A stretch of DNA of 64,000 nt from an uncultured Sulfurovum sp. (GTDB lineage: Bacteria; Campylobacterota; Campylobacteria; Campylobacterales; Sulfurovaceae), in the NCBI GenBank assembly GCA_947311605.1, contig CAMZLC010000058.1, forward strand, positions 4,707 through 68,706, read 5' to 3'. Numbering within the stretch: position 1 is the stretch's first letter; each line of letters starts with the position of its first letter. Shown one piece after another: positions 1-64,000 of the stretch. The notes under the pieces were generated by a model. That model saw nothing but the letters and a program-made list of their open reading frames with translations. It was not told the origin of the DNA and made no database searches. The translations under genes were made by a program, and so were the position numbers.

Positions 1-1186
1 TTTTATGCCCCTTTACGGCAAAGGGACACGAACTCCGCCTGTTTTCAGGATCGCTCTGCTGGCCAATCATGTTCTTTCTCTCAAACGTAATAAGGGAATT
101 CGACCAGACCGCCACTTACCTGCGGGACAGGTTGTTGGCGTGCAAAAAAGTAAGGAGATCTTTCCACTGATTGATCTAGAAGGGCTTAAAGGTGGTGCAA
201 TCTGGTATGATGCGTACATGCCGGATTCGCAACTGCTGGTTTTGGATCTACTTCTGACCGCTTGTAATCTAGGTGCTACTCCTCTTAATTATGTTCAGGC
301 CACTGAGATACTCACTGACAGTAAGAGCCATGTCAGGGGGGTGACCGCCTTGGATCGTGAAAACGGGGAAAACCACGAATATTACTCTGATCTGGTTATA
401 AATGCTGCCGGACCCTGGTGTCGAACGATTGTAAAGGGAATTAAAGGAACAAGGGAAGATTTATTTCGACCATCACTAGCTTGGAACGTCCTTTTTAAGA
501 GGGATGCACTCTCCGACCATGCTCTGGCCGTTCAGGCGAAAGAAACCGGTAGCCGTCTGTTCTTTGTAACTCCCTGGAAAGGTCGAATATTTGCCGGCAC
601 TGGTCACGAACCATGGCCAGGTGAACCTGGACGCCCTTTCCCTACCCGTGGGCAGTTGAGCAATTTTATCCAGGATCTGAATAAAGCTATACCTGGCCTG
701 AGTTTACAGATCGATGATGTCGACCGGATTTTTGCTGGATTATTACCGACAACCGAAGTTGGCAGTAACAAACTGACTAAACGTGAGGTCATTATAGATC
801 ACGGAACAGAGGGTGGCCCAAAAGGTTTGTACAGTGTTGGTGGTATCAAATTTACTACTGCAAGGCTGGTTGCGGAGAAAATCCTTGATCTCGCCGGATC
901 AGGAACGTCAGGCCAGATTGATGAACGGCTCAAGACATCATCGTATCCTGAAATACAGTACAATATACAGGCTCTTGATCAGTATCAACAACTGCTGGCC
1001 CGTGACAGTTCCATTGTTCATCTAGATGATTTCCTTCTTAGACGAACAAGCTTGTGGGAAAACAGGGATAAAGCCATGGTTCTGGCAGAAAAACTCTGTA
1101 CCCTGTTTCCCTGGGATGAGAATCGCAAAAAACAGGAAATAGGAAAATGCGCAACTTGCTTGAAGGCTTTGCCGGATGAAATTTAA
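1..1186 (+). CDS. FAD-dependent oxidoreductase, glycerol-3-phosphate dehydrogenase (GlpD/GlpA)-like, probably 5'-truncated by the window edge
   Basis: ORF 5..1186 stays open to base 1. Motifs INAAGPW, FFVTPWKGRIFAGTGHEP, AGLLP and GGIKFTTARLVAEK resemble the DAO/GlpD family core and C-terminal part. The N-terminal GxGxxG FAD fold is missing, so the true start is probably upstream of the window. Confidence 0.55.
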   Translation, partial: FMPLYGKGTRTPPVFRIALLANHVLSLKRNKGIRPDRHLPAGQVVGVQKSKEIFPLIDLEGLKGGAIWYDAYMPDSQLLVLDLLLTACNLGATPLNYVQATEILTDSKSHVRGVTALDRENGENHEYYSDLVINAAGPWCRTIVKGIKGTREDLFRPSLAWNVLFKRDALSDHALAVQAKETGSRLFFVTPWKGRIFAGTGHEPWPGEPGRPFPTRGQLSNFIQDLNKAIPGLSLQIDDVDRIFAGLLPTTEVGSNKLTKREVIIDHGTEGGPKGLYSVGGIKFTTARLVAEKILDLAGSGTSGQIDERLKTSSYPEIQYNIQALDQYQQLLARDSSIVHLDDFLLRRTSLWENRDKAMVLAEKLCTLFPWDENRKKQEIGKCATCLKALPDEI

Positions 1187-1336
1187 ATACAATGCATTTA
1201 AACTGATTTGGAGCAACAGAAAACTAACGCGGATAAACCGCAAGTAAGTGCCTTGTTGCTTATGCTAATCACTTGAGTTTGAAACACTTCGATTTTCTTG
1301 TTTTTTATTACAACTTTTCAGGAGTAAGGCACTAAT

Positions 1337-3205
1337 ATGATAGCTGGAATTTTTTTTCGTAAAAGAAACGGAGATGCTCAACATGATATTGTAGCACCTA
1401 TAATGGCCATGGAAGCCCTGCATGCTAAACTCTACAACAAGCAACTTTTGCTTACTTGTGGTCAGGAAGAAAAAGCCATGGGCATGGCCCCCTCAGATGC
1501 TGTTTCTCTGGATAGTAACCGCTTAATTGCCTGTTGGGCCGGTAACATTTATAACCGCAGAGAACTCGCTACTGAGCTTGGTCTTACCGGAAACATTAAT
1601 GCAGCCGGTGACAGTGATTTGTTTCTTCAGCTTTACGATAGATATGGGGAATCCTGTGTTGAGAGGATAAATGGAAAATTTGCAGTTGCCCTTTTTGATA
1701 CATCAAAAGAATGTTTCTTTCTTGCCCGTGATCGTTTTGGGATCGAACCTCTCTATTATTCTGTCCAAAAGAACTATATCGCTTTTTCCTCTACTGCTGT
1801 CGGAGTTCTATCTCTGACTGGACAAGACAAACAAATCAACCCTGCTGCTGTGGGGAAATTTCTTCTTTTTAACTATAATCCCGGCCTGCAAACATTTTTC
1901 AATAACGTGACCCGGCTTCAAGGTGCCCACTTCCTGCGGATCGAGCGCGGTGAGGTTCATCTTAAACGGTACTGGCATCTCAAGTTTAATCCAATAGCTG
2001 CAGATGAAAAAGAAGTTACTCAAAACCTTCTTTCCCATTTGCGTCAGGCTGTCTCTCTCCGGGTAGACGAAGATCGGGCTCCGGGTATATTTTTAAGTGG
2101 GGGTATGGATTCCAGTACAGTAGTCACTTTAGCTGCAGAAAAAGCAAACGCTCAGGTGAATACCTTTTCTTATCGTTGCCGGGCAGTTTCTTTTGATGAA
2201 TCGGAATATTCCAGAGCCATGGCAGAATTTACAAACTCCAAACACCATGAAGGGGAGTATCGCAGTGAAGATGTCCTGCTTATGCCGGATATTGTACGCA
2301 GCATGAATGAACCATTTTGCGATGTTGGCATTAATATCGCAACTCACCTCCTTGGCAGGAATGCAGCCTCTTCGACCACAGAATATATTCTCACAGGTGA
2401 TGGCGGAGATGAACTTTTTGCAGGGCATCCAGTGTATGAAGCAGATAAGATGGCGCAGTATATTGATTACCTACCTAGACTTCTTCTATTACCCATATTA
2501 AAAATTTTTTCAGCTTTGCCTGATTCCGACCAGAAAAAAAATCTATCGGTGAAGCTTAAACGCTTTTCCGAAAGTCTTGCATATCCCAAGGAATTGCTTT
2601 CCCATCGCTGGCGTATTTACTATACCGACAACGAGTTTTTACAACTGGGCCGAAGCGAATTTTTTCAGCAGTTCGACTGGTCGGAACTTCTGGAAGATAT
2701 TCTACGGACAAATCAGGAGAGTGGTGCTCCGGATTTGTTGTCGCGCTGTCTCTATAGCGATTATCAGACGGCTGTTGACTTTTATCTGCGCCGGAATGAT
2801 TTGAATCGATGTCAGGGGATTGAAAGCAGGTTTCCGCTGCTGGATCACAACCTGGTTGAATTCTGTGCAGGCATGCCGTCTGATTTGAAGATTAAGGGCT
2901 GGTTTGATACCAAGTACATTTTCAAGAAGGCCATGGAAGGTGTATTGCCCCATGGCATCATCTATCGAAAAGATAAACTGGGACATAGTATTCCCATGAA
3001 AAACTGGATACGGGATGACAGAAAAATCAGGGAAATGATCCTTGACCATGTGTCACCTGCAGTTATTGAAAAACGAGGCTTATTTAACGGTGATATGATA
3101 AGCACGATGATCAATGATCATTTAGCCAAACGTCGTAACAACTCGCACCGCTTATGGGCTTTGGCAGTTTTGGAAATGTGGATGCACCATTTTATGGACA
3201 ATTGA
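1337..3205 (+). CDS. Asparagine synthase family amidotransferase (AsnB-like) lacking the N-terminal catalytic Cys
   Basis: PP-loop SGGMDSS, AsnB-like N-domain blocks (AGNIYN, GDSDLFL, RDRFGIEPLYY) and C-terminal synthetase blocks (LTGDGGDELFAGH). AGGAG Shine-Dalgarno lies about 13 nt upstream of the ATG. An in-frame TAA at 1325-1327 excludes an upstream Cys codon. Confidence 0.85.
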   Translation: MIAGIFFRKRNGDAQHDIVAPIMAMEALHAKLYNKQLLLTCGQEEKAMGMAPSDAVSLDSNRLIACWAGNIYNRRELATELGLTGNINAAGDSDLFLQLYDRYGESCVERINGKFAVALFDTSKECFFLARDRFGIEPLYYSVQKNYIAFSSTAVGVLSLTGQDKQINPAAVGKFLLFNYNPGLQTFFNNVTRLQGAHFLRIERGEVHLKRYWHLKFNPIAADEKEVTQNLLSHLRQAVSLRVDEDRAPGIFLSGGMDSSTVVTLAAEKANAQVNTFSYRCRAVSFDESEYSRAMAEFTNSKHHEGEYRSEDVLLMPDIVRSMNEPFCDVGINIATHLLGRNAASSTTEYILTGDGGDELFAGHPVYEADKMAQYIDYLPRLLLLPILKIFSALPDSDQKKNLSVKLKRFSESLAYPKELLSHRWRIYYTDNEFLQLGRSEFFQQFDWSELLEDILRTNQESGAPDLLSRCLYSDYQTAVDFYLRRNDLNRCQGIESRFPLLDHNLVEFCAGMPSDLKIKGWFDTKYIFKKAMEGVLPHGIIYRKDKLGHSIPMKNWIRDDRKIREMILDHVSPAVIEKRGLFNGDMISTMINDHLAKRRNNSHRLWALAVLEMWMHHFMDN

Positions 3206-3262
3206 GGAGGGCATCTGACCAGCCTGTTCATAACCAGTCACTGGATAAGCAACAAGCGTCAA

Positions 3263-4060
3263 TCATAAGGAAAAACTGTTAGCAGTTGCTTGGTCACGAA
3301 ACCGGATCACTTTGGCAGGTGTTCCAACAGCGATGCCATAATCAGGAATATCTTTTGTGACCAGAGAACCCGCACCAATGACACAGCCTCTGCCAATTGA
3401 TATCCCGTCAAGGATGGTGGCAGATGCCCCGATCCAGGTACCGTCTCCGACTGTTGCAGCCCCCCGAGAATAGACTCCCTGATACATAATCGGTATTTTT
3501 AGATTATCAATATGATACCTGCCTCCTCCGATATAGCAATTTCCCGCAATCAGAACCGAATCACCAAGGGTGATTCCGCCGATACTGGAAAGAATCACAT
3601 GGGCACCGATGTCACAATCTTTTCCTATTGTGAGAGGCCTGGTTTTGGCTTGAATAACACAGGACTTGCTGATAATTGTACCATCTCCAATGGTTATGGC
3701 AATTCCTTCTTCCATGCCACCGTCAAGCAGTGTGGCGTCATCGATGGCCACCCGCGTTCCCAGATAAATCTGACCAGGTTTTCGTATCATTAGGCTCTTG
3801 CCAAAAATCACTCCTTTCCCACAATGCTCAAAGAGTGATGACAACAGCAGGCGTCGAATGAGATATCCCAGCCCCCCACCAAGGTTAAGACAGATTATAC
3901 TTGCTATCTCGTATTGTATGAGTCGTAAAAGGCCTGCCCGGCCACCAAGGACTTTTTTACGATAACGATCAAGGGCAGAGGTTGATGAACTGTACAGTTC
4001 TTCAGTGAGAACACCTTTGTGGATGTTCTGATTTGTTTTGCTGTTGTGCTTGATTGTCAT
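3263..4060 (-). CDS. Left-handed beta-helix (hexapeptide repeat) sugar O-acyltransferase
   Basis: Repeated [LIV]G-x4 hexapeptides and the C-terminal GAGSLVTKDIPDYGIAVGTPAKVIRFR block typical of WcaF/Maa-type acetyltransferases. The N-terminal ~80 aa is hydrophobic or amphipathic. Confidence 0.75.
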   Translation of the reverse strand: MTIKHNSKTNQNIHKGVLTEELYSSSTSALDRYRKKVLGGRAGLLRLIQYEIASIICLNLGGGLGYLIRRLLLSSLFEHCGKGVIFGKSLMIRKPGQIYLGTRVAIDDATLLDGGMEEGIAITIGDGTIISKSCVIQAKTRPLTIGKDCDIGAHVILSSIGGITLGDSVLIAGNCYIGGGRYHIDNLKIPIMYQGVYSRGAATVGDGTWIGASATILDGISIGRGCVIGAGSLVTKDIPDYGIAVGTPAKVIRFRDQATANSFSL

Positions 4061-4162
4061 GTTTTCAGTTCAATACTAGGAGCCTGTCCGAGAATAGGCA
4101 TTTTGGTCAAAATCGAAGAATTTTCAGAAAATAAGCGCAGCCATATGATTGATATTGCGAGC

Positions 4163-4199
4163 ATTATTTTTTGACAATTTTGAAGAGTTTGGGCAAAAG
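4163..4199 (-). promoter_or_regulatory. Conserved 37-nt intergenic element, copy A (promoter-like)
   Basis: 33/37 nt identical to 10723..10759. On the minus strand it reads CTTTTGCCCAAACTCTTCAAAATTGTCAAAAAATAAT. TTGTCA (4172-4177) plus a 17-nt spacer plus TATCAA (4149-4154) resembles a sigma70 -35/-10 pair. It sits 12 nt after the stop of the upstream gene and ~100 nt before the start at 4060. Confidence 0.4.
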
Positions 4200-4211
4200 A
4201 TAGGGAGTAGT

Positions 4212-5477
4212 TTAAGTGAATTGTGCACATGTTTGAATTGTGTCGATCAAATCAAAATCTGACAAAAACAGGAACCCGACATGGACAACCTTCAGTGTTG
4301 ATAAATGTTTCTTCACCCAGTCGTACAGGTTGTTAACCCTTCTTTTGTGAGATGAAAGGACATGGTTTTTTTCAACAAAGGCGCGTCCTTTTTGGCCTAA
4401 GGCTTTTCGAAGATTTGTGTCACCTGACAGCTCCAGGATTCCTTTGGCAAAAAGTTTTGGCTCAGCATGAGCAAGATAGGCTTCATTGTCTGAAACTACC
4501 TGAGTGTGAGTGGGTAATTTCGTTAAAAGAACGGGCTTTCCCGAATGCATATAAGGAAATATTTTCATTGGAGTGTTCACCCCTCTAATTCGGGGTGCCG
4601 CCAGAATATCGGCTTCTGCCAGGTATTCTTCCAATTGATCAAAGGGGCGAGGACCGAGGAAGTGAACTCTTGTTTCAATGCCGAATTCGGCACTCATTTG
4701 TTTGTATCTTTTAATATCTTCAGGAAAACCACCAATAATGACCAGCTGAATTTTGTGATCCTGTTTGATAACATGGGAAAAGCTTTCGATCAATAAACCG
4801 ACTCCCTGATATTCTTCAAGATTTCCACAATATAATAGTATAAGTCCATCAGTTCCGATTTCTTTTAATATCTTTCCTGTTTGAGGTAGGTCAGGGTCTT
4901 TCAGCTGTGAGATATCATGCAATGTGAACACCTTATCGGCACCATTCTTGTGGCAGAGATCGGCAAGAGCGTTACAAACTGGAGCCATTGCAACAGCACC
5001 TTGTATGGCTTTTGCTTCGGCCCAATTGAAGAAGGGTGCTAGAAAGCGAAGAAAACCATGTTTTTCTACCATCTGTTGGGCGATGGATGAATCCAAGTCA
5101 TAAATATAAGGAACTTTGTATAATAATTTTAGAAACATGGCCATAAAAACTGCTTCTTCCCCTGCGTGAATAAGATCGTATCGACGAGTGTGCATCATTT
5201 TCCAGGCAAAGAAAAACATGACGATATCCAACAGGATTTTACTAAAGGAGAAACCGGGTCTGGTGCCTTTAATTTTTTTCAGCAATGGCAGACGATGCAG
5301 GCTGACATGGGGCAGGCCGATGTCCTTGCCTTCTGGATAGACAATACAGTCTACTTTAACGTCATCTCTTGTTGCCAGAGCACGGAGAACGAGCATTACA
5401 TCAATTGGTGTACCACGATTGACAAAAAAAGGATGTGGTGCCAGTACTAGCACCTTCATTTTATTTGATTCTTTCAT
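4212..5477 (-). CDS. Glycosyltransferase, GT-B fold (GT4-like)
   Basis: N-terminal KVLVLAPHPFF, C-terminal half with a Rossmann-like pattern and AAPRIRGVNTPMKIFPYMHSGKPVLL. The ATG at 5477 is preceded by AGAAGG; an alternative ATG is at 5459. Confidence 0.7.
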   Translation of the reverse strand: MKESNKMKVLVLAPHPFFVNRGTPIDVMLVLRALATRDDVKVDCIVYPEGKDIGLPHVSLHRLPLLKKIKGTRPGFSFSKILLDIVMFFFAWKMMHTRRYDLIHAGEEAVFMAMFLKLLYKVPYIYDLDSSIAQQMVEKHGFLRFLAPFFNWAEAKAIQGAVAMAPVCNALADLCHKNGADKVFTLHDISQLKDPDLPQTGKILKEIGTDGLILLYCGNLEEYQGVGLLIESFSHVIKQDHKIQLVIIGGFPEDIKRYKQMSAEFGIETRVHFLGPRPFDQLEEYLAEADILAAPRIRGVNTPMKIFPYMHSGKPVLLTKLPTHTQVVSDNEAYLAHAEPKLFAKGILELSGDTNLRKALGQKGRAFVEKNHVLSSHKRRVNNLYDWVKKHLSTLKVVHVGFLFLSDFDLIDTIQTCAQFT

Positions 5478-5819
5478 TACCTTCTTAATAAAGTTGAGGG
5501 GAATTCTTTAATTTTAATGAACGACAAGATTCTAATCACAAAAGGAGTTTCTGTCATCAGTGAGATATTTTTAAACTTACCCTGTATCAAAATGTTTATC
5601 TTATCTTAATTTCGAGCACAATGATTTATTAACAATGCCATACTCCATATAACTAGCTAATATAAAACTTTTTTGTGGATTTTATTTTAAATGAGAATGT
5701 CATGGACAGTCACAAATCATTTATCCCCTTGCAGAGTGTTCGTCGTTCTGATCCATATTTGTTATGAGTTGAGACAAAAGAGATGCGTCTAACCATTTGC
5801 ATAATGCAGCTAAGATACT

Positions 5820-6683
5820 TCAACGCCTGTCTGAGCCAAGACGTTTTTGCAGATTTACCAGTACCTGATCTTTGAAAAATTGAATATATCCGACTCTCTT
5901 TCCAAAAGGAATAAACTCTTTTGTAGAGATAAGGAGTTGCCGCAGTTCTGCAGCCGGATGATTGACTGACAGGATGTTACTTTTAACAGCTGTACCATAG
6001 CTGCCGGCTCGTTGTTCGTGTTTTACTATAGGTAATGGATCACTTCCGGCTATAGATGGGATACCATTTTTTTCAGAGCTGGCCAGTAATTTGGGATAAG
6101 GCCAGAAAACAGGCCGGTTACCGTTGTCCCCCACAAAGAAAAGAGAAACAGATGGCTGATTGATAAAGCTCTGTATCACTTTTCCACGGTACCCCAGCCA
6201 TTTTCCGACTCCCCATGCCAGTACAGGGAGTCCACCATCACGAGTTACACGGCTGGCAAGTTCATTCAACGAGTATTCATAATCCGGGAAAAGCTGCGGA
6301 GAAAAAAGCGATAGAAGTTCAAGCTTTTCACTGCTTATGAGTTGACGGCCAGCCACCAGCAGTATTTTTTTTTCTTCCTGAATAGCAAAGATACTGTTAT
6401 CTTCTGCTGTTCGTTCAAAATGCCACGTTTGGGATGTATTTCCCGAGGATATTTTCGCGAGATGACAAATTTCCTGGAATATATTGTTTTTTTTTCCTTC
6501 TGCCAGCAATAATACGTAAGAGTAGCTGGTACTCTCGGGAAACAGTTGAGTTATGACGGAGGTGAAGTTTTGCCAGGCCGCATCAAGCAGTATGTCGATA
6601 TTCACAGAAGGGTGAATATGTATATGGCCATCAATCAGTATTGGCACAGGTCGATCTCCTTGGGATGGAAAAAAATTTGGCAC
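5820..6683 (-). CDS. Hypothetical protein with an N-terminal HxH metal-binding-like motif (possible PHP/amidohydrolase-type hydrolase)
   Basis: Long uninterrupted ORF in the operon orientation. Motif PILIDGHIHIHPS lies near the N-terminus. The longest ORF starts with GTG at 6683, but GTG at 6647 is preceded by AAGGAG at 8 nt and is the more likely start. The functional call is weak. Confidence 0.4.
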   Translation of the reverse strand: MPNFFPSQGDRPVPILIDGHIHIHPSVNIDILLDAAWQNFTSVITQLFPESTSYSYVLLLAEGKKNNIFQEICHLAKISSGNTSQTWHFERTAEDNSIFAIQEEKKILLVAGRQLISSEKLELLSLFSPQLFPDYEYSLNELASRVTRDGGLPVLAWGVGKWLGYRGKVIQSFINQPSVSLFFVGDNGNRPVFWPYPKLLASSEKNGIPSIAGSDPLPIVKHEQRAGSYGTAVKSNILSVNHPAAELRQLLISTKEFIPFGKRVGYIQFFKDQVLVNLQKRLGSDRR

Positions 6684-7079
6684 AACAGGCGTTGATGTCT
6701 TTTTTGTGCCTGTAAATACGGGGTGCTTTCACTATCTCTTACTGAGGTTAGCACATTAAATGTTGCAATGCTAATATCACAGGACAGCGAAACATAATAA
6801 TTGGTAACTACTCACGGCCTAAGCGACTAAATTTTGCAAACCTTTGAATTGTAATTACTTACAAAGTGGCATAGCATTTCGCAAGCAGGATGACAACGGC
6901 AAAGGAAAAAATATCCCACGCAGAAGAGAAAAAAAGTCTCTAATGAAAATTCAGAATATAATGAACGTGAGCATCAATAAAAATAGACATAAGAGCATTA
7001 AATTCTCACGCCGTTTGCCGGTGAGCTAAGTGGTTCAACAAAGAAACAAATATACTAACTTGTCATTTAAACGTTACAG

Positions 7080-8048
7080 CTATTTATTTTCTGACAGAAA
7101 ATTATCGAAATAGTCGATGGTGTAACGCAGTCCTTCTTTAAGCTGGGTTGTTGGCTCCCATCCCAATTTATTCTTGGCTATGGAAATATCTGCTGAGCGT
7201 TGTTTTGGGTCATCTGCTGGAAGATCCGTAAAGATAATCTCCGAAGAAGAACCAACCATCTCTGTTACATGTTCTGCAAGTTCGAGAATAGTAAATTCAT
7301 TGGGATTACCCATATTCATGGGCCCTGTGAGGTCATCACCACTTTCCATAAACAATACCATGAGCCGTATTAAATCATCAACATAACAAAATGATCGGGT
7401 CTGAGATCCATCGCCATAAATAGTAATGGGAATTCCCTGCAGGGCCTGAACGATAAAATTTGAAACAACCCTACCATCATTTGGGTGCATACGGGGACCG
7501 TAGGTGTTAAACAACCTACCTACTTTTATTCTAAGTTTATGTTGTCTGTGATAATCAAAAAACAGGGTTTCAGCACAGCGTTTCCCTTCATCATAGCATG
7601 ACCGCACTCCTATTGGGTTAACATTTCCCCAATAGGTCTCTACCTGAGGATGTACTTCCGGGTCACCATACACTTCACTGGTGGAAGCCTGAAAAATTTT
7701 AGCCCGTACCCGTTTAGCCAGGCCAAGCATATTTATGGCACCATGCACGGAGGTCTTTGTAGTCTGCACAGGATCATGCTGGTAATGAATGGGAGATGCA
7801 GGACAAGCCAGGTTATAAATCTCATCAACCTCAACATAAAGGGGAAAGGTTACATCGTGACGGAGTAACTCAAATGAAGGATTGTTAAAGAGTCTTTTAA
7901 TATTATCTTTTGTTCCAGTAAAATAATTATCAAGACAAAGAACTTCCACCCCCTGATTAAGCAATGTTTCACATAAATGCGAGCCTAGAAAGCCAGCACC
8001 TCCAGTAATCAGGACGCTTTTTCTTATATTATAATTTTCCATAACCAT
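7080..8048 (-). CDS. uxs: UDP-glucuronate decarboxylase (UDP-xylose synthase), extended SDR
   Basis: [63 protein letters not shown]. Near-complete agreement with the conserved UXS blocks as I remember them. Confidence 0.9.
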
Positions 8049-8116
8049 TCTTTAAAACATTCTTAATAATTCTAGACTTCGATCGATATTTTTTTCAATC
8101 CGTTCTGGTTACGAAC

Positions 8117-10498
8117 TTACACCCTGGAAAACCTGGGTAACAACAGTCCGGCTAATACATAAATAGCAAAGGCAATCATCAAGGTATTAAAGAAACCAAT
8201 ATAAATTGCTAGAACAATACTACACACACCTCCTAAAACAGTAAACAAACCATTTATGGCCCAGGCCCATCCGACAGCTCCTTTTCCATTCTTGTGGGAG
8301 CCTGCGATTCCAATGGCAAACGGCATGCCCATAAAAAATCCGAGTGGAGCTATCATGACAAACGCTGCCAACATCCTCAGCATAAAGGACCATTGAAGAA
8401 AATAATCAAGAAGAGACTCCTTAAATAACAATAAAATCACTCCATAAACAGGTATGGCTATATACGGAACAAATCTGGCAAGCTTTTTAGTATGCAGTTT
8501 CGTAATATCAGTAAAATAACTACCAACTCCAGCCGAAAGAAGAAAAGCAAAAACCACCGTCACATACGTGTATAGCGGGAACCCTACCAATTTATGAAGA
8601 AGTTGAACGAAAATAAGCTCTATTGCTATAAACCCTGCCCCCAAACAGGCAAAATATCCAATAAAGGCGGTTTTTCCTTCCCAGGGAGCACGTCCAACTT
8701 TTGAAAACAGTAATGGCCCGAACAGACAAACAATAGCAATCACCAATGCAGAACCGGCAGACACTATCAAATGAATAACATCCATAGGTAACCCGTGTTT
8801 AATAGAATCATTTAACAGGACTTTTATTGAAGTGTCAACATAAGGCTCATCTATGGAAACTGCTTTAAAACGTTTCCGCATATGGTTAAAAAATGGTTTA
8901 TCATCAGTTGGAACATCAATCCGATATGGAATTGAAGCAACAAGCTCTTTAGAAAGAGTACCGGTAAAAAACTGTTTATCCAGTTTTGAGTGCTCAACAT
9001 CCATGGGGTTATGAATTCTTATAAACCCATCACCATCCATTAAATCATGAACACGATCAACTTCTTCCTGTGTCCAAGGTTGCATTTTAATTAGAAGTGT
9101 CGGAAGATTATACCATTTGTTAGCATAATAAACGAGGACATGGTTTTCAAAATTCTTTCTCCCGGATTCTTTCCAGGCACGCGCTGCAGTAAGAACCATT
9201 TTGGGATAAATATGATGATTAATATGCAAAACACCATTTTCAGAGAGATGTGAGAAATACTCCTTGTACGCATCAGTGGTTTGAAGGTAATTGGGAGAGA
9301 CGGCACCTGATCCAGAGGCGATACTTGATGTGGTATGGTTGGACATCATCTGAATGATGTCATACTTCTTGTTACTTGATCGCAGAAAACTTCGACCTTC
9401 ACCACGTACTGCATTCACCTTGGGGTTATCATACGGCTCAACAGCATATTTTTCTTTTCCAAGGGCAATGACAGCCCCAACCATTTCAACTGCATCAACA
9501 CTATTGGCACCAAACGCAATAGCACCTTTTGTTTCCTGGCCCCCGGCAGCACCTATGATTAAAACATCTGGTTTTGTCCCTTCTTTTAACCAATGAGAGG
9601 CATACACAAATTTATCCCAAAACTGGTCACGGGATTTCTCAGGCAATGATTCGCGCAATTTCTTGTAATCACCATCAAAAGTATAAAAGTAACTGGTTTG
9701 GGTTCCACCGTCATATGCAATCCAAACATATTCTTTACGATATTGAATAAGATCAATTCGTGAAATAGTATCCCAACGAGTCAGAATATGACCGTCCTGC
9801 AAAGTTCTGAATCCACGCTTATCCATATGATAGGCAATTTCAAGGTAGTCATCTCCCCTGGAAACCAAAAAACCGGCCAGCCCTGTGGAACAGACAAGCG
9901 CCAATATAACTAGGATTTTTGAACGACTGATGAGGCAAATACCAAGAAGTGAAAGAGCGGAAGCCACAAACAGCATTCCGGGTCCGCCAACTGATGGAAT
10001 CAACAAAGGGACAAGAAGGCAGCCAATGGAAGCACCAACCAAATCCCAAAAGTAAAGCTTTCCAAACTTATCAGCATACCTGGTAAAGAGGATTGAGAGA
10101 ATCAGGCCGCCAAGGAAAAATGGAACGACAAGACCGGAAAATACCAGTAATACCTTTGCCCCCAGATAGGCAACACTGCTAAAGGTATCAAAGTCAACGT
10201 GAAATCTATTGAGAAAGAAGAACATTCCACTATAACTGAGTGCAAGAGCAACGGTCAGGATAATTAGAGTCGTATTGGAAAAAAGTTTCTTCTGTTCAGC
10301 AAGAACTGATGTAACAACCCCTGAAATACCAAAACCGAGCAGAGCAAGGGTAATAACCATGTAGGCAAAATGGGGATACCAGAGAACATCCAGGATTCGA
10401 ATCAGAGAGAGTTCATAAAAAAGTGTGGATAATGCAATAATAGAAATATACCCAAGTATTCGGTATGACATTCTATCGTTTCCAATAAATGCAGACAT
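8117..10498 (-). CDS. Polytopic membrane protein with an embedded spermidine-synthase-like (class I Rossmann) domain
   Basis: About 7 hydrophobic helices, then a soluble domain with VLIIGAAGGQETKGA...VDAVEM...YDIIQM, then about 7 more helices. Strong GGAGGA Shine-Dalgarno 6 nt before the ATG at 10498. Confidence 0.7.
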   Translation of the reverse strand: MSAFIGNDRMSYRILGYISIIALSTLFYELSLIRILDVLWYPHFAYMVITLALLGFGISGVVTSVLAEQKKLFSNTTLIILTVALALSYSGMFFFLNRFHVDFDTFSSVAYLGAKVLLVFSGLVVPFFLGGLILSILFTRYADKFGKLYFWDLVGASIGCLLVPLLIPSVGGPGMLFVASALSLLGICLISRSKILVILALVCSTGLAGFLVSRGDDYLEIAYHMDKRGFRTLQDGHILTRWDTISRIDLIQYRKEYVWIAYDGGTQTSYFYTFDGDYKKLRESLPEKSRDQFWDKFVYASHWLKEGTKPDVLIIGAAGGQETKGAIAFGANSVDAVEMVGAVIALGKEKYAVEPYDNPKVNAVRGEGRSFLRSSNKKYDIIQMMSNHTTSSIASGSGAVSPNYLQTTDAYKEYFSHLSENGVLHINHHIYPKMVLTAARAWKESGRKNFENHVLVYYANKWYNLPTLLIKMQPWTQEEVDRVHDLMDGDGFIRIHNPMDVEHSKLDKQFFTGTLSKELVASIPYRIDVPTDDKPFFNHMRKRFKAVSIDEPYVDTSIKVLLNDSIKHGLPMDVIHLIVSAGSALVIAIVCLFGPLLFSKVGRAPWEGKTAFIGYFACLGAGFIAIELIFVQLLHKLVGFPLYTYVTVVFAFLLSAGVGSYFTDITKLHTKKLARFVPYIAIPVYGVILLLFKESLLDYFLQWSFMLRMLAAFVMIAPLGFFMGMPFAIGIAGSHKNGKGAVGWAWAINGLFTVLGGVCSIVLAIYIGFFNTLMIAFAIYVLAGLLLPRFSRV

Positions 10499-10534
10499 TC
10501 AATCCTCCAGTTTATCTACGTACGGTCTTTATTA

Positions 10535-10621
10535 TCATTTTACTTTGTGTTTATAAAAGGCCGTACGATAAGTTTTTTCAAACCAACGGTCAACAACTAT
10601 TCTTATGGGAGCTAAAAGCAT
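10535..10621 (-). pseudogene. Relic fragment of a paralogue of the adjacent 10811..12664 membrane-protein gene
   Basis: Plus-strand 10566..10606 matches 11196..11236 at 36/41 nt. The minus-strand reading MLLAPIRIVVDRWFEKTYRTAFYKHKVK parallels KIIVVDRWFEKIYRSTFGMYGY of the intact gene and then terminates. Confidence 0.5.
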
Positions 10622-10722
10622 ATGAGCCTACCAACAGTAAAAAAACAAAACTATTCTCATATAATTAAACACTTAAGTAGTGGCTTATTGTCACGGGGTA
10701 AGGTTTAAATTATCCCCTGACC

Positions 10723-10759
10723 ATTATTTTCTAACAATTCTGCAGAGTTTGGGCAAAAG
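10723..10759 (-). promoter_or_regulatory. Conserved 37-nt intergenic element, copy B (promoter-like)
   Basis: 33/37 identical to 4163..4199. On the minus strand, TTGTTA (10732-10737) plus a 17-nt spacer plus GATAAT (10709-10714). Located 51 nt after the stop at 10811 and ~225 nt before the start at 10498. Confidence 0.45.
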
Positions 10760-10810
10760 GGTATTTTCGGACAAACTCCTGGAAATATTCTGTAAAATAA
10801 GCACTTATTA

Positions 10811-12664
10811 TTACATCGTCGGCAGTTGACGCAATGCGACAAAAACAAAGGAATAAACCGACAATAGAAACATTGCAGTTAACAATAATTTATACAGAGC
10901 ATTCTGCATCAAGTCACGAAAATGAAAAAGAATTACACTGGTCATTGGAAAAATGGGAAATAGATATCTCCCCTGGGTCTGAAAATCCATAGTCCAGGCA
11001 TGATATAAGGATGCTGCCACCAACGCTCCGGCCCCTCCAAGAAAAATAATGAACAGCAATTTTCCTGGAATCCCCCCTCGAAAGAGTACTGCCAAAAACA
11101 AAAGTGCAAAGAGTGCCACTCCGACAGGGCGGAGACTATTATAATATGCTTCAGTCCCTGCAGCAGTGAAATACCCATACATTCCAAAAGTACTTCGATA
11201 AATTTTTTCAAACCAACGATCAACGACTATTATTTTCCCGAGAGTATCACCCCTGGCCCTTCGATAAAGAAAAGAATGTTGTTTTTCAAGGGGAGTGGAT
11301 GGCTTGTAAAGGGGATCTGCAAGTTCTTCTCGTATAAGTTCAAGTTTTTCGTTACGGTCCCAACCATTTACGACATAATCTGCACTCAGCCGAACACTAG
11401 CAAAACTTATCCCGATGAGAATAACTACAGTAATTCTTTTTAAATATTGTTTTCGTACACTCTGTTCAACCTGAAATAGTGCTTTCCAAAGCACATACCC
11501 AACTATAAACGCAGTAAAGAAAATGTAGTTTTTCTTCAACAAAAACAGTAAGCTGAACAAAATTCCGAGCAGTAACACAACGAATACATTTTTCTTCTCT
11601 CTTGTTTCCAAAAGAAACTTGTTGAGCAACGAATCAGGCAGAGCGACCTGACAACTGACAAGAAAAGAAACAAAAAGGGCAAAGGCATCCGAGTTACAAT
11701 AACTGAAAACGTACCAAATCTGTGGGGAAATGAGAAGAGGGGCAGCCATTATCCGTGCAGTCGGAATCTTTAGAAGATACAGTAATAGTCCCCCGAAGAG
11801 TAACACATTGAACATGCGAAGACTTATGAGGTCAGTCAACTTAAAATTTGAAAGAAACTGCGCAAATTTACCAATGAAAAAATATGCAACTTCCGGGCTA
11901 TTCAGGCGGGAAACCCCATAAACACTATATGTATGATGTATTGCAGGATTGTCAACCACAGGAGGTAACCAATTGCTTTTATAATACTCACCACCATCTA
12001 AGTGCACGTATTCATCGGGATGCACATTTTCTTTAGTGATGGCAGCCATAACAACAATCAGAGATAATGATGCGGCAAAGAAAAGTGGTATAAATGTTGT
12101 TTCGTGCCTGTAATCTTCTGTTAGGAAGAAAAAGAGGAAAACAGCACAAAAAATGAAACCGAGCTGGGTAGTTATATCCCCAATTCTGGATTCTCCTTTT
12201 TCAAGAACCAGCTGTAACTGCAGCTGTGGATCAATTCCTGTTGACTCTATTGTTAATCCTTTATCTTCCGCAAGAAAAGTCCCAATTTGGAACAAGGGTG
12301 TTAAGGAAGAAAAATCTTTTCGCGTTCGGTATTCCAGAGATTGATACCCTTTTTGACTGATTTTTATTTTTCTGACAACAGCCCTTCCCTTGTAGTCATG
12401 GGTATCAATTCTCAGTCTATCGACACCGCGCAGGTCAGTAGCATAAAAATGATACTTTTGCTGCTTTGGATTCATACGAATCCGAACTTCTCTCCACCTG
12501 CTATACGGTTCACCGTCAGCTGCCCAAAATAGAGTAAACCATGATGTTTGTGTAACAGTAGCATCAAGTTCAACGTAGGCACGATTCTCAAATAAATTAA
12601 GGTAGAATACAGAAAGAACCACTCCTACAAACAGAGGAAATTTCCATTTTATATAGAATTGCAT
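10811..12664 (-). CDS. Polytopic membrane protein, GT-C-like (DUF2142-type?), with an N-terminal beta-rich domain
   Basis: One N-terminal TM, a ~150-aa soluble domain (VDRLRIDTHDYKGRAVV), then more than 10 TM helices with a PDEYVH loop motif reminiscent of GT-C enzymes. The longest ORF begins at TTG 12685. ATG at 12664 (MQFYIKWKF) follows AAGG and is preferred. Confidence 0.55.
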   Translation of the reverse strand: MQFYIKWKFPLFVGVVLSVFYLNLFENRAYVELDATVTQTSWFTLFWAADGEPYSRWREVRIRMNPKQQKYHFYATDLRGVDRLRIDTHDYKGRAVVRKIKISQKGYQSLEYRTRKDFSSLTPLFQIGTFLAEDKGLTIESTGIDPQLQLQLVLEKGESRIGDITTQLGFIFCAVFLFFFLTEDYRHETTFIPLFFAASLSLIVVMAAITKENVHPDEYVHLDGGEYYKSNWLPPVVDNPAIHHTYSVYGVSRLNSPEVAYFFIGKFAQFLSNFKLTDLISLRMFNVLLFGGLLLYLLKIPTARIMAAPLLISPQIWYVFSYCNSDAFALFVSFLVSCQVALPDSLLNKFLLETREKKNVFVVLLLGILFSLLFLLKKNYIFFTAFIVGYVLWKALFQVEQSVRKQYLKRITVVILIGISFASVRLSADYVVNGWDRNEKLELIREELADPLYKPSTPLEKQHSFLYRRARGDTLGKIIVVDRWFEKIYRSTFGMYGYFTAAGTEAYYNSLRPVGVALFALLFLAVLFRGGIPGKLLFIIFLGGAGALVAASLYHAWTMDFQTQGRYLFPIFPMTSVILFHFRDLMQNALYKLLLTAMFLLSVYSFVFVALRQLPTM

Positions 12665-12669
12665 ACCTT

Positions 12670-12840
12670 TCACAAATCGACACAAAACTCAGCAGGGGCG
12701 AGGTTCTGAAACACACTTACGCTTAAGACAACCTGCATCAGCAAGTCCTGCTCAATCGTGTGACTAACTATTAATTTAAAACCGGTAACATCATACTGGT
12801 TCGCTCGTATTACAAGATCAGTAAAATCAGATACAGACAT
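12670..12840 (-). CDS. Candidate small protein (56 aa), below the ORF-track size cut-off
   Basis: ATG overlaps the TAA of the 79-aa ORF (TAATG), and its TGA lies 5 nt before the ATG at 12664, so it exactly fills the gap between two genes. Translation: MSVSDFTDLVIRANQYDVTGFKLIVSHTIEQDLLMQVVLSVSVFQNLAPAEFCVDL. I recognise no homology. Confidence 0.35.
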   Translation of the reverse strand: MSVSDFTDLVIRANQYDVTGFKLIVSHTIEQDLLMQVVLSVSVFQNLAPAEFCVDL

Positions 12841-13079
12841 TATTTGAGCCGTTCTTTCAGCCTGTATAATCTGGCCATTTGTGGCTCAAAACGGGTAACA
12901 AACCAAAAGATGGGTCGTCCCAAATAATGGGTTATAGTAAAGATGAGTAAACATTTAAACCCAGCACCTCCCCGGTACATTCCCATGGGAATAAATCGGC
13001 TTAGCAGATAATGACCAAATACACGACCTGTCGGGTTAGAAGTAAGGTCAAATCCATCGTTCATGATTTTTTTTGCCAT
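12840..13079 (-). CDS. Small hypothetical protein (79 aa), probably membrane-associated
   Basis: ORF in the operon orientation, 12 nt after the stop of the upstream gene. Hydrophobic segment FKCLLIFTITHYLGRPIFWFV. No confident family assignment. Confidence 0.45.
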   Translation of the reverse strand: MAKKIMNDGFDLTSNPTGRVFGHYLLSRFIPMGMYRGGAGFKCLLIFTITHYLGRPIFWFVTRFEPQMARLYRLKERLK

Positions 13080-13091
13080 TATTGGTTTTCC

Positions 13092-15149
13092 TTATTCATT
13101 TAGCCGATCTCTCATGTGCCGAAGGAACTTCCGGATCCTTAAAAAAGGACTGCAGTAAAGTGCAAAGGAAGAACGATTCCAGAGTGAATCCATGACCTGA
13201 GCCTGGCCTTTTGGAACTTTTTTTGTGCCATGGAAATCATCGAGATGATGTTTGTGCCTGATATTGCAAATTTCTCTGGTTTTGGGAAAAGCCAGCTTGC
13301 TCACCATCAAATAGTTCAGCCATGGTCTATAGTCATCAATTGAGTAACCAAGGAGTGCTGAAGCACTTCCATACGCAGGGGCTGAAGCAAAAATTCCCTG
13401 TTGTAATGGAGCATAATTCTCATCCTGTTTCTTTTCTGCCCGCCCCGTCTCATCATCTGTTTGCCTGAAAAGGAGTTCATAACCACCATCACCCTTCAAA
13501 GCATATCCGTTTAATGTGGGATGAGGTGCCCTGCAGGCTTCCTCAAATAAATCTCTCGAGTACATGATAGTCGATGCAGCAAAATCAAAACGATATTTAT
13601 CGTAAATGATACCTTCAAAATGATTTTCGCTTGTTGTGGGGTACGGAATTCCACGAGTAACACCAAATAAAAAACCGTGGCAGACAGGTGCATCTTCACG
13701 GTGACAAATAGCCTCGTAAAGGAAACGTTGAATTGTCCCAAGCCAGCCAATATCAACCAAGGCAATATCTTTATGTTCAAAAAATCCAATATCTTCGAGA
13801 TAGAGCTGTAAAGCATCATTTGCCGGACGAGTTTGACACTTAACCTCATCCTGAAACTTCTCGTCTTCAAGCAACTCTATGAAACGAACACTATTTTCCT
13901 GGAGATAACCTTCGTGTACTGGACTAAGCACAGTATTTGCGGTGAGTTCATGTCGGTTTAAATGAGGAGAAAATGGCTCAGGGTTAAGGGAAAAAATTCT
14001 ACAAACATCAAGAAAATTAGAGTTCCCATGGGGGAGAAAAACAATATCAGCCTTCGCCTGACTAAGTCCTTTGTAGGCACAACTGGCGCCAGCTAAAGCC
14101 ATTCGACTCACATAAAGATACTCTATTTCAGGTAATTGTTTACCTGGAAATATCCTTGGGATACTCTGTTCCCAATAATTTTTAAAAGTCCACCCTTCAC
14201 GAGAAAGAAAAAATACCTTCCCAATCTTAAGGTTTCTACTTTTTTCGGCAATATCCTGAACGAATGCACCAATCATTGGCCCAAGAAAACTGTAACCTTC
14301 TATATACAGGTCGTCTCTTTCTCTGTTTTCATATTCAAGGGGTTGCATCAGTTGTTGCAAAGCCCTTCCCCGCCAAAATGGGCGGCCAGCACCGTAATTC
14401 ACAAGGCGTCTGATAACTGATTTACGCCTTTTTTCAGAGGCATCGTGAAGCACAAGTGCCTGAATTCCAAATTCCAAAGGTCGCAAACCGTCTGAAACAG
14501 GGTTATCGCCCACATGTAACCAGCGTGCTGGATCTAAATCATACTCTTTTTGAATAAGTGGAAAAGCATTCCCTGAGGCTTTGGCAAGAAATGTATCTGC
14601 AGAGGAAATAACAGCATCAACAAGATCCAGAAAACCGGCATGTTTGACAAAACGCTCCAGATATATTGCGGGAAGATAAATATCAGAAATAATGAGTACT
14701 TTCTTTCCAAGTTGTCGAAGTTCTTTCAGCCAGTCAATAAATTCCCCACGGGGAACCAGCATGGAATTTTCCATGGCCACTTCGTAATCTGCCACTCTGT
14801 CAAATAATGCCTCATCCGCTTCATCACCAAAAATTTCAGCAAGCATCTCCTTCATATAGTTAGGATAACAGGCTTCATGGTCATCAAATGTCTCAGCAGT
14901 TTTCTGTCGGTGACGAGCTTCAATACCATCCCGAAGTTTTTGTACCTGATCCTGGCTCCACTCAAGTCCTTTTGTTGCCGCAAGATCAGAGATATAACGG
15001 GCAACAGGAAGTTTAACTAAGTCCGGATCGTGAATGCGTCGAATGAGGAGTGTATCAAAAAGATCAAAAGTAACAGTGTCGACTTTTGGAGCGATTTCCT
15101 TTCCTTTTCTGATAAGAGCCGGAAGAGAATAATATTTGGGAATATTCAT
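13092..15149 (-). CDS. HAD-superfamily hydrolase domain fused to a ~430-aa uncharacterised C-terminal domain
   Basis: HAD motif I FDLFDTLL, motif-III/IV-like HVGDNPVSDG. The ATG overlaps the upstream stop (ATGA). The C-terminal two thirds have no motif I can place. Confidence 0.6.
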   Translation of the reverse strand: MNIPKYYSLPALIRKGKEIAPKVDTVTFDLFDTLLIRRIHDPDLVKLPVARYISDLAATKGLEWSQDQVQKLRDGIEARHRQKTAETFDDHEACYPNYMKEMLAEIFGDEADEALFDRVADYEVAMENSMLVPRGEFIDWLKELRQLGKKVLIISDIYLPAIYLERFVKHAGFLDLVDAVISSADTFLAKASGNAFPLIQKEYDLDPARWLHVGDNPVSDGLRPLEFGIQALVLHDASEKRRKSVIRRLVNYGAGRPFWRGRALQQLMQPLEYENRERDDLYIEGYSFLGPMIGAFVQDIAEKSRNLKIGKVFFLSREGWTFKNYWEQSIPRIFPGKQLPEIEYLYVSRMALAGASCAYKGLSQAKADIVFLPHGNSNFLDVCRIFSLNPEPFSPHLNRHELTANTVLSPVHEGYLQENSVRFIELLEDEKFQDEVKCQTRPANDALQLYLEDIGFFEHKDIALVDIGWLGTIQRFLYEAICHREDAPVCHGFLFGVTRGIPYPTTSENHFEGIIYDKYRFDFAASTIMYSRDLFEEACRAPHPTLNGYALKGDGGYELLFRQTDDETGRAEKKQDENYAPLQQGIFASAPAYGSASALLGYSIDDYRPWLNYLMVSKLAFPKTREICNIRHKHHLDDFHGTKKVPKGQAQVMDSLWNRSSFALYCSPFLRIRKFLRHMRDRLNE

Positions 15150-16051
15150 GATTGCAGTTTCTTTCCAATCTTATACTTCAAAGCAGATAAAAACCTGGCC
15201 CAGGCTTCTCTGACACTTGGCTCTTCTCCGGTTGCGATGGTATGACGTACATCATTGAGTTCCTGCTGCAACTCAACAAGACGTTCAGAGCCGGCCTCCA
15301 CATAAGTGGTAAATTCATCGGGTATCTTGGCAAGCAGATATTTTCGAATGATATCTTGATCCTGCTCTCGGCCTGTGATTGCTGCCTCACCCAGGGTATT
15401 GCCATCATGTATACGATAGTACATAAGTTTTTCATCATCCAGATAATGAACCTGTGAGGGAAAGGCCAACAGCATCCGGAATATAAAATCGTAATCGTGC
15501 AAATATCTTAAGGAACAAAAGTTACCCACTTTCTCAACCGCCACACGACTCATAAACAGGTTAGAAGTGGTAACCATAAAATTCCCTTTAAGAAAGGCCG
15601 TATAAAGATTACCTGTTTTTTTATGAAAATCACGGTTCTTTTGGTGCCAGATATTCCAGCCAAAATTCGGGTCAGTAAATTCTTCTCCACTATCTGAAAT
15701 GGGGATAACATCACTAAATAAACATTGTGCGCCCGTCTCCTGCTGTTTATCTAGCAGTCTCTGAAAACGATCAAGCGAGTAAATATCATCTGAATTTAAG
15801 ATGGATATGAACTCGCCTTCAGCCAGGCCCATACCACGATTTATGGTATTAAAGGCATCCTGATTTTCCTGATAAAAATAACGGATCCTTGAGTCGGAAT
15901 ATCCTTTGATCACATCGGCCGTCTTATCAGTAGAACCGTCATCAACAATGATCAGCTCAAAATCCTGAAAGCTTTGATTCAAGACACTATCAATGGCGGG
16001 ACCAATGAATTTTTCATGATTATATGCAGGAATGACAACAGAAATCTTCAC
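15146..16051 (-). CDS. Family 2 glycosyltransferase (GT-A)
   Basis: ISVVIPAYNHEKFI...SVLNQSFQDFELIIVDDGSTD...ILNSDD. GTG start. Paralogue of 22116..23207. Confidence 0.85.
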   Translation of the reverse strand: MKISVVIPAYNHEKFIGPAIDSVLNQSFQDFELIIVDDGSTDKTADVIKGYSDSRIRYFYQENQDAFNTINRGMGLAEGEFISILNSDDIYSLDRFQRLLDKQQETGAQCLFSDVIPISDSGEEFTDPNFGWNIWHQKNRDFHKKTGNLYTAFLKGNFMVTTSNLFMSRVAVEKVGNFCSLRYLHDYDFIFRMLLAFPSQVHYLDDEKLMYYRIHDGNTLGEAAITGREQDQDIIRKYLLAKIPDEFTTYVEAGSERLVELQQELNDVRHTIATGEEPSVREAWARFLSALKYKIGKKLQS

Positions 16052-16142
16052 ACTATATCCAAAGAGTTAAATACACAAATATGCCCGATACTGTTAAAAA
16101 AAAGATACAATACTGCAAAGGGATTGAATCCACAAGTTTTCC

Positions 16143-18530
16143 TTACTCTCCAGACTCTCCGCGGTACCATGTGAGGAATTTTTTCCCTTCCACTCCGTTT
16201 TGTTCCAGGAGATTCAAATTATAATAAGGATCACCCCTGGTTAACAATTTCCGCCACTGTTTCTGGAATCGCAGTTTTTCGGAAGTTAAGGCATCTTGAT
16301 CAAAACCGGATTGTTGTTCTTCCGCTTCCAGGTAACGTCCAAGAGCAAATGGCGTATATAGAATCTCTTTTCCTTCTTCCCGGATACGAAAACACAAATC
16401 ACTGTCAGCAAATAGATTCCCGAAAGATTTTTCGTCAAAGCCACCAAGTTCAAGAAAATATTCTCGCTTAATCATTGCCAGGTTCCAGGAAAGGGAAAAA
16501 ACATTTTGCGCCCATTGCCGGCCAACCATATGACGGGAACTCTCCTGAAGAAATCGGGCATAATACAAAGAGGAATCTTTGTCCATATCGGGAAGAATAC
16601 CCACAAACTCCTCTTCACCTGCCACTGGAAGAATCCTTCCACCAACCATTCCTACGTTGCCATCCTGGCCATATTCAAGCATGGCCTGGATCCAATCTTT
16701 CTGTTGGAATTGTACAAATGAATTGAGGAAAATAATATAATTCCCTCTACACTGGCTTACTGCCTCATTATAAAGCGCAGCTGGCATATTGTTCCCGGAA
16801 GTCGGTAGCATTGTAACATTTCTTCTTCCTTCAAAAGTATGGACATCTGAAAGAAATACCTCCTGAACATCTCCTTTAATAAGTATAAACTCAACAGCAG
16901 GATACACAGTGGAGGATATCAGACGGGTTAAGTTTTCCTGAAAAAGGTCATTCTCCCTATACAAAATACAAACAGATACCATGGGGAACGCTGCCAGTTT
17001 TCTTTTTACCCTGTAATAAAATTTCCATTCAAGATGCTCAACAGCAGCATCTATATCACATCGTCCAAGAGCATTCTCAACTGCCTTTCTTCCCGCTTTG
17101 TTAGCGTATTGTTTCTGGTCATGATTAATGGACGTTGAAGTTTCAGAAGCACGCCAGTGATACAAGATATTCGGAATATGAACGATCTTCCTTGCCTGAT
17201 CCGAGAGTTTTAACACCAAATCAAAGTCTTGTGCACCATCGAGTGTGCTATCAAAGCCTCCAACCTTGTCATACAATGTTTTTTCAGTAACAACAAAATG
17301 GGTTATATAGTTATGAGACAATAACAGTTCCCTGTTAAAACCTGGTTTATTAAAAACATCAAATTGTCTCCCATCTTCACCAATCAGATCTTCGTCACTA
17401 TAATAAAGGTCTGCTTTTTTCGTGTTTATTTGCTGTACCACCCTAAACAGACAATCATTTGCAAGCTCGTCATCATTATCAAGGAAGCCTAAGTAATCAC
17501 CACTGGCAAGATCCGTTGCTACATTAGTGGCACCCGATATCCCCTTATTTTCATCTAGAAACACAACCTTGATTCTTTTGTCTAGCGCAGCCCAACGTTC
17601 TAGTAAAGGTTTAATATCAACATTACTACTACAATCATCGGCAAGACATAGCTCCCAGTGGGGATATGATTGATACAGAACGGAACGAATACAATTATTC
17701 AAAAATGATGGCAATACATTATAGACAGGAACAATTATGGATATCTTTGGCTTCTTGGGTAAATCATTTATGGTACGATTTGGATAAAAACCTTTATTTA
17801 CGCCTTTTTCAAGATAATGAGCAAGGGGAATTACAGTGTTTTCCTCAGCTGCAAGATAAGAAGAACGATAAAAAACAGGATCAAACCAGCTGCAGGGACG
17901 ATGATCGGCAGGTACACCATATGTCATATAATGAACAAACAGATCACATGATTCAGATACTTTATAGGTTGACTTGTAATAGGAAGGATCAAATAAAGGA
18001 GAAGGGCTCTTCCCTTCAGAAATGCCATAGTCATGATAATGACTGAAAGGTTCCATATTTTTCTTCAACAAAACTGGTGTCCTGTCAAGATACCACTCAA
18101 CATCAAAAAACAGACTAGCTTGCCTTCTCTCGGCCATACCAATGCTTAAATAGTGCCCCAATGGATGAATCCCACTCGTAGCAACATCAGCATATTTTTT
18201 CCTATAAAATGTTGCGTCAAAATATGGTGGTATGGATTCATCATTTCTCTTTTGAAGAAAATGCGTTAAAGGATCAATTCTTGAGAATTTAACTACAGGA
18301 TTCTCCTTTGTATAAGAACACGGATCAAAAAGGCGGTTGGGTTTTATCCCTTCTTGCCAACCACATCTTAGGTAGTGAATTAAGGGATTTATTCCGGCTG
18401 ACACCACTTCCGGATTCATCTTTCTATAGTATATCGGATCAAAACAACAGGATGTCTTCAGTAACCGATAGTCTTCGTTAAAAAGAATATACCATATAGT
18501 TAAAATGAGATTTTTAAAATACAGCTTCAT
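16143..18530 (-). CDS. Multidomain glycosyltransferase: six N-terminal ~37-aa repeats plus two GT2 (GT-A) domains
   Basis: ISIIVPVYNVLPSFLNNCIRSVLYQSYPHWELCLADDCSS...FLDNDDEL (first GT2). A second GT2-like domain starts at MVSVCILYREN. Confidence 0.85.
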   Translation of the reverse strand: MKLYFKNLILTIWYILFNEDYRLLKTSCCFDPIYYRKMNPEVVSAGINPLIHYLRCGWQEGIKPNRLFDPCSYTKENPVVKFSRIDPLTHFLQKRNDESIPPYFDATFYRKKYADVATSGIHPLGHYLSIGMAERRQASLFFDVEWYLDRTPVLLKKNMEPFSHYHDYGISEGKSPSPLFDPSYYKSTYKVSESCDLFVHYMTYGVPADHRPCSWFDPVFYRSSYLAAEENTVIPLAHYLEKGVNKGFYPNRTINDLPKKPKISIIVPVYNVLPSFLNNCIRSVLYQSYPHWELCLADDCSSNVDIKPLLERWAALDKRIKVVFLDENKGISGATNVATDLASGDYLGFLDNDDELANDCLFRVVQQINTKKADLYYSDEDLIGEDGRQFDVFNKPGFNRELLLSHNYITHFVVTEKTLYDKVGGFDSTLDGAQDFDLVLKLSDQARKIVHIPNILYHWRASETSTSINHDQKQYANKAGRKAVENALGRCDIDAAVEHLEWKFYYRVKRKLAAFPMVSVCILYRENDLFQENLTRLISSTVYPAVEFILIKGDVQEVFLSDVHTFEGRRNVTMLPTSGNNMPAALYNEAVSQCRGNYIIFLNSFVQFQQKDWIQAMLEYGQDGNVGMVGGRILPVAGEEEFVGILPDMDKDSSLYYARFLQESSRHMVGRQWAQNVFSLSWNLAMIKREYFLELGGFDEKSFGNLFADSDLCFRIREEGKEILYTPFALGRYLEAEEQQSGFDQDALTSEKLRFQKQWRKLLTRGDPYYNLNLLEQNGVEGKKFLTWYRGESGE
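17775..18443 (-). repeat. Six tandem protein-level repeats (~37 aa each) inside 16143..18530
   Basis: Repeat pattern FD-x3-Y-x8-14-(I/D)PL-x-H(Y/F)-x-G-x6-10. Examples: FDPIYYRKMNPEVVSAGINPLIHYLRCG, FDATFYRKKYADVATSGIHPLGHYLSIG, FDPVFYRSSYLAAEENTVIPLAHYLEKG. Confidence 0.6.
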
Positions 18531-18581
18531 CGTTTATAAGCAATTCTGTTTAAGTAAAAAGAACCTGATCAATCAAACTAT

Positions 18582-19886
18582 TCAGGAAAGTTTCAACTGC
18601 CGTTTAATATACTCCATTCCACCCTCACCTTCATGTTTTCGAAGAGTTGTTCCAACAGCACGGAATAATCCTGATGATTTATATTTATCAAGTTTTGAGG
18701 ATAACAACTGTAACTTTACCTGCTGAAGTTTTACTATCTGCTGTAAGGCATCATCGGCCAGTGCTTTGAAGCTAAGCTTTATGGTAAGGGTGTCGATACT
18801 TTCAAGTGTAGCCGGTGTTAAACAAAGATGGTATTGCGGATCATTGCCATCGAAATAGCGTTCATTATTTACCTGCAGGATTGAATTATCACCATAATCA
18901 ACTAATTCACTATCATTCCCATGTTTATCGGTAACTATAATTTGAAACAATTCTATTATGGCTGGAATATCAATGGGGTCAAAGCGTATGGATTTTATCT
19001 GTTGGTACTCCCTTAACGAGAACCGTATTTCTGACGTACCGGGCTCAACTTTTCGCTTGATGCAATCCGCATCACTAATCCCATTGCCAATATCAATATA
19101 TAATTTACTTGTATAATATTGTTCCCGTACTTCAAGCAAGGAATTGATCCATACGTCTATATGTTCAGTAAATAACTTTTCATGCCGCTCAAAAATTCTC
19201 CTGAACATTGCAATTTTTTGCCACCTTTCTTTGCTGCGAACCATGGAATCGGACGAAACACGGTAGGAGAACAGGACTTCAGGAATCTGATATACCTTAC
19301 GACCAAGTTCTATAAGTGACAGCCAAAATTCGTAATCTTCCCAGCCGTAAATCATCCCCGGGTCGTAACCACCGACCCTCTCCCAATCAGATTTTCTAAA
19401 CATGGCAGAGCAAAAAATAACATTATCAAGTAGCATTGCTTTTAGAGAATATTCAGGCAATAGCCATTTGGTCTCAACAGCACCAAAAAGTTGTGCCTGG
19501 CAATAAACAATACCCAAGTCTCCCTGATTATCAAGCAATCGAGCTGCATTTTCAAGATAACCGGGCTCTATAAAGTCATCAGCATCTAAAGGAAGAATAT
19601 ATCTTCCCTTTGCTTCACCAATGCCAGTATTACGGGCAGCAGCCAACCCCTGATTTTCAGTGCAAATAACCCTGGTCTTTTCTTTTTCATAATGGCTCAG
19701 CAATTGCTTCGTCTGTTTATCGGTAGAACCATCATTTACAATGATAATTTCAAATTTTTGGAACGTTTGCGACAAAACAGATTCAACTGCATCATTGAGA
19801 TACTGGCCATGATTATAACATGGAATAATTATACTGATTTCAGGTTTCAACTCATTGTTATTCTCATAATCAGGCATAGCACTCAA
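18582..19886 (-). CDS. Family 2 glycosyltransferase with a C-terminal beta-rich domain and coiled-coil tail
   Basis: ISIIIPCYNHGQYLNDAVESVLSQTFQKFEIIIVNDGSTD...PLDADD. C-terminal IKSIRFDPIDIP domain, then LQQIVKLQQVKLQLLSSKL. Confidence 0.85.
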   Translation of the reverse strand: MSAMPDYENNNELKPEISIIIPCYNHGQYLNDAVESVLSQTFQKFEIIIVNDGSTDKQTKQLLSHYEKEKTRVICTENQGLAAARNTGIGEAKGRYILPLDADDFIEPGYLENAARLLDNQGDLGIVYCQAQLFGAVETKWLLPEYSLKAMLLDNVIFCSAMFRKSDWERVGGYDPGMIYGWEDYEFWLSLIELGRKVYQIPEVLFSYRVSSDSMVRSKERWQKIAMFRRIFERHEKLFTEHIDVWINSLLEVREQYYTSKLYIDIGNGISDADCIKRKVEPGTSEIRFSLREYQQIKSIRFDPIDIPAIIELFQIIVTDKHGNDSELVDYGDNSILQVNNERYFDGNDPQYHLCLTPATLESIDTLTIKLSFKALADDALQQIVKLQQVKLQLLSSKLDKYKSSGLFRAVGTTLRKHEGEGGMEYIKRQLKLS

Positions 19887-19894
19887 GGGACCAT

Positions 19895-22216
19895 TTAGTT
19901 AGTAAAACCGTTCATATCATATATCTTGTTAAGACTATGGCTAAAACGCTCCCATGAAAAACGAGTTTTCAATGTAAACTCCATCTGTTCCTGAATTTTC
20001 CCCAAAAGATGTTCTTCAACAAGCAGTTTCTTTAAAAGAGAAACATAGGCAGCAGAATCATCAAACGGCTTTACCAGAAAGCCATTTTTTTCATGTTCTA
20101 TAAACTCATGGATACCACCAACGTCAGAGGCAATAACAGGCAAACCAGAAACTGCAGCGTCGAGTAAAACATTAGGAAGCCCATCCCATTGGGAAGTATA
20201 CAAGTATGCATCATACAGATGAACAGGTAAGGAAGAGAAACCGTCATAGCTCCCGTAGCATGTAACATTTTCCACAGCCTCCAGCACTGAAATAAATTGT
20301 TCTTCGTCGAGCACTGCTGTTCCATAGACATGAAACTGGATCGGCAGGTCTGAACACTGTTTGGCAATTTCCAGTAGAACATCCGGCCGTTTTTGTCGAT
20401 CCATTCGTCCTGCCCACAAAATCTGAAGCGTGCCCGGTTTTTTCAAATCTCCATCACTGCATAAGCTTACTTCCCGCGCAGGCATACAAGGCTGGTATAA
20501 AACAGCAAGTTTTGACTTCTCATAACCATACATCTGATGCAATTCATCCAAAAAAAACTGATTATCACTGCTTACTGCCTCAAGAAAGTCAAAACAATCT
20601 GGCAGGCAATGAACGGCAAAACCACTTCTGGATCCATTTTTGAGAAAATCAAAACAAAAAACACTTACGAATAGACGTGAGATCTTTTGTAAAATAGAAC
20701 CGTTATGGATAAAAAGACGATATCCATGCAATGAATTTATATTATGGATAACACGTGGCTGTATCTGGAGTATAAAACGATGAAGTAATACATCCTGTTT
20801 TTCCACAGAAATAGTATTATTTTTTTGGCCAAAAGGTATGAAGCATACACTTTCAGGTAGCTTGGAACTCCATGACGAATCAACATTTTCAGTTGCAATA
20901 ACTACAATTTGCTCGCCACGCCCCTGTCGTTCAAGGGCATGAACCATATTGATGGTCTCCAGATCTGCTCCACCGGTAATCAGCCAGGGAACCAGGAAAA
21001 CATATTCAATTTCCTCACCGCAATACGAACACAAATGTTCATAGGCCATAGATAATGAAGTTTCTGAGCCTTCACACCGCTGGACAATGACACGTGACGT
21101 GTCGGGTACTATTATGGGTTCTAATGAATTCATTTCCAGCATTTCCAACTGCATCCATTCTGGAAGAAAGTGTTGTTCTGAGTGTTTACAGGTAGGGTCA
21201 AGGCAAGAAGGGACAATGGTACTGGTTGCCTGCTTACAAAAAAAATTCTTCACACCACAAGCCACCATTGATACGCCCCATGGCCTCCCCTTATATGCTT
21301 CTGGAGAATCATTTTCATTATTAAGAGGAGGAGCATCCTGACTGTTTATTGCTGGCAATTCAGGGGCCTTAAAAGATTTACACTCAAAGAGTGTGCATTT
21401 TATGGAAGCAATGTCACCCCTAAAGTGTACAGGTAGTCGACCATTCCAGGGTTTTCTCGTATAAACAACCGTTCCCGCAACTACGGAAACGCGAATCCCC
21501 TGAGCCATGGCCTCACAGAGGAGAAGCCAGAATCCGGCAGTTTCACTAATTTCTTCGGCGGCACCCATTGCTTCAAGCAATTGAGACAATAACAACCTTT
21601 GGATAAAAAAATGGCCGGTGTTCCAATAAAGCCCATCCATCAAACATCCTGAATCAAAAAAACTATTGTGAGAAGCTAAAAACTTTGTCACTGCTGAATC
21701 AGCTCCAAAACATATTTCATATTCAGGTACGTAAAAACAAGGCCTTTCGGAGAGCGATTCGGAACAAATCAATTCAAACCACTGGAAGCCAATAATATGA
21801 CCTCCTGGCACAAAGACAATGGTATTTCCTTTGGACTCTTTTACTCCTGAACGCAAAAGTGTCAGTTCATCAGACTCCTCCAGAAAAAACTGGCGTACGT
21901 TTTCATCAACAAAATGACCATAAGTCTCTCTGGTAAGAGAATCGGACCCGCCGTGAACAATAAGCAGTTCAAAAAACTTATTAGAGCTATCTATCTTTTC
22001 AAGAGCACGCAAAATGGCACACATTGTCTGGTGTCCATGCCTTCCCTCATTCCGAGACAATATCACTATCGTGAAATCAGGTTGCAACTGTATATTAGTA
22101 TTACTCAAAACAACATCACCATCCACCTCTAACCTGATGGATACAAGCTTTAACAATGGCTCCGACTCTATAGAAAAAAGATGGCGAACATCGTTTTTCC
22201 TTTTCCAGTTTTTCAA
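19895..22216 (-). CDS. Large two-domain glycosyltransferase (degenerate GT2-like N-domain plus GT4/GT-B C-domain)
   Basis: The N-domain FTIVILSRNEG...LLIVHGGSDS lacks a clear DxD. The C-domain has WDGLPNVLLDAAVSGLPVIASDVGGIHEFIEHEKNGFLV. The start is uncertain because the longest ORF overlaps the upstream gene by 101 nt. Confidence 0.7.
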   Translation of the reverse strand: MKNWKRKNDVRHLFSIESEPLLKLVSIRLEVDGDVVLSNTNIQLQPDFTIVILSRNEGRHGHQTMCAILRALEKIDSSNKFFELLIVHGGSDSLTRETYGHFVDENVRQFFLEESDELTLLRSGVKESKGNTIVFVPGGHIIGFQWFELICSESLSERPCFYVPEYEICFGADSAVTKFLASHNSFFDSGCLMDGLYWNTGHFFIQRLLLSQLLEAMGAAEEISETAGFWLLLCEAMAQGIRVSVVAGTVVYTRKPWNGRLPVHFRGDIASIKCTLFECKSFKAPELPAINSQDAPPLNNENDSPEAYKGRPWGVSMVACGVKNFFCKQATSTIVPSCLDPTCKHSEQHFLPEWMQLEMLEMNSLEPIIVPDTSRVIVQRCEGSETSLSMAYEHLCSYCGEEIEYVFLVPWLITGGADLETINMVHALERQGRGEQIVVIATENVDSSWSSKLPESVCFIPFGQKNNTISVEKQDVLLHRFILQIQPRVIHNINSLHGYRLFIHNGSILQKISRLFVSVFCFDFLKNGSRSGFAVHCLPDCFDFLEAVSSDNQFFLDELHQMYGYEKSKLAVLYQPCMPAREVSLCSDGDLKKPGTLQILWAGRMDRQKRPDVLLEIAKQCSDLPIQFHVYGTAVLDEEQFISVLEAVENVTCYGSYDGFSSLPVHLYDAYLYTSQWDGLPNVLLDAAVSGLPVIASDVGGIHEFIEHEKNGFLVKPFDDSAAYVSLLKKLLVEEHLLGKIQEQMEFTLKTRFSWERFSHSLNKIYDMNGFTN

Positions 22217-23207
22217 GTTTCATATTCAGCTCTTTATTCTCACTAAATACCTGCGACGCACAAGCATCATTTTCAATCAACTGTCGTATATGCTTTGTTC
22301 CGGCAACATACAAAGAATTATCACCTTTTTGAAAAAGCGATGTGACCACAGATTCCCATTCATCATCATTATAATTCCTTAACAACAAGGTAGCCAACAT
22401 TCTATCCACATAATGATAACGCAATGACTTGAACACTTCTTCTTCAAGGATCATGTGACTTTGAGGTAGCAGATCCTGCAGTTCGTGACGACGCAAAAAA
22501 TCGGCAATAACAACGGCGATTTCAAAGTACACACCTGCCCTATCCTCTCCGAGTGTATTTGAACTATGGATTCTGTATTCAAGAAGTGGCTCATGTAACA
22601 AACGGAGATGAGATTCAAAAGTCGTGCGTAAAAAGAAGTCCCAATCATGGCAATATCGGAACTCTCTAAAGGGTGAAACATGATTAACCAAAGAAATACT
22701 ACAGAAAATATTAGAGGTGGAAATCAAAAAATTATCCGCAAAGAGATCAAGAGGAATGACCTGATCTTCATGGCTCCGTTTTCCACGATTGAGGTACAAA
22801 GGAGCACTTCTAATCTGGTGTAAAGCTTGTCCTGATGAATCAATACATTGTACACCTGTACAGACTATACCTATGGACGGATCAGCCTCTATGAGTTGGT
22901 AACACTTCCCCAGACGCTCTTTTGCAAAAAGATCATCTGAATTCAAAATGGCAATATATCGCCCGCACGCATGAGATATTCCAGTATTCAGTGCATTGTG
23001 TGCGCCACGATTTTCCTGACAGAACAGACGAATACGCGAATCAGCTATTCTTTTCACAAATTCAACTGAGTTATCCGTAGAACCATCATCAACTATAACA
23101 ATCTCAAAATCCTGAAACGATTGCTCCAATACAGACTGTATGGTCTGCTCAATGAAGTCCTCATGATTATAAAGAGGTATTATGACACTAATTTCAGGTT
23201 TGCTCAT
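22116..23207 (-). CDS. Family 2 glycosyltransferase (GT-A) with a short C-terminal coiled-coil
   Basis: ISVIIPLYNHEDFIEQTIQSVLEQSFQDFEIVIVDDGSTD...ILNSDD. Tail ENKELNMKLEKLEKEKR. Confidence 0.85.
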   Translation of the reverse strand: MSKPEISVIIPLYNHEDFIEQTIQSVLEQSFQDFEIVIVDDGSTDNSVEFVKRIADSRIRLFCQENRGAHNALNTGISHACGRYIAILNSDDLFAKERLGKCYQLIEADPSIGIVCTGVQCIDSSGQALHQIRSAPLYLNRGKRSHEDQVIPLDLFADNFLISTSNIFCSISLVNHVSPFREFRYCHDWDFFLRTTFESHLRLLHEPLLEYRIHSSNTLGEDRAGVYFEIAVVIADFLRRHELQDLLPQSHMILEEEVFKSLRYHYVDRMLATLLLRNYNDDEWESVVTSLFQKGDNSLYVAGTKHIRQLIENDACASQVFSENKELNMKLEKLEKEKRCSPSFFYRVGAIVKACIHQVRGGW

Positions 23208-23242
23208 TCACTCCGACCACTGACATTACACCAAATCGCACT

Positions 23243-24355
23243 TCAACTAATACTGCTATTTTTCCATGACGCAGGATTGCATTTTTTGATAAACATTGCT
23301 AATCGCCATGACCTACTTTCCTTTATTTGCAGCAAAGTATCCTGCAATGCCAAAACCTTTGTCTCACACTCTACAACACTTTGATCTCTGCTTTGAATAT
23401 CTTTACTCAATCGTTCCATTTCAGCCACAACCACTTGATATCTTACTGTTTGTTTCTCAATTTTCCTTCGAGTTTCATGTAAACCTGAAACCATCCCTTT
23501 AACTTCAGGGTTATAGAAAAAACGTGTGTACTTTTCATAGTTTTTCCGAATAGTATCATTACGATCAACAATCCTTTCTGAATCATCTTTTTTACTGGCA
23601 GATTCTAAAAAAGATGCATAACACTCTTGAACAAGGAGCGAAAGAGGATCATCAAATAGTTGAGGAGGTTTTTTGTGGTGTCGTAAATCACGATCCAGAA
23701 ATGCCAGGACATCAGCTCTTGCTTCTTGCCATGGCCGCGGAAAGGGTAACTCCAGTTTTTCTATAATTGCAGAAATTTCACTCTCAGAGTTTTCTATCAA
23801 ACTCTCAAAAGCAACAAAAACTCTTGGTACACCGCGAGTAAGGTACTCTGCGGTCAACATATGATTCATCCACATCAGCAGCCCATGTTCCAAGGAGAAT
23901 CCATCCCGTTTCTGTAAAGATTTTGCCACTTCCACAGGATCTCGTACCGCGAACACACACTTAATGGCAATTCCCATATCGGAAAAGACATCCTGCAAGA
24001 CAGGGAACAAGATGCAAATCCTTGGATCCTTAACGGCACTAAGAGCATGATGCCCAATTTCTTGCTCCAGCAGGTCTTTAAGATCTCTTTTATACTGTTT
24101 GACTTCTTTGTCTAGAAGCCAGTCAGATCCGTAGAAACAGGGGTCATCCCAAGAAGAATTGCATTTTTTGATAAAATGCTCATTCATCCGGAAGACCTTC
24201 ATATTCTCAAAAAAACCTTTTGGGTTATCCCCTTTCCACGGCCCCATCAACTGCCCCCCCAACTGACAGCCCATCAACTGAAGAGCACCTGTCAAAGCAG
24301 ATGTTCCACTTCGATGCATCCCCATTACAAAGATACAATTTTGAGATTGAAGCAC
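23243..24355 (-). CDS. Sulfotransferase-family protein with a C-terminal coiled-coil
   Basis: 5'-PSB-like loop FVMGMHRSGTS (24299..24322), a KDPR block, and a C-terminal heptad-like ~60 aa followed by ESRSWRL. The GTG start lies 1 nt after the wzt stop and is preceded by GAAGGGGAG. Confidence 0.75.
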   Translation of the reverse strand: MLQSQNCIFVMGMHRSGTSALTGALQLMGCQLGGQLMGPWKGDNPKGFFENMKVFRMNEHFIKKCNSSWDDPCFYGSDWLLDKEVKQYKRDLKDLLEQEIGHHALSAVKDPRICILFPVLQDVFSDMGIAIKCVFAVRDPVEVAKSLQKRDGFSLEHGLLMWMNHMLTAEYLTRGVPRVFVAFESLIENSESEISAIIEKLELPFPRPWQEARADVLAFLDRDLRHHKKPPQLFDDPLSLLVQECYASFLESASKKDDSERIVDRNDTIRKNYEKYTRFFYNPEVKGMVSGLHETRRKIEKQTVRYQVVVAEMERLSKDIQSRDQSVVECETKVLALQDTLLQIKESRSWRLAMFIKKCNPASWKNSSIS

Positions 24356-24356
24356 T

Positions 24357-34318: not shown

Positions 34319-35305
34319 TCACTTCTTCCCAAAAACTACTGGAATCATTGAAATATAACTCCGTGCTCGAGAAAACGATGAAGAGAAATCAAAAGTGACC
34401 AACCCTTTGGCGAGCCAGAGAAAGGCTTTAAAAAAACTGGTGAAGACCAGCATTCCCCTCAAAAGTATTGTCTTCACAAAACCATAATGCTTTGAATAAA
34501 AGTAAATAATACTTCTGGTATATTGCTGTGCACCCCATACACTTAGCGCATTTTTCTGTATTTTTTGCCTTTGCTTACTGCTTTGTCCTCTAAAATGTCC
34601 TATGAGAACTCCAGGCAAATAAAAAATCCTTGACCCAGCCTTTTTACATCTGTAACACCAGTCAATATCTTCACAATACATGAAAATAGATTCATCCAGT
34701 AACCCTATCTCATCAATAGCATCCCGACGAATCATCAAACACGCACCAGTAACCCAATCCACAACATGGGGTTCAACTCGAATGTCCCATGTTCTTTGGT
34801 ATGATGCCCAAAACCTGGATTCAGGAAAAACACGATCGAGATAGACTAAATTCCAGAATAGTGGCATTAAAGTAGGAAAAGATCGAGCTGATGTTTCCAC
34901 TTTTTTTGTCTCAGGATGACATAACCTGGGGCCGCAGATACCTGCCTTTTCATGTCTATCCATAAAAGCAACCATCGTATCAAATGTACCAGGATAAACC
35001 AGGGTATCAGGATTCAACAATACAATATACTTTCCATTGCTGACTTTAATAGCACTGTTATTTCCCTTTGCAAATCCACAATTATCTGGATTTTTAACAA
35101 ACCGAATATCGGGAAATGACAAAACTGCCATCTCTGCACTCCCATCGGTTGAATTGTTGTCGATTAGTATTATTTCAAATGAAATTGATAAATTAGCGTT
35201 GTAAACTGAAGCGATACATTCCCTAATAAAGTCTTTGCCATTCCAATTAAGGATACAGATAGAAAGAACAGGCTGGTTCATACTATTTAGAGCCTTGTTT
35301 ATCAT
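34319..35305 (-). CDS. GT2 glycosyltransferase (WbbL/rhamnosyltransferase-like) with a C-terminal hydrophobic tail
   Basis: LSICILNWNGKDFIRECIASV...IILIDNNSTDGS...LLNPD...EDIDWCYR. An alternative ATG at 35281 lies 1 nt after the upstream stop. Confidence 0.8.
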   Translation of the reverse strand: MINKALNSMNQPVLSICILNWNGKDFIRECIASVYNANLSISFEIILIDNNSTDGSAEMAVLSFPDIRFVKNPDNCGFAKGNNSAIKVSNGKYIVLLNPDTLVYPGTFDTMVAFMDRHEKAGICGPRLCHPETKKVETSARSFPTLMPLFWNLVYLDRVFPESRFWASYQRTWDIRVEPHVVDWVTGACLMIRRDAIDEIGLLDESIFMYCEDIDWCYRCKKAGSRIFYLPGVLIGHFRGQSSKQRQKIQKNALSVWGAQQYTRSIIYFYSKHYGFVKTILLRGMLVFTSFFKAFLWLAKGLVTFDFSSSFSRARSYISMIPVVFGKK

Positions 35306-37412
35306 GTACCACTGATACTGACTCGATAGTACCTAAACCACCGAAATGTCCATAGCCGGAGGCAAGAAAGAAAAGCTTTTTGCTTGCCATATCTTTCAGC
35401 CATTTAATCTCAACAATCTGTTCTCTGATGTTTTTGGAATAACGTGAAGCAGGGTCGGGATCATCACTCTTAAGCATGATTAAAAAATCATTATCTCTGG
35501 AAGCCACTAATCGCTTAATAGAATCACCACGAAAAAGAAACCGTATTTTTACAGTGTCACCTGCCGTTATATTATGAAAAGAAACCACAGAAGCATCACG
35601 ATAAATAGAAGGCGTATCATACTCAATGGGAAGGTATTTATCTGCAATCATCTTATCAAAACCATTGAAGATGAGAATGGGCGCAATCACCTGCTCTAAA
35701 AAACATTTAGATACTGTTGAGAAAATAGAAGGAAGTACCTGATAATTATTTTCTTCTATCCATTTCTCCATATTATCTGTTAGCTGAGAGTGGCTTCCTT
35801 GCTTTCCATCAATCAGACAGCTGACAGCTTTCCTACCGTTAAAGCGTCCATTAAACACTATTGTCTTATCTTTAAGAGGAGCTAAATCAGAGTTAAAAGG
35901 ACCAACATCATCGCTGGTTACAAGTGGAGAAAACAATAATGTTTGTTGTAAATCATTAAGTACTGAAACCTTTGCGCCGCTTAAAACCCGAAGATATAGT
36001 GCTGTATAAGGATCAGTTAGATAAACACCTTTGGACTGAGTCGTGCTTCGGACAATATCCAAAAGCATAAAAAATGGCCCGGAACGATACACTGAGAGTA
36101 AGGCCTGACGAGGGAGGATTGTAAGAGAATGAAAAAACATCATTAAAAACAGCAAAACAATTATACAAACATCCAAACCTTTCCTGTTGTACCGAATTTT
36201 AGTGGAAAAAAAGACCAGTAAAACAATAAGGGGAATTTCATAACTAATTATTCTATTGAAATATGCTTCTTTTTGTCGTCCCTGCTTTATCCATTGTACA
36301 ACTAAATCAACTCTTTTCTCTATACGCTGCCAAAAAGTTAGTGGCTTTGTTTTTTTGATGACTCCTGTATAGACTTTAGGAGGGGGCTCTTTATAACGAA
36401 TAAAACTATTGCCAGAAAAAATAACAGCTGGAAGGGTCAAGAGAAGAGGAAACCCAACTAAAATAACCATCATTTGGATTTTCGCTTTCACAGATCGGGC
36501 AAACAACAATACGCTCAGCAACAGGATAGGGAAAACAAGCACATAGAGAATAATGAGGTTTAGATGATAGAGCCACCCCGCTACCAGCAGCCCTGCACCA
36601 AGAACAACATTAAATGAAATATCAGACGTCCGTAGTCCTTTATAAAAATATATAATCCCAGTAATAAATAATAATTTACTTTGCTGGAAAGGGTATATTC
36701 CGTGGTTAAAAAAATTCACTAAGCCAACGAACATCAATATGGCTGCAACAATTGTAACAACAAGTAGGGCATGAAGGCGACGTTGTCGGTCAGCAAAAAC
36801 CCATTCGTAAGTCTTGGTTAGAACATTTGCAAATAGCAAAAAGGCCAACAAGTAATAGATATAAAATGCGCCACCGGTGATTCCTTGAGCCAGGACGACG
36901 TTTAAAGTACCAAATGCCGGGTAGCGTGCTGCCTGCCAATAGCCAACAAGAGTCCTATATATCGGAAAAGGATTTTCCTGAAGTCCACGGTGGATATATT
37001 GCAGATTTGAAACATCATCAAAACCCAGATTATGTGTAAGAACATGCGAGAATAAAAAGACGAATACGAACAATGATATTAAAAGCTTATCTGTAATACA
37101 ACCAACTTTAACTGGTTCAATTGTGTTCGAGCCAGTTTTTGAAAACTTCTTATATAGATTTGTAATCACAAAAAGAATGGCCAAAACACCACTTAATAAC
37201 CTGACTAATAGAGCCAGGTCATATGAAGATCTGACAAATGGAGAAAGAATAATTGTCACAGTGACCAGCCATAACCATCCTGCAAAAAAGGCATCGGTAG
37301 TTGTACGACTATGGGCATTACTGCCAATTGAACAAATAAGCTTACCAGGCAACCAGAGAAACACTACAATTGAGACAACCGATAATCCTATCCCAGATAA
37401 AACAATCAACAT
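35283..37412 (-). CDS. Large polytopic membrane protein with a ~300-aa C-terminal soluble domain (possible GT-C-like)
   Basis: More than 10 hydrophobic helices in the first ~400 aa. An acidic loop (LGFDDVSNLQY) follows an early helix. I recognise no family signature. Confidence 0.5.
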   Translation of the reverse strand: MLIVLSGIGLSVVSIVVFLWLPGKLICSIGSNAHSRTTTDAFFAGWLWLVTVTIILSPFVRSSYDLALLVRLLSGVLAILFVITNLYKKFSKTGSNTIEPVKVGCITDKLLISLFVFVFLFSHVLTHNLGFDDVSNLQYIHRGLQENPFPIYRTLVGYWQAARYPAFGTLNVVLAQGITGGAFYIYYLLAFLLFANVLTKTYEWVFADRQRRLHALLVVTIVAAILMFVGLVNFFNHGIYPFQQSKLLFITGIIYFYKGLRTSDISFNVVLGAGLLVAGWLYHLNLIILYVLVFPILLLSVLLFARSVKAKIQMMVILVGFPLLLTLPAVIFSGNSFIRYKEPPPKVYTGVIKKTKPLTFWQRIEKRVDLVVQWIKQGRQKEAYFNRIISYEIPLIVLLVFFSTKIRYNRKGLDVCIIVLLFLMMFFHSLTILPRQALLSVYRSGPFFMLLDIVRSTTQSKGVYLTDPYTALYLRVLSGAKVSVLNDLQQTLLFSPLVTSDDVGPFNSDLAPLKDKTIVFNGRFNGRKAVSCLIDGKQGSHSQLTDNMEKWIEENNYQVLPSIFSTVSKCFLEQVIAPILIFNGFDKMIADKYLPIEYDTPSIYRDASVVSFHNITAGDTVKIRFLFRGDSIKRLVASRDNDFLIMLKSDDPDPASRYSKNIREQIVEIKWLKDMASKKLFFLASGYGHFGGLGTIESVSVVHDKQGSK

Positions 37413-38632
37413 GAACCTCCTAAAGCAGAGGACAAAGGCTTATTTTTCTCAGAATGAAACTTTGTTAATTTAGCTATCGTCGCGCAGGAAAGTGCTATCA
37501 TTAAAGGCTCAAGGGGTAGCCGGTATCTTATAGATCCCACGGTAATAATATGTACGCAGGTATAATAACTGAAAAATATCCAGATAACTCCTGTTTTCCT
37601 CCACTCATGACGCAGAAACCAGAGACTGGCAATACTTAAAAGAAGAATTGGTCCGAAACTCAACAAAGAAATCCATTTATAGATACCTTGATTGAACCAA
37701 TGGAAATTGGGCCATAGATGCCAGAAACGCAGAAATTTTTTCCAGCATAATTTTACAAAATTGTGTGGATGTTTCTTTATGAAATCTATTGCTTTTTTCT
37801 TTTGCCAATTATTTGTCTGAATTTCACCCATTCCTTCGGGCATGTCTTCAAGAAACTTTTTGTATCCCACTAATTCACTGGTGGTTCCACCAGAAGAATT
37901 CCAAGTATTATTTCCATCGAGCAGTACCATTCCTAAACCAGTTGAACCAACAACAAAATCTCCTAAAAGAATCTTATTACGAACGCCCCAGGGTATCATT
38001 ATTATGATAAAACCCATAAGTATCAACGTGGCTTTTTTCCATGATACTTTCATCACAAACACTTGCCAGAACCAAACAACCGGCATGAAATACATGAGTG
38101 TAGGCCGTACCAAATGGCTAAATCCCGACAAAAAACTCATCTTCCAACCACCTACTTGTTCTTTCCCTTTGAGTAGCTGTAAAAAGTAGGCTGATACCAA
38201 AAGAAGGAAAAAGGTTTCTGACAATAGTAGAGACGAATAATATATAAAAAATGGATAGACAGCAGAAATAAACCCAGCCAGAAAAAGAGAGACTCTTGAC
38301 GGTACTAACAAAAATGAAATACGACCGATAAGATAGATGTTAAAAGACGAAACCGACGCTAGTAAAATTTTACATCCAATCACCCCGGCACCAGAAAATT
38401 TAATGAATACTGCAAGTATAAATGCAGTTAAAGGCATATCATGGGCATACTTGGTACCATCGAAAAAAGTCCAGTTTTCAAGCAGGTTTGTAATTTCAGC
38501 CCAATAGCGAGGTTCGTCGAAACGCAGAACAGATGGAGATACAAAAACATACGTAAACCTTATAAGAAATCCCAACAAACAGAGAGAGATCAGCAAATGA
38601 GTATTTTTTACTGATGAAACAAAATTCTTCAT
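37406..38632 (-). CDS. GT-C fold glycosyltransferase (ArnT/PMT_2-like, polyprenyl-phosphate-sugar dependent)
   Basis: Polytopic. First-loop motif RFDEPRYWAE (the DE motif of the ArnT/PMT family). Lies directly downstream of a polyprenyl-phosphate GT2. Confidence 0.65.
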   Translation of the reverse strand: MKNFVSSVKNTHLLISLCLLGFLIRFTYVFVSPSVLRFDEPRYWAEITNLLENWTFFDGTKYAHDMPLTAFILAVFIKFSGAGVIGCKILLASVSSFNIYLIGRISFLLVPSRVSLFLAGFISAVYPFFIYYSSLLLSETFFLLLVSAYFLQLLKGKEQVGGWKMSFLSGFSHLVRPTLMYFMPVVWFWQVFVMKVSWKKATLILMGFIIIMIPWGVRNKILLGDFVVGSTGLGMVLLDGNNTWNSSGGTTSELVGYKKFLEDMPEGMGEIQTNNWQKKKAIDFIKKHPHNFVKLCWKKFLRFWHLWPNFHWFNQGIYKWISLLSFGPILLLSIASLWFLRHEWRKTGVIWIFFSYYTCVHIITVGSIRYRLPLEPLMIALSCATIAKLTKFHSEKNKPLSSALGGSC

Positions 38633-38674
38633 TAATAAACATCCAGCAAAACAATCAAAGACAATAATAATCTT

Positions 38675-39844
38675 TCATCGTACTTTTAATAAAAGAATAC
38701 CATTGAAAAAACTGGTTATAATAATTTGAAAACCTACAGCGAGAAGGGTAACTGCAGGGACTAAGACACGCATCATATGACCAGAAACTAGTGATCCAAA
38801 ACCAGTTTGACGCCATTCAAAGACGCCATATAAAATAAGCCCTCCTCCTATTAAAATCATGAACAAACCAACAATTAAAGCCTTTTCCAGAGAGATCTTC
38901 TTTGCCATTGTCACAAATCGTTTATCAAATGGCAAAAGACCGCTATTTATAGCGAATTGTTTGGCAAGAAAAGCAAAAGCAACAGTTTGAAAACCGAGAA
39001 TAATAGCACAACTGGATAGAAGTAATGTGTGAATGTCAAAAGTTACATTGCCAATTTTCAGTGGCCCGGGAAGCAATACAGCTTGCACGAAAACACCTAA
39101 TGCAATCAGACATATTCCGGGAATAAAAAAAAGCCATTTTGGGCTATACATAAGCAAAAATCGAAGATGCCGCCAACCATCACGCCAACTTCTTAAATGG
39201 GGTGAACGACTCCTTCCATCGGGATGTAAGAAAATCGGGACTTCAGCAAGACGAAGCTTATTAAGAGTAGCTTTAACTACCATTTCACTTGCAAATTCCA
39301 TCCCAGTGGTATGAAGATCCAAGGCTAATATAGCCTCCTTTCGAAATCCCCTTAGACCACAATGGAAATCACCTATTAGACTATTAAAAAAAAGCTTACC
39401 AATACCGCTTAAAACAGGATTCCCCAGATATCTGTGTAATGGCGGCATTGCTCCCGGTTTAATTCCACCAAGGAAACGATTCCCCATTACCAGATCATAT
39501 CCCGCACGAAGTTGCGTGAGAAAATCCTCAAGTTTTGAGAAATCATAGCTGTCATCAGCATCTGCCATGACGATAAACTTTCCCCTCGCCTCAAGAAAAC
39601 CTCCCATCAAAGCACTTCCATACCCTTTTTCAGGAACTGCGACAACTCTGGCGCCATGTTGTTTGGCAATTTTCTGGGAGCCATCGGTGCTGCCGTTATC
39701 GGCTATTACAACCTCACCTGCGACATGGTTGCGATTTAGAAAGTCTTTAGCCTTTTCAATGCAAATCGCTAATGTTTCGGCCTCATCGAGACACGGCATT
39801 ACGATAGAAAGTTCACAAGTAGATGGTTCATTACTATTTTGCAT
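38675..39844 (-). CDS. GT2 polyprenyl-phosphate glycosyltransferase (ArnC/GtrB/DPM1-like) with C-terminal TM helices
   Basis: LSIVMPCLDEAETL...VIADNGSTDGS...MADADDSYD catalytic domain, followed by about four hydrophobic helices. Confidence 0.75.
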   Translation of the reverse strand: MQNSNEPSTCELSIVMPCLDEAETLAICIEKAKDFLNRNHVAGEVVIADNGSTDGSQKIAKQHGARVVAVPEKGYGSALMGGFLEARGKFIVMADADDSYDFSKLEDFLTQLRAGYDLVMGNRFLGGIKPGAMPPLHRYLGNPVLSGIGKLFFNSLIGDFHCGLRGFRKEAILALDLHTTGMEFASEMVVKATLNKLRLAEVPIFLHPDGRSRSPHLRSWRDGWRHLRFLLMYSPKWLFFIPGICLIALGVFVQAVLLPGPLKIGNVTFDIHTLLLSSCAIILGFQTVAFAFLAKQFAINSGLLPFDKRFVTMAKKISLEKALIVGLFMILIGGGLILYGVFEWRQTGFGSLVSGHMMRVLVPAVTLLAVGFQIIITSFFNGILLLKVR

Positions 39845-39915
39845 AAAGGATAATCTCTTTTATTAATTCACTACGTTCTCATGGAATAAACTATTGTTTA
39901 CCCGGAAGCATTTCC

Positions 39916-41082
39916 TCATTGCACTTCAAGGGTTTTGGTAGAATCTGCATTGCATTCTATAATTCGTAACCACTCGGCTAGAACAGCTTCTGGTGCGTAT
40001 ATTTTTGCTCGTTGCCTGGCCTTTTGTGAGAAATGTTCGTACTTTTCGTTATCCTCAAGGAGTTCTACAATACTTTCAGCAACTGAATGCTCAACTTCCA
40101 ACACATTATTTTCGTGAATATCGGCAAGTAGTACTCCATATTCAGAGTCTTCAAGAATTTCCCTGGGACCGGTCTCACAATCTGTGGATATAACTGGAAC
40201 GCCTAACAGTAAAGATTCTATCACTATGGTGGGAATCCCCTCAAAAAGTGACGTCAAAACAAACAGTTTAGCCCTTCGGAGATACTTATAAGGATTTTCC
40301 TGAAAACCTAAAAAATGAACTGAGGAACTTAACCCCAGATCCTGAACCTGATGTTTTAAGTCATCTTCCAGATTTCCACGGCCAATGATAACTAATTGAA
40401 GTTCATCTATTGACTCTCTGGCTATTTTAAAACTATTGATTAAGTGTTGCTGCCCTTTTTGTCGATTGAGATTGGCGATGTTGATAATGACGGGGTGATC
40501 AAAAACCGGTAACAACTCGCATGGAATCCCATCTTGCGAAGACGTAACAACGCTAGAATAATCATATACATTACACAGACATACAACCTTACTCTCCGGG
40601 ATTTTATAAAAATCAACAAGATCCTTCGCTATATTTTTTGAGATAGCCACTACCTTATCAGCACGCCTGTATAGGAAATATACCAGCAATTTATATATTC
40701 TGTTGTACCATCCACTTGCCAGCGAACGCTGTATGTCAACCTGAACAGCTAAAATTGTTCTCTTTTTAGGAACCAGCACATTGATAATGTTTGCGACCTC
40801 TCCGAAACTAACAACAGTTTCGATTTTGTTACTTCTAATGTGTTGTCTTAGTTTCCTGATCCTTTTAAAAAAATTGAATAAACGTGCCACATGATTAACT
40901 GTCTTCTTACCACTTATATCAAGGTCAATCTCTTTACCGCGAAATGGAAATCCAGGACTCTCTGTACCAAAATATAAGATTTCGTGCTGAATATTGGATG
41001 GCAAAACCATAGAAAAATTAGACATACACTTTTGCATACCACCTTTAGACATATGAGCGACTAAAAATGCTATCTTATTCAT
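39916..41082 (-). CDS. GT4 glycosyltransferase
   Basis: LTSLFEGIPTIVIESLLLGVPVISTDCETGPREILEDSEYGVLL. Confidence 0.85.
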   Translation of the reverse strand: MNKIAFLVAHMSKGGMQKCMSNFSMVLPSNIQHEILYFGTESPGFPFRGKEIDLDISGKKTVNHVARLFNFFKRIRKLRQHIRSNKIETVVSFGEVANIINVLVPKKRTILAVQVDIQRSLASGWYNRIYKLLVYFLYRRADKVVAISKNIAKDLVDFYKIPESKVVCLCNVYDYSSVVTSSQDGIPCELLPVFDHPVIINIANLNRQKGQQHLINSFKIARESIDELQLVIIGRGNLEDDLKHQVQDLGLSSSVHFLGFQENPYKYLRRAKLFVLTSLFEGIPTIVIESLLLGVPVISTDCETGPREILEDSEYGVLLADIHENNVLEVEHSVAESIVELLEDNEKYEHFSQKARQRAKIYAPEAVLAEWLRIIECNADSTKTLEVQ

Positions 41083-41977
41083 TCTGATTTTCCATCATAA
41101 TTGAAACTCCATCAGCAAGATCAATTTCAGGCTGCCAATTTGCCATATTGCAGAAACGAGAAGAATCAATTTTCCAACAACTTGTATCCCATGACGGGGA
41201 AAAAGCATTTACAATTTTTATTCCCCTTCCCGTTAAATGTTCAACAATGTTAAGTAACTGCTCTATGGAATATGACTTACCATAGCTAATATTGAAAACG
41301 CCGGTAACCTTGTGATCAATAATGTACTTCAGTGCTTTTACAAAATCGGAATAAAATAGATAATCTTTCTGCGCCTTACCATCACCCCAAATTGTAAACG
41401 CTTTACCGGTCAAGGCCGCTTTTAAAAGATAGGGGATAATTCCCTGCTGGTCATTTTCTCTTGAACAAAAACCATACAGATTTGATATTCGAAGAATAGT
41501 ATAGTCAAAACCAACTCTTTCAGCTGTTTGAATGATAAGTTGTTCAGCATGCAATTTGGCTAAACCATACATACAGTTCGGTGTCAGTCTGCTGTCTTCG
41601 TTGAATATGCCTTGCCCTGAACCATAAATGGTCCCTGCAGAAGAAAAGAAAATAAGATGGATTTTGTTCCCAGGGACAAGCTGTACAGCATTCAGAATCT
41701 TGCATAAAAGGGGTATGTCCGTCATCCATTCAAGACCTGGCGACTCTTCTGATGTTTTAGGGACACTACTCCATGCGAGGTGCAAAATAGTATCATTCTC
41801 TCCTAACACACCTGGCAAAAACATGTCATTCAAGGCAATAGTAGTCGCATTCCCTATCCTGGATACTCTCACTATATCACGGTAGTCATCAGAGACTAGT
41901 TCAGGGTATAAAGCACTGGCGATTCTCCCCCCTGCACCAGTCAAAAATATTTTATTCTGCTTTGTACTCATTAACAT
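41075..41977 (-). CDS. NAD-dependent sugar epimerase/reductase (SDR family)
   Basis: IFLTGAGGRIASAL (Rossmann fold), SSAGTIYG, and the YxxxK triad in MYGLAKLHAE. Confidence 0.8.
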   Translation of the reverse strand: MLMSTKQNKIFLTGAGGRIASALYPELVSDDYRDIVRVSRIGNATTIALNDMFLPGVLGENDTILHLAWSSVPKTSEESPGLEWMTDIPLLCKILNAVQLVPGNKIHLIFFSSAGTIYGSGQGIFNEDSRLTPNCMYGLAKLHAEQLIIQTAERVGFDYTILRISNLYGFCSRENDQQGIIPYLLKAALTGKAFTIWGDGKAQKDYLFYSDFVKALKYIIDHKVTGVFNISYGKSYSIEQLLNIVEHLTGRGIKIVNAFSPSWDTSCWKIDSSRFCNMANWQPEIDLADGVSIMMENQNE

Positions 41978-42103
41978 CAGGATAAAACAAGTTTACCTTT
42001 CTATTTATTTTTCGTGGGTATCTTATAATCGTCTTCAATGGAATGGAACCGAAGACTGCATCATCAGCAGATTAGACAAAAGCGCAAGAATATCTGTTGA
42101 CCG

Positions 42104-42131
42104 ACAAAAACGCAACATTTCTTTATGTTGC
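42104..42131 (-). terminator. Rho-independent terminator candidate (minus strand)
   Basis: The minus strand reads GCAACAT-AAAGAA-ATGTTGC (perfect 7-bp stem, 6-nt loop, 42112..42131) followed by GTTTTTGT. It lies ~115 nt downstream of the stop at 42245 in a 267-nt gap. Confidence 0.45.
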
Positions 42132-42244
42132 TAGTACTTGGTATTACCCTTCATTCCCACACACTATTACATTTTTTATGGAAAAGAACTTTTTTCCTTA
42201 TCAAAAAAACCGGAAAAAGTATTACCACAATGAGGTTATGTCCT

Positions 42245-43393
42245 TTAAAGAGAATTGTACAAGGTAACATATTGATTTGCCACGTTTTCAATGGAATACT
42301 TCTGAACTGCTTTTCGTGCATCTTCTTCCATTTTCCGACGTAGCACAGAATCTTCAATTACGGTTAAAATTCCTTTGGCAAGGCTTTCAGAGTCTTCCGA
42401 TGGTACAACAATCCCATTCTTGCCATTTTCAATGATAACTGCATTGCCTCCAACATCAGTTACAACAGATGGCAAGCCGTACATTCCTGCTTCCAGTAAG
42501 GCATTAGACAACCCCTCAGCCACAGAAGGAAGAACGAAAATATCTGCAACCTGGTAAAATCGTGAGATATTTTCCCGATTTAAGAATATCTTTATAGTAT
42601 CTTTGTGGCTTTTTAAAAAATCATCAAATTCTGCTGGAACTTCAGTTCCACCGACTGAAAGCAAATAAGCCTGTGGATAATAATGCGTTATCTCATTCCA
42701 GGCATCAAATAAATACTGAACCCCTTTAATCCCTAAAAATGTTCCAACTCTAAGAATTACAATTGCCTTCAAAGGAAGACCAAGTTGCATTTTTATAGCT
42801 TGTTTTTCTTTTTGAGTTATAGATTGTGTTCTTTCGACTCCATTTGGAATAGCAGCAATTTTGTCTTCAGTCACCCCCCATGAAACCAATTCAGAAGAAA
42901 TTGAAGGAGCAATACTGATTATTTTGTCCGCATGATACATTGAACGGATAATAAAACGGTTAAATGGGAACCGGCCATTTTCCAATAAATACAAGGGATC
43001 AAAATACTTACCACTACTCGCCATTTTTATTATAACAGGTTTTTGTAATAGTTTTGCAGCAACCACTGCCCCCAAAGTTGGTTCATGTAACATATGTATA
43101 TGAAGAACATCAAATTCTTGCCGATGTCTAAGTAAATATACAAACCAATACATAACAGCTAGTTCAAATGGCCTTATGTGAGGAATACGCCGAATTGGAA
43201 CAGTATCAAGAGTCTCACTTGAGAGTGTATCCGGATCTATTTTCCTGGTTATGACAGTAACCTCAATTCCCTGAGCAATTAATTCTTTAGACAACTTCAG
43301 GCATTGTCTTTCGGCGCCTCCAACATGTGGGTAAAAATTGGGCAATAACATCCACACTCTTTTTTTTCTTTCAGGGTCACTCATAATTTTCAT
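42245..43393 (-). CDS. GT4 glycosyltransferase
   Basis: LPNFYPHVGGAERQ at the N-terminus. LPSVAEGLSNALLEAGMYGLPSVVTDVGGNAVIIENGKNGIVVP. Confidence 0.85.
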   Translation of the reverse strand: MKIMSDPERKKRVWMLLPNFYPHVGGAERQCLKLSKELIAQGIEVTVITRKIDPDTLSSETLDTVPIRRIPHIRPFELAVMYWFVYLLRHRQEFDVLHIHMLHEPTLGAVVAAKLLQKPVIIKMASSGKYFDPLYLLENGRFPFNRFIIRSMYHADKIISIAPSISSELVSWGVTEDKIAAIPNGVERTQSITQKEKQAIKMQLGLPLKAIVILRVGTFLGIKGVQYLFDAWNEITHYYPQAYLLSVGGTEVPAEFDDFLKSHKDTIKIFLNRENISRFYQVADIFVLPSVAEGLSNALLEAGMYGLPSVVTDVGGNAVIIENGKNGIVVPSEDSESLAKGILTVIEDSVLRRKMEEDARKAVQKYSIENVANQYVTLYNSL

Positions 43394-43848
43394 TTTTGAC
43401 TTCTAAGCACATGCTTATCAGAACGAAATGTCCATAAGTTATTAAGAATAAAAGTGTAGAAAGGTATTACTACAACAGTAGTTAACAGAGCAAAAACATA
43501 CCAACAAGACAATATATTTACCAAAAAATATGTGATCGCTAGATTAAGAATAAACCCACTAAATGACACTAAAACAAACTTCAGCAGCGAAGTTTGCCAT
43601 GCGTCAGAAGAATCGAATACCCAAATTTTATTTAATACAAAAGAAATAACAAAAATAATGGAAAAACTTATGGTGATGGCAAAAATGGGATCCATCCCTC
43701 CCCATTCAACACCCGCTATAACCAGAAGCATATATAATGAGGTTGTGCTACCTCCAACTAGAATGAATTTGAAGAGTTTCCCAACAAAAGGATCATTATA
43801 CCTCATCCGACTTACTTTTAATTTATAATAGTTAATTTCGCTTCTCAT
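43390..43848 (-). CDS. GtrA-family membrane protein (polyprenyl-phosphate-sugar handling)
   Basis: Four helices. KFILVGGSTTSLYMLL...LNKIWVF...FILNNLWTFR, the typical GtrA pattern. The start may be the internal ATG at 43806. Confidence 0.75.
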   Translation of the reverse strand: MRSEINYYKLKVSRMRYNDPFVGKLFKFILVGGSTTSLYMLLVIAGVEWGGMDPIFAITISFSIIFVISFVLNKIWVFDSSDAWQTSLLKFVLVSFSGFILNLAITYFLVNILSCWYVFALLTTVVVIPFYTFILNNLWTFRSDKHVLRSQK

Positions 43849-43877
43849 CGGGGTTATCCCAAATTAACTGACTAGCC

Positions 43878-44606
43878 CTAAAGCCTATTCCGACTAAAAG
43901 CTCTACACTTTTTCAGATCTGGTTTTTTACACGAATAAAACTGATACAGAGATAATGATTTACTCACTCCTAAAACCCGACAAGAAACACTCCTGAAGAA
44001 ATAGTTAAGAACTTCTTCAATCTCTTTGGCCGTGTTAACATGTTCATGTCCCATCAATATACCGTATTCTAGCCCATACTTTAATTTGAATTCTATCCCC
44101 GTTGTACATTGCCAACCCAACCGCCATAACAATGTACCTTCACTTGGAATAGATACTCTTACAACGCCCTCTGGGTTCAACATGGTACCACATTTCGCCA
44201 CGACTTCAGGTAACTCACAAATATGTTCAAATGCTGCAATTGAAGTAATTCTATCGTACTTCATATTTACAGGCAATGATTGGATAGTGTGATATATATG
44301 TCGTACTCGATGAAGGAATTCAGAATTTTTGTATAATTCTTGAAAAGGTTCAACAATATCATACGGACCGATATCGGACTCATAGGGCAGTTGGTTTAAA
44401 TTCCCTGCACCAATTTCAAGAGTTGCCTTATTGTTATTTTTCAATATCGCATCACTAGCAACCTGTTTATGTAACCACGATTCCATTTTCTGAGCCAAAG
44501 AAGAGGCAGGACTGCCACCTGAACGATTACGTTTATAGTGTTCAGAATAAATCTTCTTAAACTCCTCGGGTAATTCGGGACGTTTTTTGGGGAAATTTTC
44601 AAACAT
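43878..44606 (-). CDS. Class I SAM-dependent methyltransferase
   Basis: Motif I ATLEIGAGNLN, then YDRITSIAAFEHI and LNPEGVVRVSIP. Confidence 0.7.
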   Translation of the reverse strand: MFENFPKKRPELPEEFKKIYSEHYKRNRSGGSPASSLAQKMESWLHKQVASDAILKNNNKATLEIGAGNLNQLPYESDIGPYDIVEPFQELYKNSEFLHRVRHIYHTIQSLPVNMKYDRITSIAAFEHICELPEVVAKCGTMLNPEGVVRVSIPSEGTLLWRLGWQCTTGIEFKLKYGLEYGILMGHEHVNTAKEIEEVLNYFFRSVSCRVLGVSKSLSLYQFYSCKKPDLKKCRAFSRNRL

Positions 44607-44621
44607 AATATTGCCAGTGAG

Positions 44622-45731
44622 CTATATGTGGCAAGCCAGGATATCTTGTGCCCTTGTTTTCCAGGTGTAATTATTCTTGAGATCATTATACGCAGTAACG
44701 GCCAACTTCGAACGAGTTCTGTCATCCTGTAATTTTTCGATTGCAACAATCCATTCCCCGATGTTTGTTGGTGAAACCAATATCGCGTTTGAATCGTTCA
44801 AAACCTCCTTCAAAACAGGAAGATCAGAACTAATTATTGCTTTTCCAGCAGCCATGTATTCAAAAATTTTCAATGGAGACATAAAGCTACTGGTGTTCTC
44901 CCCTTTATCAGAAATTTGCAAGTTTTTTTGATAAGGAGCCAGTAGAATATCGCACATACTTCGCCAATCATCGATTTTGTTTGGTTGAACAAATCCATGG
45001 AAGAATAAATTTTCAATGCGTAGTTTTTTTTGCCACAGAAGAAGGTCTTCTTCTGTACCGCCAGCTATATGAAAATCAATAGACGGAAATTCTTGCGCAA
45101 GTTGTGCAATAATCTCGATTCCACGTCCTTTATATAAATGACCTGAATAACCAACTTGCAGACAACCTTTTCGTCCCGGCCAAGGAGATACTACCATGTT
45201 AGAATTAATGAGATCTGCCCCATCATGGGCAACATGAAGAAGGTCTTCCGGCACAGCAAACTTCTGCTGATATATTGTTTTTAGTGCAGATGAAATAACA
45301 ACAATTTTAAGAAAAAATCGGCTTTTTATCAAAAAATCAAAATAATACCTGCCGGTCTTGTGCTCAAGATTCACAGGACCATGCGCTTCGAAAATAGTAG
45401 AAAAGCCAAGCCTTGTTCCCAGAAAACAGTAGGGAAGATGTCTCCCATAAACAAGATCTGGTTTAAATCTACGAATTGTCCAGGCCACCATCGCCATATT
45501 CAGTATATCTTTGCCCTTACATTGAGGATAAGCAACTTTTTTTAACGTAAAGTCAGGCCGCACGCCGTAGTAATTAAATATTTCATTTTCATCTATATCC
45601 TGTCCATTGTCCGGAGCCAGCAAACAAACAGTATGCCCGTAACTCGCAAAAGCCTGGCACATCTTCATCACATGAATACTATTAGCTGCCCGTGAAGGAA
45701 GATTAGCAAAAGAAAGATACAGAATTTTCAT
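44622..45731 (-). CDS. GT-B fold glycosyltransferase (GT4-like)
   Basis: MKILYLSFANLPSRAANSIHVMKMCQAFA, C-terminal PLKIFEYMAAGKAIISSDLPVLKEVL. The ORF-track start at 45746 is a TTG; ATG at 45731 is preferred. Confidence 0.75.
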   Translation of the reverse strand: MKILYLSFANLPSRAANSIHVMKMCQAFASYGHTVCLLAPDNGQDIDENEIFNYYGVRPDFTLKKVAYPQCKGKDILNMAMVAWTIRRFKPDLVYGRHLPYCFLGTRLGFSTIFEAHGPVNLEHKTGRYYFDFLIKSRFFLKIVVISSALKTIYQQKFAVPEDLLHVAHDGADLINSNMVVSPWPGRKGCLQVGYSGHLYKGRGIEIIAQLAQEFPSIDFHIAGGTEEDLLLWQKKLRIENLFFHGFVQPNKIDDWRSMCDILLAPYQKNLQISDKGENTSSFMSPLKIFEYMAAGKAIISSDLPVLKEVLNDSNAILVSPTNIGEWIVAIEKLQDDRTRSKLAVTAYNDLKNNYTWKTRAQDILACHI

Positions 45732-45799
45732 AAACAAAAAGAACAAGAGGAAAAATTACCGGGAAACTACTTAAGCATATACACAGATAAATATTAAGG

Positions 45800-46684
45800 T
45801 CACTTTTTATTAACAACGAGACTCCGACGCAAAAGTGACAGTTGTTCAGTCATTAAACCAAGGAAAAAGAATAACAACCCTGAAATAATACCCATCATCG
45901 AACCAACACTCACCCCTCTGCCTTCCAGCATTATCGGAATTCCCCAGCAGATACCGGAAATTACAAAAAAAAGTGCCACTGGAAAAAAGATACGCATGGG
46001 ATTAAATAAAATGACCATATTTATAATCTCCATTACCGTATCAATTGCGGTATTGATATTTATGGTACTGGTACCACCAATTCTGGCCGTTACAGTAATA
46101 GGATGTTCCACCACAAGATGACGCTGTTGGATAAAAGCGAGAGCTATAATATCACTGAATGCCATGGTATCAGGACAAAGAGCAAGATATCGCTGTACAA
46201 GATGCGTCTGATATATCTTCATTCCAGAATTGATATCTCTTATTGTAACAGGCAGCAGGACTTTTGCTATCATTCTAATAAGTGATTTTCCAATTTTTCT
46301 AAAAACATTCTCTCCGCAATACGTTCCACGATCACCAACAACAAGATCAGCATTTTGTTTTAGTATCTGTTCATAAAGAGATCTCACATCAGAAAGGGAG
46401 TGTTGGCCATCGGCATCTATGGTGATACAATAATTTGTTTCGCAACAACGGATGCCACTTTTTAACGCTCCACCATAACCTTTATTGACTTTATGGTGAA
46501 TAATTGTGACAAAAGATTCTTTTCGGTATTGTTCAATCTCACCATAAGAGCCATCCTGCGAGCCATCATCCACGACAATTAAGTAACACCCCTGGTCTTT
46601 ACAGAAAGAGATAACATCTGGTAAAAACGCCTGGAGAGATTCTTTCTCATTATAAACAGGGATTATAATGCTTAAATCATTCAT
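45800..46684 (-). CDS. GT2 polyprenyl-phosphate glycosyltransferase (GtrB/DPM1-like) with two C-terminal TM helices
   Basis: LSIIIPVYNEKESL...LIVVDDGSQDGS...TIDADGQH, then hydrophobic helices. The ORF-track start at 46693 is a TTG; ATG at 46684 is preferred. Confidence 0.8.
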   Translation of the reverse strand: MNDLSIIIPVYNEKESLQAFLPDVISFCKDQGCYLIVVDDGSQDGSYGEIEQYRKESFVTIIHHKVNKGYGGALKSGIRCCETNYCITIDADGQHSLSDVRSLYEQILKQNADLVVGDRGTYCGENVFRKIGKSLIRMIAKVLLPVTIRDINSGMKIYQTHLVQRYLALCPDTMAFSDIIALAFIQQRHLVVEHPITVTARIGGTSTININTAIDTVMEIINMVILFNPMRIFFPVALFFVISGICWGIPIMLEGRGVSVGSMMGIISGLLFFFLGLMTEQLSLLRRSLVVNKK

Positions 46685-46716
46685 GAGAACCAATTAACCT
46701 TACATGGTGAGCAATC

Positions 46717-48432
46717 TTATAATCTGGGTAACAATTGTAAAAGCATTATTGTATTTGATTTATCTGGAATTATTCTATATAAATTCATAACATTGGAGTA
46801 AGTGTCAAGATATGTTTGAATCTCTGTTTTTGTTACAAGAATAACGTTTACCCGATCTCCAATGGCTTTCATGAAATTGGCAGAATACGAAAAGCTGTTC
46901 TCGGGCATAGATTTGTCGAAATATACATTAAACATCCAATAACATGACAATACTCCCCTTCCTAACATTTTATAGTCATCATAAATTCTTTTTGAAACAA
47001 AAACTGCCTGTTCAGGGGAAACTGTTTGGAGAACATTCTCAAATTCTCGATATGGTGTGAATCGATAATTACTCTGTGATTGGGCCTGATGGGTAACCAG
47101 TCGTTTTACGTTTCTTCCTACAGGTACAGCCAGTAGAGTGAGTAGGATGCATATAACGGCTACCTGCACCCCCTTCTGCTTTGACCACATTGCAATAAGA
47201 ATCATCATCCCTCCCAAACTCAATGGCGCAATGACAACTGAATAGGTAGTCAAAAAAGACCAGCCACTCGACAATGTATTTCTGGAAACGATCCAACATC
47301 CAAGGAGATACATAAGGTATATTCCAATGGAAACTATAATTGCATTTTGTTGAACAGAATATGTTTTTGATTTTATGTAATTATTATTAAATAAGTCTTG
47401 GCAAAAAATTTGAGGCGCCCATATGCAAAGTAGCGGGAGAACTAAAAAAAAGTATCTAGGTTCAGTGTGAAACCGACCATTCACTAACAATAAGGTAAGC
47501 GTGAAGATAACAACAAAAGGCAAACACCACAAAACACGAATCATAAAAGGCTTTTCCCGGCCAATATATTCCAGAGGCAGTGTCAACATGTATAAGAGGA
47601 ATGGTAATAATACAAAAGTACTGTTTGCATACTCTAGCCATGAATTGGAATTCCGTTTGAATTCACCAAAATTAAATAAAAATAATGCCTGGATATTAGC
47701 AAGTCGTAATTGAAAAAAGAAGTCACGTAGATAACAATAGTCCAGTATAGCCAGAATCAATCCACCTGCAAACATACCGCTGAAAATATAGCAAATGTCT
47801 ATTAAGCCTTTACCTGGCATGAACTTTTTTTCATCCCGAAACAGTAAACCTATTACAAGAAATGATAAACATACCCCAATTTCTTTTGTTTTTACCGATA
47901 AAAAGAGAATAACTCCAAACACCACAAAAGTGAGTACTCTACTTGTCCACACCTTGCAGGCATATAAATTATAAACAGTTACCCCTAGCAACACCATCGT
48001 CATAAGAGTTACGTCAACGTAGGTCACACCGGCAAAGTCAAACAACGCGGGCTGACTGAGAAAGAACATGACCGCAATTAATGCGTGTACAATGGATCGG
48101 GATAACAGATAAGAATTTACAATGATAAGAGTAATGGTTAGGGAAATTAAAAAACTCCAGAAACCAATCGTGCCAGCGAGCGAACTGCCGAATAAAAAAA
48201 AGAAAAAACGCTGTAGATAAATATGAAAATAACGATTTAGAATAAATGGATTTTGTTCGGGATTAAGAGAAAGGTTCATGTACAAAAGCTCATCCCATGT
48301 CAAAGATCCGCCAGAACAATAGAAAAACAATAACCAGATTAAACCAAAAAAAAATGCTAAAAGAAGTAAACTATTTCTGCCAGCAAACTGCTGGATCATA
48401 GGTTTATTCCTACTTTCGATAGTATTCAACAT
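46717..48432 (-). CDS. GT-C-like polytopic membrane glycosyltransferase (PMT_2/ArnT-like)
   Basis: More than 10 helices. First-loop motif SLTWDELLYMN. Lies directly downstream of a polyprenyl-phosphate GT2. Confidence 0.55.
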   Translation of the reverse strand: MLNTIESRNKPMIQQFAGRNSLLLLAFFFGLIWLLFFYCSGGSLTWDELLYMNLSLNPEQNPFILNRYFHIYLQRFFFFLFGSSLAGTIGFWSFLISLTITLIIVNSYLLSRSIVHALIAVMFFLSQPALFDFAGVTYVDVTLMTMVLLGVTVYNLYACKVWTSRVLTFVVFGVILFLSVKTKEIGVCLSFLVIGLLFRDEKKFMPGKGLIDICYIFSGMFAGGLILAILDYCYLRDFFFQLRLANIQALFLFNFGEFKRNSNSWLEYANSTFVLLPFLLYMLTLPLEYIGREKPFMIRVLWCLPFVVIFTLTLLLVNGRFHTEPRYFFLVLPLLCIWAPQIFCQDLFNNNYIKSKTYSVQQNAIIVSIGIYLMYLLGCWIVSRNTLSSGWSFLTTYSVVIAPLSLGGMMILIAMWSKQKGVQVAVICILLTLLAVPVGRNVKRLVTHQAQSQSNYRFTPYREFENVLQTVSPEQAVFVSKRIYDDYKMLGRGVLSCYWMFNVYFDKSMPENSFSYSANFMKAIGDRVNVILVTKTEIQTYLDTYSNVMNLYRIIPDKSNTIMLLQLLPRL

Positions 48433-48456
48433 TCCAGTTTTAATAAAACCATTACT

Positions 48457-49152
48457 TTAAACTTCATATATTCGATCTCCAATTTGTTTTTTATCTAAGA
48501 TATCGAATGTATTGTCTCTCTCATCTTGTATCTTTCCTGTACACTTTATATATGCATGCTTATTTGTTCCTGATTTTTTGCAAGTTAGACTTTCAAACTT
48601 GCTTAACAGGAACGAAAGAGACAGAAATGGCTTACTCCCTGCGATTGGATGATCTCCTAAAAAACCTTCTTTTTCCCAAATTGATTCATACTTATAAGAA
48701 ATAAAATTTTGGTAATACGTTATCTTTATATCAGAAAAATATTTTTCTAATATATGAATAGCCTTTTGAAAAAATGCGTCATTATCAATTTCTACGAGAA
48801 AACAGCCTTTTTTGTTTACAAGCTGGCTGAGTTTTTCAATGGCAATTGCTCGTTGTTCGAAATCCAAATGGCATAATGTGTTGGTACTGACGACTAGATC
48901 CACGCTATTCGATGGCAGATCGAATTCAGTGAGGCTTCCGTTCAATCCCACAGCATTCGGACAAAGGGCAGTGCCAGATTTCAACGCATCAAAAGAGATG
49001 TCCAAGCCAAAATATTGTTTTGTCTTAAAATATGGATAGCTTTTAAAAGCGGCTGATGCAGCATCAAGACCAATACCATCAGTTAATTGCGATAAGTCTC
49101 GGTCAAGTAATGACCAGAGAAATGTTTTGGAGGGGCGAACAGCAAGTCTCAT
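48457..49152 (-). CDS. Probable class I SAM-dependent methyltransferase (divergent motif I)
   Basis: YFGLDIS, VDLVVSTNTLCHL, LVNKKGCFLVEI. ATGA overlap with the upstream gene. Confidence 0.55.
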   Translation of the reverse strand: MRLAVRPSKTFLWSLLDRDLSQLTDGIGLDAASAAFKSYPYFKTKQYFGLDISFDALKSGTALCPNAVGLNGSLTEFDLPSNSVDLVVSTNTLCHLDFEQRAIAIEKLSQLVNKKGCFLVEIDNDAFFQKAIHILEKYFSDIKITYYQNFISYKYESIWEKEGFLGDHPIAGSKPFLSLSFLLSKFESLTCKKSGTNKHAYIKCTGKIQDERDNTFDILDKKQIGDRIYEV

Positions 49153-50444
49153 ATTTCTTCCTTAATAATTTTTAATTGTGACAAAAAGAAATTTGAATAA
49201 TAGCCTAAAACATCCACTCCTTTCGGTTCCACATAGGATCTCAAGCAATTTGTTCTTTCTTCTTTACTATATGTCCGGCACGTTTTATTGATAATCAACT
49301 GCCACATAAAGTGGCACAATTCTTCCTGGCAAATCACCGCCCACTCTTTCATTACCTGTTCGTGCACCATCCTATCCTGAGTTGCCCTTTTCAGAAAAAT
49401 AACAGGCTTATCTCTTCTTATACTTTCAAGCACGATGGAACTGTGTGTGAAAAAAGTCACGTCAGCCCACTCTATTAAATTGGGAGAAGGAATATCATTA
49501 CCAACTACCCTGATATTGTTTTTTCCACTAAAGTCATATTGCTCTCCCCTGGTATGAGATTTAATAAGCAAAAAGGTATCAGGAAAAGCAGCAATGTATG
49601 AAATAATTCTATCAAGTTCTTCTTTATATAACCTTCCATCTGGCTTCGTAGCCATCAAAACAATCTTCAAAACTTTTGGGGATAGTACCGGAAGTGGAAT
49701 ATCTGGAAGAATGTTTTTTTGCTTTAATATCCACTCCTTGCTAAACCTCACACTACCTAGGACTAAAGACTGCTTCTTTTCACTTAATCCCTGAGCAATC
49801 CCTGTATCGGCTTGCGATTGATTGGCATACAGAACGTAATCTGTTTGTAATTGAGGTAATGCCCTATGAGTTAAAGAAATTTCATCATTAGGATCCCAAT
49901 TCCTGCTACTACATGCGGTTCCTATGCCCGGTCCATGCGGAACAGCAACAGTAAGGTATCCTGCTGTTTTAGCGTAATTGATAAAGCTGTCATATTTCTT
50001 ATTCAGCTGATGATCAGTAACCAGTATTCCCGATGTTTGGCTAAATACTTTATCAAAAAACAATTCAGGCAATAAATCCTTATAGAACAATTCGAGTTTG
50101 TGCTGTACCTTTTTCCAGTATAATCTATAAGAGAGACTGGAATAAACCCTGGAGAATATATTCACTCCAGAATTTTTTGTTCCTCTTGACCGGGAAAAAA
50201 GCGCTGTATTGATACCGCAAAGATCAGCGATATGTATAATTCTGATACCAAGGGACGATAAAAACTGAACTCTGTAGTCAGTGTGGTAATCTTCAGTTAG
50301 GTTAAAGATAACACATGTCACCTTAACCCTACTGTCATCATTACTTATCCTGTAAATAATAGGAACCATATGATCGATATCATTATAGCTCCAGAAACAG
50401 AAGACAATATCTGAACGCAACAATTCCTTTGAATTTTCACACAT
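49149..50444 (-). CDS. Hypothetical protein, possibly a GT-B/TagF- or KpsS-like transferase
   Basis: No clear motif. The C-terminal pattern LIKSHTRGEQ...IRVVGNDIPSPNLIEWADVTFFTHSSIVLESIRRDKPVIFL resembles the C-domain of CDP-glycerol or capsule-type transferases. Confidence 0.35.
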   Translation of the reverse strand: MCENSKELLRSDIVFCFWSYNDIDHMVPIIYRISNDDSRVKVTCVIFNLTEDYHTDYRVQFLSSLGIRIIHIADLCGINTALFSRSRGTKNSGVNIFSRVYSSLSYRLYWKKVQHKLELFYKDLLPELFFDKVFSQTSGILVTDHQLNKKYDSFINYAKTAGYLTVAVPHGPGIGTACSSRNWDPNDEISLTHRALPQLQTDYVLYANQSQADTGIAQGLSEKKQSLVLGSVRFSKEWILKQKNILPDIPLPVLSPKVLKIVLMATKPDGRLYKEELDRIISYIAAFPDTFLLIKSHTRGEQYDFSGKNNIRVVGNDIPSPNLIEWADVTFFTHSSIVLESIRRDKPVIFLKRATQDRMVHEQVMKEWAVICQEELCHFMWQLIINKTCRTYSKEERTNCLRSYVEPKGVDVLGYYSNFFLSQLKIIKEEI

Positions 50445-50464
50445 TGAAGCAGTAAAGATGTGTT

Positions 50465-51616
50465 CTATTGGGTTGTAATTCTATCTCTGTCAATTTCTAT
50501 GCCAAGCCCCGGTTTATCATTCATATGGAAAAAGCCATCTATGGGGACGAAAGGTTCAATTACAAGGTGGCTCCGCAAAGGATTACAAGTCGTGTTGCTT
50601 TCTACCATAACACAAGAAACTGAAGAGGCCGCTAAATGTAAATTAGCCGCACAATTGATGTCATTCGTCCAATTATGAAGGATGCAGCCCTTTCCCTCCT
50701 GCTGTGCACATTGTAATACATGCTTTGCTTCAGTCATTCCTGCAAGATTACAGTCAGGTTGCAAAATATCTAACGCTGGCAACCATTCCAGAAACTGATG
50801 CCTACTGACAAAACATTCCCCACCAGCAATCGGTACGGGTGAACGTTGAATCAACTGAACATAATCAACCAAAATTCTGGGAATAGGTTCTTCAATGAAA
50901 AGCAAATCCAAATCTTCTACTCGTATGGCAAAATCAAGAGCATCATCAACTGTGACCAAACGACAGCCAAGATCTACCATTAGATCCATACCACTACCAA
51001 CTGCCAGTCGAACATCCTCAAGGATTTTCACCATACCAGGAATATCTACTTTAGGAGGATGCTTATTTCGTTCAAAATGAGATGCTGTTACAGGAGTTTG
51101 CGGTCGCAGTTTCCAGGCAGTATAACCTTGTTCTTTGGCAAGTATGGCTTCCTCCACAAAAAGTTCGGTTGGTTCATGCTCATAATACATACCCCCACTG
51201 GCATAGGCACGTATCTTAGTTTTCACCTCTCCTGTTTGATTGATGAGCCGATAAACAGGAATTCCTACAGATTTACCGACAATATCCCATAAAGCCTGTG
51301 AAATTCCTGCTAAAGCTGCCTGTCGTGGGGTGTTTCCATATGCTGGAATTCCGAGATTCTCTAGCTGTACGGTTAACAATGAAACCTGAAAGGGATCTTT
51401 ACCAATAAATATATTCTTCAGAAGATCAGCAATTTCCTTTTGAATATCCTCGAGTTTACCTCCGTATGGCCCAGGCTCTCCAAATCCGATAATGCCTTCA
51501 TCGGTATGGATTTCAAGAAATATTGCACCATCTGCGACATACGACGCAGTTGGATGTGGGTAACTTACAGGTAAACCCGCTCTTATGACAAATGATTTAA
51601 TATCAGTGATTTTCAT
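50465..51616 (-). CDS. Enolase-superfamily enzyme (mandelate racemase/muconate lactonizing subgroup; acid-sugar dehydratase-like)
   Basis: Metal ligands are placed as expected: LMVDLG (Asp), LFIEEP (Glu), IAGGE (Glu). A QPD...HNW Asp/His dyad is present. N-terminal capping domain IIGFGEP. Confidence 0.8.
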   Translation of the reverse strand: MKITDIKSFVIRAGLPVSYPHPTASYVADGAIFLEIHTDEGIIGFGEPGPYGGKLEDIQKEIADLLKNIFIGKDPFQVSLLTVQLENLGIPAYGNTPRQAALAGISQALWDIVGKSVGIPVYRLINQTGEVKTKIRAYASGGMYYEHEPTELFVEEAILAKEQGYTAWKLRPQTPVTASHFERNKHPPKVDIPGMVKILEDVRLAVGSGMDLMVDLGCRLVTVDDALDFAIRVEDLDLLFIEEPIPRILVDYVQLIQRSPVPIAGGECFVSRHQFLEWLPALDILQPDCNLAGMTEAKHVLQCAQQEGKGCILHNWTNDINCAANLHLAASSVSCVMVESNTTCNPLRSHLVIEPFVPIDGFFHMNDKPGLGIEIDRDRITTQ

Positions 51617-51660
51617 AAATGGCTATACTCAGGTAGATTTAGGAGGTTCCGAAACTACAT

Positions 51661-52398
51661 TCATTGCTGTAAATACAAAAACTCTGCTATCTGAAAATCC
51701 AGTTCAGAATCTATATCCACGGCCTCAATTTCAGGAAGAACAACAGCCTTAGATTGTTGCCCCAGCCAGTGCCCCTTAGGACAACCACCCTCCATAAGCC
51801 TGCCACCACGTAAGTAAAAACCACCAGTAATATAAAAAGCCTCCTTTCTATCCTGTCGTCTCTTAACTTTTTCAGAATTTGCAGAGCATGTGGGGCAGAA
51901 TGATGACAAAGATCCGTCCTTGGCAATGCTTTTAGCAATATATGGATGCCCCTGAGTAAATTGAGCGATGGTACAAACACTATCACAACCACTATTAATC
52001 ATGATTTGAATAGCTTTTTCCATAGATTCTTTAGATAAAAAAGGTGCTGTGGGCTGAAGCGATATTATCGCATCATATTTTACCCCTTTGTCCAAATAGA
52101 ATTTATACGAATGGTATATCACCTGGGCAAGCTGTGCGGTATCACTTGCAAGTTCAGGCGGGCGTATAAAAGGTACTTCGATACCAGCCTTTTTAGCAAT
52201 AGCCATCAATTCCTGATCTTCTGTGGAAATAATAACCTTATCTATCGCATGAACCTGATGGGCAGTATGCGCAATATGGGCGATAAGCGGCTTGTCTCCA
52301 AGAGTACGTAGATTTTTTCTTGGAACACCTTTTGAGCCACCTCTAGCAGGTATTACTGCAAGAACCTTAAAACTGTTATCTGACTTGGAATCATTCAT
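51661..52398 (-). CDS. Acylneuraminate/Kdo-type cytidylyltransferase (CMP-sugar synthetase, NeuA/KdsB superfamily)
   Basis: LAVIPARGGSKGVPRKNLRTLGDKPLIAH, STEDQE, IRPPELASDTA, SLQPTAPF. Confidence 0.85.
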   Translation of the reverse strand: MNDSKSDNSFKVLAVIPARGGSKGVPRKNLRTLGDKPLIAHIAHTAHQVHAIDKVIISTEDQELMAIAKKAGIEVPFIRPPELASDTAQLAQVIYHSYKFYLDKGVKYDAIISLQPTAPFLSKESMEKAIQIMINSGCDSVCTIAQFTQGHPYIAKSIAKDGSLSSFCPTCSANSEKVKRRQDRKEAFYITGGFYLRGGRLMEGGCPKGHWLGQQSKAVVLPEIEAVDIDSELDFQIAEFLYLQQ

Positions 52399-53357
52399 AT
52401 CTTCGTTGTAATGCCTGTTTCTGTCACTGCTTCCAAAATGATTTTTTTATGATGATCACTCAACTGTTCACCTGGGATTCTCACAGGTCCAGATGGAAGT
52501 CCAACTATCCTCATAACTTCTTTAAATCCACGATATCCAGTTAAGCGAATAACATTTGCCAATGGCCATTCCTTATTCACCAAATCAATTGCTTTTTCGT
52601 AAGAGCCCTCTTTTACAAAATTGAAAAAGTTTTCTTCATGGTCAGGATCAAACCATGCATAGTTGGTATGCCTAGCGGATGCCCCCCATATCAATGACCA
52701 CAGTTGTAAGGGCTTATGCAGGCCATCATAGCTGGCAACTTTCTGACCAAGCGTACTATAAATCGCCTGCCTGGCACATGGGTCAGCCATATGGATTTTT
52801 AAGCAGACAATATTTTCAATTTGTGAAATTCTTTCTAAAGCATCATAGGAAAGACCGAGACCATTCCCAAAAAGCTTATCATGAAAAACCAGAGGTGCAC
52901 CTGTATCAACCGCAAACTTTTCCATATAATCAACATAATAATCATCGTGTCTATCTGCAGAATATCCTGATCGCAAATACTTGCAGTTAAAGAAGGTGCT
53001 GCCTTCTTTAATGGGAACGGGCATTACAACAATGGCGGTAGCCCCAGCATCATAAAGCATTTTAGCCTCAGTAGTCTGTTCTTCCCCCCATCCCCCACCA
53101 ACAGCTTGAGCTAAAACGATTCCATTGTCACCAACCGCCAAAGACACTGTTTTGGTTACTTCAATCCGTTCACTTAAAGTCATAAATCCAAATTCTGAAG
53201 CAGAATGCGCCAGATAAAAGACCTTCATATTATGCTCTAAAAGAAAAGAAATGTGATCACGATATCCCTGTAAATTTACAGACAGATCTTTATTAAATTG
53301 ACCAGGTACAGGCACAACATTGCCGATAATTTTATTTCCAACAGTTTGAAAGTCCAT
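52395..53357 (-). CDS. DapA/NanA-family class I (Schiff-base) aldolase-like protein
   Basis: GNVVPVPGQF..., HSASEFGFMTLSERIEV (GxxGE..Ls..Er block), and VCLKIHM as the candidate Schiff-base Lys. ATGA overlap with the next gene. Confidence 0.65.
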   Translation of the reverse strand: MDFQTVGNKIIGNVVPVPGQFNKDLSVNLQGYRDHISFLLEHNMKVFYLAHSASEFGFMTLSERIEVTKTVSLAVGDNGIVLAQAVGGGWGEEQTTEAKMLYDAGATAIVVMPVPIKEGSTFFNCKYLRSGYSADRHDDYYVDYMEKFAVDTGAPLVFHDKLFGNGLGLSYDALERISQIENIVCLKIHMADPCARQAIYSTLGQKVASYDGLHKPLQLWSLIWGASARHTNYAWFDPDHEENFFNFVKEGSYEKAIDLVNKEWPLANVIRLTGYRGFKEVMRIVGLPSGPVRIPGEQLSDHHKKIILEAVTETGITTKI

Positions 53358-53389
53358 AATGTATCGATAGATTAAAAGTTATAGTTCCG

Positions 53390-54727
53390 TTAAGAACATT
53401 TGGTTTCTATATATTCTGCAATTTTGAGCTTGAGAGTAGATTCAATACAAAATTTTTCTATATCATTGTCCACATCAATGAGTCCAACTTTTTTACCTAG
53501 TTTTTTTCCACCATAAATAGCTTCTGGGTGAGTAAGACATCCAAGCCCCATGATACCACGATACAAAGGGGTCTTTAACTTTGATGGTACCATACCTTCA
53601 TCGACCCTTATCAGCTCATCACCTTCAGGCCGCCAAAGAGATCCGTATTCCCGATAGGCAGCAATCACACTATCATATCCACCGTGGAGAAGTCCTTCAA
53701 TCATCCGGTCTATTAATTTATCCGACCGAAATGGAAACTCTTCCTCCAATAAAAAAATTAAATCGGGATAATAGTTTTTGTCAGCCAATTGATCCAGTAC
53801 ATATTTGTAAACCTGGACTAATGAAATATAGGGAAAAGATAGATCTTTTGGCCTCAATATAGCAGTTGTGTTCAGCTTGTCTGCGATATCAATCGTTTCA
53901 TTATTATCAGAAGCAATAACAATCTTGTTTAGCAACTTTGATTTTTTTGCATTTGCAATGGTTTTTTCTATCAAATATCGGCCGTTTATCTTTCTGGGAG
54001 CACCTCTTGAAGGAATAATAGCAACAATATTAAGTCCTTCTAAAACACAACTATATTTTTGATTATGAATTTGTTCCAGTATTCTAACTATCCCCTTTGC
54101 CCTGGTTACATTTCGTCCCTGGTTGATACCATGGTAGTGATAAACACTAGCCTCTGGTTCATAAATTATTTGATATCCATTTTTTAGAATCTTCTGAGCC
54201 CAGATTCTATCTTCTATATGATCAGCTCCTTCATCAAAAGGAAATTCATCCCAGACAACACGCTTCACCATACTGTTTGCATTATGAAAAAAAGGATCTT
54301 TCTTTTGATACTTTTTGTCCAAACCGAAAATATTTATAAGATCACGTTTATCTAAGTCACTCGTAAAAGAAAGTGGCTCTTGCCGGCCATAGACACCTGC
54401 AGTTTCAGGGGAAGTGAAATTTCTAACTAAATTCTCCAGCCAATACTGATCAACAGGGATACAATGTGCTGAAATAACAACAAAGTACTCGCCTGTAGAC
54501 GCCTGAACCCCAAGATTGATAGCATAACCAGGTTTAAAAACATCAGCTTCATAACGTATAACATTTACATCAAAAGCCTTGGCTTTTTCGATGGTACGAT
54601 CCGTACTCTTGTTATCAACCAGAACAACTTCAATATCCTGAATAGATTGACTAAAAATGGCATCTAAACATGAAGTAATCCATTTTTCTTCATTTCTAGA
54701 TCTAATGATTATGGATATTTTCTTCAT
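53390..54727 (-). CDS. Fusion protein: N-terminal GT2 (GT-A) domain plus C-terminal cytidylyltransferase-like domain
   Basis: The N-domain has ISIIIRSRNEEKWI...VVLVDNKSTDRT. From about aa 231 (53390..54037): NIVAIIPSRGAPRKINGRYLIEKTI...IASDNNE...LRPKDLS, a NeuA-like layout with a degenerate glycine-rich loop. Confidence 0.7.
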   Translation of the reverse strand: MKKISIIIRSRNEEKWITSCLDAIFSQSIQDIEVVLVDNKSTDRTIEKAKAFDVNVIRYEADVFKPGYAINLGVQASTGEYFVVISAHCIPVDQYWLENLVRNFTSPETAGVYGRQEPLSFTSDLDKRDLINIFGLDKKYQKKDPFFHNANSMVKRVVWDEFPFDEGADHIEDRIWAQKILKNGYQIIYEPEASVYHYHGINQGRNVTRAKGIVRILEQIHNQKYSCVLEGLNIVAIIPSRGAPRKINGRYLIEKTIANAKKSKLLNKIVIASDNNETIDIADKLNTTAILRPKDLSFPYISLVQVYKYVLDQLADKNYYPDLIFLLEEEFPFRSDKLIDRMIEGLLHGGYDSVIAAYREYGSLWRPEGDELIRVDEGMVPSKLKTPLYRGIMGLGCLTHPEAIYGGKKLGKKVGLIDVDNDIEKFCIESTLKLKIAEYIETKCS

Positions 54728-54766
54728 ATGTTTCTCTTTCCAGGTTCATTTAAAACCAACCTGCCT

Positions 54767-55405
54767 TCAGTCTTTAAAATCTTCATCAATATATTTCGAG
54801 ATATCACCTTCTATCCTTTCTAAATCCAAGTTAAAAAAAGACGCATTTTGTTTAATTCGCTCTTCAGGCCAATCCCACCATTGAATGGTTTCAAGTTGAT
54901 CGATAATATCTTGACTGAACCTCCAACGATGCTGACGGCTTGGATTACCGTAATTAACAGAATAAGAAGCAATATTTTTAGTTAGCACACTTCCTGCTCC
55001 GATCACAGCCCCATTCCCAATTGACACACCAGGTAATATTGTTACATTTTCCCCTATCCAGACATTATGTCCAAGAACAACAGGTCCATTGGTTTTGACA
55101 ATACTCTTAAACCCATGTTTTCGTTGAAATCCTATCTGCACATTTGGATAACAAGTGTGATGATCTGTTGTTAAAATATGTATCCCATATCCCAATGCAC
55201 AATATCTTCCGATAACACAATTTTCACTCCCGCGTATATTAATCGCACCATTTATTCTACTGTAATCTCCAATCTCAATTCGTGGACATTGAATAACAGA
55301 TTCCATTGGCAACCGAACATCATTACCCAGTATAATTTCAATTTTCCTGCCTGGATCTACAACCAGTTCCATTTCAGGGAGTAATGACATTCCGTATTCC
55401 ATCAA
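54767..55405 (-). CDS. Hexapeptide-repeat acetyltransferase of the Vat/CatB (xenobiotic acetyltransferase) type
   Basis: LbH repeats, [28 protein letters not shown], and the C-terminal WWDWPEERI block. The start is uncertain: ATGs at 55405, 55390 and 55372, the last 1 nt after the upstream TGA. Confidence 0.8.
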
Positions 55406-56294
55406 GTTCGCTTACAAGATTACTAAAATCAGAAAAACCTAATGCCTGTAGTGGATCAACCCATGCCTGTTCTGGATCAGGATGAACTTCAATTAGCAAA
55501 CCGTCTGCACCTGCTGCAATAGCAGCACGAGACATGGCAGCAACATATTTTCGCTTAAAAGTAGCATGACTGGGGTCAATGATTACTGGGACAGAAGGCG
55601 CATATTCTTTAAGAGCTGGAATAGCCTGAATATCCAAAATTGCACGAGAATCAACATTATGTGTATGAGCAACAGAGACGCCTCTTTCGCAAATGGCAAA
55701 ATTATGTTTTCCGCGCGCCTCAAAATGTTCACAAACTCCTAATAAAGAACGTAAACTTTCTCCATAATGGCGTTTAATAAGTAGCGGTTTAGCCGTTTTA
55801 GCTAAAACCTCTATTAAATCCATATTAAACATGTGCCGATATCCTATTTGAAACATATCAACATAGTCGGTCATCATATCAATGGAAGAGGCATAAGTTA
55901 TTTCAGAAACGACTGCTAATCCGTATTTTTCACCAGCTTCTCTGAGATAAGCCAATCGTTTCTCTGCCGCCTTAAACATTTCAGGTAAAGTCATCACAAC
56001 ATTGCGATCAAGGCCAGTGCCTTTTGCACCCGCATCAGGCTGCCCAAGAGGATCTCCGTAGGGAAAAGTCAAAGGTTTAAAAACGCCACCTCGCAACATA
56101 GTAGCTCCAGCCTCTTTAACAGCCTTTGCAGTTTCAAGAATTTGATCGCGGCTCTCTACTGTGCATGGCCCGGCCATATGGGTTAATTCCTTGCCACCAA
56201 TTTCTACATTACCCGCAATAACCTCACGTTTATAATCCTGCCGACATACAAGAGGGATATTATTTTGCAGATCACTTTCTGATATATCTTTCAT
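55374..56294 (-). CDS. DAHP synthase / KDO8P synthase family (type I-beta) aldolase with an altered KPRT motif
   Basis: [68 protein letters not shown]. Metal ligands Cys, His, Glu and Asp are all present. The motif reads KPLT where KPRT/S is expected. Confidence 0.8.
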
Positions 56295-56352
56295 TTGGTG
56301 TCCTTATTTAATATATGAATGCTATGATTTACTTTAATCAGTAAAACGTTTG

Positions 56353-57402
56353 TCAAACCTTTGCCATTGTACTTCTTACCAAGTCACGATCAGATAACCG
56401 CAACTTTGCAGCAACAGTGGCCATATCATATGCAATAACAGCCTGCTCTAGGTTCATTTCTCTACCATTAAGAGTGTTGCAACCTGCCAGACCAGCCAGG
56501 AAAAGTAAAACTGTTTCTTCAGGTTGATATATAATATCAAAAACCATAGGACTGTCTGCGGCAATGAGTATCTCCATTGCCTGGTTGAGGTTTTTCTTTA
56601 CAGACTCTCTCACCTGCCGACAATATGCTCTCTCCCCTTCATCTGTATTCACTGGAACATTTGCAGTTTTGTCGATTGAGCCGATAGAAGTATATGGCCG
56701 GAGACTTATAAATCCTCCTCCATCCCGAAGCATATTTTCAAATCCAATTGAAGAACAATTAATAATAATATCAGTATTAGCAACATCGCTAGTGTTTATT
56801 GGCCAGCCAATAGAAGAACTCTTGCAAACATCTCCTAATTTATCTGCGAGTATCATCGCAGAATGCTCATTCCTGTTGGATAATAATATTGTCCCCTGTG
56901 CCCCGATCTCATTGGCAACGTACGTGGCAACGGCACTTCCTGCACCACCTGTACCAATTAATAGTATTTTCTTCCCATTGAGATCTTCACCATTTTTCTT
57001 GAGTTTTTCCGTGAGGCTCCACAAAGCACCTGCACCATCTGTATTCGTTCCAACCAACCCCGCTTGACTTCGATAGATACAATTAACAGCACCTATTATT
57101 TTTGCTTCAGGCTGAACCTTATCCAAAAATGGTAATATCTCTACTTTATACGGCATTGTAACCGCACCACCGATAAAACGAGAATCATCTTTCAAGGCAG
57201 CTACTACATACTCCAACCGGTTAGGTGGTAAATCCATTGGGTGCATAAAAGCAGAAATATCTTCCCGCTGAAAAGCAGCATTCCACAACAATGGTGAACG
57301 GGCCCCCTGTGAAGGCGATTCACCAAGAATTGCTGCATAATAGCGCGTTGCGCCAAAATCTAAAGTATCGCCATTACTTAGTAAAGAAGTTAATTGATTC
57401 AT
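56353..57402 (-). CDS. Shikimate/quinate dehydrogenase family oxidoreductase (AroE-like paralogue)
   Basis: AILGESPSQGARSPLLWNAAF, VTMPYK (catalytic Lys), NTDGAGAL (catalytic Asp), LLIGTGGAGSAVA (NAD(P) fold). Confidence 0.8.
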   Translation of the reverse strand: MNQLTSLLSNGDTLDFGATRYYAAILGESPSQGARSPLLWNAAFQREDISAFMHPMDLPPNRLEYVVAALKDDSRFIGGAVTMPYKVEILPFLDKVQPEAKIIGAVNCIYRSQAGLVGTNTDGAGALWSLTEKLKKNGEDLNGKKILLIGTGGAGSAVATYVANEIGAQGTILLSNRNEHSAMILADKLGDVCKSSSIGWPINTSDVANTDIIINCSSIGFENMLRDGGGFISLRPYTSIGSIDKTANVPVNTDEGERAYCRQVRESVKKNLNQAMEILIAADSPMVFDIIYQPEETVLLFLAGLAGCNTLNGREMNLEQAVIAYDMATVAAKLRLSDRDLVRSTMAKV

Positions 57403-57437
57403 ATTCTATTACCTCTTCCAAAAGAACCGGAGTGGTT

Positions 57438-58493
57438 TTATCGACCGAGTTTATCAGAGAGTAGTCGATCTTTCATTGCGATCCAACCTCCCGTTTCAAC
57501 ACTTTTATAGAGAGCATGAACAAAATTAACAACTGGCAAACTGGCAGTACCAGTAATTGGAGGATCTATCCTGCCAGCAGCGAGTCTGTCAATTATTTCC
57601 TGCATCAAAGGACCATGGGATAAGCCATATCCAGTTGGCACTTCCTGGGAATAATCAGTTGGAATTGTAGTATCTTCCGGGATCTTCTCAACAAAATCCC
57701 AGGTATCAATGTTGTTTAGAGCAATACCGCCAATTACTGCCAGTCCTTTTTCTCCAACAATGGACATGGATGCTTCAAAATCTTCAGGCCTGGCTGCAGT
57801 GGTTGCCTCGATGGCACCTAAAGCACCGCTTTCAAAAAGTAACGAACCAACCATTGTATCTTCTGCTTCAAGATCATTTAGAGCATTCGTCTTGAGAGCA
57901 CATACCTTCGCGACCGGGCCACAAACCCACTGTAAAGCATCAAGATGATGAATAGCCTGCTGATTAATAACACCACCATCCATTTTCCAGGTACCATGCC
58001 AACCATCTTCATAATAATCCTGATAACGACACCAGCGAAGACGAATAGTGGCCAGCACGATCTTACCAAATCGACCAGCATCAAAAGTTTCTTTGAGTTT
58101 AATCATGGCAGGATTAAGGCGATTCTGGAAAATCACTGCATACATCAAGCCCTTTTCAGCTGCAAGCTTCTCATCTTTTAATACTTGATCTGGCAATAAA
58201 GCTGGTGGTTTTTCAACAATTACATGTTTGCCGGCATTAAGTGCCGCCTGGACATGTCTATGATGATTTCCTGATTCTGTTGCAATTAAAATAACATCAA
58301 CATCTTTCCTCAAAAACAACTCTGTATCATCGGTCAGTGGAACTGCATCAAACAAAGCTGCAGTTTTCTCAGCTTTTTCTAAATCTTTATCACAAACTGC
58401 TGTGATTACAGCCCCTTGAAGTTCGTTAAGGAAAACATCATTATATCTATTTTGTACAACACGACCTGCTGCAAGTATCCCGATCCGTATCAC
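57438..58493 (-). CDS. Gfo/Idh/MocA family NAD(P)-dependent oxidoreductase
   Basis: IRIGILAAGRV, IVEKPPAL, C-terminal alpha/beta dimerisation-domain pattern. GTG start preceded by GAGAGG at 6 nt. Confidence 0.85.
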   Translation of the reverse strand: MIRIGILAAGRVVQNRYNDVFLNELQGAVITAVCDKDLEKAEKTAALFDAVPLTDDTELFLRKDVDVILIATESGNHHRHVQAALNAGKHVIVEKPPALLPDQVLKDEKLAAEKGLMYAVIFQNRLNPAMIKLKETFDAGRFGKIVLATIRLRWCRYQDYYEDGWHGTWKMDGGVINQQAIHHLDALQWVCGPVAKVCALKTNALNDLEAEDTMVGSLLFESGALGAIEATTAARPEDFEASMSIVGEKGLAVIGGIALNNIDTWDFVEKIPEDTTIPTDYSQEVPTGYGLSHGPLMQEIIDRLAAGRIDPPITGTASLPVVNFVHALYKSVETGGWIAMKDRLLSDKLGR

Positions 58494-58519
58494 TGTTTAC
58501 CTCTCATTAATAAGCAAAA

Positions 58520-60304
58520 TCAACTAATAATGCACTGGTTCTCGCACATCCTGGAGAAGCGGGAACCTTTTCGTTCCAACAATTCATCCCAGGATCCTTT
58601 TTCAATTATTTTCCCATCTTCAACAATATAGATAATATCACAGATTTTCAACGTCGATAGGCGATGTGCCACAAGAATCATAGTCTTGCTACCTAACATT
58701 GCCTGTATACTGTTCTGAATAGATTTTTCAGATTCAGTATCGAGTGCTGATGTCGCTTCGTCAAATATCAAAATTTCTCGAGACAAATACAGCTCCCTGG
58801 CAATGGAGATACGCTGGCGCTGCCCACCTGACAACTTAACCCCCTTATCTCCAACTTTGGTGGAATAGCCCTCTGGAGCTTGCTCAATCAACTCATTGCA
58901 ATTTGCCATATTCACGGCTTGGTAAACACGTTTCCATTCCTGCTCTGTATCTCTAAACTTCATCAAGGTGATGTTATTCAGAATGGTATCATTAAACACA
59001 ACCGGTTCCTGAGTAATATACCCGAAAAGAGAACGTAACGAGTACATATCAATATCATTATAAGATTTTCCGTCAAGCAGAACATTCCCTTTGGAGGGAA
59101 CAACCAAGCCAGTAATAAGATCAAGAATGGTGGTTTTACCAGACCCTGACGGCCCGGCAATACCAATACAGGTGTTTTTTTGAATATTAATACTTACACT
59201 TTTTAGTATTATATCCTCACCATAAGCGACATTAACACAATCAACAGACAAGGATGAATTAAAACCATTTATACAGGTCCCATACGTCCTTTCCTGGTTA
59301 ACCGCTAAAGCTTTCTTTGCAATTTCGACCGTACGTACGCCACCAATCATACCGCAAAAACTTTGCCATCGTTCCTGAGCCAAAAAAAGATAGGTAATAC
59401 CTTTATGAATAAAAAGAACAGGAATCAGTGCAGTTATTACACTTTGTCCTCGAATTTCCACAATATAATAAAAAACGACGAGAAAGAGCAGGATTTTGAT
59501 AAAGGCAAAAGTAGAATTCGTGAAGGCGTTAAGGAGTTGGGTTGAAAACATCAACCTTGTATTTACCTTTATTTCATTAGTTAGGGAGGCCGATACAGTT
59601 GCTGCATTGCCAGTAGATTTCAAGTATTTAAAATAATGAATGAATTGAATAAAGAAATCCTGGATTTTGGCATTTGAATTTGCCAATTCAAATGAAAATC
59701 CCGAGGACAATATCCGAATTTTCTTAAACAGAAAATGTACTGTTGCACCCGCTGAGATAATAATTATTGTAAAATACAGATTAATAGCTAGCGACATCGA
59801 CAAAAATACCATTGCTGAACAAAGTGCAACCACGACTTCAGAATAGCGGCGAAAGGACCCTATTGTGGTATCGCACTCCTTATTCACAATATTATTAAAA
59901 TATCCTGTCGTAGTATTGACAAAATAGCTGTATTTCATCTTGCTATATTCAACAGCAAAATATGTCTTCAGTTCCCTGAGGAAAGAATTAATGATATAGA
60001 GACGGGATACTTCCTGGAATAAGTAAAAAACTGATTTCAGGAAAAATACAATAACAATAAAAATTATCAGCGAAGAAAACGTCTTCTCAAGGTTAAAAAA
60101 ATCTAATATTGTTGTAAGAATTCTAGAAATATAATCTTGCGAATCAACCTTTGAGTTCAAGGTCAAAAGAGGAACGACACTAGCAATACCCAGGCTTTCT
60201 AATAGTGTTGCAATAAGGGACAACACTATAAACAGGTAAAATGACCAACCAGTATAACTTCTAAAAACAGAAAAATAATATCCAAAAGAACCAAGTTTCA
60301 ACAT
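58520..60304 (-). CDS. Fused TMD-NBD ABC exporter (MsbA/PglK-like type IV exporter fold)
   Basis: Six N-terminal TM helices. Walker A GPSGSGKTT, signature LSGGQRQRISIAREL, Walker B ILIFDEATSALD. Confidence 0.9.
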   Translation of the reverse strand: MLKLGSFGYYFSVFRSYTGWSFYLFIVLSLIATLLESLGIASVVPLLTLNSKVDSQDYISRILTTILDFFNLEKTFSSLIIFIVIVFFLKSVFYLFQEVSRLYIINSFLRELKTYFAVEYSKMKYSYFVNTTTGYFNNIVNKECDTTIGSFRRYSEVVVALCSAMVFLSMSLAINLYFTIIIISAGATVHFLFKKIRILSSGFSFELANSNAKIQDFFIQFIHYFKYLKSTGNAATVSASLTNEIKVNTRLMFSTQLLNAFTNSTFAFIKILLFLVVFYYIVEIRGQSVITALIPVLFIHKGITYLFLAQERWQSFCGMIGGVRTVEIAKKALAVNQERTYGTCINGFNSSLSVDCVNVAYGEDIILKSVSINIQKNTCIGIAGPSGSGKTTILDLITGLVVPSKGNVLLDGKSYNDIDMYSLRSLFGYITQEPVVFNDTILNNITLMKFRDTEQEWKRVYQAVNMANCNELIEQAPEGYSTKVGDKGVKLSGGQRQRISIARELYLSREILIFDEATSALDTESEKSIQNSIQAMLGSKTMILVAHRLSTLKICDIIYIVEDGKIIEKGSWDELLERKGSRFSRMCENQCIIS

Positions 60305-60358
60305 TCAGAGACACTTATTAAGCTTTGAAAATATTGGTAAATTTTCAGTTCACTACGG

Positions 60359-60916
60359 TTAGTTCTGTTCATTTGATTCACATGCTTTTATTTTTCTTGC
60401 TGGTACTCCAGCATATATTGCTCCTGACCGCAGGGTTCCCTTCACAATAGCTCCAGCACCCACAACAACACGATTTTCAATTATTGAGCCAGGTAGAATA
60501 ACAACTCTTGATCCTATATATACGTCAGAACCAATTGTGACAGGTTCGTAAATTGCTCCTTGTTTACACAAAGGTAAGTCAGGAGAAACAATCCTGTGCT
60601 CAGAAGTGTGCACAGTCAAATCAGAACCAATCTCAACATTATCCCCTATTTCTAACCGATCAAATAAAAACAATTTGGCCCCCACACCCAGTTTTGAACC
60701 AGATCCCATGGTCAAGTTCCTTGGATTTACGATATAAGACTGAAACCGAACAAAAGAACCGTTTTTTATAACAGCGCCTCTCTTGACCAAGGAATAACCT
60801 CTTAGTTCCTCAATAATCTCACCGATCACCGCAACATCATGCCTAATTTCGATTGTATTACATAAAGAAAAGACCAAATACCAGAACATTCGATTAAAGC
60901 CACGTATAATTCTCAT
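60359..60916 (-). CDS. Hexapeptide-repeat acetyltransferase (WcaF/Maa-like)
   Basis: LbH repeats. VYIGSRVVILPGSIIENRVVVGAGAIVKGTLRSGAIYAGVPARKI. Confidence 0.75.
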   Translation of the reverse strand: MRIIRGFNRMFWYLVFSLCNTIEIRHDVAVIGEIIEELRGYSLVKRGAVIKNGSFVRFQSYIVNPRNLTMGSGSKLGVGAKLFLFDRLEIGDNVEIGSDLTVHTSEHRIVSPDLPLCKQGAIYEPVTIGSDVYIGSRVVILPGSIIENRVVVGAGAIVKGTLRSGAIYAGVPARKIKACESNEQN

Positions 60917-60934
60917 CCAGCACCAAGTATCAAC

Positions 60935-62392
60935 TTATGAAGTGGAACTCAAATAGTAACTATCTGTGCCAATTGCTTTGATAAAAACAGGTGATTTCAA
61001 ACCGATTGCATCAGAAAAAATGGATACTTTTGCACTAATTTCATCATGTGAAATTCCGGGGAATTTGTTACGTTTTAGTCCCTCTACATCAGTGTCAGCC
61101 TGTCTGTTTATTTGTCGATGGCAGAGTGATTTGACCATAGTTACTACCATACTCAACAAAGATGATTGTGCTACCGTAGAAATTGAAGCAGATTCTTCCT
61201 CAAGATGCCCTTGGCATCTTTTCTCCCACACTGGTGTTCGCTTTAAAATAAAATCAGCTATTGTACCAGCTGAATATAATCCAACATTAGCGATATATTT
61301 TTCTATTAGCTCAAAATCATATATTTCCGAATACACACCGATTCCTTGTTGCCCATCCACACAATCCTGGACGACCTCTAACAATATACCAAGGTCTGTT
61401 ATCTTATAGCCAGCCTCAACAGGCAACCATTGAACCAGTTCAGGATCATAAGCAGGACAGAAAGAGATAGTTAATTTGCCCATCAACATTGCTTCAATAC
61501 CCGTAGTGCAGTCGTGATGTATAACCGTAAGGGCTCCGTTTATCCAGTTTTGTGCATTTCCTTCTCTAATTACATGGATATTACTAATTTCTGCAAAGAG
61601 CTGCTGATAAGTATTCAAATTTTCGACAGGATGTGGACGAATAACAATATCCTTATCTTTAAAACGCTCAGCCAGCGCAAGTATCATTTCCACAAATCCA
61701 TCAAAAACAGTCTGTTGATACTCCTCTTCTCTGTTAATTCTCTCAGGGTTAAAATAATCGCCCCCAACTTTTTTGTCGTATTCTCTCAAGAAAGCATTCT
61801 TCTTATCAAACTTAATACGGCCTTCACAGCCAAGTTGATTATTTACAAAGGCAAAATCTGTGTTTATCAAAATATAGTCCGGCTTTATTGTTTCTTTGCC
61901 ACAAGAAATAGTTTGATGGTAGCTATTAAATTCAGGTCTGCATAAATCAAATCGAGGATTGCCAGAAACTACATTTTTATTCTTATCCAATGATGTTTTT
62001 TGCTCTAATAACTCATTCCTAATTTCTTCCCCCCAAGAGAAATATACGTCAAGAAAAGGAATTGTTTCATCTGTCAGCCGAAGACATACATTAGATAATG
62101 ACCTAGTAAAAACTCCACCTTCCTCATCCAAGATAGCGAGAATACCGCCAGCTTTTTTAATTCTCGGATCTATTGCACCATTTATTCCTTTTGCTATATA
62201 TACAAACGGCTGTCTTTCTTGAAACATATACTGATGAACTTCTTCTTTTTTCCCAAGAATACAATCAAACCCTCGCTTGATAAGCTCAAGACATAAAAGT
62301 AAACGCCCTTCAAAATCTCTTTGAATAACTTCAATCGGTAAAACACAATACATAAGATTATAATAAGTTTGATAAGCTCGTAAAAAGGTCAA
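60935..62392 (-). CDS. Hypothetical surface-carbohydrate biosynthesis protein, possibly GT-B/capsule-type transferase-like
   Basis: N-terminal PIEVIQRDFEGRLLLCLELIKRGFDCILG. C-terminal IRPHPVEN...IHVIREGNAQNWINGALTVIHHDCTTGIEAMLMGK resembles the C-domain of capsule or TagF-type enzymes. The ORF-track start is a TTG; the first ATG is at 62353. Confidence 0.35.
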   Translation of the reverse strand: MTFLRAYQTYYNLMYCVLPIEVIQRDFEGRLLLCLELIKRGFDCILGKKEEVHQYMFQERQPFVYIAKGINGAIDPRIKKAGGILAILDEEGGVFTRSLSNVCLRLTDETIPFLDVYFSWGEEIRNELLEQKTSLDKNKNVVSGNPRFDLCRPEFNSYHQTISCGKETIKPDYILINTDFAFVNNQLGCEGRIKFDKKNAFLREYDKKVGGDYFNPERINREEEYQQTVFDGFVEMILALAERFKDKDIVIRPHPVENLNTYQQLFAEISNIHVIREGNAQNWINGALTVIHHDCTTGIEAMLMGKLTISFCPAYDPELVQWLPVEAGYKITDLGILLEVVQDCVDGQQGIGVYSEIYDFELIEKYIANVGLYSAGTIADFILKRTPVWEKRCQGHLEEESASISTVAQSSLLSMVVTMVKSLCHRQINRQADTDVEGLKRNKFPGISHDEISAKVSIFSDAIGLKSPVFIKAIGTDSYYLSSTS

Positions 62393-62581
62393 TTAAAAGA
62401 TGGCTAAATAAAAAATGTAGCAACGAAGCAGATGAAGAGTTTTTACGACGCCATCAAGTTTGACATTAAGTAAATTTAAAGAAAATGAACACATTACCTG
62501 TTGATATTTTAATTGATAATTGGGTGTGTAAATATACGATTATGTGATTTATCTTTTTTCGATAATACACAGCCAGGATAC

Positions 62582-63271
62582 CTAACGCCAAACTTGGCGT
62601 AAAACACCAAAAGCCTCTGCAACAGAAAAACCAGCATGAGCTCCTCTTAGTATGGCCTGAGACTCAATAGCCTTGTATGACCGAGAATGAGGGAATGCTT
62701 TCATTTCAGAATCGTAACAATGTAAAGCCTCGAGTTTCCGATGATACGTATTTGTGATATCAACCGAATGCACAGGTGAAAACGTTCCTGTCTGTCCGGA
62801 TAGGCTCAACTCAGTGCTGGAAAGTACTTCAAAACTAAATATAGCCGTGATCTTACTAGAAGGAGATGGACGACATGCGGTCAGTACAGCACGATGGGTA
62901 ATCTGATGATCAATATTCAAATCATAGCCGTGGTGGGTGTAAATAATATCAGGATTAATTTTTTCTATAAAGGGTTCTATTAGCTGCACAACTTCCAATA
63001 AGGACAGGCTGTCCATCCTGTTATCTGGTAAATTCAATAAAATAGGTGCGTGAGCACCTAAAATTGCTGCGGCATCAGCAGAAACCTGATTTCTTAAATC
63101 CACATCTTTTTGCCCCTTCCCTCTGGAAGTGACACCATCTGCCAGAATGAGCACATATACATCATCTCCTTGATCAGCATGCTTGGCAATGGTACCACCA
63201 CACCCCAACACCTCATCATCTTGATGAGCTGCAACAACTAATATTGTCTCTTTATTTTTGTGGGTTACCAT
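62582..63271 (-). CDS. PIG-L/LmbE family N-acetyl-sugar deacetylase
   Basis: ILVVAAHQDDEVLGCGGTI plus the downstream HxDH-type block (HHGYDLNIDHQITH). Confidence 0.85.
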   Translation of the reverse strand: MVTHKNKETILVVAAHQDDEVLGCGGTIAKHADQGDDVYVLILADGVTSRGKGQKDVDLRNQVSADAAAILGAHAPILLNLPDNRMDSLSLLEVVQLIEPFIEKINPDIIYTHHGYDLNIDHQITHRAVLTACRPSPSSKITAIFSFEVLSSTELSLSGQTGTFSPVHSVDITNTYHRKLEALHCYDSEMKAFPHSRSYKAIESQAILRGAHAGFSVAEAFGVLRQVWR

Positions 63272-63969
63272 TTTGTCCCTAGCTTTTGTTCTTCGGAAAG
63301 AATCCGCAAAGAACTATGGCCATATCTAAAAAGTAAATCCAGTATCGACAGATTAGGAAAAAATTCACTTCTCGACTGGTCGTAATGAGGATATTTGTAG
63401 TCGTGAAAAAGAACTTCGATATTTGCTTTATCAAACACTTTGCGATCTAAATATTCTCGGCCAAAAGGACCAGAGACGTACTTCGATGCTCCCACTTCCT
63501 TGCACAAGTTCAAAATAAGATCACTCTTAGTCCCAGAAACACCCATCTCCGTACTGTATTGAAGCGGTGTTGTAATCGTCAGCGATTGAAGTAAATAATT
63601 GCTTATCTCCCTAAGCAGGTCGTTTAAAAATACCCAGTCTCGTTCATAGAATGATACTATATCATTAAAATATTCATTGAAACAAGCCGCTTTGGAATAA
63701 CACTGTCTAATTGTTTCTTTATGTTTATTTTTCCATTTAACATCTTGATTAATTGTTATTGCATTAATCGCCGAGGTGAAATTTCCTTTTTTATTGATTG
63801 GTACTGTTAGCCATATGGGCCCATGTAATCCTAAAATTTTATTGCGATGTGTAACCCCACGTCTTTCGATTTGTACGTCATCAAGTACGATTGCAAGGTC
63901 TGATTTGTTGATACGATCAAAATAACCTAACCAAGGGAGGTAAGCGGGCTGGGCAATAGATACAATCAA
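63265..63969 (-). CDS. WbqC-family protein
   Basis: N-terminal SIAQPAYLPWLGYFDRI, the hallmark of WbqC-like proteins. TTG start preceded by AAGGAG at 5 nt. 7-nt overlap with the PIG-L gene. Confidence 0.8.
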   Translation of the reverse strand: MIVSIAQPAYLPWLGYFDRINKSDLAIVLDDVQIERRGVTHRNKILGLHGPIWLTVPINKKGNFTSAINAITINQDVKWKNKHKETIRQCYSKAACFNEYFNDIVSFYERDWVFLNDLLREISNYLLQSLTITTPLQYSTEMGVSGTKSDLILNLCKEVGASKYVSGPFGREYLDRKVFDKANIEVLFHDYKYPHYDQSRSEFFPNLSILDLLFRYGHSSLRILSEEQKLGTKW

Positions 63970-64000
63970 ACCATCTCCTTATATAAAAACATCGTAAAAT

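Follow-up and report, generated by a model that had tools for sequence, protein, structure and literature searches.

The eight genes at positions 50465-58493 of the window, by which we mean the whole 64,000-nt stretch analysed from a contig of an uncultured Sulfurovum sp., are likely to form a horizontally spread modular pathway that makes a CMP-activated 3-deoxy-2-ulosonic acid for a surface glycan. The cassette very probably uses a re-purposed shikimate-pathway enzyme to make an as yet undescribed acidic sugar of the sialic acid or Kdo kind, which it activates with CMP. It thus indicates both a new surface sugar in bacteria and a new route to this sugar class. An initial annotation had proposed a pathway for an undescribed acid of this type, and the proposal is supported by the subfamily of the synthase, the gene linkage, the distribution of the cassette and the searchable literature, in which we found no paper describing it. 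We infer every substrate and the order of the steps from the protein families, residue changes and gene linkage described below.

The cassette lies on the minus strand inside a giant surface-glycan operon. An ORF check recovered all eight co-directional genes exactly where they had been annotated; neighbouring ORFs are spaced by gaps of 20-58 bp or overlap by 4-32 bp, with no terminator-like sites between the eight. Pfam and NCBIfam profile searches assigned the ORFs to the families named earlier, and every NCBIfam match was under its curated equivalog cut-off. The core consists of the Gfo/Idh/MocA oxidoreductase, the AroE-like dehydrogenase, the DAHPS-like aldolase, a CMP-transferase and a GT2::cytidylyltransferase (GT2::CT) fusion. 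We compared 28 loci from about 10 phyla, CPR bacteria included. The carriers span many phyla and are mostly uncultivated bacteria (Desulfobacterota, Omnitrophota, Dehalococcoidia, Elusimicrobia, Myxococcia, Victivallales, Planctomycetales and four CPR lineages). A NeuA/PseF-like CMP-transferase gene lies beside the DAHPS-like gene in 25 of the 28 loci, and about 20 of the 22 with enough flanking sequence also have the GT2::CT gene; locus L020 has the synthase and its upstream module but lacks both a CMP-transferase and the fusion within 10 kb. Because identical genes in identical order recur in other phyla, the arrangement goes beyond chance. In the inspected loci the cassette is set among genes for glycosyltransferases, flippases (Wzx/ABC) and sugar-nucleotide synthesis, and none of its neighbours is a shikimate, lysine or Kdo gene. 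Thus the core of the annotated block does recur elsewhere, never with shikimate or lysine genes, but the eight genes are not indivisible.

The DAHPS-like protein (55374..56294, minus strand, 306 aa) is a PEP aldolase derived from type I-beta DAHPS. It matched DAHP_synth_1 (PF00793) with 146 bits, and the NCBIfam DAHPS I-beta and KDO8PS models with 266 and 98 bits, respectively, under all the DAHPS and KDO8PS equivalog cut-offs. Its AF2 model (pLDDT 86) gave Foldseek TM values of 0.87-0.89 to DAHPS I-beta and of about 0.8 to KDO8PS. C44, H243, E269 and D280 are kept together with R68, K73, R153, K174 and R204, and the family alignment shows no variation in the metal and PEP ligands. The KPRT motif has changed to K73-P-L75-T, so that the Arg which binds the E4P phosphate is gone, and SPY has changed to F77-P-Y. 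KP(L/M)TFP replaces KPRT in all 120 closest homologues, which share 68-100% mutual identity and are at most 41% identical to canonical AroF proteins. A loop of about 30 residues is inserted at residues 80-110, with conserved Arg residues R97 and R113 within the insertion; these could rebuild an anion site, and a phosphorylated or carboxylated acceptor is possible for the synthase. By its sequence, the protein is assigned to a distinct DAHPS-derived subfamily that has lost the E4P-phosphate Arg, and we propose that it makes an ulosonic acid from a non-phosphorylated aldose. Database names label it 3-deoxy-7-phosphoheptulonate synthase.

Just upstream of the synthase gene, each locus has a module of two genes, and three such modules exclude one another: Gfo and AroE-like (the type of this window), AroE and Gfo in reversed order, or an IolO-like epimerase with an IolB-like isomerase (9 loci). 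Gfo together with AroE-like is present in 17 loci. In 13 loci besides the window, a Gfo gene (55-72% identity) immediately precedes the AroE-like gene, which is paired with Gfo in every case. The AroE of the reversed module scored 215 bits, above the aroE cut-off of 200, while the IolO-like and IolB-like proteins scored 297 and 192 bits (cut-offs 300 and 205). Synthase identity is 0.66 between module types and 0.67-0.71 within a type, and sequence comparison found no synthase residues separating them. Since the synthases are alike across module types, the modules appear interchangeable, and most simply they appear to make the same unusual non-phosphorylated aldose. We guess that it is a C3-epimerised, hexuronate-type sugar. 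The IolO/IolB-like pair can work only on a sugar that is free and has an alpha-hydroxy carbonyl, and therefore must act before condensation.

The Gfo/Idh/MocA oxidoreductase (57438..58493, minus strand, 351 aa, Pfam assignment) had its best PDB sequence matches, over its full length, with 3q2k (200 bits) and 3q2i (178 bits), which we take to be WlbA, a UDP-GlcNAcA 3-dehydrogenase. The next matches were glucuronide-3-dehydrogenase 8tdi, C-glycoside 3-oxidase DgpA and WbpB 3o9z. Its closest characterised relatives are thus sugar C3-dehydrogenases, several of them acting on hexuronates, and we propose that it is a sugar C3-dehydrogenase forming the first half of a redox "stereo-editing" pair. The AroE-like protein (56353..57402, minus strand, 349 aa, Shikimate_dh_N and Shikimate_DH) scored 147 bits against aroE TIGR00507, whose cut-off is 200. 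The Lys of VTMPYK (K86) and the Asp of NTD (D122) had been described as intact and are indeed present, and N107, Y292 and Q320 are also kept. In the alignment, the SxS motif reads A34-R-S36 and A80 occupies the Asn position of NVT; the protein also has an insertion of about 45 residues. The 5-ketofructose reductase 7cok, a sugar-acting member of the AroE family, matches it with E = 3e-20. We propose that the AroE-like protein is a keto-sugar reductase.

The 245-aa protein encoded at 51661..52398 (minus strand, CTP_transf_3) matched PseF TIGR03584 with 148 bits (cut-off 206) and KdsB models with at most 65 bits. Against the PDB, it scored 105 bits with NeuA 9ftb and 37 bits with KdsB. Its catalytic motifs (R19, K28, Q115 and D228-x-D230) are intact, and it is predicted to be a CMP-ulosonic acid synthetase that is NeuA/PseF-like rather than KdsB-like, with an ulosonic acid as the presumed substrate. 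The GT2::CT fusion (53390..54727, minus strand, Glycos_transf_2 and CTP_transf_3) was borne out by an AF2 model (pLDDT 87) and Foldseek. It joins a GT2-like GT-A domain (residues 1-220) to a NeuA-fold domain (residues 230-445) that superposes on CMP-Neu5Ac, CMP-Kdn and CMP-Pse synthetases with TM of about 0.8. Both annotated CMP-transferase domains are therefore present, but the P-loop Arg/Lys of the second is not conserved and is absent in most homologues; the function of this CT domain may be limited to binding CMP or a CMP-sugar. In the GT2 domain, the DXD position is S86-x-H88, as in 116 of 120 homologues, and R9 and K/R11 stand where Pro and Tyr are usual. Our guess is that the fusion couples a metal-independent nucleotide-sugar hydrolase, which releases the aldose, to a domain that senses a CMP-sugar; we prefer this reading to the alternative of a dedicated CMP-sugar transferase. 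Homologues of the fusion also occur with a CMP-transferase where no DAHPS-like gene is found.

The three remaining genes are accessory and would be optional tailoring genes. The initial annotation had counted three enzyme families that make or handle 2-keto-3-deoxy sugar acids; all are present, but only one is conserved with the cassette. The DapA-like protein (52395..53357, minus strand, 320 aa) belongs to the DHDPS/NAL family (PF00701, 52 bits), and its best NCBIfam match is KdgD with 44 bits. It is very divergent (best PDB match E = 1e-7). The Schiff-base Lys K187 is invariant, H159 replaces the equivalent of Tyr133, GTTGE has become HSASE, and the Tyr/Thr triad is missing. Its gene is found in 7 of the 28 loci. 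The left-handed beta-helix hexapeptide acetyltransferase (54767..55405, minus strand; 212 aa, or 211 aa in the metagenome gene calls, which start one codon later) has Vat/CatB as its best match (121 bits). It occurs in only 5 loci, all of the Desulfobacterota/Omnitrophota type, and probably O-acetylates the sugar. The enolase-superfamily acid-sugar dehydratase (50465..51616, minus strand, 383 aa, MR_MLE_N and MR_MLE_C) scored 157 bits with the galactonate dehydratase model (cut-off 311) and also has PDB matches; its gene is found only in L011, where the gene order is that of the window, and L030. Across loci, the cassette is repeatedly accompanied by O-methyl- and O-acetyltransferases.

Immediately upstream, an MsbA/PglK-type ABC exporter (58520..60304, minus strand, 594 aa) is a probable lipid-linked glycan flippase, and its homologues adjoin the cassette in L007, L010, L013, L016, L026, L030 and L034. 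Immediately downstream is a soluble 431-aa protein (49149..50444, minus strand) with no Pfam, NCBIfam or PDB sequence match. In 6 Desulfobacterota loci the cassette is bordered by homologues of this protein (24-26% identity), and its family profile gave a non-significant match (E = 0.3) to the beta-Kdo transferase WbbB 5fa0; it is an unproven candidate transferase. The "surface carbohydrate biosynthesis protein" at 60935..62392 (minus strand, 485 aa) matched TIGR04396 with 266 bits (cut-off 125) and the BFO_1060 family of nonulosonic-acid transferases with 85 bits; BFO_1060 is orthologous to the Pse/Leg transferases of Tannerella forsythia (PMC5420450). The protein encoded in the window may act for this cassette or for the upstream NeuB pathway. 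Transferase families known for nonulosonic acids or Kdo adjoin the cassette in several loci. A metagenome contig overlaps the right end of the window (1089 bp, 100% identity) and runs 6.5 kb further, encoding NeuB, a PseG-like Glyco_tran_28_C protein, an aminotransferase, a GNAT protein and another CTP_transf_3 protein. A canonical NeuB/PseG/PseF-type pathway is thus located in the same operon just past the window. The aroB/D/K/A/C, kdsD/kdsC and neuB/neuC families had been reported absent; this holds for the scanned ORFs of the window, but the operon does contain neuB.

We propose that the steps follow the gene order. The Gfo enzyme would start from a common sugar precursor and oxidise one of its ring hydroxyls, most likely that at C3, and the AroE-like enzyme would reduce the ketone from the opposite face to give a rare epimer. 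The metal-dependent DAHPS-derived aldolase would join PEP to this non-phosphorylated aldose; because the E4P-phosphate site is lost, a KdsC-type phosphatase would not be needed, and no conserved phosphatase was found in the cassette among the loci inspected. The NeuA/PseF-like enzyme would then form the CMP-sugar and locus-specific transferases would attach it to the glycan, with the GT2::CT fusion as fifth core component. A heptulosonic/heptulosaric or a reduced or acetylated Kdo-like residue had earlier been named, as speculation, as one possible product. A C9-size sugar would suit the clues better than a heptulosonic acid, because the CMP-transferase is not KdsB-like and the upstream modules are of uronate type.

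It is hardly credible that the DAHPS-, AroE- and DapA-like proteins are ordinary shikimate and lysine enzymes placed by chance in a glycan operon. The database name of the synthase, the catalytic residues in all three proteins and the reversed-module AroE above its cut-off would agree with this, but all three window proteins score under equivalog cut-offs, the E4P-phosphate Arg and the Tyr/Thr triad are lost, linkage to CMP-transferases is constant, and other shikimate and lysine genes are absent from the window and six annotated loci. It is very improbable that the CMP-activated unit goes into a lipid head group or a small molecule, for instance a cofactor or natural product, instead of a glycan: synthase-less CMP-transferase and GT2::CT pairs do adjoin radical-SAM enzymes, methyltransferases and 2-hydroxyacid dehydrogenases, but in the window and all inspected loci the cassette is surrounded by glycan genes, with a WaaL-like ligase and a priming phosphoglycosyl transferase also among the neighbours. 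We also consider it improbable that a known sugar such as Kdo or Kdn is made by a non-orthologous route with no new monosaccharide. Nothing in the sequence fixes the product, PEP with D-arabinose would give Kdo and with D-mannose Kdn, and KdsA or NeuB may be missing in CPR and other lineages. However, a module of two enzymes for stereo-inversion is required for neither sugar, the upstream modules look like enzymes for acid sugars, O-methyl- and O-acetyltransferases are recurrent, a NeuB-type pathway is already in this operon, and NeuB adjoins the cassette in Desulfovibrio mangrovi.

It is unlikely, though less so, that the synthase takes an ordinary aldose and that the Gfo and AroE-like enzymes epimerise the finished sugar as its CMP-sugar. 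In favour of it, a pyranose ulosonic acid resembles quinate and shikimate, and in the AroE-like protein the Tyr that binds the carboxylate is retained, as is one of two Ser. Fusion of a CT domain to a tailoring enzyme has a precedent (PMC12053666). Against this order, the pair precedes the synthase in gene order, the uniform synthase argues for one acceptor, and the alpha-hydroxy carbonyl needed by the IolO/IolB-like pair is absent from a 3-deoxy-2-ulosonic acid and its CMP ester. We therefore prefer epimerisation before condensation. The later epimerisation does have direct precedent in a cassette of Gfo oxidase, reductase and CMP-transferase, which comes from ElaA (Gfo family) and ElaC (SDR), which epimerise C8 of CMP-legionaminic acid, and from EpaA/EpaB, which do likewise for pseudaminic acid (PMC13656337). 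In the ElaA/ElaB/ElaC system the Gfo enzyme and the reductase act after CMP activation, which speaks against the order proposed here.

The eight minus-strand genes that the initial annotation had proposed for the block at 50465-58493 were recovered as open reading frames with identical boundaries, and Pfam and NCBIfam confirmed the family of each. Little space separates the reading frames: neighbours stand 20-58 bp apart or overlap by 4 or about 30 bp. A promoter and terminator scan, whose counts were close to the shuffled expectation, found no terminator-like site between the block genes. All NCBIfam hits of the block score under the curated equivalog cut-offs; judged by sequence, the block proteins are family members and not recognisable orthologues of characterised enzymes.

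The glycan locus around the block spans more than 55 kb, with its genes in one direction, and also contains a PglC-like priming transferase, PglF, aminotransferase and acetyltransferase genes of the diNAcBac type, a WaaL-like ligase, Wzm/Wzt with a Wzt_C carbohydrate-binding domain, GtrA-like and GT-C-like membrane proteins, and more than 12 GT2 and GT4 genes. An O-polysaccharide kit of the ABC-transporter type occupies 24357-31965 (minus strand) and consists of Wzt with its C-terminal carbohydrate-binding domain, Wzm, a WaaL-like Wzy_C protein, a PglF-like protein, a DegT aminotransferase, a hexapeptide acetyltransferase and a PglC-like Bac_transf protein. The usual job of a Wzt_C domain is to read a chain-terminating cap, and by analogy with β-Kdo in Klebsiella O12 it is conceivable that a ulosonic acid cap is read by the Wzt_C domain of the window. 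A 571-aa protein at 46717-48432 (minus strand) has about 12 predicted membrane helices, a GT-C-like shape and no family hit; together with a small GtrA-family membrane protein (43390-43848, minus strand) and a GT2 gene (45800-46693), it looks like a GtrA/B/C-type periplasmic glycan-modification set. Four more minus-strand proteins of the glycan locus, with 793, 624, 709 and 408 aa (8117-10498, 10811-12685, 35283-37412 and 37406-38632, respectively), match no Pfam family at E <= 1e-5.

The absence of shikimate, KdsD, KdsC, NeuB and NeuC genes noted earlier holds for the window, where the scanned ORFs yielded none of these families and no lysine-pathway family, but not for the operon, where NeuB lies just outside. 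A metagenome contig (L040, 1-6500) is 100% identical to the last 1089 bp of the window (62912-64000) and extends 6.5 kb further. Its upstream genes encode a CTP_transf_3 protein (261 aa), Aminotran_3, a PseG-like Glyco_tran_28_C protein, NeuB, two methyltransferases and a GNAT protein, followed by WbqC and PIG-L, both within the window. The operon therefore also holds a conventional pseudaminic-type (NeuB) pathway just past the window edge, and because this set stands upstream of the window end, two different ulosonic acid pathways lie in tandem at the locus.

Scanning a single genome of each species for the pattern gave 26 related loci, spanning Desulfobacterota, Omnitrophota, Dehalococcoidia, Elusimicrobia, Myxococcia, Victivallales, Planctomycetales, Parcubacteria, Saccharibacteria, Uhrbacteria and Staskawiczbacteria; Desulfatibacillum aliphaticivorans and Desulfovibrio mangrovi, reached through exact protein matches, bring the number to 28. 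To count linkage, every ORF of these loci was compared by BLAST with the proteins of the window. Homologues of the CMP-transferase were found in 25 loci, of the GT2::cytidylyltransferase fusion in about 20 of the 22 with enough flank (L037 by Pfam), and of the Gfo and AroE-like proteins in 17. The DapA-like protein, the acetyltransferase and the enolase-type dehydratase have homologues in 7, 5 and 2 loci, respectively, and a single Desulfocapsaceae MAG (L011) has exactly the gene order of the window. Thus the eight genes do not form one conserved unit: the block of the initial annotation divides into a five-gene core and three accessory genes. No shikimate or lysine genes accompany the block in the window or its homologues in six annotated loci, so the constant company of such genes that the initial annotation named as fatal to its idea is not seen. 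An exception to the linkage is a Myxococcia MAG (L020:4534-7270) with IolO-like, IolB-like and DAHPS-like genes, in which the CMP-transferase and the fusion are absent within 10 kb downstream.

The synthase (55374-56294), publicly annotated as '3-deoxy-7-phosphoheptulonate synthase', is a DAHP_synth_1 TIM barrel (PF00793, 146 bits). It scores 266 bits with the NCBIfam model of DAHPS I-beta and at most 98 bits with those of KDO8PS (cut-offs 242-457); its DAHPS scores also fall under the equivalog cut-offs (266 vs. 335 and 232 vs. 268 bits). Against the sequences of solved structures it reaches 197 bits with DAHPS and 61 bits with KDO8PS. Foldseek places DAHPS I-beta closest to its AF2 model (pLDDT 86; TM 0.87-0.89 to 1vs1, 1zco and 1rzm), followed by KDO8PS (TM about 0.8). 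In an alignment of the synthase with 20 homologues, set also against solved type I-beta DAHP synthases, the metal residues C44, H243, E269 and D280 and the PEP residues R68, K73, R153, K174 and R204 are invariant in all 21 sequences; the roles of these residues are those seen in published DAHPS structures. The canonical KPRT motif, whose Arg binds the phosphate of E4P together with the next Ser, is replaced by K73-P-L75-T and this Ser by F77, the β2-α2 loop carries an insertion of about 30 residues, and family-specific motifs (GYRHMFN, KRHYGES and an HTH-containing loop insertion) stand in place of the canonical ones. KP(L/M)TFP occurs in 120 of the 120 best database homologues (68-100% identical), none of which has KPRT or an Arg at that position. 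A tblastn search of plasmids and phages returned solely canonical AroF, at no more than 41% identity. From these features we infer that the synthase is probably a PEP- and metal-dependent aldolase whose acceptor carries no phosphate at the usual site, which fits the lack of a conserved phosphatase in the cassette, as we call the conserved core around the synthase.

Wherever upstream sequence is available, the two genes just before the synthase are of one of three kinds that exclude each other. Module A, a Gfo plus an AroE-like protein, is found in the window and 13 loci. In module A' the order is reversed, the AroE protein scores above the aroE cut-off (215 bits) and the Gfo is a different one; it occurs in four CPR loci. 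Module B, in nine loci, pairs an IolO-like TIM-barrel epimerase (297 bits, cut-off 300) with an IolB/KduI-like cupin isomerase (192 bits, cut-off 205). No synthase residue separates A-type from B-type loci, with an identity of 0.66 between types and 0.67-0.71 within them. The simplest reading of these sequences is that the modules perform the same job for the same synthase. The chemistry of module B requires a free sugar bearing an α-hydroxy carbonyl, a group that a 3-deoxy-2-ulosonic acid does not have, so this job is most likely preparation of the acceptor. In a Victivallales MAG (L032:2202-4430), a Gfo-like region lies inside a 743-codon open frame just before a CMP-transferase and the synthase, and no AroE-like gene was detected there; the arrangement could reflect a gene fusion or another kind of module.

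The AroE-like protein (56353-57402) has both catalytic residues claimed for it, K86 in VTMPYK and D122 in NTD, and thus the Lys/Asp dyad, and it keeps the two-domain fold (Shikimate_dh_N and Shikimate_DH). Its shikimate-binding set is incomplete: SxS is A34-R-S36 and the Asn of NVT is A80, with N107, Y292 and Q320 kept. It scores 147 bits vs. an aroE cut-off of 200 and has an insertion of about 45 residues after residue 221. One of its PDB matches, 7cok, is a keto-sugar reductase that also belongs to the AroE family. The closest solved relatives of the Gfo/Idh/MocA protein (57438-58493) are sugar C3-dehydrogenases, namely 3q2k (200 bits) and 3q2i (178 bits), both of which we take to be WlbA, the UDP-GlcNAcA 3-dehydrogenase, along with glucuronide-3-dehydrogenase, DgpA and WbpB; several of these act on hexuronates. 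Inversion of an aldose at C3 (and C2) is within reach of an isomerase combined with a ketose 3-epimerase, and equally of an oxidase combined with a reductase, by way of a 3-keto sugar. In module A, the Gfo oxidase would make a 3-keto sugar that the AroE-like protein would re-reduce to a C3-inverted acceptor; in module B, isomerase and epimerase would reach the same outcome. We put forward C3 inversion of the acceptor before condensation as a tentative proposal. We also suspect, on circumstantial grounds, that the acceptor is an acid sugar, because hexuronates are the substrates of several of the matches, IolO and IolB work on 5-keto-aldonates and uronates, and nucleotide-sugar 6-dehydrogenase genes stand ahead of the cassette in seven loci.

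The CMP-transferase (51661-52398) is a CTP_transf_3 protein scoring 148 bits with PseF (cut-off 206) and at most 65 bits with KdsB (cut-offs 155-281). It has the NeuA motifs, including R19/K28 of the P-loop, Q115 of QPT(S/A)P and the DxD Mg site D228/D230, and matches NeuA 9ftb at 105 bits; NeuA and PseF structures fit far better than KdsB. The fusion (53390-54727) joins Glycos_transf_2 (PF00535, 88 bits) to a CTP_transf_3 domain with a NeuA fold (Foldseek TM 0.74-0.84 to 6ifd, 1eyr, 9t4z and 9ftc). The P-loop Arg/Lys and the DxD of this C-terminal domain are not among the columns invariant in 27 homologues and are missing from most of them; the window copy has SRGAPRK and DVD, so that a synthetase activity of its own is possible. 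The GT-A fold of the N-terminal domain matches SpsA and PcManGT in Foldseek and keeps the nucleotide-binding D38 and D43 as invariant residues. It lacks the DXD: S86-A-H88 aligns to the DAD of 6yv7, and S-x-H is found in 116 of 120 homologues. Basic residues (R9, K/R11) lie in the first loop of this strongly conserved domain. We read the fusion as a putative metal-independent nucleotide-sugar enzyme coupled to a CMP- or CMP-sugar-binding domain. Its role would be either to release the aldose from a nucleotide sugar, PseG/NeuC-like and with feedback sensing, or to transfer the CMP-sugar. A role as the acceptor-specific transferase is a weakened alternative, since the candidate NulO/Kdo-type transferases vary from locus to locus. 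The idea that the fusion is a polyprenyl-phosphate transferase feeding a GT-C enzyme was dropped as unsupported: a search near the cassette for conserved polytopic membrane proteins turned up just those of Wzx size (10-13 TM segments), and these in some loci. Homologues of the fusion (47-49% identity) with a separate CTP_transf_3 protein also occur at L038:1553-10341, L039:8278-11104 and the P0205 locus. Their neighbours are Gfo plus Ldh_2, 2-hydroxyacid dehydrogenase, KARI-like, SDR, B12-radical-SAM and methyltransferase genes, with no DAHPS-like or NeuB gene. Because the pair occurs without any DAHPS-like gene, it is a more general module, and these loci may encode further uncharacterised CMP-acid-sugar pathways.

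The main rival for the order of steps is that the Gfo and its reductase act after CMP activation. It has a close precedent in Acinetobacter, where ElaA/ElaB/ElaC and EpaA/EpaB carry out C8 epimerisation of CMP-Leg and Pse, and ElaA, a Gfo/Idh/MocA protein, acts with ElaC on CMP-legionaminic acid. As in the cassette, this oxidase/reductase pair stands beside a CMP-transferase, and EpaA, a CTP_transf_3 protein fused to a tailoring domain, is a precedent for fusion of a cytidylyltransferase domain. The reductase of the cassette, however, belongs to the AroE family and is neither an SDR nor an AKR, and the pair is replaceable by an isomerase/epimerase pair. This replacement suggests that the cassette pair acts on the free sugar before condensation.

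The accessory acetyltransferase (54767-55405) belongs to the Vat/CatB-like hexapeptide family. In the DapA-like protein (52395-53357), of the DHDPS/N-acetylneuraminate lyase family, the Schiff-base K187 on strand 6 occupies the position of the active-site Lys in 3cpr and does not vary among 8 homologues. The Tyr133/Thr44 relay is missing, with H159 in the place of Tyr and H51-S-A-S-E55 for GTTGE, and the nearest equivalog, a weak match, is KdgD (39-44 bits vs. cut-offs of 278-374). The enolase-type protein (50465-51616) has MR_MLE N and C domains (149 and 63 bits), scores 157 bits with galactonate dehydratase (cut-off 311) and matches 3sjn and 5olc in the PDB. Dehydratases of the galactonate type require a -CH(OH)-COO- end, which the 2-keto end of a ulosonic acid does not offer, so the protein is compatible with a substrate that has a second carboxylate or with a separate aldonate. 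Several loci (L036:13031-13996, L017:13493-14428, L016, L018, L021, L027 and L030) have, a short way downstream of the cassette, a protein of TIGR04371, 'NanM-type putative sugar O-methyltransferase', and this recurrence suggests that the cassette sugar is often O-methylated; in the window a different methyltransferase is encoded at 48457-49152.

The candidate transferases of the cassette differ between loci. A 485-aa protein of the window (60935-62392, minus strand) has no Pfam hit and matches TIGR04396, 'surface carbohydrate biosynthesis protein', at 266 bits and the BFO_1060 family; similar proteins are present in three CPR loci. BFO_1060 is the Pse/Leg transferase family of Tannerella forsythia (PMC5420450). 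By this match, the protein is likely a nonulosonic-acid transferase serving either of the two pathways. In D. aliphaticivorans (L007) the candidate is KpsC/S-like, scoring 22.5 bits vs. a Pfam cut-off of 20 with Capsule_synth, the KpsC/KpsS β-Kdo transferase family. At L007:11662-13032 and 17313-18671, the cassette of this species also has a radical-SAM enzyme of the B12-binding kind, encoded between CMP-transferase and acetyltransferase, and the protein matching Capsule_synth. The third candidate, a 431-aa protein downstream of the block (49149-50444), has homologues in six Desulfobacterota loci; it has no Pfam, NCBIfam or PDB match, and the best hit of a 14-homologue profile (WbbB, E = 0.3) is not significant.

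Ulosonic acids such as Kdo, sialic, pseudaminic and legionaminic acid are bacterial surface caps that govern immune recognition, phage adsorption and envelope charge, and to our knowledge all described routes to them run through KdsA or NeuB. The main proposal of the initial annotation, a pathway for an undescribed CMP-activated ulosonic acid unlike the known routes, is supported with its details refined: the cassette probably directs CMP-ulosonic acid biosynthesis through a synthase of another lineage and through other aldose-forming enzymes. Beside KdsA and NeuB, it would represent a third synthase lineage, recruited independently from a DAHP synthase whose phosphate site was lost and accompanied by an AroE-family enzyme that acts on sugars. 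A far more specific version, which we regard as unlikely, is that the acceptor is a C3-epimerised hexuronic acid and the product a nine-carbon 3-deoxy-non-2-ulosaric (dicarboxylic) acid; the fusion would then combine a UDP-sugar hydrolase, its GT-A domain, with a feedback sensor for the CMP-sugar, its NeuA-like domain. The hexuronic acceptor would come from the WlbA-like Gfo and the AroE-like protein, or from the uronate isomerase and 5-keto-aldonate epimerase (IolB/IolO-like), and would be condensed by the DAHPS-derived enzyme. If true, the product would belong to a class of CMP-activated sugar with no known occurrence, and its enzymes would be the first described for any ulosaric acid. For Dha, a plant and algal sugar, the activated form and the biosynthesis were still unidentified according to a 2012 review (PMC3355719). 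The cassette genes carry shikimate-pathway annotation in databases, and metabolic reconstructions of such genomes may be wrong. The cassette has been horizontally transferred through at least 10 phyla, including CPR bacteria, whose surface chemistry is, as far as we know, essentially unknown. Direct tests of the hypothesis are possible in two cultured hosts, D. aliphaticivorans and D. mangrovi.

A full-text literature search, with most subscription journals outside its coverage, found no description of a cassette linking DAHPS-like, AroE-like and CMP-transferase genes. Its closest parallels are the nonulosonic routes (NeuC/NeuB/NeuA, PseB-I/PseF and Leg), with which the cassette would share its logic: an unusual non-phosphorylated aldose, PEP condensation, direct CTP activation by a NeuA/PseF-type enzyme without a phosphatase, and transfer to a surface glycan. 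The CMP-transferase of the window falls in this NeuA/PseF group. Unlike these routes, the cassette has a DAHPS I-beta derivative (PF00793) and not NeuB (PF03102) as its condensing enzyme, and its core has no dehydratase, aminotransferase or N-acetyltransferase, the aldose being made presumably by Gfo and AroE-like or IolO/IolB-like proteins. NeuB/PseI/LegI (PF03102) was not found within the cassette in the block, L007, L036 or L037; D. mangrovi has a separate NeuB set downstream.

The Kdo pathway (KdsD/A/C/B) is a more distant relative, similar in a synthase of the KdsA superfamily and, on the proposed reading of the cassette, in an aldose-forming step before condensation and a CMP-activated 3-deoxy-2-ulosonic acid as the product. 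In contrast, the cassette synthase is nearer to DAHPS and lacks the phosphate-binding Arg, the CMP-transferase is NeuA-like and not KdsB-like, and the KdsD (SIS) and KdsC (HAD) families are absent from the block and the conserved cassette. With type I-beta AroF of Thermotoga, Pyrococcus and Aeropyrum, the synthase shares its fold, a metal site of Cys, His, Glu and Asp, and the Arg/Lys residues for PEP; it differs in KPLT for KPRT, Phe for Ser, the loop insertion of about 30 residues, its own motifs and a glycan instead of an aromatic context. For the Gfo, the best relatives in the structural database are WlbA/WbpB and the glucuronide or C-glycoside 3-dehydrogenases, which oxidise a sugar C3-OH with NAD(P). 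The WlbA pathway transaminates the resulting ketone, whereas the cassette has no conserved aminotransferase and has the AroE-like reductase instead. Module B is nearly at equivalog level for both IolO (5-keto-L-gluconate epimerase) and IolB (5-deoxyglucuronate isomerase), whose chemistries are those of an acid-sugar ketose 3-epimerase and a uronate/ketoaldonate isomerase. Unlike in inositol catabolism, no IolG/E/D/C/J genes accompany it, and it stands in a biosynthetic setting beside a PEP aldolase and a CMP-transferase.
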